A stretch of DNA of 62,121 nt, filler included, from Rhabdomonas costata (taxonomy: Eukaryota): NCBI GenBank assembly GCA_019059605.1. It is 30 parts of 30 records of this genome, joined end to end, with 100 filler letters (N's around TTAATTAATTAA, not from the genome) between each part and the next. Parts side by side here need not be neighbours in the genome. Positions count along the whole stretch, not along the records: positions 12,452 to 14,426 come from JAHMHO010006815.1; 29 more parts are not named here. One strand, given 5' to 3'. The notes under the pieces are model-generated. The model saw only the letters and a list, made by a program, of their open reading frames with translations. It did no database searches and was not told where the DNA came from. The position numbers and the translations under genes were made by a program. Of the stretch, positions 1-62,121 are shown in pieces; within the stretch, counting starts at the first letter, position 1, and the number at the start of each line of letters is the position of its first letter.

Positions 1-1978
1 GGGGTGTGGGTGAATTTGGCCTTTAGGCCTGCTTGGTTGAGGGTCAAAAATGGGGTGAAATCGACCCTCCAGAAATCGATCCAAATTGCTGTTTTGAGGG
101 GGGGGGTGCTGAAAAGCGCGTTTTTACGCCGATTTGAGCCGTTTTGGGTGTTTACTTGGCTTTTTAAGCTACGTTCGCCTTAAAAACAACCTGTTTGTGC
201 ACGCCAACGTCACCATTTACAAATCAGCGAAGATAACCAGCGCGGCCGGAGGGTTAATACTTCACCTCACGGTTCATTCCTGGGAGTGGGGGGAGGGGCA
301 AGGGATGTTTTCCTTTTGGGTACCCGCTAACCCTAAGTGAGCAGCAAACCGCTGATGTGTCCGAGCTGCTTCGCCCTGTTGACCCACTTCTCGGGTCTTT
401 TGGTCCCGCCTTCTTCGCACTGGACTTCTCAGTCGTTCAACGGGAGCGTGGAGCAGCTCCACCTGCAGCTTTGTGCGCTAACGAGCCAAGCGGGTGACCG
501 GTGCCCACCCCCCTCAACACTGGGTATTGTTGTTTGGTGTGTAGTGTAGTTTGGTTTGGTTTCTTGTTCGTGTTCCGTCGCTTTCCCAGGTGATCTTAGA
601 TTCAGGACTTTCTCGACCTATACTCCCGTTAGATTCTCCCCCTGACCACCCTTGTGCTACACTGTATTTCGTGTCTTGTTTCAGAAGTAGAGGCAAACCA
701 CAACAACGACAACCTCCTTCCTGCTCTTTGTCTAGCTGCTTCTGCCTCACGGTTTTTTCTCCGCGGTGTGTTGACCACTGCACAGGACAATTTTTTTTGC
801 ATTCTTTTTGTTGGCGACAGTTTCCGGCTCATCTGTAAATTATTTTGCCTGTTCATTTCCTAACCTCCTACCCAGCTGGCGCTCGTGTTCCACGTTTCTA
901 CCGGTCTCCCCCTTAGCTTAGTCTGCTTTGATGTCGCCTGCACAGTGCTGACTGGTGTCTGCGCTAGGGGGGGGGGTACACAATCATGTTCCGGAAGAGC
1001 CGATCTGGCATTCAAAAGCAAGCGGGGAACCCACCAACCCAAGGCCAATCGCTTGGGCCAGTCCCACAAAAACCCGTTTCCAAACCGCAGCAAGTGTTGG
1101 CCACGACCGGAGCAAACTCCACGCCTTCTTCGGCGCACGAGGCCGAGTGCATGGCTTTTTACTGGGCGCACCTTCTCCTGCACGCAAGGTGAGCGGTACA
1201 GCTCGACCACGACAGGTCAACAGCGAGATTTCTGGCGCGATCGCATTGAGGAGAGAACCAAGGTATTGGCTCAGAGCGTCTTGGGTTCCAGAGAGGCGAA
1301 AGGGATGGTGAGTGCCAGTATGTGAACTTGCAAGCACCAGACAGTCACGCAACAGGAAAAGTGCGGTCTGACGAGGCTGTCCAGGTGTTTGGCACAAAAG
1401 GGATCAAAGCGCCACCCCGTATGTACTATTGGCACCACGTTTGTGCGGGCATGCCCTGTAATGGCACAAATTTAAATATCTTTTTTCGTGTCTAAGGCGT
1501 GCGGGCAGCGCCGTCACGCTGCACTATTGGCACCCCGTTTGTGGGCCCTGTCATTGTTGGATGAAGGCATCAAAGTGTGTTTGGGGTTGCACATAAAAAT
1601 AATTGTTGGAATTGTTGGAATTTTCACACAAAAATAATCCAGACTTGGAATTGTCAGCAGCAGCATCGCGAAAGCAACTGCTTCCGACGATCCTGAGGTA
1701 GCATTTTGCTATTAGCGGTCCGACAAGGCAAACCCTGACCTTCGTCTTCCGTGGAGCTTAAATGGGAGTTTTTCTCGCTTACAACCCCCAGACAAACACA
1801 AAACAGAGCGAGAGAACGGAGGGAGGGAGGGCGCGTTCATGGGAGGCTTTTCGCGCCACGACATGCCACTCCTACGATGGATTCGCCACTTTGAAAAACA
1901 AAAAGTTTCTGTTTCTTTCCTCTTCCAATCGGTTCCGTTTGTATGGTCAAAATTAAATAAGGCAAACGTTTTCACTAA

Positions 1979-2078
1979 NNNNNNNNNNNNNNNNNNNNNN
2001 NNNNNNNNNNNNNNNNNNNNNNTTAATTAATTAANNNNNNNNNNNNNNNNNNNNNNNNNNNNNNNNNNNNNNNNNNNN
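1979..2078. other. Artificial contig linker N44-TTAATTAATTAA-N44 (first of 29 identical linkers, one about every 2.07 kb)
   Basis: The same 100-bp spacer with an all-frame stop core recurs at 1979, 4054, 6129, 8204, 10279 ... 60049. The 30 contigs between linkers are all about 1.97-1.98 kb. Confidence 0.98.
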
Positions 2079-2381
2079 TTGGTGTAAGCCTATGTGAAGA
2101 TACTGTGAAAAGGGTATGGGCAGGGCAGGTTATGCTTCGTGAAAAGGCTGCGCTGTCGGACGCCAATGTGACCTTCTGGGGTTGGATAAAAGTGATCAGG
2201 ATTTTCCAGCTCAAGCTCCAGGCAACGAACAAAAGCCGTGTTTCTATCTCTACTGAAAGGGTGGGATTGGTCAGGGGAGGGGTTTCATATGGCAGCCCGG
2301 GCTCCAACAGTAGCCCGAGCTTGAGCGTGGGATTGCGAGCCTCCTTCGCGAAGTGGGGAATCACTGATGCATTTATTCGCA

Positions 2382-3770
2382 ATGCGTTTTTTTGTCATTT
2401 GCAGCTGCTGCAAGCGGTCTTTCAGCTTCAGCAGCTCGAGGTTTGCAGCTCCCGCTGCAAAGTACCTTGAAATTTACAGTGGTGACTTTGAGACGCAGTC
2501 CTATCCTGTCCAGCTTCTGGGTATGCATTTCCTTTGTTTTGCTTGTGTTTCTGCTCAATGAACACTGAATGACCGTTTTGTGGTGGTCTCTCCCTCTCCT
2601 TCAGGTGGAACCCACACCTCCTTCGCAAAAATGCTGTACAAATTTGCCGGTATGACGGCGTCCCTTCCTCCGGTTTGCAATTCTGCCTGCAAATTGACGT
2701 TTCCACCACTTGTTGGGTTCACAGAGCAAGCCGAAGGCGGCAACTTTGACGTTTACATCGAGGACTTCCAAAAGCTTTCCAAAATTGCGGCCGACGTCGG
2801 TCCTTTCTGGATTGAGCAGGACGTTCTCAATGACCCCGCCTTCTCTGCACTGAGCCCCGGCTTCCGCTTCGCCCTTGGTTTGAAACAGCGCACCACGACT
2901 TGCATGTCGATGATTGATGTGAAATGCAAAAGACGTAATTTTGCTCATTCTACTTCAGGTTGGATGCAGAGCGAGCGAATGCTTGATAGTCTTCAGAACG
3001 TGAAGTCGTCATACCAAGAGTTGGTCGATGCCTTGGCGAAGCAGATCCGCGCTACCATCACTGTGCCTTGGGTTGTGCCCCTCCCCCCATCCCCCACCAG
3101 TTCGCGCGCATTTTGCAGGGGGTCAGCCAGTGAATGTCTAGGGTTTTTTTGTCTCGTGTCTAGGGTTTAAGTATGTTCGGGATCCAGCAAAGCCCTGAGT
3201 CAGAATGTGGGGTATCAGTTCTCGGGCATATTGCAGGTGGTCAAATGAATGAATAGAGAACAGATGCATCGAAAAGTTCACGTGACAACACATGAACGAA
3301 ACGGCAATCTCTGCTTGTGGTGGTGGTTGATCTTTCGATGAGTTTCAACTCAACAGGACCCCTCGTCGAACCGCAGCGAGATTGAGCGCATTGAGGCGGA
3401 GGCCAAAGAGCTGTACTCGGCCCGCAACCCCGGCACTGCACCCAAGGTTATCTTCCAAATCGAGGTGTTTGTTTTATTTTGCCCTTGTTTTCTTCTTCCC
3501 TCCTTGCTCGTGTCCTTTTTTTGTTACTGACGAACAATTTTTGTCTTCCATGCGTTTGGTCACTAACCCTTCTCTATTCTGCAAAACTTGCCTGCCAGAT
3601 CCTGCACCCCAATGTCTACAGCATTATCTTTCTCGAAGAAGTGGGTGTCTCTCGCTGAAGTAAAATTTTTGCAGGTGAACCCGAGCCTGAAGGACGGCTA
3701 CACGTTTGAGATCGACAACCTGTTTGTCAACAAGTCTGCTGCGGCCATCGCGGCCTCGGCCTCCGCTGCG
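2382..3770 (+). CDS. OSCP: Mitochondrial F1Fo ATP synthase OSCP subunit, euglenozoan type (6 exons, 3'-partial)
   Basis: GT-AG exons 2382(or 2405)-2520, 2605-2649, 2725-2877, 2959-3071, 3357-3464 and 3675-3770 splice in frame to ...RSFSFSSSRFAAPAAKYLEIYSGDFETQSYPVQLLGGTHTSFAKMLYKFAEQAEGGNFDVYIEDFQKLSKIAADVGPFWIEQ...FALGWMQSERML...KVIFQIEVNPSLKDGYTFEIDNLFVNKS. This resembles trypanosomatid OSCP (YxxDFE, FAKxLYK, PxFW, WMQ) and the universal OSCP C-terminal VDPSI..G motif. The R/S-rich N-terminus looks like a targeting peptide. The start codon is uncertain. Confidence 0.85.
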
Positions 3771-6391
3771 GTACTGCTTTGGCACTGTGTTAGTTTACTT
3801 TCCTCCAGGAGAAAGGGCCCAGGTTCCGCACGTTGAGTTCTCAGAGCTGCGCTCACAAAAGCCTGTTTCATAACCCTCAGTACCATTCAATTTACTACTT
3901 TGCTACGCGATTCTTTATTGGGGGTGGTCGCCTCCCCCCAGAAATTTATAACAATAATAATATTAATAAAGCTGTCATCTGGCGAAGTTCAGCAACCTGC
4001 TCAGCAGCCCGCCCAACCCACCCAGGGCATTTCTCATTGGCTCACCCAAAACANNNNNNNNNNNNNNNNNNNNNNNNNNNNNNNNNNNNNNNNNNNNTTA
4101 ATTAATTAANNNNNNNNNNNNNNNNNNNNNNNNNNNNNNNNNNNNNNNNNNNNACAAAGCTTTTCGTCAGTTGGTTGGGAATTCGGACAGACGACACTGG
4201 ACAATTGAATTCGGACAGAAATGAATGGTGTGGTTGACATCCAAAGAAGTCGAACAGGAACTGAATTAAAGGTGAAACCACGCCATGTGTCACGAAGCAA
4301 CACCACCTCGCGTGCCAGTGGGCAATGGTGAAATGTTCTCGAAACGTCTCGAAACGTCTTCTATTCATGTTGAGTACTTCCCATTTTTCATGTTAAAGGT
4401 TGGCCTGCCGTGAAAAACGAACGAGAGGGGGTGGGCACACCGTAAACGCCCTTGGATGCGCAATAATTCTGGCTGCCGATGGCCCCACAGAAAACGAAGC
4501 CTCAGCACAAGCTGACCGGCGCGGGATGCGGTGCGCTCCGTGGCCACATGAGGAAAACAACGGAGAACGAAGAAAGGGACTATCGACAGAGAGGGAAGGG
4601 AGGTGGGGGGGGAAGTGAGCGAGGGAGAGAGGGAAGAGACAAAAAGGGACAACTCGGCAGCGGAGAAAGTGCCGCTTCACGACCAAAGGATGCGAGCAAA
4701 GCAAATCCAAAGGCAGCCAAAGCAAAGGCAAAGGCAAAGGCAAGGAAGACAAATAAACAGAAGCACTGCAAATGGGCCGGTAAAAGAAGCACTCTATGCC
4801 TGGAACCTGCGGGGCAAATCGGGGTGTATTCGTTTTAGGCCCAGGAGGAACTTGGAATTTTTAAAGTTCCGAGTTCTTCTTACTCTTAGTTCTTCTTACG
4901 GGGGCTTCTCTCTTAGAGCTCGCTTTGGGCTAATACCTCGTGCACAGCCTCAGTCCAAGTTTTTTGCGAAGATCTCTACAGCTGCTGCCAAAAAATACCA
5001 CAACCCACACAAGCGAGGTGACAGAACACGCTCGGGAGCCATCGTCTGTATGCCAGGCCGCCCAGTCGTTCCCGCAACTTTTGCTTCCTCCGCTGCGAGG
5101 AAGTGTACGGTCACTGAGAAGAAAAGGGGCCGCAGGCGTCGCCTTGCTGCGAACCTTTGCGCGACTCCACTGTACCGCTGGCGCCTAGGAGAGGCGTCGC
5201 GGCTCTAAACCAAAAACTCGTCGTTTGTTAAAAATCGCGGTGACTAGCGAGACATGACAGGTCCTTCGACAGGGAAGCTGCCAACCGTCTGGAGAGCCTT
5301 CACAGCCTAAGGCGCGTTTGGTAAGAGGGGTGCTTGATCTGGAACAGCGGAACAGGGCAACGAACACGAAGAAAGAAGAGGGCCGCCTTGAAGGTGACCC
5401 CCAAGTCCAAGGCAGTGGGGTTGTCGGAAGGCCCCTCCCCCAAAGCGGTGCTGAAGGAGAACTTTTGGCTGGGTTCTCTGGAAGGGATTTTGTCCATCTG
5501 CACTGCCTTTTTCAGCGATCCCCTCCCGAGCCCACGGCCTCGAGATTTCACTTGCAGTTTTCGTGTCTAAATGCGCTTCTAGTTTGGTCTGCCAATTCTG
5601 AGCGAGAGAAAAGATGGTGGCGCGAGGTGCATATTCTGCCTAACATGGTTGCGCTTGCGTGCACGTGCATTTTGTGCAGAAGCGGAGGCAAGGATTGTAA
5701 GGTGAGGGGTTTCGCTGTACAGACTAAAAACCAAAATCAATTAAACAAAAATGAAAGAAGTTTGATAAGCTGAAACTGATAACTTGACATTCGCAAGTTG
5801 TTTAGTAGGACAACACAACTGACAAATTTGCTTTTCACTCATGGCTGAAATGGATCTTTCAACGAAACAAAAGCTTGAAATGTCCTTGGAAGAGGCATTC
5901 ATTTTATTCGAGTTTTGGTGCAATTTGTTTTGTAATTTTCCAATCCAACCCTGCTGTGTCGTTCAGTTGGAAGGCGGAGGGCGTGGCCACAATTTGCTGT
6001 AGTGTGTAGTGTTGCATATCGATCAAGAGACGAGCTTGTGTGGAAGACTTGAAAGTGGTGAATACAGGAGAGCTGGGTCGAAGGGAAAGGGAAAGGAGGT
6101 TATGTCCCAAAAGTTTGTACCCAACACCNNNNNNNNNNNNNNNNNNNNNNNNNNNNNNNNNNNNNNNNNNNNTTAATTAATTAANNNNNNNNNNNNNNNN
6201 NNNNNNNNNNNNNNNNNNNNNNNNNNNNGTTTGTTAATTCCCTTATTCACATTCAAGCACCAGAGCATTTTCATGCTTGCGTGCACGAGGTTTTTTCTGT
6301 TCAATTTCCGGATTGCAAATTGCTCTCACCGGAGCAGTGGGACTCCAAGAGACATCGGGACATGGAGAAGGCGGAGGACCAAAGACCAAGC

Positions 6392-7914
6392 TCAAGAGTC
6401 TCCAACTTCTTTGATGGCTGAGGCCCTTGATTTGGCTATGAGCTTGTGGAAATGAATGCTCACCTGGCTTTCGCAAAAAAGGATGTGCACTCGCCCTCCA
6501 CCTGGGCATGCGTGTATCAAGAAACAAAAAACGGCACATACTGTCGCCGTGTTTGCGAAAGGAGCGGTCGTGGTGGCGGGGATGCCGAAGTGCCTCTTCT
6601 CATCCTCCGTGAAAAACTGCGCGATGACCTGGGCTTGGCTGAGACTGAGCTCTTTCAAGGGCTTGGTGAAGTCTTCGATGCAGGCTACGGTGCAGGCAGA
6701 GACACATGGAAAGGGACAATACAGGCCACACTCAGCTGGGAACCACAGCCGTGTCAAAACTGAGGATACCAGGTACCAGGTACGTGAAAGTGAGGTGGTA
6801 AAACATTAAAATTACACTCCAGTACAGTACGTTCCCTTGTTTTGGGAGTCCTTCCTGGTCGGTATCGCCCGTGTCTAGCCTCTTCAGCCACCCTGCGGAC
6901 CCTCCCCAATCGTCGGAGGCCTTATCGGAATCGGGGGCACTTGTGTCGGACCAAAACGTAACCCTATGTCCTGGGTCACATAGTGGCATATTCCCGAGAT
7001 GATTTAATTGGCTGTTTTCCTGCCTGGGAGCCCTGGGAGATCGATCGGCATTCAGCTTTTCAAGGACATTTTCGAGCGCCTAAGGTGCGCTCTTTGACTT
7101 TTGCAGGCCTGCACACTGGGCCAACGTCCTCAGCCAGGCATCGGCGTCATTTGTTTTAAAACTACTGAACCCAAGATCCCACCGGGTGAAAAGGGAACCA
7201 GATATGCAGTGGAGTGTTGTATGGTAGGGTATTGTATGTTGGGTGTTGGGGTGTCACAAGCGCACCAACTCCTCGGCCCCTGATGCTCTATTGCGATGTC
7301 ATGCCGCATCCGAGGACCAGCCTCGAAAAATGGGAGCTCACAATGAAAAGTGGACCCCCCCTCAAGTGCTCAACCGTCGTCGCGGCAGCTCTTCTGCAGA
7401 AGGGCACCAGCAACCTGGTGGCTCTGCCACACGCAGCTGACGACAAAGGACCGGGTGTTCAGCAAAAACGCCAGCCTGCCTCGGGCGCGCTCCAGCATTG
7501 CACTCAGTTTGGCTTTCTCCTGGGTGCCAAATAAACAAAACAGCAATATATGTCCGACACCAATTTGAACCTTGAAGCAAAGTGTGGTTCGCCGCTTCAA
7601 CAGTAGCAGGGAGATGCAGCCAACCTTCCACTTCCAGTCACATGGCACCAAAGGTCACAGCGAAATATACCCAAGCTGGGCTTATCCTCCAGACAAAAAG
7701 ATGACCCGCGCAAACACTTACAGCACTGGAGTCAGTCAGGGGTGTGGTGCACACAAAAGCAAGCAAAACATATGCTGCATATCAGGCAGGATCTATCACG
7801 AGATGGATGTGGCTCGATGCTCGGAGCTGTTGCTTTGTCCGAAGTTAGCAGAGCGCATTATTGCTTCTCACCTGGCGAAGCTCGTCCACCTCGTTCGCCA
7901 GACGCTGTCTCTCC
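6392..7914 (-). CDS. Multi-exon gene fragment, probable coiled-coil protein of unknown function
   Basis: Phase-compatible AG/GT-bounded exons 7914-7872 (ERQRLANEVDELRQ) and 7519-7415 (EKAKLSAMLERARGRLAFLLNTRSFVVSCVWQSHQ), plus an exon at 6684-6542 (CIEDFTKPLKELSLSQAQVIAQFFTEDEKRHF...). The intermediate exons are unresolved and no family was recognised. Confidence 0.4.
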
Positions 7915-8381
7915 CTGAAGTATTCAGCACTCTTTCCGTCCGAGGGGGAGACGAAATGGCCGTGATTCGGGCAAGTTTCCCGCACAGGGCTGTTCAGGTG
8001 CCTGGGATGTGCAGTTCCCGGACATTCTCCGATGGACACAGGGTGTAGACGAGGCCGGCATTGAGTGGACTTGTCCGCCTTGCCTACGGGAACACCCGCC
8101 TGGTGCCTCCCAGAAAAATGAAGATCACACTGTACAGCGAGAGAGTTGGTTGCTCGCTGTCTGGACGGAACGCCGAAATTCCGCGCATGAGCTGCCGTCA
8201 TGGNNNNNNNNNNNNNNNNNNNNNNNNNNNNNNNNNNNNNNNNNNNNTTAATTAATTAANNNNNNNNNNNNNNNNNNNNNNNNNNNNNNNNNNNNNNNNN
8301 NNNTGTGTGTTTTTTCTGCTCTTTCATCACTCCCGGACGATTCCACACAGGAGTCACCACCGCTTGGCGTGCCTTCTCCAG

Positions 8382-9626
8382 GTTGTTGTGGATGGCTCCA
8401 AGAAGGTCATCCTGGTGCACTACCCCCTGCGCTTCATCCACAAGCTTCGCAGGATGCACAAGACTCTGGTGGCAGAGATGGAGAAGAAGTTCTCTGGTCG
8501 GCATATCATCTTCGTGGCGAAGCGGGACATCATCCGGAAGCCGAAAAGGAGCAGCCAGAAGATTCCCAGGTGGCTGTGATTGGAGGGTGGTCGTACCCTT
8601 ATCACTTCCCTTCACTTTGGCATAATTGGAAGGAAGGCTGCTGTCTCCTTCCTCTTAAGAAGTCCTGGTTTCCTTCTCTGTTCTCCCTCTCCTCCTTGTG
8701 TTTCTTCTCCGTGATTCTAATTCCTCAAAAATATAGGTGATATCCGGTGGGCGAATCGAAAGTAATGTTGTAGTGGTGGTTTTGGATCCCCGTCGTTTTA
8801 CTTGTTTATGGATGAAGTTCACCTTCTGAAGCCGTGAATGTCACCGCCTCGCACAGTCGTAAGTGCTTGACCGATCTGCATCACAATACCGATTGAACCT
8901 AAATTCCTTTTCACGACTAAGATTTGCCATGCTGCAGACCATGCACAAGTTTACATAGCCGTTCTGCGGATGCTCAGCTCCAGCGCAATGTGCTTTGCCT
9001 GTTTTTGTGTGTGCAGGACACGAACGGTGACCAAGGTGAACGAGCGCACCCTGGAGGACATTTGCTTCCCTCTGGACATCGTGGGCCGGCGGTGGAAGCA
9101 CAAAGTGGGGGGCCACAAGGTCTTCAAGGTCTTCTTCGACGCTCGCGAGAAGGATAGGGCGGAGCCTCGCCTGGAGGCTTTTGCCGCGGTGTACAAGAGG
9201 CTGACTCACTTCGCCGTGTCCTTTGGGTTTATGACGAAGTACGCCGCCGCGCCTCACACCAACCGTTCCCAATTCTCGCCGCCAAAGGATCTCTTCGCTT
9301 CTTTGCACATGCATGAATCTTATCCATTACGTCCCGATTTCAATAAATGGGAATACTAAGGATTGCACTGCTTTTTCCCTGGCACAGCGTCAGTCCGTCC
9401 AATGAGATTATGGGGAAGATGTCATTTTTCGGGAGTTGTGCAGGTTTCGGTGCATCAGGACAGAGTCCTTTCTGACGGGCTTTTGGTTGCTTAACGCTTT
9501 TTTGTACTTTGTGCTGGGTTTTCGTGGACGTCGAGCGACTGATATGGTCAGCCAGGTCAGCCATCAGCAAGTGTTTCATTTGCTTCGCCTTCTTCACTCA
9601 GCCCTTTGCTGCAGCAGTTCCTGTGA
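8382..9626 (+). CDS. RPS7: 40S ribosomal protein S7 (eS7), last three exons
   Basis: Exons 8382-8569, 9017-9238 and 9602-9626 (two phase-2 GT-AG introns) give VVVDGSKKVILVHYPLRFIHKLRRMHKTLVAEMEKKFSGRHIIFVAKRDI...KIPRTRTVTKVNERTLEDICFPLDIVGRR...VYKRLTHFAVSFGFMTNPLLQQFL*. The eS7 motifs EKKFSG.H..F.A.R, LED..FP..IVG.R and VYK.LT are present. Confidence 0.95.
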
Positions 9627-10850
9627 GGCTGGCACCGGTGAAGAGGTGCTGTGGCTCTCGCTTCCCGAAGTGGGTGCTAACTCCACCAAAATCCTCCGCT
9701 CTGGTCTGGACACCACAGTTTTGGTTCTCCTTTGTTGGTGATTGTTTGCTTCGCATGGGGGCAGGGCGATGGGCGATCTCATATGGCCGTTGTGGTAATG
9801 TTGCATCACTTTGCCAGCTGTCTGCTAGGAACTGCGACTTGTAGCTGTTGCAGGCCGAACCAGGCTTGATTTTTTGTCACCAGCTGAGTGCACCTATTTC
9901 GCGCGTACTGAATAGGACGCAGTCTGTCAGGTAAGAAGAGGCTTCACGCAGCCTTGAGTCAATGTTTTGGACAAAACATTTTGGTTCAACAAAGCGTGAG
10001 CTCACATCGGGCACAGGTGACAAAAACAGATGGGATCGATCGAGTGAAAATCGCCGGGGAGTTATTTTGTCGGTTTTTCGGCAAGACTTCCGTCAGAAAG
10101 GTTGGTGATTCCTCGAACACTCGAGCTTAAGCACGAATTACAATGCGAAAAAAAAACGTCATCGAGATCGCTGTATGCGTGTTGGCCTCCTAACCAGCAA
10201 ATTCTCCTGGGGACACGGAGAAAAACGCAAGCAAACGATTCTGAAACGGCGCCGCCCATCAACCAACGCACACAAACCNNNNNNNNNNNNNNNNNNNNNN
10301 NNNNNNNNNNNNNNNNNNNNNNTTAATTAATTAANNNNNNNNNNNNNNNNNNNNNNNNNNNNNNNNNNNNNNNNNNNNGGGGTTTGGGGACAGGATCTAT
10401 TGGTCTCGCAGGGGGTTAAGTGGCTATTTACGTGCGCCCTACGATAGAGGATGTCGCATGGGGTTAGGGAGCGATGTACGTGCCCCTACATGCATAGGGG
10501 TAGGGGGCGGAACCCCCGCGCAACCGCGCAACACACCCTCAATTGCACGTACCTTGGATCCGCAAAATGCACCGTAAAGGGGTAAATGGGGGAGATCCCC
10601 AAAATGCGCCTACGCCACAAAAGACCCCCAGGCCAGCTTCGGCATCGCCCTTCACAGACGCTGAAAAATTGGGCTGCCAGTCAACTCAATCTTGGCAGCT
10701 AGGAACGAGAGTGTGTGGCATCCTTAGGTATAATTACATTTACATCATTCCATTTAATGATCAATGATCAAAATTTAATGTTAATGTGAGAACGGGATTG
10801 GGCACGGGGTGAGAATGGGCTGTTGTGTTGAGGGGGGGGCGTACTTGCAG

Positions 10851-10960
10851 GACAAGCTGAAGGGTCGCAAGCAGAACCGGCGCTGCACGGGGTTCATCTC
10901 GAACCAAGTCCGGCTGATCACCAGCAAGATGGCCCGTCCTGCCGTGGCCCCGTGCGTGCG
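10851..10960 (+). CDS. Isolated candidate exon, unknown protein
   Basis: Bounded by TTGCAG and GTACGT, GC3-rich like other exons, reading DKLKGRKQNRRCTGFISNQVRLITSKMARPAVAPCV. No homology recognised. Confidence 0.35.
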
Positions 10961-11838
10961 GTACGTCCACCTTTGTATACATACAGGATACCCTAAAATA
11001 CAGTTACAGTTACTTCTGCCCACTTGACGTGACTAGGAACCATTTGGAATGGAAAACGGGTCGCGTTAAAGCTGGTGGAGGTAAAAGTCACCCAGTTTTT
11101 AACGCATTCTTTTTGCATTCTTTGAGCATTCCGCCGATAAATGTGCCGAGGGTTGATATCTTCTTTGATGTGGCGTAGCGTGCACGCGTGGTTTGTGAGG
11201 AGCGATGTATGCTGGGAGAAGAATACCTGTGGTGCGTGTGTGTGTGTCTGCTTCTGTATCTTTCATCTCTAACCTCACGTTTTTTTTTGCGCAATTGAAG
11301 CTGAATTAAGCGGACAAAACTCAGTTTAAAAAGGATCCTCTCCATAGTAAAAAAGGCGCTATGGCATTGTGGGGACCCCCCCCCGTATCAAGTGTATTTT
11401 TGGGACACCCAGCTTTCTTTGAGATTTTCCATTGTTCCATAATAGTTTATTTCCAAATCTCGTAGGGAGGTGGGGGTTGAATCAATGGGAAACGAATTCG
11501 TCCGCTCCGGTGTCACGTGTTATCAAGAAAAAGTAGCATATTTATCATCTCGCAGAAAGCTCAGGGAAACAGAAACTGAAAAATAAACGGCGCTCCTTCG
11601 GCAGTGTTCCTTTTTTTATTTCTGTCTCTCTTTTTCTCCTCATGTCGACAACTTATGATGTTCTCGACCTATGCGGGAATGAAGCGAAGCTTCGGGAATG
11701 GCTAAGGAGCTATGGGGTGCTCAAAGAGCTTCCTTTAGCTTCCTTTATTGAAAGAGTCAGGGTTAGGTAAACTGACCTCCTCCCAGAAAAAGGAACACGG
11801 CCGAAGGTATGCCACGTATTTATAACCCCCTACGTAGG

Positions 11839-12249
11839 TTCCTGTTTTAGCACCTTGCATGGTTGCGCAGGGCCTAACGTGCGCAATTCCATTCGCAACT
11901 GGGTTCGGCTTAAGAGGCAAGGTGAGTCTCATGCTGGTGATTGGGTGAGTCCTCGCTCCTCGGGCTCCACTTCGGTGCCGCCGAATACCGCCTGCTGCTG
12001 CAATTCCAGTTCCCCTTTTCCCACCTGGCGGCGGGGTCTCCGTGTGAGAACTGTGGGGAACCTCTTGATGTATTGGGCGATCACGTCGTCATGTCGCCAC
12101 GCTGGTCTCTGGGGTCGCCACAAAGCGTTACGCGACTCTGTTGCGGCGAAAGTTTCCGTGGCGGTTTTAGCCCTAACGTGGAGCAACCGGTTGCGGGGCG
12201 CAAGCGGCCAGCTGATGTTTTGATGTATTCCTGTTTTAGCACCTTGCAT
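11839..12249 (+). mobile_element. Degenerate fragment of an RLE-type (CRE/R2-like) non-LTR retrotransposon bracketed by a 22-bp direct repeat
   Basis: 11861-12227 reads, across frameshifts, RLKRQGESHAGDW...LGLHFGAAEYRLLLQF...PCENCGEPLDVLGDHVV/SCRHAGLWGRHKALRD...VEQPVAGRKRPADVL. This is the CCHC knuckle, RH motif and RPAD start of the restriction-like endonuclease. TTCCTGTTTTAGCACCTTGCAT occurs exactly at 11839-11860 and 12228-12249. Confidence 0.8.
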
Positions 12250-12286
12250 CTCGGGCTGCGGAGCGCTGCGCTCCGCAGCCCGAGAT
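12248..12286. repeat. Perfect GC-rich palindrome/hairpin (19-bp arms, 1-nt centre)
   Basis: ATCTCGGGCTGCGGAGCGC-T-GCGCTCCGCAGCCCGAGAT; the arms are exact reverse complements. Confidence 0.95.
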
Positions 12287-12567
12287 AAAAACAGTCCCTT
12301 AGTGGGGGGACGGGCAAAGTTCAAAGTTCAAAGTTCTGATTCCAAAAAAACNNNNNNNNNNNNNNNNNNNNNNNNNNNNNNNNNNNNNNNNNNNNTTAAT
12401 TAATTAANNNNNNNNNNNNNNNNNNNNNNNNNNNNNNNNNNNNNNNNNNNNGAGATGCCGGAGGAGGACGCAGGAGTGCCACTGAGAGGCTGCGGGGCTT
12501 CAGGGCCGCGGCTGGAGACGGGCCCTGCGGAGTACCGGGAGAGCACAGTGAAGGCCATCCCGCGTAG

Positions 12568-13548
12568 GGCGGGGTGGCGTACCGCCGGGCCATGCTAGGG
12601 GCCCTGGTGTTTATGGCGCACCGCTGCGGGTTGGTGCTTCCGGTGCTCGGGGTGTTTGCCAGCCAGCTGCCCGGACTGGACCTCTCACTGATTCGGTTCT
12701 TCTTGCATAGGGTCTGTTTGCGTGGAACTAAGGGGTGACCTGTACGTTGTAGTTCCTGCCCCCCCACACACACCTCGATATACAGGGTTCCCTGTAGCCA
12801 ATTAGAGGAGGTGACAAGCAGCATGTTTTCGACCAAACTAAAAAAAAATCAGAAAGTGCAGCAAGCAGCCACGCCTAAACCAGCATTTCACCATACACCC
12901 ACACGCATCTGCAGCTCTTGGGAAGGTGAGCAGCCACAAGCTAAAGGCGTGGCACGAAACCACCGCCCCCGGGGTCGTGGTGAGGGTCGGTCAGTTCTTT
13001 CAAAGTGCTCACTTTCAGAAACTGTTCTCTATTTTTTTCAGGTTCCCACCCGCTGTGTTTTCCCTTGGATTGTGTGCGCAAACCGCAGATGCTATCGCCT
13101 ATCGAGCCCCCGTTCTCGGCTGCCTTTGTGGTTTCCCTGGCCTCCATCGTTTGTCACCCTAAGGTCCTCTCCTCTTCACCTCATTGTGCGTCTTCGACGT
13201 CCCGCTCTTCGGCAGCTCCACTCTTTCTCTCTTCAACTTTCTCCTTTCCTGCACCGCAACCCCCGGCAGTGGTCCATGTGGAAGCAAACTTTTCGTTCCT
13301 TTTGTTGAAAAACGGTGCATGTTTCCGCGCGCGTTGGCGATTCCCAAAAACGGCCCCACCCCTGTCACGCTATTCAAAACCCAAAAAAGGTGCTCAGCGC
13401 GATCTCGTCCTCATCCCTGGCCTCCTCTCCGGTGCCGGCGCTGGTGGAGTTCCTGGGCCATACCACGACCTGGGCCAACCCCTACGGCCTACCTGCAGGC
13501 ACCCTGCGCCGCCTCCGGGAGATTCATGAGGTGTTTTCCCAGCAGTGA
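12568..13548 (+). CDS. NELFCD: Negative elongation factor C/D (TH1-like), last three exons
   Basis: Phase-0 exons 12568-12711, 13089-13163 and 13390-13548 give YRRAMLGALVFMAHRCGLVLPVLGVFASQLPGLDLSLIRFFLHR/MLSPIEPPFSAAFVVSLASIVCHPK/VLSAISSSSLASSPVPALVEFLGH...*. This is colinear with the metazoan NELF-C/D C-terminus as recalled (GYVLPVV, DISLIRYFVTEVL..IAPPYTSDFV, DPVTEFIAH). Confidence 0.75.
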
Positions 13549-14526
13549 GGCGGAGCAGCCCTTTCGGCCCACTATGTGCCCTCCGTGTGGTGAAAGGGAA
13601 TAGGAAACCCCACTCTGGGGCGCTCATACCCCGCCCTTTCTGTTTCGACAGGGACAATGCTGCCTTTGAATGGACACCACCCAGTGGTGCGACCTGCGAA
13701 TGACTTCCTGCGGGTGCGTGAGGGGAACGGGAGGTGGAGCCGGGTTTTTGCAGAGGTCGCAATCCCACCCGAAGCTGACACAAAAAGGAGGAGCCTTGAA
13801 CTTGAATTGAACGTAAAAACCAAAGGGGTAAGGGGGCTCGAAATTCTGCGGCTTATAATTTTCACAATTTTCCTTCCTGCCCGCATGAACTCAATAGCAA
13901 GAAATCACGAATATTGAATAACAAGGTCAAGGAAAACGTTTCTTCCTGCTTAATTCTCCGAATTGCTTCCCTTGAACACTTCCCACGGCACATGTTCCGG
14001 CGTCAAGCAAGCAAACACGGTGTACCTAATAGTCCCCTTGCTTGGCAAGAATGCAAACCCACGCGGAGGAGCGTACCCTGATCGAAAACCGCTTCGCTGA
14101 ATCACTCATCATCCGGCGGGTTCAACGCAAGTGCTACCTAGCATGCCCTTCCTGTCGCCGTTCGAAAACATTGCCCGGCCCGCTCCCGTAACACGGCGCG
14201 CCGCCCGGTCTATTTTATCATGTTGCCCGCTGATGGGCCGCATAACAAACAAATTTTAGGTGAAGGGCCGTTTGACGTTTCTGGAAGAAAAGCGTCGGCG
14301 GAATATGGTTGAAGACCCCCCTTGTCAAGTGTATTTGGGGACCCCATGTTTTCGGTGAATTTTGCGGACCAAGGCATCCACGCCGGGCCATCCATCCGGG
14401 TGGATCAGGTGTATTGAAACAACACCNNNNNNNNNNNNNNNNNNNNNNNNNNNNNNNNNNNNNNNNNNNNTTAATTAATTAANNNNNNNNNNNNNNNNNN
14501 NNNNNNNNNNNNNNNNNNNNNNNNNN

Positions 14527-16480
14527 TGGGGGTGTGGTGAGCCGCTTCGCGTCAATCTCCTCCACCTAACACAGAGCAGAATCGGCTCACTACTCACTAG
14601 CATGAAAAGAAAGTTGCACAGGTACGATGCTTTGGGTATACCAAAGCAAAGCAAGCCCGAAAACCAGAGAATAAGAAAAAAGCACTGGTATCTTTGTCAG
14701 ACTGCGTCACCAACAACATTCCAAGGCAGCTGTCCTCGAGGAAGGAGTGAAGGGAAGGAGATAACTTCAGTGAAACCCGACTCCATTCGAGCCCTCCTCG
14801 AAACAACGCTAAATGGAAGCCAAAGACGGGAAAGAGGGAAAGAACGCAGAAAGAGAATAGATGGACATAGGGGCATAGGTGCGAGCCCTCTCAGTCAGAC
14901 TTCCATCTGTCCTTCACATCCACAAAAAAATCCACTCGTATCCGAGTTCGTTTAGACAGCTGCCCTATACCGTGTAGCTGAAGGGAAAGCCCGCGTTGAG
15001 CATCTCGATCAGCTGTGCGGGGTGGATGAGGGACCAGTCCGTCGTCCACCGGTTCCACTCCCGCGCTGCGCCCGCCGTTGTGGCCTCGGAGTCTCCGACG
15101 TACGCGAAATCCGTGCTGAGAACGTGCAGCTGCAAGTGCTTCAGGTCAGGGACGACCTGTGCCCGCGTAGGCTACATTTGCTGCTGTAGCGCCCATGCAG
15201 ATTCACGAAACACATCCCTGAACTCTCCGGCTCACACACTCTCATGTCTGTGTCCGAGAGTCTGGGCCACACTTCCCAAGCAGGTAGCGCATGGTTTGGG
15301 CAGCCTCGCCGAAATACTCAGGACACCCAACCTCCGCGTTCGTACGCCCGGTGCAAAATGGGTTCTTTCTTTGAAAAGACTGTGAAAAGACTGCTCGGAG
15401 ACGGCACATCTTCCTATTCTCTACCAGGGGCCAGACATGTTGGTGGTTTTTTTGACCCTCACAACAAACCCTGTCTGTAAAACATGAACGATGCCAAGCA
15501 GGAGGGTCAGCACACGAAGTACTCCTGGACTCTCTTCTGTTGGATCAAGTACGAAGATTGTGCCAAAAGGTCAGGTTCCTCAACCCAAACACCAAACAAA
15601 AACACCTGACCTGTCACAGTCCATCGCGAGATCATAGCGACTCAGTGCTAGCTAAGCAGATCCGTCCGAAGGTACCCACAGGAGGACACTTGAGTCGAGT
15701 TGAGTTCCGGTATGGTTGGAGTCAAGCATATAACTTTAGGGGCACACCACGCCCTTGCACACCGCCAAACAAAAGGTGCGACAATGTGAAGAAAAAAAGT
15801 CCGAAGACCTCAAAGCCAACGTGGAAGCTTACGGGCTTGGTGCCAAAGACCCGTTCCAGGAGCCTGATCTCGGAGTCTCCGCCCCAACGTCCGCGGATCC
15901 TCCCCGCGGTCCCAGAGACCTGAGTCCACTTCACTGACCGCTTGCACTTCTTGCATTCGTACATCCACCCGTTCTGTTCCATCCAGTCCAGGGCGGAGTT
16001 GGGCCACTCCTGCTGCTCCGCGCACACCGTGCACCTTTGAGCGTGCCAACAAAAAATTCGCCGCAATTCGCGGTGGGGTAACTGCGCGAATAGTCTGCGG
16101 GCAATCGTTCAGGTTCACGGAAGCATACATCGATGCAAACATCTCCGGAAATCACCTGCAAACAACTCCAAGTCAATTTTGGGATTGATTCGTGATTGTA
16201 ATGAAAAACATGCATGACAAGGCAAGCTAAAATGAATGTCTAACGCAATGGTGGGGTTGAAAGAAGGGAGCAGGTCCAAGAAATCGAGGGAAGCTATGAA
16301 CACAAACCTACCCGCTCGAGTCACGCAGGACAATCGTCTTTTCCAATCCCAAAGAGGCCGAAAAAAGAAAGATAAAAGTGTCCACGAACCGAAACACGGC
16401 CTTCGGGCTGAACCGGCCCTTCTGCTGGGCCAGGAAGTCTCGAGAGGCCGCCACCGAGGAAAATTTCTCCGCCACCACCC
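14527..16480 (-). CDS. Aprataxin-like HIT-domain protein with degenerate HIT triad and CxxC-x22-CxxC insertion (partial at both ends)
   Basis: Exons (about 16480)-16390, 16034-15809, 15156-14971 and 14565-14527 splice in frame: ...KAVFRCTVCAEQ...YECKKCKR...SFHVGFE/VVPDLKHLQLHVLSTDF...AREWNRWTTDWSLIHPAQLIEMLNAGFPFSYT/VEEIDAKRLTTP. This aligns with aprataxin [23 protein letters not shown]...HWNSFNT..F......IEM. Confidence 0.75.
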
Positions 16481-19400
16481 CCCAAACACACCAACACNNN
16501 NNNNNNNNNNNNNNNNNNNNNNNNNNNNNNNNNNNNNNNNNTTAATTAATTAANNNNNNNNNNNNNNNNNNNNNNNNNNNNNNNNNNNNNNNNNNNNGAT
16601 CGTTGGCGGCGGGTTCTGCGCGGCTTTCCGGCCTCGCGGGTCTGCACGGGCGGGCCGGCCACGGCCACAGCCACGCCACTGGGGTGCACGGCCTGGGAAT
16701 TTGCCGGGAGCTGCTGCGGTCACGACCAGGGGCTCGGCTGGCCAAAGAGTGGTAACCACTGAACCCGCAGTCTGACTCTGTCCCCTGTCCTGGAGATTTA
16801 ATGCAGTGCTGTGAATGCTCCAACCCGAATTTTTGAAGGGGGTGTTCTCTCTGCATCTGCCCCCGATCCCTTTCCTCGGCAGAGTACCATCAGTCCACAT
16901 CGCTCAGCTAGCAGCTGGCAGACCTCATCACCTTTTCACTGTTCAAAGCCGACACTTCCTGCTTTTTTCTAATCTCTGGGGTTGCGGCAATTACATAACG
17001 CTGGTTCTTTCGTTCGAGGTCGTAACCGACCTTGCACTGTGCCGTTTTGCCAACCGCACACTGCACACCCAAATGAAATGTTTCATCTCTTCGCTTTGCA
17101 CTTCAGGCCACCTCCGTGTAGTATCTGTTGCTTGCGTCGCCACAGATTGTGAGGCGACTGTGGTGACCCAATTTCCGCAATGGGCGCTGGTCCCTGGTCT
17201 TGTTTTTGTTGTACATATTGTGGTTGTCGGAGCTCCTTTTTGCTCGACGTTTGGCGCGCTCTTCCTGGCATTGCTCTGAGTGCGTATTTAACTGCTGTTT
17301 CACACGATTGGTATTTTGTTGTGATCCGTCGAGCCCGCTGACGCAAGGCGATGGTTGAAACTCGCAAAGCAATACTTGAGGTGTTTGGCAGTTCGTCAGC
17401 TTGTCAGTCAGCCATCCAGCCTGTAAGTCTGTGAGTCATCAATGGGGACCACTTACACAGTGTGCAAAATTGGTTTTGCATACATTGACACTAAAGTTCG
17501 CAGTGCCCACAATACTCACAGTGTTTGCAGTGAAGAGAGCACGAGAAAGTCTTTCATTCTCACTGTTCCCTAAAACTGAAAAGCAAAAAAAAAAGGAGAA
17601 AACGTGGGTTCTCGTGGGTGGGATAATCGCTGAAACTCTCCGCTGTGTGGGGCAAGAAGCGGCGCAAAAGAGATACTAAAGAGCCGCCAAGGGGCACCAC
17701 AACCGGCCGAGAGTGAAAAGTCAGAAAATTCTGACCCCACGCAGCGTTTCGGGAGGCCTGCTGTTTTTACAAAAGACCTCAAGCCTATTTTGGCTTAGCC
17801 CTCAACACTGTTGTAAACCCCAATGTACAAAAGAGATGTTTGCTGTTGCATTGAATCTTAAAGGTCTCCTTGCCCAGTTACTTTTCAAAGCGGCCTGCAC
17901 AGCATGCCCTCTGCGCCCACTTCGGGAACCCCTGCTCTGGTTTCGGGCCTGCCAATCTGCAGGCAACCCTGATTTCCTGCAACGGCCGCTTTTTCTTCTG
18001 CTTGCGGCCAGCAATTTCCGCTGGATGATGCAGCAGAGATACGGGCGGGAACACGGACGGACTGGCACGCGGGCCACAAAAAAAAACGAAATTCTTCGTC
18101 TTGGTCTCTGATTTCTTGCTTGCGTGGCTGCACACAGCATCGATATTGTTCTGCATCCGATCGCTTGATGCAGCTCACACCAGATTCTGCAGAGAAAAAA
18201 TTGTTAAGAGTTTGCGATTCTACAGATGCACGCAAACAGTAGGATGTTCTCATGCCATAATCACGGTTTTGCTGGTGACTGATAACTCATGGGAGAAGAA
18301 ATTTCAAATCCATCACAATAAGGCCGTGATTTGTTCCTGGGAAGACTAGAGCAATAGTGATATTCCTTGTGATGTGCGAAAGAAAAGGAAAAGCTAATCA
18401 AGAAGAAGAAACTGAAACAAGACTTTCTCCATGTATGCAAAAATGGGGACTTCGAGGCACTCATTGTTGAAGCGGCAGCAACACAGGCAGTCTTGTCGGC
18501 TGTCTGCGCAGCACCAGATGCTTTTCACAATCCCCACAAACACAGCTTTTCAGCTTGACTTCACAACCAACANNNNNNNNNNNNNNNNNNNNNNNNNNNN
18601 NNNNNNNNNNNNNNNNTTAATTAATTAANNNNNNNNNNNNNNNNNNNNNNNNNNNNNNNNNNNNNNNNNNNNGGGGTGTCTGGCTTCTCCCCCGATGCAG
18701 CGAGCTGAAGCAGGATTCTGGCGCGATACACAGTAATGCAATAAACTGAAGTGAAAGAGAAAAGAACATGCTTTGTGAGCCCTCGCGAACCTGCACGTCA
18801 TTCTCAGACACGGTACAGAAGCTCCGCATTGAAGCAATGCCCTGCTCCCCCAAAGGGATGAAAGATGAGGTGTGATCTCGTTTCGTTTTCCACGTTGTTG
18901 GCAGAATCGCCAAATTTGTCTGTGCGTACTAAACGGGAGATGTACGGCATCCAGCCCGCGGCAAAATTCGTCACGTTTTACCAAAGATTCGCTGGACAAC
19001 AGCAACGCCATTGAAAACGGAATTATGACAAACATCCTCATCGAACTTCGTTATTTTGAGGAAGCGGCCAATCGAAGTGTGGGGTTCAAGGAAGCTGTTT
19101 TACGGTTGCGAGACTTAACCAGCTCTTCAGCATCGGGGGAGAAGCCAGACACCCCGCAAAACTCCGCAAACCCACAGTGGTGCATTAGCGAGTGGGGATG
19201 AGCTAGGCTCCGAGTGCAGAACAAAGTTCGAAGCCTGCTAAATCCAGCAGGTGACAATCCACAAATGCAGATGCACACCGAAGAACAAACCAAGGCAAGC
19301 GCAGATACAAAGATGGCGAGAAGAGGAGGAAAAAGCGCCGGCGGTCAGCGGGAGAGCGAGATGCACAGCAGGTCTGAGGGGCCAAAGCTGAGCGCACCAC

Positions 19401-20804
19401 AACTCTTCAACAACTATCAACCGCCCTGCCAAATCCTTTCCCGAACCCAAAAAGGGAACAACAGTAGGAAAACGACTACAAACCCGAAGCCATGTCAAGC
19501 GATCATGGAAACGTGACTGGTTGACAAACAACGTATTCGCATGAAACCCCCAAGGGGCACGACCCAACGCCGAGAGAAAGCGGTGGCTTAGTTCAGCCCG
19601 ACCCGCGCTGAGGAGCGCGACCCAAACCAAGCACGGAGTTGGTGAAGCCCGAAGCACATCCCGGTGAGCTGGCAGAGCAGGGCCACAGCCAAAACCCCCA
19701 AAGCGGCGGCAACGAGCAGGGCTGTCCATGAGCTCAGACGAAGATAGGGGAAGCGGCCTGAGGACGGGCCCGGGGGGTGGGCCTCCCAGTTCGGCTCCGG
19801 AGGGGAAACCAGAGCGGGGACCACCGCCCGGTGGACCTCAAGGGAGAGCTCCCGGACAGGCAGGCGCTCCCCGTCAACTCCCAGAAAGCCTGCAAAGTGA
19901 TCGAGAGATGGGGGCTCACAACTCGTCGCGAAAGATTAAAAGTTCTTTAACTTCTGGATCCTTTTTCTTTTGGACTTTTGTTTTTTCTAAAGCTTTGATA
20001 GGCCAGACCAAAAATATAAAAGGCTCGGGCACCACGTCTTTTGAATTAGGGCAGGTATATGGGGGAGGACAGTGAACCAACCGAGAGATGGGGCAATATA
20101 CCCCTCCCAAAACGCAGACCTGCGGAGTGCCGTTCACTCGAGTAGAATAGTTACAGCACACACTCACTGGTGCAATAAATCTCCACCAGGTCCCCTTTTC
20201 CAAGCACACAATTTTCAGAGTTTTTGAATGCCAGTGACTCCGTCGCGAGATTAGTTCACAGGCAGATATAACATGAGCGTGGCGTGTGTGCGTGTGAAAA
20301 CCCACGAAGAAGCGCGAAGCACGGGCGATCGGCGGTGGTCATACACATATACTTTGTGCATGAGGGTAACTCTTTGACTTTTTCTGGTGAGGACTCGCAA
20401 TTCTCTTCACCCCCCACTCCGCACCCGAGCTTCCACAGCCCCAGTGGAGCACGCGCCCATCGGGCCTCACACTCTTCTGTCCGCTCTGGCGCCTCGCTAT
20501 ATTTCTCTCCCGTGTCTTGAAGCGATGGCGTCCCCCTCGGGACCTACGGCAAATGGTGCATGCGAGCCCTTGGGACTGGCGCGTACTCTTATTCTTGGGG
20601 GCCAAACCCTCAGCGCTCGCTTGATCCTCCCGGTTGATCCACAACNNNNNNNNNNNNNNNNNNNNNNNNNNNNNNNNNNNNNNNNNNNNTTAATTAATTA
20701 ANNNNNNNNNNNNNNNNNNNNNNNNNNNNNNNNNNNNNNNNNNNNGGTTTTTTGTATCCGCGGCGTACTAGTGCTGCGAGTTGGTTGCTTTTTGCTCGCC
20801 ACAG

Positions 20805-22675
20805 GTCCACTGCACCGCAGTTTCCCGAGGTCAAGGCGGATGGTCCTTCTGCGACTTCCTACGATCCTCAGACCAAGCTGGTGACGCCGTCTGCGCCTGG
20901 AGCCACCTCTGTGTTCAAGTACTGTCCGTAAAATCCGTGCTCGTTTTTTTTTTGCCAAACCCGAGCAGTTGTCCATGAATCCAGAAGGGTATTCCCGCCA
21001 CCCGAGTGTTGGTACATGAAGAAAACCCTTACGGTTTTGCGAAGAGCGAGCGCCTCTGTGATGTTCCCTTTTCAACTGCAACCCTGGAGGGCAAGTACTC
21101 ACGGTGTTTTCGCGCACACTCTTTGCCAGCGACAGACACGATTTTCATGACCAAATGTCTGTTCTGGGGGCCTTCAAATGCCGCTCACTCTGAACGCGTT
21201 TCGCACACAACAGCGCAGGCTGGGCCCTGTATCGATGTATTTACAAATGCTTACACGACACCCAAAGGTCGACGGCGCCGCAGTTTCCCGATGTGAAGGC
21301 GGAGGGTCCGTCGGCGACGTCGTACGACCCGCAGATGAAGCTGGTGACGCCTTCTGCACCAGGAGCGACGGCTGCCTTCCGGTGTGTCAAAGCCGTGATG
21401 TCCAACCATCAACCGAGATGTCTTTTGGAAGCGATTGGCTCATGTGGCATTTTTGGATTGGGGTGTATGGGGAAGCTTTGGTTTTGCATGGAGCTACAGC
21501 TACAGAGGGTTTGCCCCCTTTCCCTCTGCTTCTGGAACACCCTGGGGCTTTGGCTCCAAACGGAACCCATGGAAGAGTCGTTGTTGGTCTTTTTGAAACC
21601 AAGCGAATGCTCCTGGGGAAGACCAAAGCAGTACGTGAAGATATAGAAATGCAGGTGAGTCCCGAACCAATCCAACACACTAAAAAGCTGTCGCCAACGG
21701 AATCCAAAGCAGCGTGTAGGGTTCAGATGCAGCGACACGCTCCCCACACATCATTGTTTTAGTGAAGACTTGCTCTGTTTGTGGTACCTTGAAGCCCTGG
21801 CGTTTCACTTCAGGGCGCAGCGGGAGGTGCATATAGGGGGGGGGGTGGCGGCATACCGTCCTTCTGCCACCCCTGGAGAGAATCGGGGTGCCTTTGGTGT
21901 TGTATAGCAGCGCTCATGGCTGACATAAGCGGACAATGCTCCCGCTGTGTTTTGGTAAACGCAAAAAGCACCCTCTTTAGATGCATTCGTGTGGTCCTTA
22001 TTCACCCCATTCTCATTTTAGGTCGACTGCACCGCAGTTTCCCGAGGTCAAGGCGGATGGTCCCTCGGCAACTTCGTACGACCCCCAGACCAAGCTGGTG
22101 ACGCCGTCTGCGCCTGGAGCCACCTCTGTGTTCAAGTATTGCCTATATGTTGTGTTCTTACAAATCATTTCTTTGTCTTGCAACCCGAAACAACTTAGGT
22201 CGAGACGCAGCGATTTCGCCGGGACCACCACGGGTCATGGCTCTTTGAATGTCACTTCGATTTCACTGCCTTACTCAAAGGTCGACGGCGCCGCAGTTTG
22301 CGGAGGTCAAGGCGGAGGGCCCCTCGGCTACTTCCTACGACCCCCAGATGACGTTGGTGACGCCCCGCGACCCCTCTGGAGCGGCCGCTGCGTTCCGGTA
22401 CGTGTGGATGCGTTGCGCACGCTGAGGTAAATGCTTTGTTTTATAGGTGGATGCTCGTTAGTTGCTGGAAGCTGTGGGTGGCTACGTTGTGTATCTTTTC
22501 CCGGAGCTCGTGATGGACTGGCTTTCCCAGTGGCATATTTGTCATCCTCTGATTGGGATAGGTCCACTGCGCCGCAATTTCCGGAGGTCAAGGCGGAGGG
22601 TCCGTCGGCGACTTCCTACGACCCTCAGACAAAGCTGACCACCCCATCCGCACCTGGAGCCACTTCTGCGTTCAA
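20805..22675 (+). CDS. Tandem 38/39-aa repeat protein, one repeat per exon (SHIPPO/PG-rich axonemal repeat-like)
   Basis: Five AG/GT-bounded phase-2/phase-2 exons: 20805-20918, 21268-21381, 22022-22135, 22281-22397 and 22562-22675. Each encodes [K/R]STAPQF[P/A][E/D]VKA[D/E]GPSATSYDPQ[T/M]xLxTP...GAxxxF. Many synonymous differences between copies and divergent introns indicate selection on the protein. Confidence 0.9.
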
Positions 22676-25050
22676 GTATTGCCTTTTCGACACACTTGTA
22701 TCAAGTGTGTGATTTCATTNNNNNNNNNNNNNNNNNNNNNNNNNNNNNNNNNNNNNNNNNNNNTTAATTAATTAANNNNNNNNNNNNNNNNNNNNNNNNN
22801 NNNNNNNNNNNNNNNNNNNGGGGTTTGGGGAGCTTCTTTTGGATTTGGGGGGCAGAAAGAGGGTTGACAAAACCACCTTTGCGCCTATTACAAAAAACTC
22901 CCACAACGGAGAGCAACATACCGGGCAGCGGCAACGGCTGTTTCAGAGGCGAGCAACTTCTGCTGAGCGATTCCTGTAAGTAACATATCGAATAGGGAAA
23001 CGCGAAAAGTGAAAAAGGAACGCTCATGAGATAATGGATAACCTGGACCACCTGGCAGCGTAACTTGCTCGGCTTCATCACCCTCCTCGCCCTCGCTTTC
23101 ATGATCCGCAAATGAAGGCTCCCGTGGGCTTTTCAACACCTCTCCACCTGGGAATAGGAGCCGCAAGGCGAAATGCAACTGAACATAAATGGATAGCACA
23201 TCAAAAAGACCAAAACCAAAAGACCATCACCTCTCGAATCATCCGCAGCGGCAGACACCTGAGATAATGGGCGGGATGCATGTCATCTTCCCATTAAATT
23301 TCACCTTTTTCACCGGGTCACTCCAAAGACACGACCACGACCTCACAACTGGTTCCTGACTAACACAGATACGCAATTGAGAGTAGAGGGAGGACTCCTG
23401 TTCATAACACAAGCGCACCTCCTCAGAACCGTTGAGGACGGAATGGAGGACTGAGACAAAACAAACAAAAAACGCCAACTTTTTCGTTCACTACACGTTG
23501 AAATGGAGGAAAAGGTCAGGAGCTGACAAAGGTTAAATGAGGAAATAGCAAACTGGAGCCGACCTTTAGTCTCCTCGTCATCCTTTACATTCTTGACCTT
23601 CTTGCAGGGAGGCTGTTCCTTCACCGACTCATCTGAAGATTTACCCTATAACCACCGCAAACAAGTTGAATGGACGTTCAGCCGCGAAGTGTCCAATCAA
23701 AAAGGAAGAAAAGTGCGTGAAACCTTTGATGTCCTGACGGCGAAGAAAGCGCTGAGGAAAAGCAAAAAGGCAAAATTCTGCCTGGTCCAGTTAAAAACGA
23801 TTCAAGCACACGACGGGATCAAAGCAAAATTCGGTCCCTCAGTTCCCACACTCCCAAACACACTCCTAACCCCAGGAAGCGGGCTTCAGTATTTCCACGG
23901 TGTGGGTGTGGGAGGCTGGCCAAAGAGCTGGCATAAGTGGTCGTTTAAGGCGGGCCTGTCGCAGTTGAGCAGGGCTGATTTGTACGTGAGAAAAGTGGGG
24001 GGCTGTTTAAATGCTAGAAAGGGTTTTGCTCACAGAGGGTCCAAACGGGCAGTGTGTGGGTGCAGTGGTTGTGATGATGTGTTGGAATCAAGGGGTAGTG
24101 TATGCTCTATAACTTAACTAAGTGGAAGGACCGTGTGGCCTGGCCTGCATCGTTCAAGCCCGGCCTCCGCTGTTGGGGGGCTGGGACCTGCGTATACGTT
24201 TTCGATGCAGGTTGGTGGAATTTGGGTAACCTCTCCTACACCCCATGTATGTTCATATTGTACGCGTATGAGAGGCATGTGAAAGTGGAGATTTTGGAGA
24301 TTTTACACCCCGGGGATTTTTTGGAGGGGGGTGTTTTTGACCTGGGTGTCATTTTATGAGTGAGATGCAGGAAGAGGGTACCCCTGTTGTAAAAACATCC
24401 CTTGGGTCTTTGGTTTTTGGGTTTTGCTTTTTGGTTTTCGCGTTTCGGTTTTTGGTTTTTGGGTTCCGGGGTCGGATTTCTGTGTTCGGGTCTTGGGGTT
24501 GGTCTTTGTCTTCAGGTCTTCAGGTGTCGGTATTCAGGTATTCGCCTTCTGGGTACCCTACAGCATAACCTTACCCTACAACATACCCTACTACTACTAA
24601 TAATAAGAACGCACACGCACACGAATTAAAGCCCACAACACTGCATGCCATACCAAAACCCCCACCCAGCCCCAAACTCTCCACACCTACCCAGCCAACG
24701 ATACCGACACCAACACCAGCAGCATACACCCTGAGACCAACATACGCAACACTACCACATGAGACAGAACCTGAGAGCATGGTTGACAGAAACGNNNNNN
24801 NNNNNNNNNNNNNNNNNNNNNNNNNNNNNNNNNNNNNNTTAATTAATTAANNNNNNNNNNNNNNNNNNNNNNNNNNNNNNNNNNNNNNNNNNNNGAAAAG
24901 ATGAAAAGATGGCTAATATTTTTCACCTGACTAAAAAAATCAGGGGTATCCTTCCACCGAAAGGCACTCTCAGGTGTTTCAACGTCAGCCGTTGTCAGGC
25001 TGCAGCCATGCGTCCACACAGGCCTGCGCCCTGGTAGTGACCTGTGCTAC

Positions 25051-25250
25051 CTTCCGCGGAAGCTCTGCCAGTGCTCTTGCCCGGAGCTCTGCCTCTGAGA
25101 GGCGCCGCTCAAGGGCGTGAACGGCACCTTTCTCTCGCCCCTCAGCCGGTGCACCGGAGCCGCCACCCTGTACTGTGCCTCTGAGCTTCCCCAGCAGCAG
25201 AGAGGCCCGAGCCAGCAACCTTTCGCTGTCCACGACGAGCTGAATGCTCT
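25051..25250 (-). CDS. Candidate exon, coiled-coil-like protein (approximate bounds)
   Basis: A CAG/GTAGCA-bounded open segment reads SIQLVVDSERLLARASLLLGKLRG...HALERRLSEAELRARALAELPRK. No family recognised. Confidence 0.35.
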
Positions 25251-25736
25251 GGGACAGGAAAGCAAAGGCGAGCTCGACCTTCTGGGGCCATAACAAACAC
25301 AAATGAGGGGGCGGGGGACAACAGTGTCTAAGTCTAATTAAAGTCTAAATAACTCTTACGCAATGCTGGGAAGAAAGCAGCGTTACGATGAACGAGGTGG
25401 ACGAGGTTTCTGCACATCTCCAGCGTTTGACGCGTTTGGGTATCGGACTTGAGACTCAATAAAACTGAACGGTCAAAGACACACGAAAGACATGCATAAA
25501 AATCACAACAGAAGCATCGATACAGATTACCGGATTACCATCATGTAAGCATCAGTTCCAACACATTATTATGGCAGGTCTTCCGTTGTTGAGGGACCCC
25601 CCCCCTTTCCGCAAGCGAATCGTCCCACCCCCCTGTACTCCTGTACTTCACCACCTGACTTGCCATTTTCGCCTCATGAGAACAGAGGAACAGAATAGCA
25701 TACCAAGTCACCTTTTAGCTGGTCAGCAGCGTGTGC

Positions 25737-25737
<1 letters not shown>

Positions 25738-25775
<38 letters not shown>
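25738..25775. repeat. (CA)n microsatellite
   Basis: Uninterrupted AC dinucleotide run. Confidence 0.95.
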
Positions 25776-25777
<2 letters not shown>

Positions 25778-26976
25778 AAATGCCTGGTGAAAGAAGTCAT
25801 CCGGGAACGTTTCCCGAAGGGCTGCCTGCAGGAAAGTGCCGAAGGCCGACAGAAATCGTGTAACCCTGGACAACGCTTTGCCAGCAAAAGTGGCCAACAT
25901 GGGATTCCCAGCAACAGCAGGACGAGGCACTTGGCTGCGACTGAAAACCCACATTTTGGCGCGGTTACAAATGACAAGAAAAAGACAGTATCACTGGTAT
26001 TGACAAAGGCCACTGTGAGAATGAGAATCCGGTTTCATACGTGGACACTTTTGTTAGTTTGGGACAGTATTGGAACGGAGCGCTGCATGTTAAAGTGACC
26101 TGGTAATCTTCCTGGAGTGTGTGCTTGTTTCCGTTTCTCCTTTGACTTTGCTGTTCTGCGGGTCCATTTCCAAGGGAGCATAGACGGAACTGAAAAAAAG
26201 AACAACGCCTTGGCAGCGTCCTAGTCAGAACTCACCCTGCGAGAATCGTGCGCATCAGGGCATTAGGAGAGTTTTCATTTCTGCCCTCTTTCGCAAATTC
26301 GCGGTGCTCTGGTGTACAGCCTTCAATACAATCCCAGCAGATCGTTTATGAGTGCGGTTGGCGTTGTTGTCACAGTTATGGGCATGGTTGAGTGTTGGAA
26401 GCCAGGGAAGGTGGAGTTGAAGGCTTGTGCTTGAGAATGGGATTACGACCACAAATTCGGCTGCAGGTAGTTCTTCCTGGAGACAGGGAGGAAAACCCAG
26501 AAAAGCCGCAGGATAGCTGACAATGCCTTGATAGCAGACATAATTGAGTGGTGAATAGAGACCAGCCCGCGGTGCACAGCGCAAAAAAAAGTTAACACTT
26601 CCAGTGCAAGAAGAACAGAGGAAAGAAAAAGCAAGAACTGGACTCTAGGTAAGTAGTGCCGCTGCGCTTCCTTCCGCAACACCCTACCACTGGCCTTGCG
26701 GGGGCTTGCGGCGGGCCTGCTCGGCCTGCCGGAGCTGGGCGCATTTCAGCCGCAGCGGGCGGATCTCCCGCTCAGGGAGCTCCACCAACGCTCTCAACTG
26801 TGGACCCCGCACCACGGGCAGCTCCGAGAAGTCTCCGACTTGAGTCAGCCCCTGCCGGCCACACACACCCACCCACNNNNNNNNNNNNNNNNNNNNNNNN
26901 NNNNNNNNNNNNNNNNNNNNTTAATTAATTAANNNNNNNNNNNNNNNNNNNNNNNNNNNNNNNNNNNNNNNNNNNN

Positions 26977-27382
26977 GGGGGGGGTGGGGCCTGTAGCTGT
27001 CCTGTCCGCTGTCTCGTTCCGCCTCCAACATGCCCGTAGTGGGACAAGTGATGCGGAAGGAGTCCACAACTGGTAACGCCTGAATCTCATGTATCCGTCC
27101 GCTTCTCCATACTTTAACAAAACGGCGTTTCCAATCAATCTGGGGTTGTAGCCGAGTCAAGAACGGGTATCCCAGCACCACCGGGATCGCCGTCTTTATC
27201 ACTCTTATTTATAGCTTTACCGGCATTGCACCCAACCTTCCCACTATCTTCACGAAATGAGTCACAGGGAGGCCTTCCCCATTGGCCACTCTCACTGTGA
27301 GCTTCTGCTGAAGCGGGTACAGCTGTAGCTTCAAACGTTGCACCACCTCTTTACTTATAAATGAGTCCGACGCTCCTGAGTC
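26977..27382 (-). mobile_element. Ty3/gypsy LTR-retrotransposon aspartic protease relic (pseudogenised)
   Basis: The minus frame reads DSGASDSFISKEVVQRLKLQLYPLQQKLTVRVANGEGLPVTH...KL*IRVIKTAIPVVLGYPFLTRLQPQIDWKRR, with retropepsin DSGA.., V.VANG and LG..FL....P.IDW motifs. There is an in-frame TAA at 27211-27209. Confidence 0.85.
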
Positions 27383-28395
27383 CGCCCTTTCCTCGTCTCT
27401 GCATCAACTGCCTCCTCATCATCAACAACGTGATCTCTGAGAGCTGCCAATGGATCTCGAATGACCTCTTCACATTTCGCACTCAATCTCATTACTGTGC
27501 GACCATTATCCGTGGATCCGCTGGATATCGGCGAAATCGGCCCACTGAAATGAAGAACACCTTGGTGACCCGGACCTTTGACACGTGGACCATGGAGCGG
27601 GGGAGCCTACCACGCGTACTGCCGGCTTTGAAGGTCACGACGACACAAAATGGACGACCATGTGTTCGAGGCAAAAACCTTTAATTAAGAGGATAAAATG
27701 ATTGACTTTGGCCGCGGCCTGGCCTTTTCCTTCACCGCCATTTAGCAGGCCGACGCGGGCACGACTTGCAGAACGGGGCTTTGTGCACAGCAGAGCCGTC
27801 CACGGCAGCGGCCTTTCGCCTCTTACCCCACCGTTTTTACACCCCAAAAATGGGGTCAAACCGCCAAAGCCACCACCACAAGATACCACGACATATCAAA
27901 ACCACAACAACCCTTCAAACCAGGACCACGAGGGCTTGGGAACAAGCCAGGCATTCCGGCCAAAATTTTTGGGTGCAGGGTGAGGTCGGCCAATCTTTGC
28001 GGCTTTAAGGATCGATCGGCATGGAGATACTGGTGTTTCTTTGTTTGGTGCCCGCTCTCGGACCCTAGGAGTAATGGCATCGTTCGAGCAGATGATACCA
28101 GAATCGGTCAGCACCGCGCAAAATTCCCAAGTATCGGACGGCACAACAACACAATGAGCATTTATCGGAAGATTCGAGTAGAAAAGACATGGAATTACAC
28201 AAGTAGACCGCGACGGGCGCATTTTCTTTGCCCTCCCAGAAGACTATACGAAAGGCGGACCAGCACACCACATGCGTCCACTCAAAAAGTATGTATCCGC
28301 CGCTCCACGTCTGCAACGCTGATAGACATCGCGCAAGAGCAGGGAGTCAGAATAGGCGGGGTAGGGGTGGGCAGAGTGGTGGGGTGGCAGGGCCT

Positions 28396-28773
28396 CTAGC
28401 CATCTTCCGCGTCAGAGTCGTCGGCGGATAGTAGAGTTACGGGCATCGAGCTTAGCGGCTGCTCTGCCGTTGCGGACTCCACCACAGAGCCATTGGCCGT
28501 GCCTTCACCGTCCGCTTGCTCCTGAGGTTCGACAGCGTGTGCTGCGGGCAGAATGGCTGGAGGCCGAATAAGGCCACCCACGTCCGTGGGGTCCTCCTCA
28601 CTGTCTTCCGGGGAAGGGGCCCGCGGGGGGTCCAGCAACACCACCCCGTCGTGGGTGGGCTCCTTGAGCCACAGCCCGAGCTTCTGGTCGTTCCAGTCCA
28701 GGCTCTGTGACAGCGCCTTCTCGGCCACGGAGGCCCCAGGAAAGCTGACGCGGATGTACTGCTCGGTGAACTC
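28396..28773 (-). CDS. Probable terminal exon with acidic low-complexity tail, unknown protein
   Basis: A CCCCAG acceptor is followed by EFTEQYIRVSFPGASVAEKALSQSLDWNDQKLGLWLKEP...DDSDAEDG*, with GC3-rich codons. Confidence 0.45.
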   Translation of the reverse strand, partial: EFTEQYIRVSFPGASVAEKALSQSLDWNDQKLGLWLKEPTHDGVVLLDPPRAPSPEDSEEDPTDVGGLIRPPAILPAAHAVEPQEQADGEGTANGSVVESATAEQPLSSMPVTLLSADDSDAEDG

Positions 28774-29859
28774 CTGGGGCCATACAACCCACAGGAACCA
28801 AAGTCGCACCGGAGCATCTTCCCCTAACTTAGAATATGCATCAGTCCTACGAGCACTGGAATTTGCAATATCAACTGTTTTCTTTCATCTTTTTGAGAGG
28901 AAATAATGTGACGGGTGAAGTCTCAGCAGCATACGAGTTGACACAACAAANNNNNNNNNNNNNNNNNNNNNNNNNNNNNNNNNNNNNNNNNNNNTTAATT
29001 AATTAANNNNNNNNNNNNNNNNNNNNNNNNNNNNNNNNNNNNNNNNNNNNCTATGTTGGTATGAAGGGCGAGAAGGCCGGCCTTGGCTGGTTTGATGAGC
29101 GCTCGGGGGTACCCACTACTCGGTGCTTGCATTACACTGCTTGCCTGTTGGCATAACTGCACCTTACCTACACGGTCACACCCTTTCACCCTTTCAGGAC
29201 GCTTCTTCCCTCTCACACAGAGGGGAAGTGATCTGCAACCCACCGCATTCGAGAACGAACCAGTGCATCGCTACATTGCTACCAATCAGTCAGGAGCCTC
29301 CTGAGAGAGAGGATCCATAGAGTGAGGTGGCCCAGAGGAGAGGACAAAGTGATTATTACTACTACTGGTTGTTTGGGTGGGCTTTGCCAGTGAAAGTTTT
29401 CTAAAGGGGTGGGTTGGGGTGGGGTGAGGACTGTCCCCCCACTACCGTAACAAATCTCATTCAAATAGGCTTTGAGAACCCACGAATGGAGGCCATCCTT
29501 TGGGAAGCGCGGGTGCTGATCTGCTGGAAGGTGGCCCTTGCGGTGGCTGGAGAGGTGGCCCTGTACAACCTCTCTCCCGCAACGACGCAACTGTGCCTCA
29601 CACCCACTGAGCACGGAACCATCTCTCATTGCTTGCGGTAAAGGAACAAATACATGATTTTTGCACGTGCATTGCACGCTAATTTATACGCTACGAAGCC
29701 TGGTCGGGTTTTTGGCTGGCAGGACTGCCGAACTCTCTACAGTGAGCATTCCATTGCCTTTGATTTGAACATCCCCCTTTGGGGGACTTATTTTTTCCAA
29801 AAAAAAAAATTCTGTACCCCATCTTTGGGGCATCCATCCCTTCCTTCGCTAACGGCCAG

Positions 29860-31024
29860 GTGGATCCCGCGGACCTGCTGGCAATCTTCATCTACACCTA
29901 TGAGTGCAGCATCTACAAGGACATGAACAAAGCGATGAGGGAGCGGGACGAGGTGGGCATCGCGAAGTGGCGGCCCTTCATTTTCCACCTCAGCAAGGCC
30001 CTGGAGCGCCTGCCCGGGGATGGGTCGGGGGTGACAGTGCCGATGAAGGTGTTCCGAGGAATCGGGATCCGCTTCGACCCCGCGCTGTTCGGGGTGGGCT
30101 GTATGCCGCACTGGCCAGCTTTCAGCAGCACCTCCTTGGGGTGGAGGGTGGCACACAACTTTCTGGAGCACGGCGAGGGCCTGGTGTTCGTGCTTCGAGT
30201 GCGGCGGGGCAAGTCCATCGCGGCCTTCTCGCGGTTCCCCAAGGAGGAGGAGGTGCATCTTTTTTGCCCCCTTCCACTGTGCAGGGATATTTCCATTTCT
30301 ATAGGGGGGGTGGGGCGTTAAACGCCGTTAAACAGCAAAGTCAAATTATTGCATGATCCCCCCACCTTCCGCTCCGGCCGCGCCTCGGGGGTGGCTTCTG
30401 CCTATAAGCTAATGTTGTCCCAATCGATTCACAATGTCCAAACGTTTAACGCCGTTAAACGTTTAACGCCACCCCAGAAAATACAAATGTCCCGTATTGT
30501 TGGCTGTTAGTATAGTAGTTTTCGCTTTGGATTAGGAAGTGGAAAGACTGTGGTTCCTTTGTGCGACGTACTGCAACACGCTTGAAAAGGGCGTAGCTTC
30601 TGAAGCAGAGAAGCTTCGAAAGGGTTGTGAGACATGAAAAACGTCTTTTTCGCCATCAAAGTTCATAGTCTTTGTTGTTGAATGTGCTGTTCTGCAATTC
30701 ATTGTTTTGCTTTTTTTTATGCCTTGCCCCTGTTTTTTTTGCCGCTCCTTCCCCATTTCCTGTGAGTCCACCGGAGATTTCCGCTCACCGATAAACCCCC
30801 ACACCCCGAAAAGGGCAGTTCTCTCGGCTTCAGTGTGCCAAGACCCTTGGCCTCGTTTAGCGTCATTCCCCCAAATCTCTCCTAGGTTCTGCTGCCCCCA
30901 AACACCTACTTCCGGGTGACCAACCTCGTTAAAGTGTACCCCACCACCATCCAAGGGTGGGACCGCTCCCTTGCCCTTCCGGTGTACCAGCTAACCACGG
31001 AGCAGGCCGCAGCGGCGAAGTCCG
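29860..31024 (+). CDS. R-S-E class (NAD:arginine-type) ADP-ribosyltransferase domain protein, partial
   Basis: Exons 29860-30252 and 30886-31024 give AIFIYTYE.SIYKDMNKAMR...LSKALERLP...KVFRG...WPAFSSTS...VFVL...GKSIAAFSRFPKEEE/VLLPPNTYFRV. All three ART motifs are present (R, STS, ExE). A possible upstream exon starts at 29469. Confidence 0.9.
30284..30493. mobile_element. Candidate MITE-like element with imperfect terminal inverted repeats, in the ART intron
   Basis: The left end GGGATATTTCCATTTCT..GGGGTGGGGCGTTAAACG is matched by the reverse complement of the right end, GGGACATTTGTATTTTCTGGGGTGGCGTTAAACG. Internal CGTTAAAC/GTTTAACG subrepeats. No clear target-site duplication. Confidence 0.45.
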
Positions 31025-31866
31025 NNNNNNNNNNNNNNNNNNNNNNNNNNNNNNNNNNNNNNNNNNNNTTAATTAATTAANNNNNNNNNNNNNNNNNNNN
31101 NNNNNNNNNNNNNNNNNNNNNNNNGTGTGTGGGTTGCGTTGGGCATGTGTGGAATCCCTCGCTTCACCCTGTTCCATATTTAATCGCACGCGCCCGTTTG
31201 ATGAATGCGCCGCCTTTGGAAACTGGGGGCATCGGTCGACACGCGCATGGGGATCGGCATCATCGTAAGCTACATCATGTTTTTCGGTATTCTTTCTTCG
31301 CATCGCGTCGGCGCGCGCCACCTTTGGGCGCCATCATCATCTTTCGTGGAATTTTCGCGTGGGTTGCGTTACGGTTTGGTTTGGTTGTTTTTTGCGTTTC
31401 GGTGAAGGGGTGCGTGGTCAAGGTTCGGGTTCGGGTTGGGTTGGCGTGTGGTTGGCTTCAGGTAGCGGTGCTGGTCGCCGTGGGTTTCAGCATGCGGGGT
31501 CAGGCAAACGCGGTTGTTCTTACGGGTCAGCTTTTTGGAACTTGACGGTTTGATCGGGGTTGTTCGTTTATCTGGCGCTCCCTATTTTGCTTGTTGGTGT
31601 TGGGGACCGGGATTTGGGGTTCTTTTTTTCGTCGCGGCGGGCCAGCGGGTCCACCTCCATTGGCGCTAGGTCAACCGGTCCGGCACCGGCTAAGAGAAGG
31701 CCATCATCAAGCTTTAAGTTGAAGCCCTTTTGCAACAGGTACGGGGGTGTGTTTCGATAATCCGTCGTGCCGCCCTTGTCCCCGCTTGATTCTCCTTCAA
31801 TTTTTTCGTCTTCAGTACGCATCTTCGGTTTCTGCTTGCGGTCGCCCGTTTTTTTCGTTCAATGCA

Positions 31867-31911
31867 CGTGTGTGTGTGTGTGTGTGTGTGCGTGTGCGCG
31901 CGCGCACGTGT
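31867..31911. repeat. (TG)n/(CG)n alternating purine-pyrimidine microsatellite
   Basis: GTGTGT...GTGCGTGTGCGCGCGCGCACGTGT. Confidence 0.9.
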
Positions 31912-32598
31912 GCCTCGAAAAGATCACGGCGCACGCCCTCAACCCAACGGAAAACAAGGTCTTCAACACTTTCAACGCCACCGCCGACGGGCCAATAACA
32001 ACAAAACTAGCTGCGCAAGGACACGCCGCAGCACACCACACCAAGGCGCTTTGTCTGTGCTTATCTTTCATTATCATCAGTTTGTTCCGGTGCTGGTCGA
32101 AACCGTGTCACACGCTGAGTTGGAAAGTTCGGTGTCGTGACAATGTTAGTTTGCTATGTTCCATATTTTATCGTTTGCGCTACGTTTAATGGATGCGCCG
32201 AGTTTTGGAAACATCGAGCACGGGCCAGCACGCGCCAAAATTTATGTGCCGGATTAGGGCCTCGGCGGGTAAACGGCACACCGCCTTAGAGGATTCGGTG
32301 AGCTGGAATACATAAAAATTTTTTCAAACGTGCACCCCAGCGAACACTGTATACTCTATACCGCGCCAATTATACTGTATATACAAGAACGGCTTCATGA
32401 CAGCTCTATTCAATGCAATGTTGCAGACCGGGTACCACAGCACACACCACTGCTCCCTGCCCCCGAGAATGCGTGCTGAGACGAAACCGATACCGCACTT
32501 CTCTCTCTAATCGGTTTAATGTCTCCTATGAACTTTTGAAAATTTTTTATTTTTCATTATTCAAGGATCCAGCCAAGAATATGTGGGGAAAAAAGCGG

Positions 32599-32966
32599 CT
32601 ACACGGGAGATAGGGACGGAAGCCCCCATTTGCCCAGAAACTTGTCCTTCCCACCGCACTCTGAGGTGATGCAGTTCACCAGGCACCGAGCAGGTACTCC
32701 ACTAGGGGTGGCCCCCGGACGGTGCTCCCACACCACGGTGGCCAGGGTGTTGTACACTTCAGAGTTTAGATACCGAAACGGCTCAAAGCCCTCCACACTG
32801 GAGGGCTGGAGCAGGCACAGATAGCGGCCCAGTGAGGGCCGCAGTAGGTCAGGGCGCCGCACTCGGGATCCTACCCAGAGCTCGGCGTCAAACCGGTTGG
32901 AGGGTCGCATCACAGGAACTGGGGTAAGGGCTTGAATGTAAGAGGCGCGGGCCCACCAAAAATTAC
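32599..32966 (-). CDS. Exon of a GNFWW-motif protein (putative glycosyltransferase-associated family)
   Basis: After a TTTCACAG acceptor the frame reads GNFWWARASYIQALTPVPVMRPSNRFDAELWVGS. The GNFWW...YI..L...R..AE.W.GS pattern recalls a hypothetical-protein family from large DNA viruses and algae (from memory). The 3' limit is uncertain. Confidence 0.5.
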
Positions 32967-33198
32967 CTGTGAAACAAGCAACCGCGACAGTGCTGAGGAA
33001 AAGCGCCATAGAAAGCATCATTACACTGAAGAAGGATGGAAGACTTTACCGCGTTTTTTCTTGCAGCACCCTAAAATTACTCAACGGAACCCAAACCTNN
33101 NNNNNNNNNNNNNNNNNNNNNNNNNNNNNNNNNNNNNNNNNNTTAATTAATTAANNNNNNNNNNNNNNNNNNNNNNNNNNNNNNNNNNNNNNNNNNNN

Positions 33199-35172
33199 TT
33201 TTGTGACTGGATGCTATGCGCCACCACTGTGTGGGAGCGAGGAACGCAGTATTACGTGTGTGACTTCACTGGCTACGTGAGATGGGAATATTCTGGCCAG
33301 GCGTGGCCATTTGCCTTCCTAATGACCCCCTCCAACACTTTGGTGGGGTTCCGGCCCTTCCCGATAATCTTCGAATCCCTTGAGTTTGCCTCGGAGACAG
33401 TTTACCCCACTGTGACAGTGATTGGCTCCTTCACTGTTGTGCAGGATATGAGCTTCAACGACAATTTACCGTTGTCAGGAGAAACGATCCGCGTTCGGCT
33501 GGTGCTCCAACCCAGTGGGACAACAAAAGGTGGGGAGGTGTTTCTGCTTCCCGCTGCCTCGCTGAAGCCCAACAGCTCTGTGTCTTTTGCGAATGTCTCT
33601 GCAGGAGTGTTCCGGCCCTGCCTGAGCAATGACTCTAGACTACCCGCGGACTCTTCAGGGGTCTACTTTGCATGCTACCTGTCTGATCTGGGCAACCCGA
33701 AGGCAGTCATGGCGTACACTGGGGAAACCCTGGAGTTCATAGTCACTCCTTTACCTTCCACCGTTGGGTCATGGAACACCTTCATCTCCATCAATGCAAC
33801 GTGGTTTCATACCAATTTGTTCCACCCCAACGTCACCGTGGTAGGTGTATTCAACATGCAGCCCGCACAAGTCATCCCATACTTCGTCACCCCTGCACGG
33901 CAAGTGCTTCATTTGGCGTATCAGCTCTACCCCACTGGGTACTCTTCAGCTGGGGAAAAAGTCTTGCTGCAGCTGCCCAAGATTACACCCAACACTACGG
34001 TGGCCTGGACTGACGACCTCATCACTCAGGGCACATGGCAGAATTGCACCGTGAGCCATGTGAACTCGAGCATGTACGTGTGTCCCTTGTACGCCTACGT
34101 CCCCTTCCACTTTGGGGCGCCGATGACGTTAACACTATCCTTCATTCCGCTGTCCTCTTGGATGGGTGATTTGGGTATGCAGCTGCAGTTCCTCGCAGAT
34201 GACTACCTCGTCGCGTTCGACACTCCCAACATCACCGTGGCACCGGTTTTCGACATCATCACTACAGTTAGTCCTGCAGCTCCACAGCTCTACACCACAA
34301 CGTGGTTCCTCTCCCTGAACGCCAGTGCCACCCACAACTCGTCCTTCGAGGAGCGTCTTGCACTTCGAGACGATCGTGTGAAGGCGGCTTGGTGGTCATT
34401 GCAACCCACCCGGGGTACCGCGGCACAGTGTCTTTCAATGGGATGGGACACCCCTCGGTGGTCTCCCAACGACGTTTCATACATTCGGCCCGGTTCTTTG
34501 GTGTGTGACTTCACCACTGTTGGGCTTCACTTCGGCCCCAGTAACTGGTTGTCGCTGTACTTCTGGATCTACCCTTGGGAATCCTTTCTGGGACCTCTTG
34601 TTGACAGCCTCGAGATGGATGCTCTAGATTTCTGGCCTGGCCGTTTCAACCCAAATATCACTCAGTTGGGCAACTTTACGGGATTGACGAACACGTACGT
34701 CTATCGCGCGGAGTACCGTGCTCAGATTGTCACTAGTGGGTACTTCACTCCTGTGGTGCTGCCGAACGTATCCTCCAGTGCACGCATTACCATTCCCGCC
34801 GGGCTGAATGTCTCTCTGCTTGTGAACGCAACGTCATCTGGAAACACCATTGGGGGCGAGCAGATTGTGATTCCCGCGGAGTTGGTTGCACCCGGGATTC
34901 CGGTGACCTGGAGACGGGCGACTGCAACGGCTCCCACATTGGCTTGCCCTCTCGTCACCCTAAATACATCTGGGAGCCTTGTGTATCTTTGCGATCTGGC
35001 CGCCACAGGAACACAGTACCTTACCGCCACGACGAGGCTGGTTGTCACCTTCACCCCGCTCCCCACAACTTTGGGTGAATTCATTCTGCCCCTGACCTTT
35101 CAGGCCTCTTATGTGATTCCTCGTGTGCTAATTCCCAACATTACAGTTCTAGGTGTAGTTCAACAACCAAAA
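33199..35172 (+). CDS. Intronless fragment (over 650 aa, open at both ends) of a large secreted/surface protein with tandem ~140-aa two-cysteine beta-rich repeats
   Basis: A stop-free frame spans the whole contig. Repeat units end in P[N/T][I/V]T[V/Q]x[G/P] at 33426, 33846, 34245, 34671 and 35154. Each full unit has two Cys, and NxS/T sequons are numerous. Confidence 0.85.
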
Positions 35173-35446
35173 NNNNNNNNNNNNNNNNNNNNNNNNNNNN
35201 NNNNNNNNNNNNNNNNTTAATTAATTAANNNNNNNNNNNNNNNNNNNNNNNNNNNNNNNNNNNNNNNNNNNNTTTTTGTGCGCATTTTTCGGAGAATTTT
35301 CAATCGCATTTTTTTCGTCTTTTTTTGTATTTTCCGTATTTTTCGACTTTTGAGAATTTTCGTATTTTTTCGTATACAAAAATATGGGGATCCCTACTGT
35401 GGTTGATGATGATACCCAATCAGGTGCGAGGCTCCACCCCACCCAC

Positions 35447-37101
35447 TCACCCCCTAAATGTGAAACCTGTGTCACTAAGGCTGAGGTGTTTTTTGGGAAA
35501 GTTAGGCAAGGCGAGAAAGGCCTCGAGGATCGCCTCGGCGTGAGCGCAGCTGCTTAGAGAAAGGGTGGTCAGTGCCCTGAGGTTGGGGTGAACCGGGGTG
35601 AAGTACTTCCCCGTGACGTTCCCATTGCCGGACAGCTGCAGACTGGAAACCAGCCCTTTCGAGGTGAAATGAAAACTCGATGGCGGGGCATTGGAAGGTA
35701 ACATCAGTAGTGAAGAAGGGAAAGCATCGTAAGCCAAAATCGGTCAAGGAGACGAGACGAGATGGTTCATTGATTACGGTGTGAGGATATTTCTTTGGAT
35801 ATCCATTTTATGTTTCACAAATGACAAGGGTTGGGATAGGAGGCCCGATGCAACTTCGCGGTTAGTCTTGTGCGGAGGCTGAAAAATGACATTCCACACA
35901 CGAAATACGTTAGATCTACGGTAAAAAAAAGTCAATGGCAATGTTACAAACAACAATCACGCAATGCCACACACCAACACAGCACTGTACGTCGTTCGAG
36001 GTCTCTCTTCATGACAAAAGTATGGCATCAAGGGGGTGCAGGGGGCTGCATCGCTCCCCCACCCCACCAAAAATCACTCGGGAAAACCACACCCTTGGGT
36101 TTTGAGCAGTGTAATCCTCCCTTCGCCCGAGAACACACCACAGCGATCCACGATTGCGGCGAGCTGCCCCGTTGACCACTGCGGTGAGCACACTGCAAAG
36201 GGGACGACAAGATGGAAGATACTGATTCGGAAGCCCGCGGTCACAAGAAAGCAGGATCCCACCTCTGCAACGCGGGGTTGTACTGGTCGTGAGCAAGGTT
36301 CTGTCTTCCTCTGATGTGTTTAACGATAGACAACACGAAGAAAGGAACCAGCCCAAGCGGTCATCTCCTGCAGTCAAATTACCAGGCCCCCTGCACCTCA
36401 AAATCTGGCCCTAGCAGAATCAAAATTCAAACGTAGCTATGTGTAAGAGGCGGCAATGAAACCATTCGATCCGAGCTGTTGGGGATACCGCTGGAACCAA
36501 CGCAAACCAAACCTGAGCAAACCACAAAAAAAAGGGCCCCCAAAAGGCTGCCAGGTCGCCCCACGCGGAATCGCCCAATCTGCGAACTGCATTAATTGCA
36601 CAAACACACGCGGACGGGCTCACTCACCAATCTCGTCCACAGGGCACATTTGGAACAGGCGGCGCCAGAGCTTGCACACCAGCCCGACCTAAACATTCCC
36701 GGCCACAAGCAGACCTCCCATCAGCATCAACAAAAAGTGCACAGCAGACGTCCAATGCAAAGCGTAACAGTCGGAAAGCTGTGGTGTGGGCTTCGTAACC
36801 TATTCAAGCCCAAGGCATGTCTGCACGCCACTGTGCGGAAACACCCTATTTTCATGAGCGAACTGATATTGCGTAGTACCCCCCAACTCGACTCCTTAGG
36901 CAGGGAACACATGCGCAAAGGGACATGAAGTAGAAGCCCGTCGGACCTTGGGAGACGCTTCTTGCCCACCCTCTCCCCGGCATTCACATGCGAAGTGCAA
37001 AGAGGGGATAGGACTTTGCAGACCTCCAATAGCCGCCTCATCGATGTCTCAAAAGAGAGGATCAGCAACACGATCTCAGGGGGGAGACTGCAGATGCGCT
37101 T
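35447..37101 (-). CDS. F-box/leucine-rich-repeat protein, partial
   Basis: Exons (about 37101)-37024 and 36688-36628 join to ICSLPPEIVLLILSFETSMRRLLE/VGLVCKLWRRL, an F-box consensus (LP.EI...IL.F.....L...VCK.W). The exon from 35642 reads LQLSGNGNVTG...LRALTTLSLSSC (LRR). The middle exons are unresolved. Confidence 0.75.
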
Positions 37102-37356
37102 CTTCGTGGCGAAAGAAAAAATGTTGAAAAAGGAAGAAGAACAGAAATAGTACTGCAACGCCTGGGCAAGTACGAACGAGAAACTGCACAGGGAGGCTTT
37201 GGGATAAAAGGTGATATGACAATGCACGGGAAAGCGAAAAAAAAACNNNNNNNNNNNNNNNNNNNNNNNNNNNNNNNNNNNNNNNNNNNNTTAATTAATT
37301 AANNNNNNNNNNNNNNNNNNNNNNNNNNNNNNNNNNNNNNNNNNNNTGTTTGTGTG

Positions 37357-37524
37357 TTATTAAATTATTAAAATTTTTCTTTGAGCATTTTCAACTTTTG
37401 CATCTGCTTGTTTAACTTGTTTAACTAATGCAGCAGGATATAAACGAAAACATTAGTTAAACAAGTTAAACAAGCAGATGCAAAAGTTGAAAATGCTCAA
37501 AGAAAAATTTTAATAATTTAATAA
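37357..37524. repeat. 74-bp perfect inverted repeat with 20-bp spacer at contig start (possible amplification fold-back)
   Basis: 37357-37430 is the exact reverse complement of 37451-37524. Confidence 0.9.
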
Positions 37525-37700
37525 TACACAAATAAGCTAGTTTCACGAGACACACACCAAAACAGAAGTATTCCCTGCACAAGACACTGCAAACCTGTTT
37601 GTCAGGTGCACGTTTTGTTTCAGTTGATGAAGTCTCCTTTTGCTTCTCTTTTGAGACGAAAGGGCAACCACCACAGAAAAGCAAAGGAGAGGGACCGTAC

Positions 37701-39204
37701 CTTCTCGGCCTCCTCGGCCTCCTTCTTCTTATACTCCACGACGTTCTTGGCCTCCGCGTGGTGAATCTCACCGTTGAAGCGGTACCCGTAGAACGACCCG
37801 CGGCCCACGCTCTCGCCCAGCTTGTACAGAAGGTATGCCCAGAACAGCATATATAGCAGCTCAATGAGATCCTGGAGGTCGATCTTTCCACTGAAAACCT
37901 AACAAAAAAATCATGGAACTGAAGAACTGCTGGCGGTCACCGAAGGTAAAAAGTAACAATTGACAACTGGCGTGGGTCAGTGGACCAGAGTACTGTTCGA
38001 ACAGAAGGGGTGAGAATGAAAGATATTCAGTGAATTCCAACGTGAAAGTTCGTAGGGAGGTGTGTGTTTGTGTGTATGCGTGGATCGTTTTCTTGGAGGT
38101 GACACAAGTCATATATCCGCCACGGCTTGCCAAACACGTCGAGCCAGCATAGTCTGGCCAGCTTGTACTGTTGTCTGCAGGATCTGTGTGCCGCTGCAGC
38201 AACTGCCGTCGTGCAAAGCTGGTTCGCAACTCGTGAACCACATGCGTTGCTGGTTTGACGCAGCAAAGCCCCACGACGAAGGTTAAGGTTTGCGGTCAGA
38301 GGTCTGCCACCACTCAAAGTCAGTTCCCGCATTCTGCGCTACGCTGAGCTGCCAATATCTCGATATCTGGCAAGATCTGGCCAGATGTCTCGCCCCACGA
38401 GCGTTCTTTTTTTTTTTTTTTGCTGATGAGTACCATTAGCAAGTGCCCCAACAACCGTGTTGAAAGTGGCGTGCAAGCCGTCAGTATTGAAACGAAGACG
38501 CTCGCATAACTTCGTTGAACGGTGTGGAAGGAGTGGGGTGGGATGGAGTTGGCGTTCAATGGACGTACCCAGCATGATTGCAGTAACATGAAAGACAAGA
38601 CAAGGGACCCCCCCGAAAGAATCATTTTCGATTGTGCTTATCATTCGCTGGGCAGGCCCAGTCCTCAAATCCTGTTCTTACACAAAAAATCATTTGTGAT
38701 GGAGAGGGAAAGCAGGCAAAAGGACAAGAAACCGGGGAGGGAGGAAGATAGAAACGGAAAAAAAAAGCAAGGCAACACACGTTGGCCTTCAGCTTCTCCC
38801 ACTCCACAATCGAGGTTCGCAACCGGTACGGCTGTGAGGCCAGCCACATATTGATGTACTCCGTCCGGGCCACCTGGAGCGGATTCTTCCCCTCACTACA
38901 AAGCAACGCGAATGCAGGAGGAAACCCACGGATATCTCGTGGTTGAATATATTCTTCGGTTTGTTCGCTGATTTTCCATTTTGTTTTTCTCCCCCCGGCT
39001 TGCGCACTTGAACAAGAAGAAAACAACCAGCACAATGAAAATTGCAAAAGTAAAAACAAAAAAAGAAAGGAGAAACCTTTCGAGTTTTGCAACTCGCGCA
39101 AGCGCTTCTTGGGGCGCAAACACTTGCCCGAAGGAGCTCAACTCATTTCCCAATGCCTTGAAAAGCCCCTTTGGAATCCAAGTAGTTGCCGACCAGGTTT
39201 TCTT
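37701..39204 (-). CDS. Mitochondrial ATP synthase Fo subunit g-like protein with charged C-terminal extension, partial
   Basis: Phase-0 exons 39204-39124, 38873-38781 and 37898-37701 give KKTWSATTWIPKGLFKALGNELSSFGQ/VARTEYINMWLASQPYRLRTSIVEWEKLKAN/VFSGKIDLQDLIELLYMLFWAYLLYKLGESVGRGSFYGYRFNGEIHHAEAKNVVEYKKKEAEEAEK. The TM helix ends in GExxGRxSxxGY, the subunit g signature. Confidence 0.65.
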
Positions 39205-39533
39205 CTGGAAAAAAGATGCAAGAATGGCGCTCAGGCGTCCCAACTCTTTTCCGTTCCCCATGTCCCCTCGAGCAACCCATTTGAATTACGAGGGCTTAAG
39301 CCAGAGCACAGGAAACAACNNNNNNNNNNNNNNNNNNNNNNNNNNNNNNNNNNNNNNNNNNNNTTAATTAATTAANNNNNNNNNNNNNNNNNNNNNNNNN
39401 NNNNNNNNNNNNNNNNNNNGTGTTGGGGTGTGTTTGGGTTGTTTGTGAACGGGCTTGGAGCTGTGTTGCGGAAAGCAGCGTTTTTGGTCCGCGTGCGTCG
39501 GAGCGTAGCAGTGTGGTTGGTTGTGGGAGTCAG

Positions 39534-40087
39534 GTACGAGGTGAAGACCCAGGGGGACAGCTTCATGGTGGCCTTCCAGGACCCCTGCCTGGCGGTGGAG
39601 TGGTGCGCCAACCTGCAGCACGACCTGCTGTACCAGGACTGGCCTAGCGAGCTGCTGGCCCATCCCCGCACCAAGGCCGTGGTCTCGCCCGAGGGCCAGC
39701 TTCTGTTCCGCGGGCTCCGCGTCCGGGTCGGGGTGCACACCGGGGAGCCAGACATGCAGTATAACCCCCGGATCAACCGCGTGGACTACTTCGGTGTAAC
39801 GCATACCTCCTCACGGGCATCCCTTCATTCGCTCACTTTTTTCTCTTGCGCGTTGTGAGAAGAGTGAATGAATCACCGAAATAAAGGTAAAGAAGCATCT
39901 GGGTGACAAAGGGCTCTGTAGATGAGGATGTGGTGCGCGAAAGTGGGTGCCTCACTGGTACCGGGGAGATTCAATCTAGGAGTTTTCAACTGGGAGATGT
40001 CAACTAAGCAAGAAGACTAAAACAGGAGCTCAGCAGCTATCCATGCGCTTTTCACATGTGCGCAATTACCCACAGTTTTGCCCGTAC

Positions 40088-40123
<36 letters not shown>

Positions 40124-41080
40124 CACGCACACACCTCGCTCCGTTTCCCTCTTGAACTGGGACGGAAGTGCACTTTACTCTGGCAACAGGAAAGCGTGTG
40201 TGTTTGTGTGTTTTAGTCGGACCCACCATGGGTCGTAATACTATTCTGTCCTTGGGCTCTCTGTTCTGTCCCTGCGGCTGGCACCAGGTTGGTTGATTGA
40301 TTTGTTGGGGGGCTTACCAGGGCCGATGGTGAACATCTGCGCCCGGATCGAGTCCCTGGCGCATGGCGGGCAGACCCTGATCTCCGCTGAGACCTTTGCG
40401 GAGGTGCAGGGCCTTCTGGGGGTTCAGTACACCTACCTTGGGGCCTTCCCCCTAAAGGGAATCCGTGACGAGCAGCACATTGTGCAGGCGCGAGAACCCA
40501 TCACCACCCGCTTATTGCTTATTGAAAGCACCTCCCTCCCTCCCACTACCAAAGGGAAATCGTTCTCACATGGTAACGGCAGCGCATTTCAGCTCTTCAT
40601 CTGTCAGCGCTCAAACCTGGTCGATTAAGGGTCTAGTTGGGCAAGGATCAAATCTGTTATATTTTGTGTTGTGGCTTATAGCTCTTATTACGGGGCCCCA
40701 TGGGAGTTCCCTTGGGTCCATTCCTCTTCATCTATTGTAGTATACCCGCATAAGGTTACGTTCGATGCCATCCATCCAAAATTCACCGTGGTGGATCAGG
40801 TATTGCAGTGGACTTGCTCGCCTTTCGCCGCCTTTAGCCCGGGCATAACGCTATACGAACAGAGAAAGCACCGTGGTGTGCAGTTCTGTGGCCATTGCGC
40901 TTGGTCCTTTCCCCTCACCTCCTTGCGTACTTGGCAGATGCTCCCCGATGGGCTGTGCGAGCGGACTTTTCCAGAGCTCGTGCGCGAGCAGGTCCTCAAC
41001 CAGGTCGACAAGAAGCACCCCTCAGCCCGGCTGTGCCAGCCCACGGACCAGGGCACCACCCCCTGCGCGAACTGCGCCCG
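39534..41080 (+). CDS. Class III adenylate cyclase catalytic domain (trypanosome/fungal-like), partial
   Basis: Exons 39534-39793, 40321-40487 (GC donor) and 40938 onward give YEVKTQGDSFMVAF...W..LQ..L...WP...FRGLRVRVGVHTG...RVDYFG/PMVNICARIESLAHGGQTLIS...LGAFPLKG...Q/MLP..L.ERTFP. The K (VKT) and D (DYFG) ATP-specifying residues and catalytic N/R are present. The 3' end is uncertain. Confidence 0.93.
40088..40133. repeat. (CA)n microsatellite, interrupted, in adenylate cyclase intron
   Basis: CA run with two CG interruptions. Confidence 0.9.
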
Positions 41081-43714
41081 GTGTGCCCGGAGTTTACCTG
41101 CGCGCAGTGCCAGAGCAAAATCGAGGAGGCGAGGGCCGAATACTTTTGCTGTTCTGACAGGAAAACAACAGCATGAAATGCATCCTCTGCGAAACAAAAT
41201 GCCTAGCTTTGTACAAGTCCTCCTCCAAACAATTGCCTGCACGATACGTTGAGCTCACGTTAAGCTCGTTAATGCTTCGCAGTGAACTTCGTGCTGGGAG
41301 CAATCCTATCAACCGTGACAACCCTTTTTCAGGGTTTTGGTTTTGGTTTTGGTTGTCGTTTTCTCCACACGTCTTGACCACCACAGACCCCCCCACCCCN
41401 NNNNNNNNNNNNNNNNNNNNNNNNNNNNNNNNNNNNNNNNNNNTTAATTAATTAANNNNNNNNNNNNNNNNNNNNNNNNNNNNNNNNNNNNNNNNNNNNG
41501 GTGGTGGGGGGATCAAGTATTAAACATACAGGGAGAACAGAGACGCAGAGGAGGAAAGGCCGAGGGCAGGAAAAGGACGCCCGACACTCCCAGGGGCGAG
41601 ACATGAAAGCTGCAGGAAATCTAGCACGTGTGCCCCAGGAGTGCGATGCTGGCACGGGATATTGTGCAAGTTCCAACGGTGTCCCTTTGTGCACTCGAGG
41701 GAGGAGCACCTAGAACGAACCTGCCTAGAGGACCCAGTGCGCAGAGGTACAAGCTGACCATCGAGCATCTCAGGAAATCAGAGCCCTTATGCTAGGGCCA
41801 ACGGGAATCGACAGTACTTGCAGATGCACCAGGGCAAGGAGTCAGTGAGGCAACGCCGAGATAGAGGAGGTTCAGCGAAAAAGGGCACGAATAGCCCGCA
41901 ACGCAATACAGAGAGAGATCTGCTGGCACGGCAAAGCCTGGAGATACCGTTGCACCCATTCGAAAGAAAAGTTCCCACGGAAAGAGTGCGCCGCTGAAAA
42001 AGAGCAGCTGCGCGACAATGGCCCGGGATCCGTGGTGCAGAAGGGAGTTAACCATATTTGGAACGTTCAGCGGTGAGCCGGTTCCGGTTCCCCACGGCGC
42101 CGTAACGGCACCTCTCGCGAGCACCGAAGTCCACAGTGGTCAACCAAGCAACAAGCCAACCAGGCAACAGCCAGCACGCAATAAGCCCAATACACAAACA
42201 CAAACACCTGCACCTATTTCGAGATGTCGAATGGATGAAATTGGTGTACCTGTAGGGACTTATGGGTGGTTCTTTCCAGCACTCCTGCGGATACTTCTTT
42301 CAGTGGTCCACTTTGCATCGGCTCTATGCACATGCCAGAGTGAGCCATAGCAGTGCGAGCAATGCGACATGCTTTTTCTCTCGGCAGCATTTGCAGGTGT
42401 TCTACAGTGTTGAATTCCAGGATGACCGTATTGGGTCGCTGATCGCGTTTATGCTGCTCGTCTGCGCGTATGATGGGTTCGATCTCGGGCCCGTCACTGA
42501 GGTTGTGGAGAGATTTCGGCTACTGGAGAACCCGTGTACGCGTGGCAGGACTCCAGAGAGTCTGGAGGCTTCCCGCTCGCTTTGCACCCCACACCACCAT
42601 TCATCACACAGCCGCCCAGGTATTTGTCCTTGCGAACGCAGTGGGAAGTTGCCTGCAGTACGTTTTGCCCTGGGTTTGGGTGAAACGACACCGCTGCTGG
42701 GAACTGGCGCCACTTCACCGCATACCGCATTTTCTTCCAAGCGATTCCTTTTTGTGCGCAGCTTTGCAGTATTTTTGAATTTTTCCTGTTATGCTGGTTG
42801 TCTCGCTGCTGCTATCCCGTTCTCAGGCTCAGGGACAGACTCTCGTCATCTCTGGGCCGGTGCCTTCGCTGCACCAGGATCCGGTCGCTGCAGAATTTGC
42901 TCCGTCGTCCCTTTCCAGCGCTTCCGTCAAACGTGAGCACGAAAACTAGTCGCTGTGGTTCCTCCCAGTGTGGCCCTTCCTCTTCCCACCCCTCCCTCCC
43001 CTCTCTGATTCCAGTGTACATTGTTTGTGTCGTCCCACCTTTCCGACCTTTCGCCGAAAGGATTGGACGGGGAATTGGTCTCTATCTGGAGCATGCCTTC
43101 TCTTTACCTTCACCGGGTCCACACAGGTGCAAAAAGTCCGGCGGGGGTACACTTTGTACCTTTGGTCTCGCCAGGAGCTTTCTCGCCATTGTGAACAGAA
43201 ACACGCGCAAGGGCTTTCCTTTCGTTTGCCACCCTTCGTTTGCCAATCCTGTTTTTGTTCCAACAGTTATTTTTCTGATCGTTTGCCAGCTACTTAGGGC
43301 CAGGGGCACCCCACCCTCTCCTTCCCCTTCTCGCACGGTTTTCGCTTTTAACACCCTTTCTGCTTTTGGTCTGCAACCAGGGATTACGCATCCGTCTATG
43401 CATCTTAGCGAGTTAGTATGCCGAGTAACCTCCTGGTGCCGTTTCAGTGGTGGACTCCCCCCCCCCNNNNNNNNNNNNNNNNNNNNNNNNNNNNNNNNNN
43501 NNNNNNNNNNTTAATTAATTAANNNNNNNNNNNNNNNNNNNNNNNNNNNNNNNNNNNNNNNNNNNNAAAGAGAAAGTAAGTCAGCCCTAAGCAGCCTCTG
43601 GAAGTGAATCACTGCTCCGAAACCTTCACCCACATAGTCCAACTTTCAGACCACCGTGCACAGTTTGTTGTGGATGTGAACAAGATGCGCGAATCAAACT
43701 CCTGACCAACACAA

Positions 43715-44839
43715 TTATTTGGGAACTGGGGTGCAGCTGACCAACATACCCACAAGACGATGGAGGGCATTTGGTGTTCGACGAGTAGCCGCCGGGGAAA
43801 CGGGCTGTGCAATCGATTCAGAAGCATTCATGCAAAACGGCCTGGAAAGTTCACTGCGAATACTGTGAATACTGGTTCCCACCGGAAGCAGTTCGGCGGC
43901 TGGCTGGCGGTGCTCAGAATAAAATTCCGCAACAAGTGGGTTGAAACCGACAGTGGTGAAGTGGTGCGCCTCCGCCAGCGGGGATCTCTTTACCGGAGCG
44001 GAGAGGACTGGAACTTTGGGAGAATGTGCAGTGCTTTGTAGCGCACCAGAAGAAAGCGCTCTGCAGCTCAGTTTCCCAGCTTCCAAATGTTCCAAAGGTT
44101 CCATATGGACAGCAGACATGCTGCGGGAGAGTTGGACGACCGTGGGTCGGACCGTTCTCCAGGAACCATCGACCACAAGAAAATGCGTCGCTGCATCTCG
44201 AAGAGTGATGTTTGGCTGAAACTCTAACGACTGAGAAACAGGAGCAGCGCAGACGTCGCAGAAGCTCAGGGTGGAGGTATGCTTTAGGCATACGGAGTGT
44301 CCGCACCGAAGAGTCGTGGGAACAAATTCATCGGCATCAAAGGGGTGTGAGCAATGCACGCATTTAAAAGGCTCAATCCCCACAACGAGACTAACGTGAA
44401 GACTACTGCTGCTTGGACCGCAAGAACACGAACTCTGATGGGGCACTATTTCACTCCATTCGTTGACACTCTTTGGACAAGATCCTCTGAGATGCTCCTC
44501 CCAAGCCATCTCTCCCCCACGGCACGGGGGGGAAACGCGTCCGCAAACCTGAACGTGCACTTTCACGTTCGGATTCTGGACCAAGCATTGAGCGCCCGAA
44601 CAACCTTTCCTTTTCTTCTTGTTGGCGCGTTTAAACAAGTTTGCTGCCTCCTGAAGGGCAACACTCGGGAGACACTGCTCGGAGGAAGGGATCTCTGCGC
44701 GGCAGAAAGGACAGCAGCTAAGATGAGGAACATGCCTGAGACACACGGAGTGGCCGCACGGAAATGTGGTGGGACGGTGCTTCTTTGAGTTATATAGACT
44801 CAGGCAAAGGCAACACTCAAAGGGGCAAGAAGCGGACAT
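43715..44839 (-). CDS. Intronless 374-aa protein with two RING-finger domains (probable E3 ligase)
   Basis: ATG at 44839. CCLC-x15-CGHSVCLRH-x6-CPFC and CVHC-x15-CGHSVCLKH-x6-CDVC are each followed by a P[S/N]xxL.[E/D]AAxxF helix, with a Cys/His-rich linker between them. Confidence 0.85.
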   Translation of the reverse strand: MSASCPFECCLCLSLYNSKKHRPTTFPCGHSVCLRHVPHLSCCPFCRAEIPSSEQCLPSVALQEAANLFKRANKKKRKGCSGAQCLVQNPNVKVHVQVCGRVSPPCRGGEMAWEEHLRGSCPKSVNEWSEIVPHQSSCSCGPSSSSLHVSLVVGIEPFKCVHCSHPFDADEFVPTTLRCGHSVCLKHTSTLSFCDVCAAPVSQSLEFQPNITLRDAATHFLVVDGSWRTVRPTVVQLSRSMSAVHMEPLEHLEAGKLSCRALSSGALQSTAHSPKVPVLSAPVKRSPLAEAHHFTTVGFNPLVAEFYSEHRQPAAELLPVGTSIHSIRSELSRPFCMNASESIAQPVSPAATRRTPNALHRLVGMLVSCTPVPK

Positions 44840-45939
44840 CCTTTTTCGTCCTCGCTCTGAATCAAAAACCAAAAGCAGAGCACTGTATCGAGCACGAAAT
44901 CTAGCCGTTGTTCCGTGAACGTATTTTTAAGGAGATTTTCAGACCTTTTTTCAGACCATTTTCAGACCTTGCCCACAAACGGGAGTTTTAAATGGGGAAT
45001 ATTGTCTGATGCAACGAAGGGCCGAGATTCAGCTTGAGAAAGCGTAAACAGTTGCATCAGGAAATGACCTATGCTGCACAAAGCAGCACCAAACTGTTGC
45101 GAAGTCTAAGAAACGACAAGCTGAACTGAAAAATGCACTACAGAAGAAAAAAAAGAAGATCCTACTCGGCTGTCGTCTACTCCCAAGTCCTTCAGTAAAC
45201 TCGTTGTAGTCATAAATCACGCCATAAAAAATGCTGCCAGATCGCCATTTCTTAACTAGCGCCCAATTACAACCCTAAAATCGGCAGAAAAGGTCGCTTC
45301 CTTTTGTGACGCTGCACACCTTCGTTACTGACGCAGCCAACTCGGTTTTACCCACACATATTTGAATCCCTCCTTCAAAGTCAGTTAAAAGAACGAAAAC
45401 ATGAAGGCAGCCACGGCAACGGTCACTCGCTAAGAAAAGCGACCAGAAGATCCGCCCGTAAAATTTGTTTCTCCCACAAAGGTTCCCACAGAAAAGGAGA
45501 GGATGCAGTTAGCGAGAGCTCGCTTCCCAACCAAACCCNNNNNNNNNNNNNNNNNNNNNNNNNNNNNNNNNNNNNNNNNNNNTTAATTAATTAANNNNNN
45601 NNNNNNNNNNNNNNNNNNNNNNNNNNNNNNNNNNNNNNGGGTTTCTTGCGTGGGTGTTTGCACTAGGGGTTGGTTTTAGGTCTTTGGTTTGGTATTTAAT
45701 GTTCGGTATTTGGTTTCGGTTTAGACAGTGGTCTTTTAGTTATGCAGGCGCACGTGGTTTGAGGGCAATCCAAATGATTTGTGGTGTGGAACGCCATTTT
45801 TGCGACTGGGTAGCCTTTTGTTAGGCAGGGTCTCGGTCTTGGTCTCGGTTTCGCCACTATGGATTTGGCCTTCTGTCTATGGTCCCGTAGAGTAAGGTTC
45901 AAGACACTGAGCTGGATATGAGTGCAAGGATCTCTTGGT

Positions 45940-46470
45940 TCGGAATGTTGTCCGGTCAGCTTGGTGCAGCGTTGATGTCATGGCGTCCTTTCAACATCAT
46001 GGTACAGCGTCTGACCATGGTGAGACATCTGGTTGTGATGGAGTGCGTTTGGTGGAGCTCAGGTTGGTTATTGGCACCACTTGGAGAAGGTTGATCAGTA
46101 CAACATCATCTAGTGAGCTTTCAACGCTTCGTTCCATGCCTACAACCGCGGTGTCTGCATTTAAGCTATCTGCCTTCTAACTGTAACGTCGCATGTCTTA
46201 AACATCTTGAAGAAGGCACGGTAGTGTGTGGTGTCGGTACGAACATGTGGTCATCGTGCGGTGGTCCAACTTTGTGGCATTTTACCCCGTTAGTAGACCG
46301 TCACAGCGTGGCTATGCGTTTGGTTGTCATTGTGAGAGGTTACTTGATGCTTGGACTTACCGATCGAACATCTTTTGGACACACTCCGCTAACGGACCTT
46401 ACACATATCCCACGTTTACACCATGTCTCACAGTATATTGGTTGGGCACGTTTACGTTGCAACACAAACG
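45940..46470 (-). mobile_element. Possible highly decayed APE-type LINE endonuclease relic
   Basis: Broken minus-strand motifs occur in the expected order: VAT*/NV (about 46460), CVQ (about 46380), LINL/SPSG (about 46090) and MLKG..DINA (about 45985). Many stops and frameshifts. Confidence 0.3.
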
Positions 46471-47860
46471 TAGGGTATGTTACACTGGTAGTAGTGTTAT
46501 GCGTAGGGTGTGTGATGCCTAGATTGGGTGTGGTAGTGTGGTGGTGTTGGTCTGTGCGTCATGGTGCCACTGGGGAATCATCCGCTTCATCATGTACCCG
46601 TACTCCCTCTTGGTATAGCGTCACGTCTTACTGTGTTACCGGGATGTGGTGATGTTGGCATCTTGGCGTAGGCCATCCATGTCTTACACTAGTTGTAGAA
46701 CGTGGGTGTGGGGGTGTGGGGGGTGACTATGTTGTGATGTGTGTGTTGCTGCAAGTAGGTGTGATGGTGGATGTAGTGCACCGGTTGATCCTTCTGTGTT
46801 TTTCCTTACGCCTCCTCCTCTGACCCACTTTATCTCATTTGTGCGTATTGTACTATATGCTATGGTGTCACGTGGTGGCAGGAATGCTCTGGGTTGATTT
46901 GACGTAGTGAATGTCGCCGAGACCTACATGCCCGGTACGTTTCTTCAGTGTCACTACTTCCACCATACGTGACGTCATGGTGTAGCGTCAACCCGATGCC
47001 TCGATGCCAGCATTCATAGGGTGATGCATACCAGTCCCCCTTGTAGTGGAAGGTGGTATGGTCCAGCATGCAACTTGAGAGGGTGAATGCTACCTACCTA
47101 ACCCTACAAGGTGACACAGGTTGTACAGGTTGGCTCTCCAACCAGAGCATTATGGCAGGATGTGTGGTGGTGACGTAATCCCAACCTCTGCTGCAATGTG
47201 ACATTAGTATGTTACCAATATCTGAGGCCTGGTGATGCAAGGCTGCCACTTTCCGACCCAGTGTACAAGATAACGTGAGAAGCGTAACTCTGCGTGGGAA
47301 TGTTGGCATGGAGGGGCTGATGCTGAGGCCATTCTGACAAGATGAGTTCTGTCACCATACACTCCACTCACTTAAACCATCTTCCCTACCAGGCAGGGTC
47401 CCCCACCTGCACTATTACACTAGTTGGAACGAGTGTAAGCACATTAGGGTGGTGTATCTAGGGAACTTTTTCTTCTAGACCACCGAGCAGCCATCACCAA
47501 TCATTCACCCATTATGCCTCTCTATCTCTCGTGTACACATAGTTAGATATTCACCCCCTCAATCATTAATTCTATCACTTTCCCACAAAAACCCACCCAA
47601 ACACACCAACANNNNNNNNNNNNNNNNNNNNNNNNNNNNNNNNNNNNNNNNNNNNTTAATTAATTAANNNNNNNNNNNNNNNNNNNNNNNNNNNNNNNNN
47701 NNNNNNNNNNNAAACACGTGTTTGGGGTTTGGGGGGCGTGCTAGTACAATCAGTTTGATCTTTGCGCGTATGCAGTATTTGTATTCGGTTCCCTCCTGTG
47801 GAGGGTTCTTTTCCTCCTTTCCGTTTTTTGTCTTTCCGTTTCATCCTTTCCTGTGCTTCA

Positions 47861-48636
47861 ATGGCGGGCACCCTCGCCTTTCCTGAATCCGACTCGGATG
47901 AGGAGTGGGGTATGGATCTTTCAGCGCTGCTGGAGAATCCAGGTAGGAAGCATTCGTTCGGCACAGACTTGTTCTTGTAACGTGCTACAGACACCAGCAG
48001 CATAGAAAGAAAGTTGAGAAGAGTGCGGGAGAATACGGGAGGGTGCACGGAGCACAGTAACGATCCAGTCAACGCGGGGCTGTCATTCTGCAGAAGTCAC
48101 GCATCTTGGGCATGCATGCACCAAGGAAAGAACAAGGCTTCACGTGAGAACAGAAAGGAGGCAGAAAGCAAGCCATGGTGGGCCACGACGGGAAACGGAA
48201 AAAGCTGTGTGGGCCAAATCAGGTATGTTTGGTGCATCCCAACCCCCGAAATAACTTCACGCGGTATATACGATGGCTTGGCGAGTGAGCTCGCGCGGTG
48301 CATGGATTCTTGGGGGGAGCGGGCAAAATACCACTGGCCACCATGGGGGGGCCCTAAATGCAGTAGCGCCTGAAGCACCTTCGTTTTTTCCTTCTTTTTG
48401 TTTACCATGATGCTTGCCTGATGAACTGTCCTGCTCTGGGGGGGGGGGTATATTCTGCTATTCTTGGCACCGCACACACACACTCTCTCTCTTTCTTGTG
48501 GACTTGCTTATATTTTATAGGTGAACCCAAGTCATCCACTCCGTCTGGACGAGGTCAAGACCTGGCATCAGAGCAAAACATGACTTCGGCGCAACAGCAA
48601 TGCGTTGTGGCCTCCATACCTGCGTCCTTGCCAGAG
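47861..48636 (+). CDS. First two candidate exons of an unknown low-complexity protein
   Basis: 47861-47942 (MAGTLAFPESDSDEEWGMDLSALLENP, GTAGGA donor) and 48521-48636 (TTTTATAG acceptor) are phase-compatible. Confidence 0.45.
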
Positions 48637-50710
48637 GTGCCTTCTTATCAAATGTAGATCGCTCCCTCCTTCCTTCCCTTCCTTCACATGTGCAAACAAC
48701 CTAGTGGCACGAGAGCAAAAGCTCTCTGAGGTTTGATGAGAAGCTTCTGGCCGAGGGGGTGCAGATCTCAACCGTGGACTTCGGGTGGATTCAGGCAGAA
48801 GTATTGAATTATCGGCAGCCAGTCTGCTGATCACAAACTGTCTTATCTCTTCTGTCATGGGTGGCACAACTGAAACTTTTCTTCCACAATTTTTCCTCCG
48901 CAAAAATCCGGACGTGCGCCTTTTTGGATGTCTGTTTTTTTTGGAGTGCAGCCTGCTGACCTTTTGTGGCCTCCTCCTGCCGATCCCGTGATCAGCAACA
49001 TGCTGTGCATATGTCATCTGGGGATCCGTCTGCACACTGAGCAGGTCTTCTTTCGCGCCTCTCTCTTACTTTAAATCGAGCAGGTTCACACCGGTCATCT
49101 GATGACACTGCTGCGACACACCTATTCTCACTATTATTATCGTGCTCGCCAAGTTTCCGTCGATGCTTGCTCCTCCGAAGTAGACTCTAATGGTCTCTTA
49201 TGGTTTGCTCGCTGTGCCGTTTCCTCGGCCTCGGCCTGCGGGAGAGCCATTCCGGGCCGGCCTGCAAAAGCCCGGGAAAAGTCCAACCGAGAGGGGTAGG
49301 TGGGCAACCCATTCCGTCTGTGACGGTGGGGTTCCAGGTTCAGTCAGTTGTGATTTTGTTATGTTACCCTCACAATACAAAATGATAATGACTGACCTCA
49401 GCTTTCCTTAACTTCACGTCGACTCGCCCCTGCATTTTCTAGCTGTATTGCAACATAGTGAACCACCACGTTCCGAGAGCAGCGGCTTTTGTATGAAGCA
49501 TGAAACAAAATCAAAATAGTATTGTAGATACCCCCCTCTTTCGTTCTCTTTTTTGTTCAACCTGAGATTGCTCGAAGGCTATGGAACGTGGAGTTCAACC
49601 AGCGCCAAAAGTCTCTGCTGCTGCGCTCGCCTCGGAAGCGGCTATGTGTGGCGGTCTACCCCTCGGGGAAGACCCCACAACACNNNNNNNNNNNNNNNNN
49701 NNNNNNNNNNNNNNNNNNNNNNNNNNNTTAATTAATTAANNNNNNNNNNNNNNNNNNNNNNNNNNNNNNNNNNNNNNNNNNNNAAGGCCATGGGGGTGCC
49801 CTTCAGCGACGCCGACACCGCGTTGGTGGCACAAGCCATGTCCCTCAGCAATCCGTGTGTGCTACTCCCACCTGCCCTCCATTCCTAATTCCTGATTCTC
49901 CTTCCCTTCTGAAAAGCAGGCGACAAGCCCCGGTGGAGCCCGGCTGAGGGAAGAATACCAATTTTAATCTTTTGTCATTGCCAGTGCTGAGCTAAAGGGC
50001 GTGAATACTTCCATTGTACATTAAATTACAGCAAGAAGAGGGGGTGCAGCGGGTGGGGAGGTAGCTCGTAGACGCGAGCCTCCATCCACTTCGAGGAACT
50101 CTCTGGAACAAACCTTCGCAAAGGCCATGGTACCGCATTGCAGCGATGTCCCTGATCCTCCCGCAGGCACTCTGCAATAACCGGAGTAAGGGATGGATTC
50201 TGAGGTGGATATCAATGCCCTTGCAAGCGCGTGGCCCGCAGCAAAGCTCTGCCTTGACCAGCAACAGCTTCATGACCTTCCGTGGAAGGTCCTTCGCCCC
50301 CCAGCTCAGTCTTCTTCGAGGGTTTTTCCTTGGTGATCTGATTCTGCGATTTCTGAGATTGTCGTGGTTTATGCTTTGCTCGTATGCAGTTTTGACCTAT
50401 GGGGGCGGGGGGTGAATTTCAGAGCTTGCTCCCGGTATTCTTTTCGGAGAGTCTGTTGTCCATTTTCTGAAGGTGTCCCCATGTATATTCAGGCGTATAT
50501 TCAGACGTTGCGTTTACCATGAATTTTTGAACGTCTTTGCAGCTTCTCGTTTTTGCAACCGGCTCGGCTTTTCACTTATCTGTCCACCTTTTCTGCTATG
50601 TTTCCTTCGCTTCCTTGCTTTTTCCCTTTGCGACCCATGGACCTCTGTAAAATGTAATTCAGTGACCGTTTGTATTCCTGTTAATTCCGCGCACGATTAA
50701 AAATCCACAG

Positions 50711-51360
50711 GTGGTCTCATTTCTGAACGAGGTGCGCGCAAATCCTGGAGCGTTTCTGACGCAGCTCAAGCAGAGGCGCCTGAACCTTTGTGGCAAGGCA
50801 TACTACCCCAACGGCTACAGCCTGCCAGTCCTCACGTGGTTGCCCCGCGCTTCCGCCCTCTTTTTCACTTCGACATTCGACATTGCCTATCGCTGGAAGA
50901 ATTTGAAGGGATGATGGTTTTCCCAACCTTTCGTCCCCACGCCACTTTGCATCGGATGCGCAGCCCTCGTGCTTCTCCTTCTGCACAGCATTGCTGGGCC
51001 GAAGGCTCCCCTGTGATTTTGGTGGTCCCTCATTGAAAGAGAGGTAATGGGAAGGACTGCGGTCCACAATACAAGCCGAACCACTGCTCCTCAAAACAAA
51101 GGAGCAAATCATTCGCTGAGGAGAGCCCAGTTTGTCAATACACTTTTGAATCTCGTGCGGCTTGTGGGGCATGCAGCATGGCAGGAAATCACTTCACCGG
51201 GATTCATAGGGTCTGTTTGAAGCTCTAAATGACCGAACCTACCGCGTTGTTATGAATTGTTCGCTGCTTCACCCGTGTTTACGTGAATGTGTGAATCCTA
51301 GTTTCTTGTTTTATGCTGGACAGGAGCGGATGGGGTCCACCACATGCAGACGGTCTAACA
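50711..51360 (+). pseudogene. CAP/SCP-domain-like gene; downstream exons appear disrupted
   Basis: A clean exon at 50711-50835 reads VVSFLNEVRANPGAFLTQLKQRRLNLCGKAYYPNG...VLT, like protist CAP N-termini (N..R.NP). Downstream remnants MAGNHFTG (about 51180) and GADG/ST (about 51325) need frameshifts to join. Confidence 0.45.
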
Positions 51361-54313
51361 TGTAACACACAACGTTACTTGTTCCAGCAGTGCTTTAGGC
51401 AGGGTGCTAATTGGCCTCGACTTAAAGCATAGGCTCCGTGTGCTGGCCTCCAAAAAGTGCCCACCCGCTTGGGTAAATACTTTCCTGTGATTTTAAGACA
51501 ATTGCGCAACATTGACCTCTTTCTTCTTTCCCTCCTTCCCCAGTTATCGGTCAGATCGATGTGTTCGTTGCAGCAGCTTGCCTTTTTATCCGAAGTTCCG
51601 AGCAGTCATCACGTCATCAAATTTCGGGGCTGAGCCGACTTATTAGACTTACTAGGCCTTATTGAGCCATTGTGGATGATTCACTACTTCAACCCTCAAT
51701 CGTTCGCAGTCACGGACCCTCTAAGATCTTGTCCCGCTTTTTTTTGGCCTGCCTTCNNNNNNNNNNNNNNNNNNNNNNNNNNNNNNNNNNNNNNNNNNNN
51801 TTAATTAATTAANNNNNNNNNNNNNNNNNNNNNNNNNNNNNNNNNNNNNNNNNNNNGGGGTGTTGTTTTGATTTTTATAATTTTATATGAGATTTAGAGA
51901 CGCATGAACGTGCATTTCTAATTAAAACTGTCCGACTGCTCTCAGTGACAACTGCGAACTCGGGACCGTGTATTCTTGCCGATGTTTGGTGTGGTTTACT
52001 AGTACCAGATTGTCTACACCAAACCGGTTGTATTGTTGATTTCGGTTTGCCTGAGATACCATACTTTATTAGTTCCTTTAGAAGGCGACCTTAATATCTT
52101 TCGAACGTTATTTAGAAATCTTGAAAAGCTCATTTAGTGTCTCTTGCTCTCTGTCTGCGTAAATCTGCTACTGTCTGTGGCATCTGGTTCATAACACCAG
52201 AGCAGGGCAAAATGCGTAGTTCATGTAGTATTAAACGTTCGTTCGTAATTGTAGCGCTGTTGATGGCCATTTCCAACAATGTATGCAATGAATCCATGTA
52301 AAGGTATGTCACTGGATCTGCACTATTCAAAGGATCTAATTTAGTGTCTGATTCGTCCGTTCAAATTGTCATTTAGTATGTAATGGTACGTGGTTGAACC
52401 TCTTTTTTATGTCAATGAGTGATTGCATTCAATGGTAGGTAGTCAACGCTAAGTTTACATTTTACGTTAGCTTTGAGTGCAAAAGATGCCCGTAATGAGA
52501 CACTGTGGGTTCAATGAATCCAAGATCGTTAGCTTCCTCAGCTGCTAATGCAACTCCTGATCTTCAATGTTGGACATCCAGATGTGATTTCTTTATCGTT
52601 GGCAATGCTGGGCTAGAGATATTCCTCATCTCGATGGTAGAGTTCTTCGACGCCCTCTGAATAGATGTAAATTTTGGAGTTTAACCTCCACTATACACCG
52701 CTGCTGAATTCAAAGGTGATGAAGCAACGTCGACTAGTATGCGATTTCAAGCAGAATGGAGATATAATTAGACTTCAGCCCATTCTTAATAACAGATGAG
52801 GTTATGGCGTGGATCTTGTAGGTGACTTCACGCCTAACAATCAGCATTTGGTGCTTTTCACGGTCAGCACACGGTTGACGTCTGTGGAGAAATGTGTAGC
52901 CAAATACTACTGTAATGTGGGTGGAAACCACACACTAGAACAGACTCACCCGCATTTTGCTCATCAAGACGCCCACTCTGACAAAGGTGTTGAACAACAA
53001 GGTTGTTACGTTAGCTATTCTAATTTACATTAGCTACAGTATTTGCAGTAGTTGGCTGTGAATATAAAGTTACTGAATACAACAGAGCGGTCCATATTAT
53101 TTTTCAAAAGGTAAACGATAGGAACAGTAGTGGCCACGGCGGCGATTGGGTTGGTTCTTCTTCACTAGAAACGTCCACACACACACATGAAACAAAGCTT
53201 TCAGCGTTAATTATTTGGGTAGAAAACCGATAGTGGTTAAAAATGATGTTTGATAAAAGGAAACATAATTGGGCAGTGTTAACATTTCTGGTCATTTTCC
53301 AGCGTTAACTTCTCAAAACATTTTCCTTCACCCTCTGTTTTGTTTGACTCGTGTATCTCACTTTTATCATTCATAAATCACATACATGAGCTCCTGCCAT
53401 TTACTGGCTGCCGCAGTAAACGATTTTTCAGCACCGGATTCATCATTCAATGTCAAAAACCGGCTTGGTAACCGGCTACCGGGATGGCTGCTCCGCCCGG
53501 AAACCCGGAAACTAATACAGAGGGATGCGGACCGCTGCTCGGTCCAATCCTCAACAAGGGATCGGGATAAAATCCCCCATAGCGTCGCCATTGGGATAAA
53601 GCCGCTCTTCATTTCCGGCGACCGCCAAGGAGCAAAATGCAAGCAGGGAGAAAAAGGGCCGCAACAAGCCAGTCGGGCACAAGGTGCCCTTGGTATAGAA
53701 TGCCAAGACCCTTGGGGCAAAGGATTACGGCCCACCGGGGTATGGTGGGACCGGCGCGGGAATTTTAATGTCAAAGCGGTTCCCTCTTAATTGTTGGCTG
53801 TGCTGTTGCCTTCGTGCTCTGTGGTACGCNNNNNNNNNNNNNNNNNNNNNNNNNNNNNNNNNNNNNNNNNNNNTTAATTAATTAANNNNNNNNNNNNNNN
53901 NNNNNNNNNNNNNNNNNNNNNNNNNNNNNTGTTGGGTGTGTTGGCCCTGAGTGAAGGTGCCATAACGACACAGGGATACCCTTACCCACGCCTTTCATAG
54001 CAAAAGGGGTCTACCGCGTCTGCTCCCGGTTGAGCGGAACCACAACTTAGAAGCACTTCCATACTGTTAGGGGCATGGAAAGGGCACTGACGATTTTTGA
54101 GTACGTTTGGCTTGTTGCTTTCCGAATGCTTGTTTTTCGGTACCCAGCTGCAAAGCACGAATAACGCCCTTCCCCCAAGAATGCCCTGACTGATCAAAGG
54201 GGTGGAATTAGTGATGTCGTTTGTTCTTCGTCTGCAGTGCCTCTGTGTTGCTGTGTCCCGCTCTCTTTCGGTGGCCTCGTCTATATTTTGCTGCCCATCT
54301 GCGAGACGATTCG

Positions 54314-55894
54314 ATGCCTCCCAAGGACATCCTGACTATCTCCAGCTTGAGCAAAGCTGATGTGCAGATAATTCTGGACACCGCTCAGGTTGGTTTTTCC
54401 CTTTCGCACGCCTTCAATCTCTGTGTGAGTGCCAACCCAAGTCACGGTCATTTCGTATTGTATGTCTGTTCCCGCCTGCAGAGATCATTTGCAGGTCGAA
54501 AGTTCCCACTTCTAGTTTGCTCTGGCTCCTGCTCCCAGAACTTCCGAAAACATTGTCATTTAATATCTAAAATGCAAAATGGTTCGATTATTACCACTGT
54601 CTTTCGGTTTGATGGGTTTGCAAAGGATTTTTCTGCCTGCGGGGTGCCCGTTTCACAGGTTTTTCTCTTTTCTTTCCAGGACATCAAGAAAACCCCTGGG
54701 AAATATGCCTCCTGCATGAAGGTGATGCTCGTTATTACGTTTCCAGAGAGAGGAGAGCATAAGTGAGTTGATGGCATTACATACTGTGGGCAGTGCCCAA
54801 TCCTGCATCACCACCCACCCAAGCATCTCCACCCCAGAACGTCTTGCTCGGCTTCTGGTGTGCGGGATTACCTCCTGGGTTTTAGGTGTCAGCTTTTCGA
54901 TCCCAGTTCAATTCTGCTTTTGTGGGGTCTGCTGTTCGAATGGAATCCCTTTCTCTGCCTTCTCTGCGTTGAGACGTCCCGGCTGTTTTCTGCAGCAAAA
55001 GACGCTGCTGATGCTGTTCGAGAAGCCCTCCCTGCGGACTCGGGTCTCCTTTGAGACGGGGATGACTCAGATGGGGGGGCACGCCATCTACTACAACATC
55101 GCGGACTCCCCGCTGGGCAAGAAGGAGTCTGTCTCGGACACTGCCAAGGTTCCCAGCTTACTCTCTTTGTCATGTCATGACGCCTCACGGTGTGGCCACG
55201 TTATGTTTCAGAGGATTTCCCTCTTCCTTATTTACGAAATGCCTGGGCTTTCGTTCTGAGCCGAGTTCATTGGCGGTTAAGGTAGTAAGGTGGGATCACG
55301 TGTACAGTATGCTGCGCGATGTATTATCCGAACTTTGCCGGATTTTTTTCCGTCGCTCTGTTAGGGTCCATCGAAACTGGTTGCCGCCAAGAACTGTCTG
55401 TATGCACTGTACGGGGTCACCCAGACAACAAACGAAAGGCAAGACAGTGGTTTTAAAATACTTGAATCAGCAAATCTGGCCTTGCTTGGTGGTGTGTAGT
55501 AAAGAGGCTTTTAAGGTGAGCATAAGAACAGAAGGTGAACATGTTGGCGATGCATGCTTCATAAATGAACGAATGCTTTGGTGAGATTCGTAGGATCTTT
55601 TTTTTTGCGGACGGGCACGAGGTACACCCTCACAGCATCCTCGCACTTTATCTCCGTCGACGCACCTTGCTCCGCCGGAGGGCAATCCATTCCTGCGGCA
55701 CAAATATTGCCTTACCGACGGTAGGGCCTTAGGTCTTGCCTTGACTGGTGCACCCCTCCCCCTGCCATGTGGCGCAGGTTCTCAGCCGGTTCGTGGACTG
55801 CGTCATTGCCCGTGTGAAGACCCGCCAAATGGTGACTGAGCTGGCGCAGAACTCCACCATCCCCGTCATCAACGCCCTGGATGACTGGGCCCAC
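54314..55894 (+). CDS. OTC: Ornithine carbamoyltransferase, first four exons, no targeting presequence
   Basis: Exons 54314-54388, 54680-54721, 54996-55148 and 55778 to contig end give MPPKDILTISSLSKADVQIILDTAQ/DIKKTPGKYASCMK/QKTLLMLFEKPSLRTRVSFETGMTQMGGHAIYY...LGKKESVSDTAK/VLSRFVDCVIARV...IPVINALDDWAH. The carbamoyl-phosphate-binding SxRT and the VINAL...H motifs are present. Confidence 0.93.
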
Positions 55895-56351
55895 ACCAAC
55901 CCNNNNNNNNNNNNNNNNNNNNNNNNNNNNNNNNNNNNNNNNNNNNTTAATTAATTAANNNNNNNNNNNNNNNNNNNNNNNNNNNNNNNNNNNNNNNNNN
56001 NNTGTGGCGGGTGTGGGTGGGTTTGGGGGTACGTTTGTACGGTTGAGGGAAGTTGGTAATCCAGAGGGATATTTCCTCCCTTTATTTGCTTCGTTGTGTG
56101 ATTGGCATCCCGTGGGTGTTGTCTGGTACCGGTGAGAGGGCTGGTGAAGTCGTTTTTGTCATGCTTCAGGGGATGCAAACAGAAACCTGGTAATCTTCCT
56201 CATGGGACTGCTCGAATGGAGAGCTTGCGCTCACACGCAGCATGCCAGAGCAGCAAAACGACACACACATACACACAAAACAACCCTACCGTACTCGTAC
56301 TGCCTAACTTATTTTGTTTTCCTGAAGTTGGGATTTTCTTTGCACGCACAG

Positions 56352-57857
56352 TGTGTTCCGCCAGTGTGGTAAAGATTGACCACAAGAAGCAGTTCTTCGT
56401 CATCTTCATCCCCAAAGTAAGCTCTCCATTTCTTTCCCTCCTTTGGGATCGCCTAGATGTCCCGGAGGAGTTATGAAGTTAATATTGTGCTGACTTTTTT
56501 GAGTTTTTTCCGTAGAAACCTCATCTAAATCGTTTTTCAGCTTCGTCACAGTGTATTTTGATTGCCTGCTTGATTACAGTATCATAAGATGGCATCCCTA
56601 CGCCGGTATTTTATACTGTGGTGCTTCTACATTGGTTTTTTTTGGGGGGGCTCCAACTCCGCCGCAACTCCAATTTTGGGATCTCCCCGCAGTATGCTGT
56701 GGAGTACCGGGTCTCGTCCAAGGACAAGGACCAACCCAACATTGTGTGCCCTCTTCCCCTCCCCACCCCTTCCGCCTTGTTGCAGATTCTCTTTCAACTC
56801 CTATATGTGGTGTGGTAACCTCATATGCACAGCTACCCTCTGCGGGAGCGAAGAAGGTCAACAGGTGGGACAGGTGGGAATGCAGCAGCACTGTTTCGAC
56901 ACCAAAATACGCACCGATGTCATCGGGACGAAAGGCTTGCCTACTTCTTGCCTTTTTCCCTGGTGCGCACGGCCTCATGAGGAGCAGACTGCTGCCGTTC
57001 AAATGGCCGTTGACAACTCCGCTTCATATGACCTGCCGCTGTGCATGGCCGACCTCCCACAATCTTGTTCTTTGTGTCCAGGAGCGTCTAGACTTCACCT
57101 CCAGCGAGAGCGATGTGGGGTGCACGGTGTTCTGGAAGGGCTCACAGGTGCGTGAGGGGCGAGCGGGCGAGGAGGGAGCGAGGGGTTGCACGACGTGCAA
57201 GATATTGGAAGCTCGCAAAATTGTGAGGTACGACGACCGAGGATGGAGGCCCGATCTCATCCCTGGCTATTTGGGGATTTTGGGGGATTTTCTTATGCAA
57301 GATTTCCGAGGATCTGCGTCGCATAGGCGTCGCCGTGCAGCATGCTTGAAGTACTGCTATTCACTGCAACCTCGTATGACTGATCCCCATCCAACGACCA
57401 ATGCCACCGTCGTCGCCACTTGATTTGGTAATAATGGCCGGTGTCGCCTTAAAAATGAGAGTTTTCTTTTTCCAAAATGCCATCATTCAAATTTAAAGGG
57501 GGTTTAGGGATAGAAAAAAAGGTTGTTAATGTCAGCAAAATTACTGCTTGTTCACTCGAAGTCGAGGTCACGCCTCTTGAAATGCACTCATCTCTTCCAG
57601 ATGTGCGGGTGACCTCAACTGCAGTTTTTTGCCTTTCAAGTTTCACATGGCACGGGTAGTATCTTTCAGTTAAGTCCTTTCCTTGCCTTTCCTTGCCTTT
57701 CCTTGCCTTTCCTTGCCTTGCCTTGCCTTGCCTTGCCTTGCGCGCGCGCCAGAGCCCACCCACCGCGGTCGTGGTGCTGACCACGTTCCAGGTGGAGCTC
57801 CGGTACACCCTCACCGCGATGAGTCGCGTCTCATTCACGTGCACGTTCCTGCGGGAG
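56352..57857 (+). CDS. Probable C-terminal S1 region of a DIS3L2/RNase II-family exoribonuclease, four exons
   Basis: Exons 56352-56416, 56693-56743, 57082-57147 and 57753-57857 splice in frame: CSASVVKIDHKKQFFVIFIPK/YAVEYRVSSKDKDQPNI/ERLDFTSSESDVGCTVFWKGSQ/SPPTAVVVLTTFQVELRYTLTAMSRVSFTCTFLRE. The A.V......F.V.IP.Y..E.R pattern matches RNB-family S1 domains. Confidence 0.5.
57676..57740. repeat. (CCTTT/CCTTG)n pentanucleotide microsatellite
   Basis: CCTTTCCTTG units followed by CCTTG units, just upstream of a splice acceptor. Confidence 0.92.
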
Positions 57858-58265
57858 GTAGCCCTTTTCCACATTTCTCTTACCGGTTCTTTCGTGCAGC
57901 CCCAGATGTCTTTTTGGCAATGCCAGGAGAGAGAGATAGAGGGAGAGAAATGTGGAAAAGGGCTACCACCCACACNNNNNNNNNNNNNNNNNNNNNNNNN
58001 NNNNNNNNNNNNNNNNNNNTTAATTAATTAANNNNNNNNNNNNNNNNNNNNNNNNNNNNNNNNNNNNNNNNNNNNTGGTTTTTAAGTCATCTTCTGTTGT
58101 CTTGCATCATTTGGTCTTAGAAATGCGGTGGCTGATGTTCACTCGACGTCTTTGCCGTCTATGAATAACTGGTCTGACAAGAGCAGGCGATCGATCAAGC
58201 GACGCGTTGGAGTTCACGGGAATTCGGGCAGAGGCTACATAAAGGGAGATGCGCGAGGCGGAAAC

Positions 58266-59781
58266 CTTGGAGCCGTACATCTTTCGGGCCAGCTCCTTGG
58301 AAAAGGAGTCGTCGCTGGTGATGTACCACGAAACGGATGAAGGATCCAGCCCCAACTCCTTCTCCAGCCTCCACAGCCTCTCAAAGGCCCTGAAATCATC
58401 ATCACCACCCACCACTGCAACCCAACCGCAAGCACAGATACCCCAAACCGCCGGTGTAACGCGGGGCCTCGGGAACCACCACTGGAGCATTTAGTACATG
58501 GATCCGTGGATGTATAAATTCATTCATCCCTCCGCCGCACCTTAATTAAACTTCCAATCGGTATATTCAAATTAAGGTACGTATTAGGTTCATACACACA
58601 CAACATACAAATGCGTGCGCACACCAGAACCACGCCCATGGGCAGCTCCTGAGGTACTCCTCGTCGCCGCTCTTGAAGTTCTTCCAGTTCCGAGAGCTCA
58701 GGCCGGCCCGGATGTGCAGCCCCAGGTAGGGCTGCCGCAGAGCGGACAGCCGCTGCCCCACCCCAGCCGCCACCACAGCAGTGGGCCTGAAAGGGAAGTG
58801 CGGATGCTGGTGCGCAGAAAAAAGTGTTTGAACAGCATATTCGTTTTGGGATAGCTGATTAAAATGTTCAAGATCATAAGTGACATGCCAGCACAGGTCG
58901 GGTTTCCATGAGAACGGGTGCTTGATTACTTTTTGATTTTGAGCTGCGTACTCCTCCGACCCTATTCATTCCCATGCATTCACTCATCTTGTTCAGAAAT
59001 TCATTGCTCTCGATGATTTCTGAAAAACAGGTTTCTGGAAAAGTAGAAAAAAGCGCACACAACTTACCCTACCATTTCCGGGACGTTGCAAAAAGTGAGC
59101 CACGAGAACAAGAGCTCCCTATGGCAGGCTCAAAGACAATGATTGCGTCACCAAAAACATCACCACGCAGAGGCAGGCAATGACGCGATGATATCGGGGA
59201 GAGTGGGGGGGACCTGAAAAGGGCATGGAAGATGCACCCGAACAAGTCTTTGTTTCGCATAGGGATGTTCAGCTGCCGGCTGCGCCGAGATAAGAAGGGG
59301 TGAGGCTTTGGTACGTAGCACCGGATCGTCTCCACTGAGGTGGGCTCTTCACTCATCACCGCGATCTGCAGACAGATGTTTCCAAAATACATGGCAGCCA
59401 CGCGCTGATCGTCTGCCCCTTGCAAAGCCAGCTTCAAAGAGTTTCTTCCCAAAAGCCTTCACACTGCCAGTACATATCTGAATACCCAATCGTCGCACAC
59501 CGCAGTGCTTCACCCTCAAGAGAAGGTTTTTCATTTTTTAAAAAAAAAGGAGCGCCGGAATAAACGAGACCTAGCACCAGACATCCACTGTGATTAATAG
59601 TGAAGACAAAAAGGAAACGGGACGTTGGGAGCAAGAAAAATGCAATTTCGAGAGAGGAGAAGCAGGAGGTACCAAATCCACAAACAGGGAGAAGATGATG
59701 AGCTGGGGAGACCCATCCTTGAAAAGCCTGGTCTCGTAGTCATAGGTGTTGAACTGGTAGCTGTGGTGGATCCAGTCCATG
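58266..59781 (-). CDS. Fucosyltransferase-superfamily glycosyltransferase (GT11/GT23/GT37/POFUT-like motifs), partial
   Basis: Exons 59781-59673, 59365-59214, 58786-58658 and 58389-58266 splice in frame: ...NKDLFGCIFHALFR/PT...QPYLGLHIRAG...GDEE/AFERLW...SWYITSDD...RKMYGSK. GxHxR (motif I) and YxxSDD (motif II) match alpha-2/alpha-6/O-fucosyltransferases. Confidence 0.7.
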
Positions 59782-60302
59782 CTGCGGACAGGGCGCGCAT
59801 TAAAAAGTCAGAAGTCAGGTCCAGAGTTGATTTGCACTGCTTTTACGTTGCACTGCACGGTGCACTGCCTTTCGGAGCCACAAAACTCATAGCTCGGTCT
59901 GGGCCATTCAGCTCCCAGGAGCTCTCGCAAAAGGTCAACACGCTTCTCTACAGTACCGCGGCCAGAACATCCCAGCCGCCATGAACGCGCACACACTGGC
60001 AGCCGGGCAGCTCTCTTGGAGAAATCCAGAATGGTGCCCCAAAAAACCNNNNNNNNNNNNNNNNNNNNNNNNNNNNNNNNNNNNNNNNNNNNTTAATTAA
60101 TTAANNNNNNNNNNNNNNNNNNNNNNNNNNNNNNNNNNNNNNNNNNNNGCATGGTCTTTTCTTTTCTGCAGTCTATTTTCTTTTCCGCTTTCCGATTGAG
60201 TGTCACGTGCTGCCCTTTGGCGGACCATGCTTTTCTCTTTCCTTTGGTAAGGCCAAGGAGATACCTTCTCCCTTCTTTTCCTTCCGGTTCCTTTCTTTTC
60301 CA

Positions 60303-62121
60303 ATGATGTATTCCCCAGTCCTTTTCTTTGCCACCACTGGCGCGCTTTTTGGTGGCCTTTCCGTTCTCGCTGTTGGCTGCCTCGGGGGCTTCACCGCTCC
60401 CCTGTGCGGTAGCGTTTTCGGGCTTTGCCTGGCCCTTAGTTTAGTGCAGTGGCAGATGGTGCGGTGGCAGCTTAGTCAGTGCCTGGAAAGCTCGGATTGC
60501 GGGTTGGGTATCTTTTCGGTGACCTGGCCCGAGGTTTTGGAGATTCAAGCTGAGCTTGAGGAGCTTCAGACGCAGCGGCAGGAGGGCTTGCTGAGGTTTC
60601 TGAGCAACCTCTCCCATGAACTGAACACCAACCTAAACGCCATCGCGGGTGCAGCGCAGGTATTGGGCCCAATTGTGGTTTTTGATCGGAGATTGACAAG
60701 ATTACCGAGCAATCATGAAGTGAATTGTCAGGGGTTCAGTTCAGCGAAGCACACTGCCCCCCTGGAAGATGGTCGAGACCTGGTGGAGCAGAGAGAAATG
60801 ACTTGCCCCAAAGGAGAGGTCTCAGGTTAAAGGGCGTTCCATGTGAAGACGGGACGGGAGGGGGGCTTTTAGGGCATTGTCCCGCCATTGAATGGGAAAC
60901 CGACAATAAAGGACTACTCAAGGAGGGAAAGTGAGAAGGGGAAAACATTGGTGGGAAGATCGTATCATGACAAAAAAGGCTCTGTTCTGCTTCCCCACCG
61001 CTCTGCAAAAAAAATCAATTGCCCAAAGTTACCTCTTTTGGACGTCTTACACACTACCCATGCAGTTCTCGGTGTTCGCGCAATCCAGGCGAACTATAAT
61101 TGCGCCCCATCAAAACAGTTTCAGGAACAGGGGAGTGGCCTTTTAGTCGCATTTGCAGTTTTCTCCCTCTCCGTGTGCTGTTTTTCACCCTCAGTGACCC
61201 TTTTGCATCCACTACTCTCCAACAGATGATTGGTGGAAAGGATGACAAGGAGATGGTGCGGGTCATCTTGCACGCCTCCCATGTTATGACAAACCTGGTA
61301 TGTGTTTCGTGGTCTGTGCTTTGTCGTTTATCTTTGGTTGTCTGGAGCGCTCAAACCTTTGTGAAACACGCTTCCTTTTTTTTGGGTTCAAGCTGTTTGT
61401 CCTTGTATGAATCCCCGCTTTCTATGACGGCTGCCCGCTGGCTCCTGGGGCGTTATCCCTTGTTGTGTTTTGTTTTCGACTTGGAACCACTGGATCGTAG
61501 GCAGCGGACACAGGAGGAGTTCTTTGCTGGGTGTCTCTGAATTCTCTTGATGATGGTTGGGTGCCTCTCTCCCCTTCTCTTCCCTTCGTTACTCACGGGA
61601 CTCATTTAGATTACTCTCGATGCGTTTTGGGGCGGATGCGCGCCAGGCTTTTCGTGTGCAGAAGCAATGCTCTGGGATCAGTGTGGGTTGGGTCTCTGTG
61701 TGTCTCTGTTGGGAATCCGTTCCATTTTTTTTTTGAGGTGGAGCGTTAAACGCTATAACGCCGTACGCATATGGTGTACCCTTTCACCCCGATGTTCCTC
61801 AAGGATTGTTCACCTATTCCCTCATATTCTGTGCTCCTTCAGTATGATTTTGAGCATCGGAATTTTTCTTCGCTACTTTCCTTTCTCAGTTCATGGTCGG
61901 GTTCTCAGCCCGTCTTCAAGCTTCCCTTGCTTTCCCTTGCTTTAAGAGAGCCTGCGTCTCGCAAACCCCGTTCTTGGCAAGATGATCTTCTTTCTCTATC
62001 CACCCATCCATTTTTTTTCGAGAGCTTGCCGCTGGGGTCGCCCCCCACAGGTCACGGATTTTGTGGACCTCTACGAGTGCACGCAGAACCAGCTGCAGCT
62101 CAGCCTGCGTCCCTTTTCGCC
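60303..62121 (+). CDS. Membrane-anchored two-component sensor histidine kinase (HisKA region), partial
   Basis: Exons 60303-60659, 61226-61297 and 62051-62121 give a hydrophobic N-terminal segment, a coiled coil, then RFLSNLSHELNTNLNAIAGAAQ/MIGGKDDKEMVRVILHASHVMTNL/VTDFVDLYECTQNQLQLSLRPF. This matches the H-box FLANMSHELRTPLN.I.G and the L..LI.D.LD......L.L...PF segment. Confidence 0.85.

Follow-up and report, generated by a model that had tools for sequence, protein, structure and literature searches.

The locus described here raises the question of whether the genome of Rhabdomonas costata (GCA_019059605.1) encodes a homologue of NELF-C/D, the TH1 protein and a subunit of the factor that in animals slows Pol II soon after initiation, and, if so, whether such a protein could act on Pol II in a trans-splicing lineage. 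NELF-B and NELF-C/D are reported to be widespread and to have been present already in the last common eukaryotic ancestor, with two elements, NELF-E and the HDAg-like domain by which NELF-A binds Pol II, confined to animals and their close kin (10.1101/2023.02.19.529146). NELF-C homologues have been described in Chlorella and Dictyostelium (PMC4940160), and NELF is reported to be absent from Paramecium (PMC12716044). In trypanosomes, NELF orthologues were stated not to be identifiable, and since DSIF was likewise called unidentifiable in the same work (10.1101/2023.11.23.568479), the statement may reflect search sensitivity. Our literature search, which did not extend to the species table of 10.1101/2023.02.19.529146, returned no NELF report for Euglena, euglenids or Euglenozoa; the main text of that study mentions neither euglenids, Discoba nor Trypanosoma, and a term search found no mention of NELF in a 59-species Discoba survey, which gives a directon length of ~4 in euglenids (intermediate) vs ~30 in trypanosomatids (10.64898/2026.07.29.740908).

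The window, i.e., the whole stretch of DNA analyzed (62,121 nucleotides), comprises 30 unrelated contigs of ~1975 bp each, with 100-base spacers between them, taken from an assembly that totals 97 Mb and is divided into 104,289 contigs. The candidate locus lies on contig G000:C6815 (window positions 12452-14426), preceded by an artificial spacer between unrelated contigs (12352-12451); neighboring window contigs were rejected as gene context, being unrelated and joined by spacers. Elsewhere in the window we noted a NAD:arginine ADP-ribosyltransferase domain (29764-30318, plus strand, E 6.8e-15), fragments of a nucleotide cyclase (39421-39855), a carbamoyltransferase (54726-55256), a RING protein (43715-44923), a histidine kinase (60105-60827), Ufm1 (30535-30990) and an F-box-like protein (36730-37245), and an open frame of ~658 codons spanning a whole contig (33199-35172, plus strand) with no Pfam match. 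Another contig of the assembly (L046, 1960-2349, plus strand) weakly matched the ligand-binding domain of neurotransmitter-gated ion channels (E 0.009).

Exons, introns and the rearranged 5' end

The original prediction comprised three spliced exons between positions 12568 and 13548, and this part of it was borne out: the three segments are real coding exons, given their in-frame, phase-0 GT-AG junctions and a coding-type third-position GC content (GC3) of 0.68-0.83 vs an intron GC content of ~0.52. On the plus strand, the 3' part of a long exon (12571-12711, GC3 0.83) is followed by a phase-0 GT-AG intron of 377 nt (12712-13088), a 25-codon exon lying in frame between AG and GT (13089-13163, GC3 0.68), a second phase-0 GT-AG intron of 226 nt with an A-rich acceptor (13164-13389), and the last coding exon of 52 codons plus TGA (13390-13548, GC3 0.83). 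Second-position GC is 0.43-0.54 in the three exons, intron GC is 0.52-0.53, and the GC3 of a paraflagellar rod exon and an RPS7 exon from the same assembly is 0.88 and 0.83, respectively. Within the region where the frame of the last exon stays open, the acceptor of intron 13164-13389 is the sole AG that keeps phase 0, and for intron 12712-13088 an alternative acceptor at 13041, used with a phase-1 donor, is possible. The ends of this latter intron can pair (-22.0 kcal/mol vs -14.4 +/- 3.1 in shuffles, 9 of 500 being as low), this intron being one of five covered by the test.

Two upstream pieces of the gene lie outside the window, on the minus strands of contigs G000:C55904 (hereafter L002, positions 123-401) and G000:C52970 (hereafter L009, positions 437-563), the gene thus being spread over three contigs. 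On L002, the frame stays open for 93 codons after an acceptor, and its final eight codons coincide exactly with the beginning of the predicted first exon; on L009, an exon with a GC3 of 0.83 is followed by a GC-AG intron of 664 nt. Joined together, the four exons (the L009 exon, the long exon and the two further window exons) form a frame of 251 codons uninterrupted by a stop, which includes a Ser/Gly/Pro-rich insertion of 66 residues, containing 16 Ser, 4 Thr and two S/T-P sites. Before two of the four acceptors, an A-run takes the place of the pyrimidine tract (window 13380-13389; L009 564-575, minus strand).

The first 127 nt of this contig (12452-12578, minus strand) repeat, in inverted orientation, an upstream stretch of the long exon (~codons 4-46 of that exon). 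A DNA search of the assembly showed them to be identical to L002 265-391, and their minus strand reads in the frame set by the acceptor found in L002. Positions 12571-12594 (24 nt) are identical to the minus strand of L002, and the two identities overlap in an 8-nt microhomology at the strand switch of the contig (12571-12578, plus strand), as in a fold-back chimera. The acceptor at 12567, implied by the predicted exon start at 12568, lies within this inverted segment and was therefore rejected as probably an artefact and not the gene's own; we corrected the start of the exon on this contig to 12571. L002 also folds back, at a 5-nt microhomology, with these 127 bases present in inverted form at each of its ends. 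A dispersed repeat is whole at the right end of L002 (profile positions 3-241) and present only from position 121 at the left end, which indicates that the left end is the false joint. Across the first joint, L002 has the sequence in un-inverted form, and the 127-mer leads on to L009, where the overlap chain stops. The DNA search of the assembly found the un-rearranged joint on no contig, and the reconstruction therefore rests on the 24-nt overlap and on continuity of the frame.

Similarity to the TH1 family

The window exons were predicted to be colinear with the C-terminus of NELF-C/D, and they presumably do resemble that of the human protein in order. Taken alone, they matched nothing informative. 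Pfam TH1 gave no match among the locus segments scanned (sets of 6, 2 and 4), and a sequence search of the PDB returned nothing for the first and second predicted exons and one unrelated match for the third. A homologue search with the first exon yielded 129 candidates, none at E <= 10, and a phmmer search of 1.84 billion representatives returned a single repetitive protein (E 9.5e-4), which we dismissed after inspecting it. A profile combining the two partly overlapping pieces of the long exon (93 columns kept) was also set aside, as it matched two unrelated chains. Two runs against the ESM Atlas gave no usable match, and a metagenome scan found three loci matching 20 residues at 65%.

The single-sequence model of 12568-12711 comprises helices 3-19, 24-33 and 38-47 (mean pLDDT 75.9). 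The single-exon models, of 48 and 43 residues, are helical, as would suit this region, and too small to match anything; a NELF fold was not recovered, with no Foldseek match to either model and, for VIA-align of an exon model, a best Z of 3.6 and no NELF among the 50 matches listed.

The similarity that carries the identification is that of the upstream exon on L009. With Pfam scans of single exons, TH1 (PF04858) was the sole match of this exon under four of five boundary choices (E-values 0.24, 0.10, 0.094 and 0.062 across 24,736 families), the fifth giving none. The score of 10.5-12.4 bits, over profile positions 408/411-429 of 579, lies below the gathering cut-off of 24, so that the profile comparison named TH1 at a sub-threshold level for this exon and gave nothing for the window exons. 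A phmmer search against the PDB returned eight rows at E <= 10, seven of them NELF-C/D (E 0.84-1.4) and near-copies of one protein, with an unrelated DPY30 at the top (E 0.82). The weak alignment places the exon at NELF-C/D residues 419-448 of 590, its first aligned residue being not established, as it borrows letters from the acceptor. From residue 419 onward, 172 residues remain in the human protein and ~186 in our model without the insertion. In human NELF-C, R419 and R506 contribute to a basic patch, and the RNA-binding patches comprise R291, K315, K371-374, K384/388, R419 and R506 (PMC4940160); the codon equivalent to R419 is split here by an intron whose upstream exon was not recovered, and the other positions either lie beyond the recovered part or gave no tool-based alignment.

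Broader searches contributed little. A homologue search with the L009 exon gave 201 candidates and none at E <= 10, the genome-wide search for the TH1 family gave no candidate and missed even the TH1 exon of L009, and two NELF-C motif patterns matched the assembly 1 and 12 times, with no NELF-like match on inspection. The part recovered corresponds to about the last 30% of the protein by human numbering; the N-terminal ~70% was not recovered. Nevertheless, the family was named before the L009 exon was found, the exon matches where colinearity would place it, the length left up to the stop is as expected, and none of 47 control frames matches TH1. Judged from these sequence comparisons, the locus is very probably the 3' part of an intron-containing nuclear NELF-C/D (TH1) gene. 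The predicted colinearity thus gained a weak match at the expected place from the L009 exon, and the window exons themselves stayed unmatched.

Possible function, host and alternative readings

The C-terminal half of human NELF-C is made of three HEAT repeats, contacts NELF-A and cross-links to NELF-B (PMC4940160). The locus would encode the helical region corresponding to these repeats, together with the 66-residue insertion, in a protein that we infer to fold like NELF-C. It may pair with a diverged NELF-B, and perhaps also with the N-terminal domain of NELF-A, to form a minimal NELF core, which could slow Pol II shortly after initiation and produce a broad proto-pause instead of the sharp pause of animals. 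Pausing indices are reported to be higher in species with only NELF-B and NELF-C/D than in species with none (10.1101/2023.02.19.529146), which makes this role the most likely one, and on balance we lean toward a euglenid NELF-C/D gene, represented by its 3' part, whose product would belong to a minimal core slowing early Pol II elongation.

The main rival reading, which we consider unlikely yet deserving of attention, accepts a true euglenid NELF-C/D and places it outside Pol II pausing, as a helical scaffold in RNA processing or cytoplasmic signaling whose partners have been lost or have diverged. It would fit the strong divergence and long insertion of the protein, the restriction of NELF-E and the HDAg-like domain noted above, a pausing-independent cytoplasmic role reported for NELF-B (PMC10591015), and family searches of the assembly that gave no candidate for NELF-B (COBRA1, PF06209) or NELF-A (PF23553, NELF-A_N). 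However, the same method missed the TH1 exon, its controls were silent too, and the searches for the partner subunits therefore carry little weight; the raised pausing indices of species with the core only also argue against a role unconnected with pausing. An extension of the minimal-core reading, in which a euglenid minimal NELF holds Pol II near start sites, with phosphorylation of the Ser-rich insertion acting as its switch, would provide gene-level control of elongation in a trans-splicing, partly polycistronic genome. We regard it as speculative and improbable as a whole; if true, loss of NELF would be one step toward the unregulated polycistronic transcription of trypanosomatids.

As to the host, paraflagellar rod searches gave nine matches over the cut-off on seven contigs of the assembly, among them a gene with GT-AG introns on contig L019 (G000:C299, 1400-2450), after which comes a long tandem run of ATTC. 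An intron-split gene for RPS7 (ribosomal protein S7e) occupies window positions 8304-10278, and its exon scores highest against PDB entry 6zj3 (85.5 bits), ahead of four entries that we take to be trypanosomatid (73-77 bits) and 45 others (at most 63 bits). PDB 6zj3 is tied to a paper on the Euglena ribosome (PMC7672448). The paraflagellar rod genes and the closeness of RPS7 to 6zj3 point to a mainly euglenid-like assembly, and the euglenozoan-like genome anticipated by the original prediction was supported at this level. A search for spliced leaders found none with Rfam SL2, a nematode family poorly suited to the task, and none with a euglenid pattern.

An improbable alternative is a real NELF-C/D from another eukaryote whose DNA is present in the assembly. 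Two dispersed repeats bear on this point. One, with a consensus of ~220 bp, lies 3' of the gene (window 14314-14415) and recurs 12 more times, at 72-83% identity, spread over 11 other contigs; the other, of ~200 bp, lies in the GC-AG intron (L002 ~494-751) and has at least 38 other matches at 71-90% identity, with 40 of 59 candidates scored. The contigs sharing these repeats bear ordinary eukaryotic genes (PARP, PIP5K, CCDC39 and carrier exons), which argues against contamination; one carrier of the 14314-14415 repeat, L003, also holds a fragment of an ISXO2-like transposase (E 1.8e-6). Neither repeat occurs on the paraflagellar rod or RPS7 contigs, and no overlap ties the three contigs to these. 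In further favor of a second eukaryote, the CCDC39 exon on a repeat-sharing contig prefers PDB entries 8tek (27.2 bits) and 7ju4 (23.1 bits) over 9y6s (16.3 bits) and 9e5c (15.0 bits), the latter two being presumably trypanosomatid. As another test of lineage, a mitochondrial carrier exon returned a single, unnamed protein. On the other hand, the GTCTG donor and GC3 of the NELF contigs match those of the paraflagellar rod gene, and in Euglena gracilis GC-AG introns are reported to be common and the G at +5 prominent (659 GC-AG vs 11,527 GT-AG introns; PMC11170887). We therefore consider it highly probable that the NELF contigs derive from the euglenid-type host.

Equally doubtful is the reading in which the protein is an unrelated helical one that matches TH1 by chance. 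The sub-threshold scores would be compatible with it, as would the chance DPY30 match of equal size in the PDB search and the lack of a fold match for the exon models. As a control, 47 GC3-rich ORFs were scanned, retained from 56 after nine with clear domains had been dropped; nine of the 47 match some family at E <= 0.27, which shows that weak matches do arise, but none matches TH1. TH1 had been named ahead of the discovery of the L009 exon, which puts the chance at ~1e-5 or less per test, and the colinear position of the match and the fitting length downstream of it likewise argue for a genuine NELF-C/D.

Finally, real inversions in the cell, with a rearranged, invertible or scrambled gene, would agree with an assembly that holds both rearranged joints and not the plain one, but we rejected them as very improbable, since at both joints the sequence is inverted, with loss of what lay between, at a 5-8 nt microhomology, the main chimera type reported for multiple displacement amplification (inversion with deletion at 2-21 nt complementarity; PMC1855051). 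In addition, L002 retains un-inverted sequence across the first joint, and the repeat in its intron is complete at one end of the contig and truncated near the joint at the other. Of 50 contigs sampled (30 window contigs and 20 fetched), 4 carry terminal inverted repeats, their status as chimeras being that of candidates. The gene appears instead to have been split over three contigs by fold-back chimeras like those of whole-genome amplification. Such chimeras create false splice sites in this assembly, of which the locus is a clear warning. The four sampled contigs with inverted repeats reaching an end, possibly further fold-back chimeras, are those at window 18673-20645, 37347-39319 and 56003-57975 and at L036 13-151.

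Significance and comparison with known systems

If confirmed, the gene would place NELF-C/D in Euglenozoa and support from the Discoba side an origin of the family at the root of eukaryotes, and the absence reported for trypanosomes would become a loss, datable against the growth of polycistronic units. Because euglenids are included in EukProt v3, a euglenid NELF-C/D may already be tabulated. The collection was searched in the study describing the distribution of NELF (10.1101/2023.02.19.529146). Taken alone, the finding is modest, as it adds a further diverged member to a family that had already been described as ancestral. Euglena is genetically tractable, and the action of a two-subunit NELF core on Pol II in a trans-splicing organism would be testable there.

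Compared with metazoan NELF-C/D (PF04858; PDB 5L3X_B, 6GML_W and 7YCX_g), the candidate is alike in the alignment of its L009 exon at residues 419-448, in its length to the stop codon, and in helical predictions that correspond to the helical C-terminal half of the animal protein (PMC4940160). It differs in being far more diverged, with scores below the cut-off, in its 66-residue low-complexity insertion and slightly longer C-terminus, and in that partner subunits were not detected by family searches that also missed TH1. With the core NELF of unicellular eukaryotes such as Dictyostelium and Chlorella it shares the presence of a NELF-C/D homologue in a single-celled eukaryote, but the host here belongs to Euglenozoa and the candidate is known from the gene alone. 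The trypanosomatid Pol II elongation machinery belongs to the same phylum and to a trans-splicing lineage, but NELF orthologues were stated to be unidentifiable in trypanosomes (10.1101/2023.11.23.568479).

Follow-up and report, generated by a model that had tools for sequence, protein, structure and literature searches.

Aprataxin and related HIT proteins

The closest described counterpart of the gene presented here is human aprataxin (APTX; PDB 4NDF, 4NDG and 6CVO, among others), in which a HIT fold is followed by a C-terminal zinc finger. Aprataxin chemistry hinges on one histidine: in PMC6043908, His260 is given as the nucleophile, and Lys197 (through its main chain), His201 and His262 as the members of a charge relay. 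The same HIT-zinc-finger layout, without an FHA domain, is found in Schizosaccharomyces pombe Hnt3/Aptx (PDB 3SPD, 3SZQ and 4XBA), whose entries are, by their titles, DNA/AMP complexes of the active enzyme. The scavenger decapping enzyme DcpS (PDB 1ST0, 1VLR and 5OSY), which combines a domain-swapped N-terminal domain with a C-terminal HIT domain whose triad is intact, shares the Pfam family DcpS_C. In HIT proteins of the GalT branch the motif reads HxHxQ: its second His is the nucleophile, and the third position is Gln.

The effect of replacing the nucleophile has been described for Hint, where, according to PMC12375108, its change from His to Asn raises the affinity for AMP 150-fold and produces a protein that binds AMPylated proteins. 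Searches of the open literature gave no description of an aprataxin pseudoenzyme, an HLQLH family or a HIT domain without the catalytic histidine, and the titles and abstracts of the Euglenozoa and trypanosomatid aprataxin literature mention no such protein. Here, we describe a partial gene from Rhabdomonas costata that encodes an aprataxin-like protein with glutamine in place of the nucleophile.

Organisation of the gene

The window, meaning the whole stretch of DNA that was analysed (62,121 nucleotides, filler included; assembly GCA_019059605.1), is a chain of separate eukaryotic contigs of ~2 kb. The contig at positions 14527–16497 (1971 bases; JAHMHO010006816.1) contains part of a gene with four exons, encoded on the minus strand and extending past both contig ends. 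The four exons are in frame and free of internal stops, all three introns follow the GT-AG rule, and GC content is 0.63 in the exons versus 0.46–0.52 in the introns.

Exon A (16390..16481, minus strand, partial) encodes ...SRDFLAQQKGRFSPKAVF(R) and ends in phase 2 at CG|gttcgt. It can be aligned from about 16475, with the reading frame remaining open up to the contig edge at 16497, and its counterparts are ...CREFLLSNKRKFSPKTGCR in the homologue P0002 and ...CRDFLLANRRRFAPKARCR in P0005. Intron 1 (16035..16389, minus strand; 355 nt, GTTCGT...AAAG, GC 0.46) has stops in all three frames, and its junction brings back the spacing seen in the homologues upstream of CTVC. Exon B (15809..16034, minus strand) encodes a four-cysteine insert, with CTVC at 16033-16022 and CKKC at 15955-15944 on the minus strand, five conserved Trp residues and then a strand ending in GFE. 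Two other frames of 15810-16239 were considered as a source of HIT N-terminal motifs, but alignment with the homologues resolved this region into intron 1 and exon B, the latter in another frame.

Intron 2 (15157..15808, minus strand; 652 nt, GTCTTC...ACAG, GC 0.52) contains 6-7 stops per frame, and in P0002 and P0008 the corresponding GFEVVPDL runs uninterrupted across its position. The junction of exons B and C proposed in the sequence-only reading was correct: exon B ends in ...VSFHVGFE followed by the GTCTTC donor, and exon C begins with VVPDLKHLQLHVLSTDF. A GTAAGC donor at 15832, 24 nt upstream, looks stronger, but was rejected as the homologues have VTFHYGFE and VTFVVGFE there, residues matching VSFHVGFE, which makes GTCTTC the right donor.

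Exon C (14971..15156, minus strand) encodes the HIT strand VVPDLKHLQLHVLSTDF, a loop, EWNRWT and a helix, ...LIEMLNAG...SYT. Intron 3 (14566..14970, minus strand; 405 nt, GTATAG...TTAG, GC 0.47) holds a TAG resembling a stop codon. This TAG (14967-14965, after ...SYTV) was rejected as the end of the gene in favour of the GTATAG donor at 14970, which leads to an exon D matching the homologues; P0001, a genomic ORF, also diverges from the family directly after ...FT. Exon D (14527..14565, minus strand, partial) encodes VEEIDAKRLTTPP, aligned with ...AEIEAKRKGTPLACHNC of P0002, and leaves the contig just short of the expected C-terminal zinc finger. The region equivalent to aprataxin His201 also lies beyond the contig.

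No second copy of the gene was detected in the whole window, either by tblastn with both exons or by blastn with the contig. An Rfam search of the window gave no matches, and no Pfam families were matched by the contig's remaining ORFs, those on the plus strand included.

Family and conservation

A scan of 1.84 billion representative proteins with exon C returned six matches at E<=0.001, three of which are true relatives: P0001 (2.3e-23), P0002 (3e-14) and P0005 (6.5e-06). The remaining matches are three repeat proteins with no relationship to it. Exon C is 71% identical to P0001 and 72% to P0002. For the window protein, identity reaches 54% with P0002 (over 173 residues) and 49% with P0005 (over 164 residues), and 66 of the 163 shared columns are invariant. 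Within the family, pairwise identity is 43-54%. In exon B, 29 of the 75 residues are invariant in comparison with P0002, P0007 and P0005, and these include all four Cys.

P0002 is 447 aa long and comes from an intronless 1637-nt contig, whereas P0008-P0010, which are genomic fragments from that organism, run into introns. It differs from P0007 at five positions, all within the disordered segments 1-45 and 307-362 and regarded as allele differences. P0005 is a TRINITY transcript; in all, two of the relatives are spliced transcripts. The sole relative with a name was taken from a transcriptome that carries a euglenid label.

Further searches added no members. Longer proteins searched with exon C by a word-based method gave nothing, and a metagenome scan with P0002 gave 75 pattern matches, none of them a relative. 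Three metagenome loci, with no further family member among them, matched a degenerate DNA pattern of the strand motif in which either His or Gln was accepted; two (L002 and L003) are chance matches with stops nearby, and the third, L001, is discussed below. The family has very few members, the 1.84 billion representative proteins yielding four lineages.

Substitutions in the active site

In human aprataxin numbering (PDB chain index + 160), the position of the nucleophile His260 is occupied in the window gene by a Gln codon, CAG, at 15130..15132 (minus strand). The flanking CAC codons at 15138-15136 and 15126-15124 (minus strand) are equivalent to His258 and His262. A Glu codon, GAG, at 15809..15811 (minus strand) stands at the position of His251, and an Asp codon, GAC, at 15145..15147 (minus strand), five residues ahead of the Gln, at that of Ser255. 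The sequence-only reading had reported HLQLH in place of HxHxH, together with intact frame, splice sites and WN..T and IEM motifs. HMMER alignments bear it out, pairing the Gln with His260 and the Glu with His251, and both motifs align with human aprataxin.

These changes extend to every family member covering the sites. HLQLH is present in all six sequences that span the motif (the window gene, P0001, P0002, P0007, P0008 and P0005), which represent four lineages; GFE is present in 5/5, and the Ser255 position is D or E in 6/6. The equivalent of His262 is kept in all six sequences and that of His258 is also kept. LLHF, which aligns with aprataxin ...RYHW... and supplies the equivalent of His201, occurs in P0002 and P0005. 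Compared with Aprataxin/Hnt3, the family has Gln as the central residue of the triad and GFE instead of the GYH that contains His251, while His201 and His262 are both present in the sequences of the relatives.

One explanation would be that the Gln is an artefact, either because the gene is decaying into a pseudogene in the window or because it was misassembled. The assembly is indeed poor and fragmented into contigs of ~2 kb, the gene is partial, and a change from His to Gln takes a single third-position substitution. Against this, the four in-frame exons have GT-AG introns, no internal stop and a GC content well above that of the introns, the same Gln appears in five other sequences from independent sources, and identity to the homologues is 49-71%. 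This explanation is very improbable and is already largely refuted. The earlier proposal that the gene is maintained is supported by HLQLH in 6/6 sequences from four lineages, by the 43-54% identity and by the spliced transcripts; in the relatives, the critical codon does not encode His, the gene is expressed and the fold is that of a HIT protein. From this conservation, which is drawn from few sequences of four lineages, the gene appears to be selectively maintained.

Relationship to aprataxin

When exon C alone was searched against the PDB with HMMER, all six matches were to human aprataxin (aligned to chain residues 93-138) and were weak (E 0.37). The exon alone does not reach significance; the match to aprataxin becomes significant through the homologues. 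The family profile matches aprataxin in the PDB at 1.3e-7, and for P0002 aprataxin is the only significant match there (seven distinct sequences, best 1.3e-9), covering the HIT strand and the zinc finger. In Pfam, P0002 matches DcpS_C (PF11969) at 4.6e-10, with 40.4 bits against a cut-off of 24, and HIT at 0.029. Its match to zf-C2HE (0.0012, 19.7 bits) falls below the cut-off of 30.1, but the region aligns with the aprataxin finger, and a C-x2-C...H...C pattern is present in both P0002 and P0005. No DcpS_C or other HIT-family match was returned by Pfam for P0005; the window exons and alternative contig frames likewise gave no Pfam HIT family, and exon B no match (E<=10).

Evidence on the fold comes from an AF2 model of the homologue P0002 of moderate confidence (mean pLDDT 60.5), as the window protein is partial. 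With this model, Foldseek placed human aprataxin first (6e-5, TM 0.53) and VIA-align gave Z 10.9 over 137 residues. In an unbiased scan of 48,161 chains, aprataxin again came first (Z 10.6), followed by DcpS (8.8), and these were the only two chains at Z>=8. Aprataxin clusters were also nearest in the ESM Atlas (0.92 and 0.90). The Hint structures 5IPC and 8V1Y are among the structural matches of P0002.

The poor E-value of the exon alone (0.37) and its lack of a Pfam match could suggest an unrelated protein that resembles aprataxin only by chance. Such a coincidence has a negligible probability, given the 1.3e-9 match of the full-length homologue, DcpS_C above its cut-off and aprataxin at the top of 48,161 chains; it is refuted by the Pfam, PDB sequence, Foldseek, VIA-align and structural-scan matches. 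The sequence-only reading had called the protein aprataxin-like and asked whether its fold would compare with aprataxin; P0002 confirms the former with its 1.3e-9 match to the human enzyme and its DcpS_C score, and its model returns a HIT fold in Foldseek, VIA-align and the chain scan alike. Judged by these matches, the contig carries the middle part of a gene that belongs, within the HIT superfamily, to the aprataxin branch.

Domain architecture

The HIT domain is interrupted by a Trp-rich insert of roughly 90 residues with four conserved cysteines, which is probably zinc-binding. Folded by itself, exon B reached a pLDDT of only 51.5, too poor for use as a search query. As predicted from the relatives, the full protein starts with the split HIT domain and continues with a zinc finger of the aprataxin type, a linker that is disordered and a three-helix C-terminal domain. 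In P0002 this helical domain is conserved, with a pLDDT of about 90, and a structural search with its helices (364-447) returned only unspecific helical matches (Z<=7.5).

Possible functions

With His260 replaced by Gln and His251 by Glu, classical two-step covalent deadenylation is therefore predicted to be impossible, and we infer that activity has been lost. We propose, with a probability of about 0.5, that the gene encodes a selectively maintained product of the aprataxin branch that lacks the nucleophile and docks onto a nucleotide-tagged end without cleaving it, acting as a reader or scaffold. Such a protein would probably bind its target rather than repair it. The phosphate-binding remainder of the site (His201, His258 and His262) and the hydrophobic core are retained. 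What the pocket would hold, uncleaved, is a nucleotide or the end of a nucleic acid that carries a nucleotide tag, be it an adenylate or another cap. Nucleic acid may be contacted by the insert and by the zinc finger, and the C-terminal helices could recruit a partner.

As a special case of this proposal, the protein could be a dominant-negative or regulatory partner, a dead HIT-zinc-finger module that competes with canonical aprataxin or a ligase of the same cell, or passes substrates to it, with adenylated ends being protected or marked. The aprataxin-like DNA-binding architecture is kept, and the additional helical domain at the C-terminus, which is conserved (pLDDT about 90), could bind a partner, but aprataxin is a monomer and poisoning through heterodimers is hence unlikely. 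Overall, a regulatory role of this kind is rather improbable.

The two acidic residues gained (Glu 251 and Asp/Glu 255) may repel phosphate, which argues against the simple retention of AMP-phosphate binding. With Glu 251, Asp/Glu 255 and Gln 260 in place and the other histidines kept, the active site is remodelled and not merely broken, so that altered chemistry is possible. The protein might still be an enzyme, in which Glu (251), Asp/Glu (255), Gln (260), His201, His258 and His262 form a rebuilt centre, for instance by holding a metal or activating water. Hydrolysis or transfer of a nucleotide conjugate would then be direct, with no covalent His-AMP and possibly with another substrate. In 6/6 sequences each of the three substitutions is either identical or conservative, unlike random decay, the remaining active-site histidines and the core are retained, and clusters of His, Glu and Asp are typical of metal sites. 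On the other side, no HIT hydrolase is known to us that dispenses with its central His, and the P0002 model is too uncertain to reveal a metal site. The central His is taken as the nucleophile in both aprataxin (PMC6043908) and Hint (PMC12375108). Continued catalysis is a tentative possibility, on the doubtful side. Taking the three-site change and the three histidines kept together with the Trp-rich zinc module inserted next to the pocket, one might also speculate, at somewhat long odds, that the family represents either a HIT enzyme operating without the covalent His, by metal or activated water, or a dedicated reader of RNA or DNA ends whose nucleotide cap is unusual or carries a positive charge.

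If the docking proposal is true, the family would be a natural trap for adenylated or capped nucleic-acid ends, using the same trick as the laboratory Hint H-to-N mutants (PMC12375108), and could show cells marking abortive-ligation products instead of repairing them. If the protein is active, it would represent a second route to catalysis on the HIT fold. The family brings a new domain insertion, from a poorly studied protist lineage in a region of the eukaryote tree where sampling is sparse.

Comparison with known systems

Human aprataxin ranks first by sequence (1.3e-9) as well as by structure (Z 10.6-10.9). Its residues His201, His258, His262, Val263 and Asp267 have conserved equivalents in the family, and the WN..T motif is conserved too. 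Unlike the human enzyme, the family has His260 changed to Gln, His251 to Glu and Ser255 to Asp/Glu, an extra four-cysteine insert of ~90 residues between the N-terminal HIT half and the pre-triad strand, an additional three-helix domain at the C-terminus and, as judged by Pfam on P0002, no FHA domain. Hnt3/Aptx is a weaker structural match than the human enzyme (Z 6.0-7.3, Foldseek 1.1e-3). DcpS forms the second structural class (Z 8.8-8.9), aligned over its HIT half only (chain residues about 170-316), with its N-terminal domain unmatched; the triad of the window family is not intact and the PDB search gave no DcpS sequence match. The GalT pattern also differs, as the motif here is H-x-Q-x-H with Gln in the centre, and no GalT chains are among the structural matches listed.

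In human Hint H112N and E. coli hinT H101N, the same triad position has been given an amide side chain; according to PMC12375108, AMP is bound tightly without turnover and the mutant is used as a reader of AMPylated proteins. These mutants are laboratory-made, belong to the small dimeric Hint branch and are without the zinc finger, the insert or the neighbouring acidic substitutions. The metagenome contig L001 is a canonical aprataxin with a near-identical strand motif (HLHLHVLSTDF, GFH, WNSFNT; 1e-07 to exon C by BLASTP) that keeps all the histidines. Its exons match DcpS_C (1.4e-9) and zf-C2HE (8.4e-16), whereas the window exons match neither, indicating that the window family has diverged from canonical aprataxin at more than the one codon.

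Gene structure

The window (1–62121) consists of some 30 separate pieces, each of roughly 1.97–2.0 kb, joined by linkers of the form N44-TTAATTAATTAA-N44, so that features adjoining one another within it are not genomic neighbours. The aprataxin-like gene is confined to a single contig, 14527–16497. Other contigs carry eukaryotic coding pieces: a ribosomal protein S7e exon (8871–9356, plus strand, 1.9e-22), an NAD:arginine ADP-ribosyltransferase ORF (Pfam ART; 29764–30318, plus strand, 6.8e-15), and a frame of 403 aa (43718–44926, minus strand), the longest open one in the window, whose RING-like match (2.3e-05) falls short of the Pfam cut-off, at 24.7 bits against 27.9. Rfam gave no match on the window.

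An open stretch on the minus strand (15156–14971) reads VVPDLKHLQLHVLSTDF...EWNRWT...LIEMLNAG...SYT and follows an AG acceptor; on the same strand, some 650 nt upstream of 15156, a frame closes with ...VSFHVGFE, followed by GTCTTC. Alignment of homologues to the contig set the exon boundaries, giving four exons and introns that are all GT-AG: exon A ends at 16390 in phase 2, and is followed by intron 1 (16389–16035, 355 nt), exon B (16034–15809), intron 2 (15808–15157, 652 nt), exon C (15156–14971), intron 3 (14970–14566, 405 nt) and exon D (14565–14527), which continues past the contig edge. GC content is 0.63 in the exons and 0.46–0.52 in the introns, each of which has stop codons in all three frames. 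A consensus-like donor, GTAAGC at 15832, was rejected, as the homologues have eight residues matching VSFHVGFE; the GFE/VVPDL junction proposed in the sequence-only reading, which had also described frame and splice sites as intact, is therefore correct. The apparent stop after SYTV was likewise rejected as the end of the gene, as it falls inside intron 3. The N-terminal HIT half and C-terminal finger lie beyond the contig, and the encoded part of 181 residues is 54% identical to the relative P0002 (94/173) and 49% to the relative P0005 (81/164), with 66 of 163 columns invariant among the three.

Relatives and maintenance

A full HMMER scan of exon C against 1.84 billion representative proteins returned six at E ≤ 0.001, three of which are genuinely related: the genomic ORF P0001, of 98 aa (71% identity to exon C, E 2.3e-23); P0002, of 447 aa (72%, E 3e-14); and P0005, of 646 aa (65% over the matched stretch, E 6.5e-06), a TRINITY transcript from EukProt labelled Entosiphon sulcatum. 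P0003, P0004 and P0006 are unrelated repeat proteins, matched only in short repeated stretches. JGI lists both P0002 and P0007, an allele nearly identical to it, as ‘hypothetical proteins’, each on a contig of ~1.6 kb. Searching with a profile brought in P0008, P0009 and P0010, short genomic ORFs with 96–98% identity to parts of P0002. These three continue into non-homologous sequence and are exons read into introns, which indicates that P0002 is a spliced mRNA from an organism with introns in this gene. A near-length search with P0002 against 5.8 billion clusters matched P0002 itself and P0005 only, and the family is thus very sparsely represented.

Intron positions vary by lineage: the window gene is interrupted between GFE and VVPDL (15157–15808), where P0008 reads GFEVVPDL unbroken, and the organism of P0002 has an intron after AYVTDP (the break in P0008) where the window gene has none. 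At this latter site the window gene and P0001 carry a coding loop eight residues longer.

As far as can be judged from these sequences, the gene is maintained, as had been proposed: the remodelled site is common to four lineages at 43–71% identity, the window exons are intact, and two of the relatives are transcripts. Moreover, the alleles P0002 and P0007 differ at five positions, all within the disordered segments 1–45 and 307–362 (101 of 447 residues), for which the chance is ~6e-4 by our own arithmetic, assuming equally likely positions. That the window copy is a pseudogene or an artefact is very improbable, and can effectively be set aside.

Fold and branch

Exon C alone (63 residues) has no Pfam match at E ≤ 10, and its sole HMMER matches in the PDB at that threshold are six human aprataxin sequences (E 0.37, 14.3 bits), a statistically non-significant match that spans chain residues 93–138, including ...WNSFNTEYF...IEM, and reproduces exactly the alignment claimed in the sequence-only reading. 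P0002 matches Pfam DcpS_C, the family containing the HIT domain of aprataxin (4.6e-10, 40.4 bits, cut-off 24), together with the aprataxin-type finger zf-C2HE (0.0012) and HIT (0.029). Its significant matches among PDB sequences are seven aprataxin sequences only (best 1.3e-9), residues 198–298 aligning to aprataxin chain 77–176, a stretch that takes in the strand ahead of the triad and the zinc finger; the N-terminal half gives a weak colinear aprataxin match, and the family profile matches PDB aprataxin at 1.3e-7. As a positive control, the canonical, intron-containing aprataxin of the metagenome contig L001 (940–1631, plus strand) reads GFH...HLHLHVLSTDF, its exons match DcpS_C (1.4e-9) and zf-C2HE (8.4e-16), and its alignment to exon C scores 1e-07.

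For P0002, AF2 gave a model of moderate confidence (mean pLDDT 60.5). In Foldseek this model retrieved human aprataxin first (6e-5, TM 0.53), then S. pombe Hnt3 and Hint proteins, and VIA-align superposed it on aprataxin with Z 10.9 over 137 residues. An unbiased structural scan of 48,161 representative chains again placed aprataxin at the top (Z 10.6), followed by DcpS (8.8), these being the only two chains with Z ≥ 8. The ESM Atlas clusters nearest to P0002 are aprataxin-like (0.92 and 0.90). The fold is HIT and the branch aprataxin, with chance resemblance so improbable as to be effectively excluded.

A further Atlas cluster of 88 ‘hypothetical proteins’ (~381 aa; a low score, 0.76, against P0002) has DcpS_C in 20% of its members; Euglenozoa is its commonest phylum, and it is kinetoplastid-rich. 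It may represent a more distant branch of the aprataxin-like family.

Active site

Human numbering is the aprataxin chain index plus 160, such that chain I93 is residue 253 and the histidines are 258, 260 and 262. The middle triad codon is CAG at 15132–15130 (minus strand), with CAC on both sides, and alignment to human His260 and His251 upholds both proposed substitutions: glutamine occupies the His260 position, and glutamate (of GFE) that of His251. The Ser255 position is aspartate, or glutamate in P0005. His258 and His262 are retained, as is His201 in both full-length relatives (LLHF). HLQLH is present in all six covering sequences (the window gene, P0001, P0002, P0007, P0008 and P0005), from four lineages, as is an acidic residue five positions ahead of the glutamine, and GFE is found in 5/5. 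The same glutamine in independent sequences excludes a sequencing error.

In aprataxin, His260 serves as the catalytic nucleophile, attacking the phosphorus of the 5'-AMP, and His201 and His262, together with the main chain of Lys197, relay charge to the scissile phosphate (PMC6043908). The residue that forms the covalent intermediate is therefore gone, with the relay retained. This is an aprataxin-fold protein without its nucleophile, and one that should be unable to perform covalent deadenylation.

Insert and C-terminal domain

In P0002 the N-terminal HIT half reaches to about residue 96, and the strand leading into the triad starts at 198; between these points the family has ~100 residues, whereas aprataxin has ~12. 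This insert, exon B in the window, contains two invariant C-x2-C pairs ~20 residues apart and five invariant tryptophans. In the full P0002 model it forms a strand-strand-helix-strand-strand unit (pLDDT 63–84; 51.5 when folded alone), and is probably a zinc-binding module. The finger is followed by a disordered linker and then by a three-helix domain, modelled with confidence, that contains WWDYYY (P0002 364–447, pLDDT ~90). This domain is conserved and lies outside the window contig; Pfam matched nothing in it, and its matches in the structural scan were all helical and unspecific.

Proposed role and comparison with known systems

We favour, at a probability of about one half, a non-catalytic reader that would bind nucleotide-tagged nucleic-acid ends, with the finger and insert contacting the nucleic acid and a partner bound through the C-terminal helices, a role proposed by analogy. 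It is favoured because the laboratory precedent is direct: changing the Hint nucleophile to asparagine raised AMP affinity 150-fold and made the enzyme a binder of AMPylated proteins (PMC12375108). The strongest argument against it is that two new acidic residues fit poorly with simple retention of phosphate binding. The main rival, an unlikely one in our estimate, is that the joint replacement by Glu, Asp/Glu and Gln, next to the three histidines that are kept, creates a new catalytic or cation-binding centre.

In the freely accessible literature searched, neither a published account of an aprataxin pseudoenzyme nor HLQLH in the sense of an aprataxin triad was found, and, by title and abstract, no paper made a link of this kind between aprataxin and Euglenozoa or trypanosomatids. 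Triad loss in the aprataxin branch, combined with a four-cysteine insert, appears to be undescribed. Among natural HIT proteins, the avian W-linked relative of Hint has no working triad, and triad loss as such therefore has precedent.
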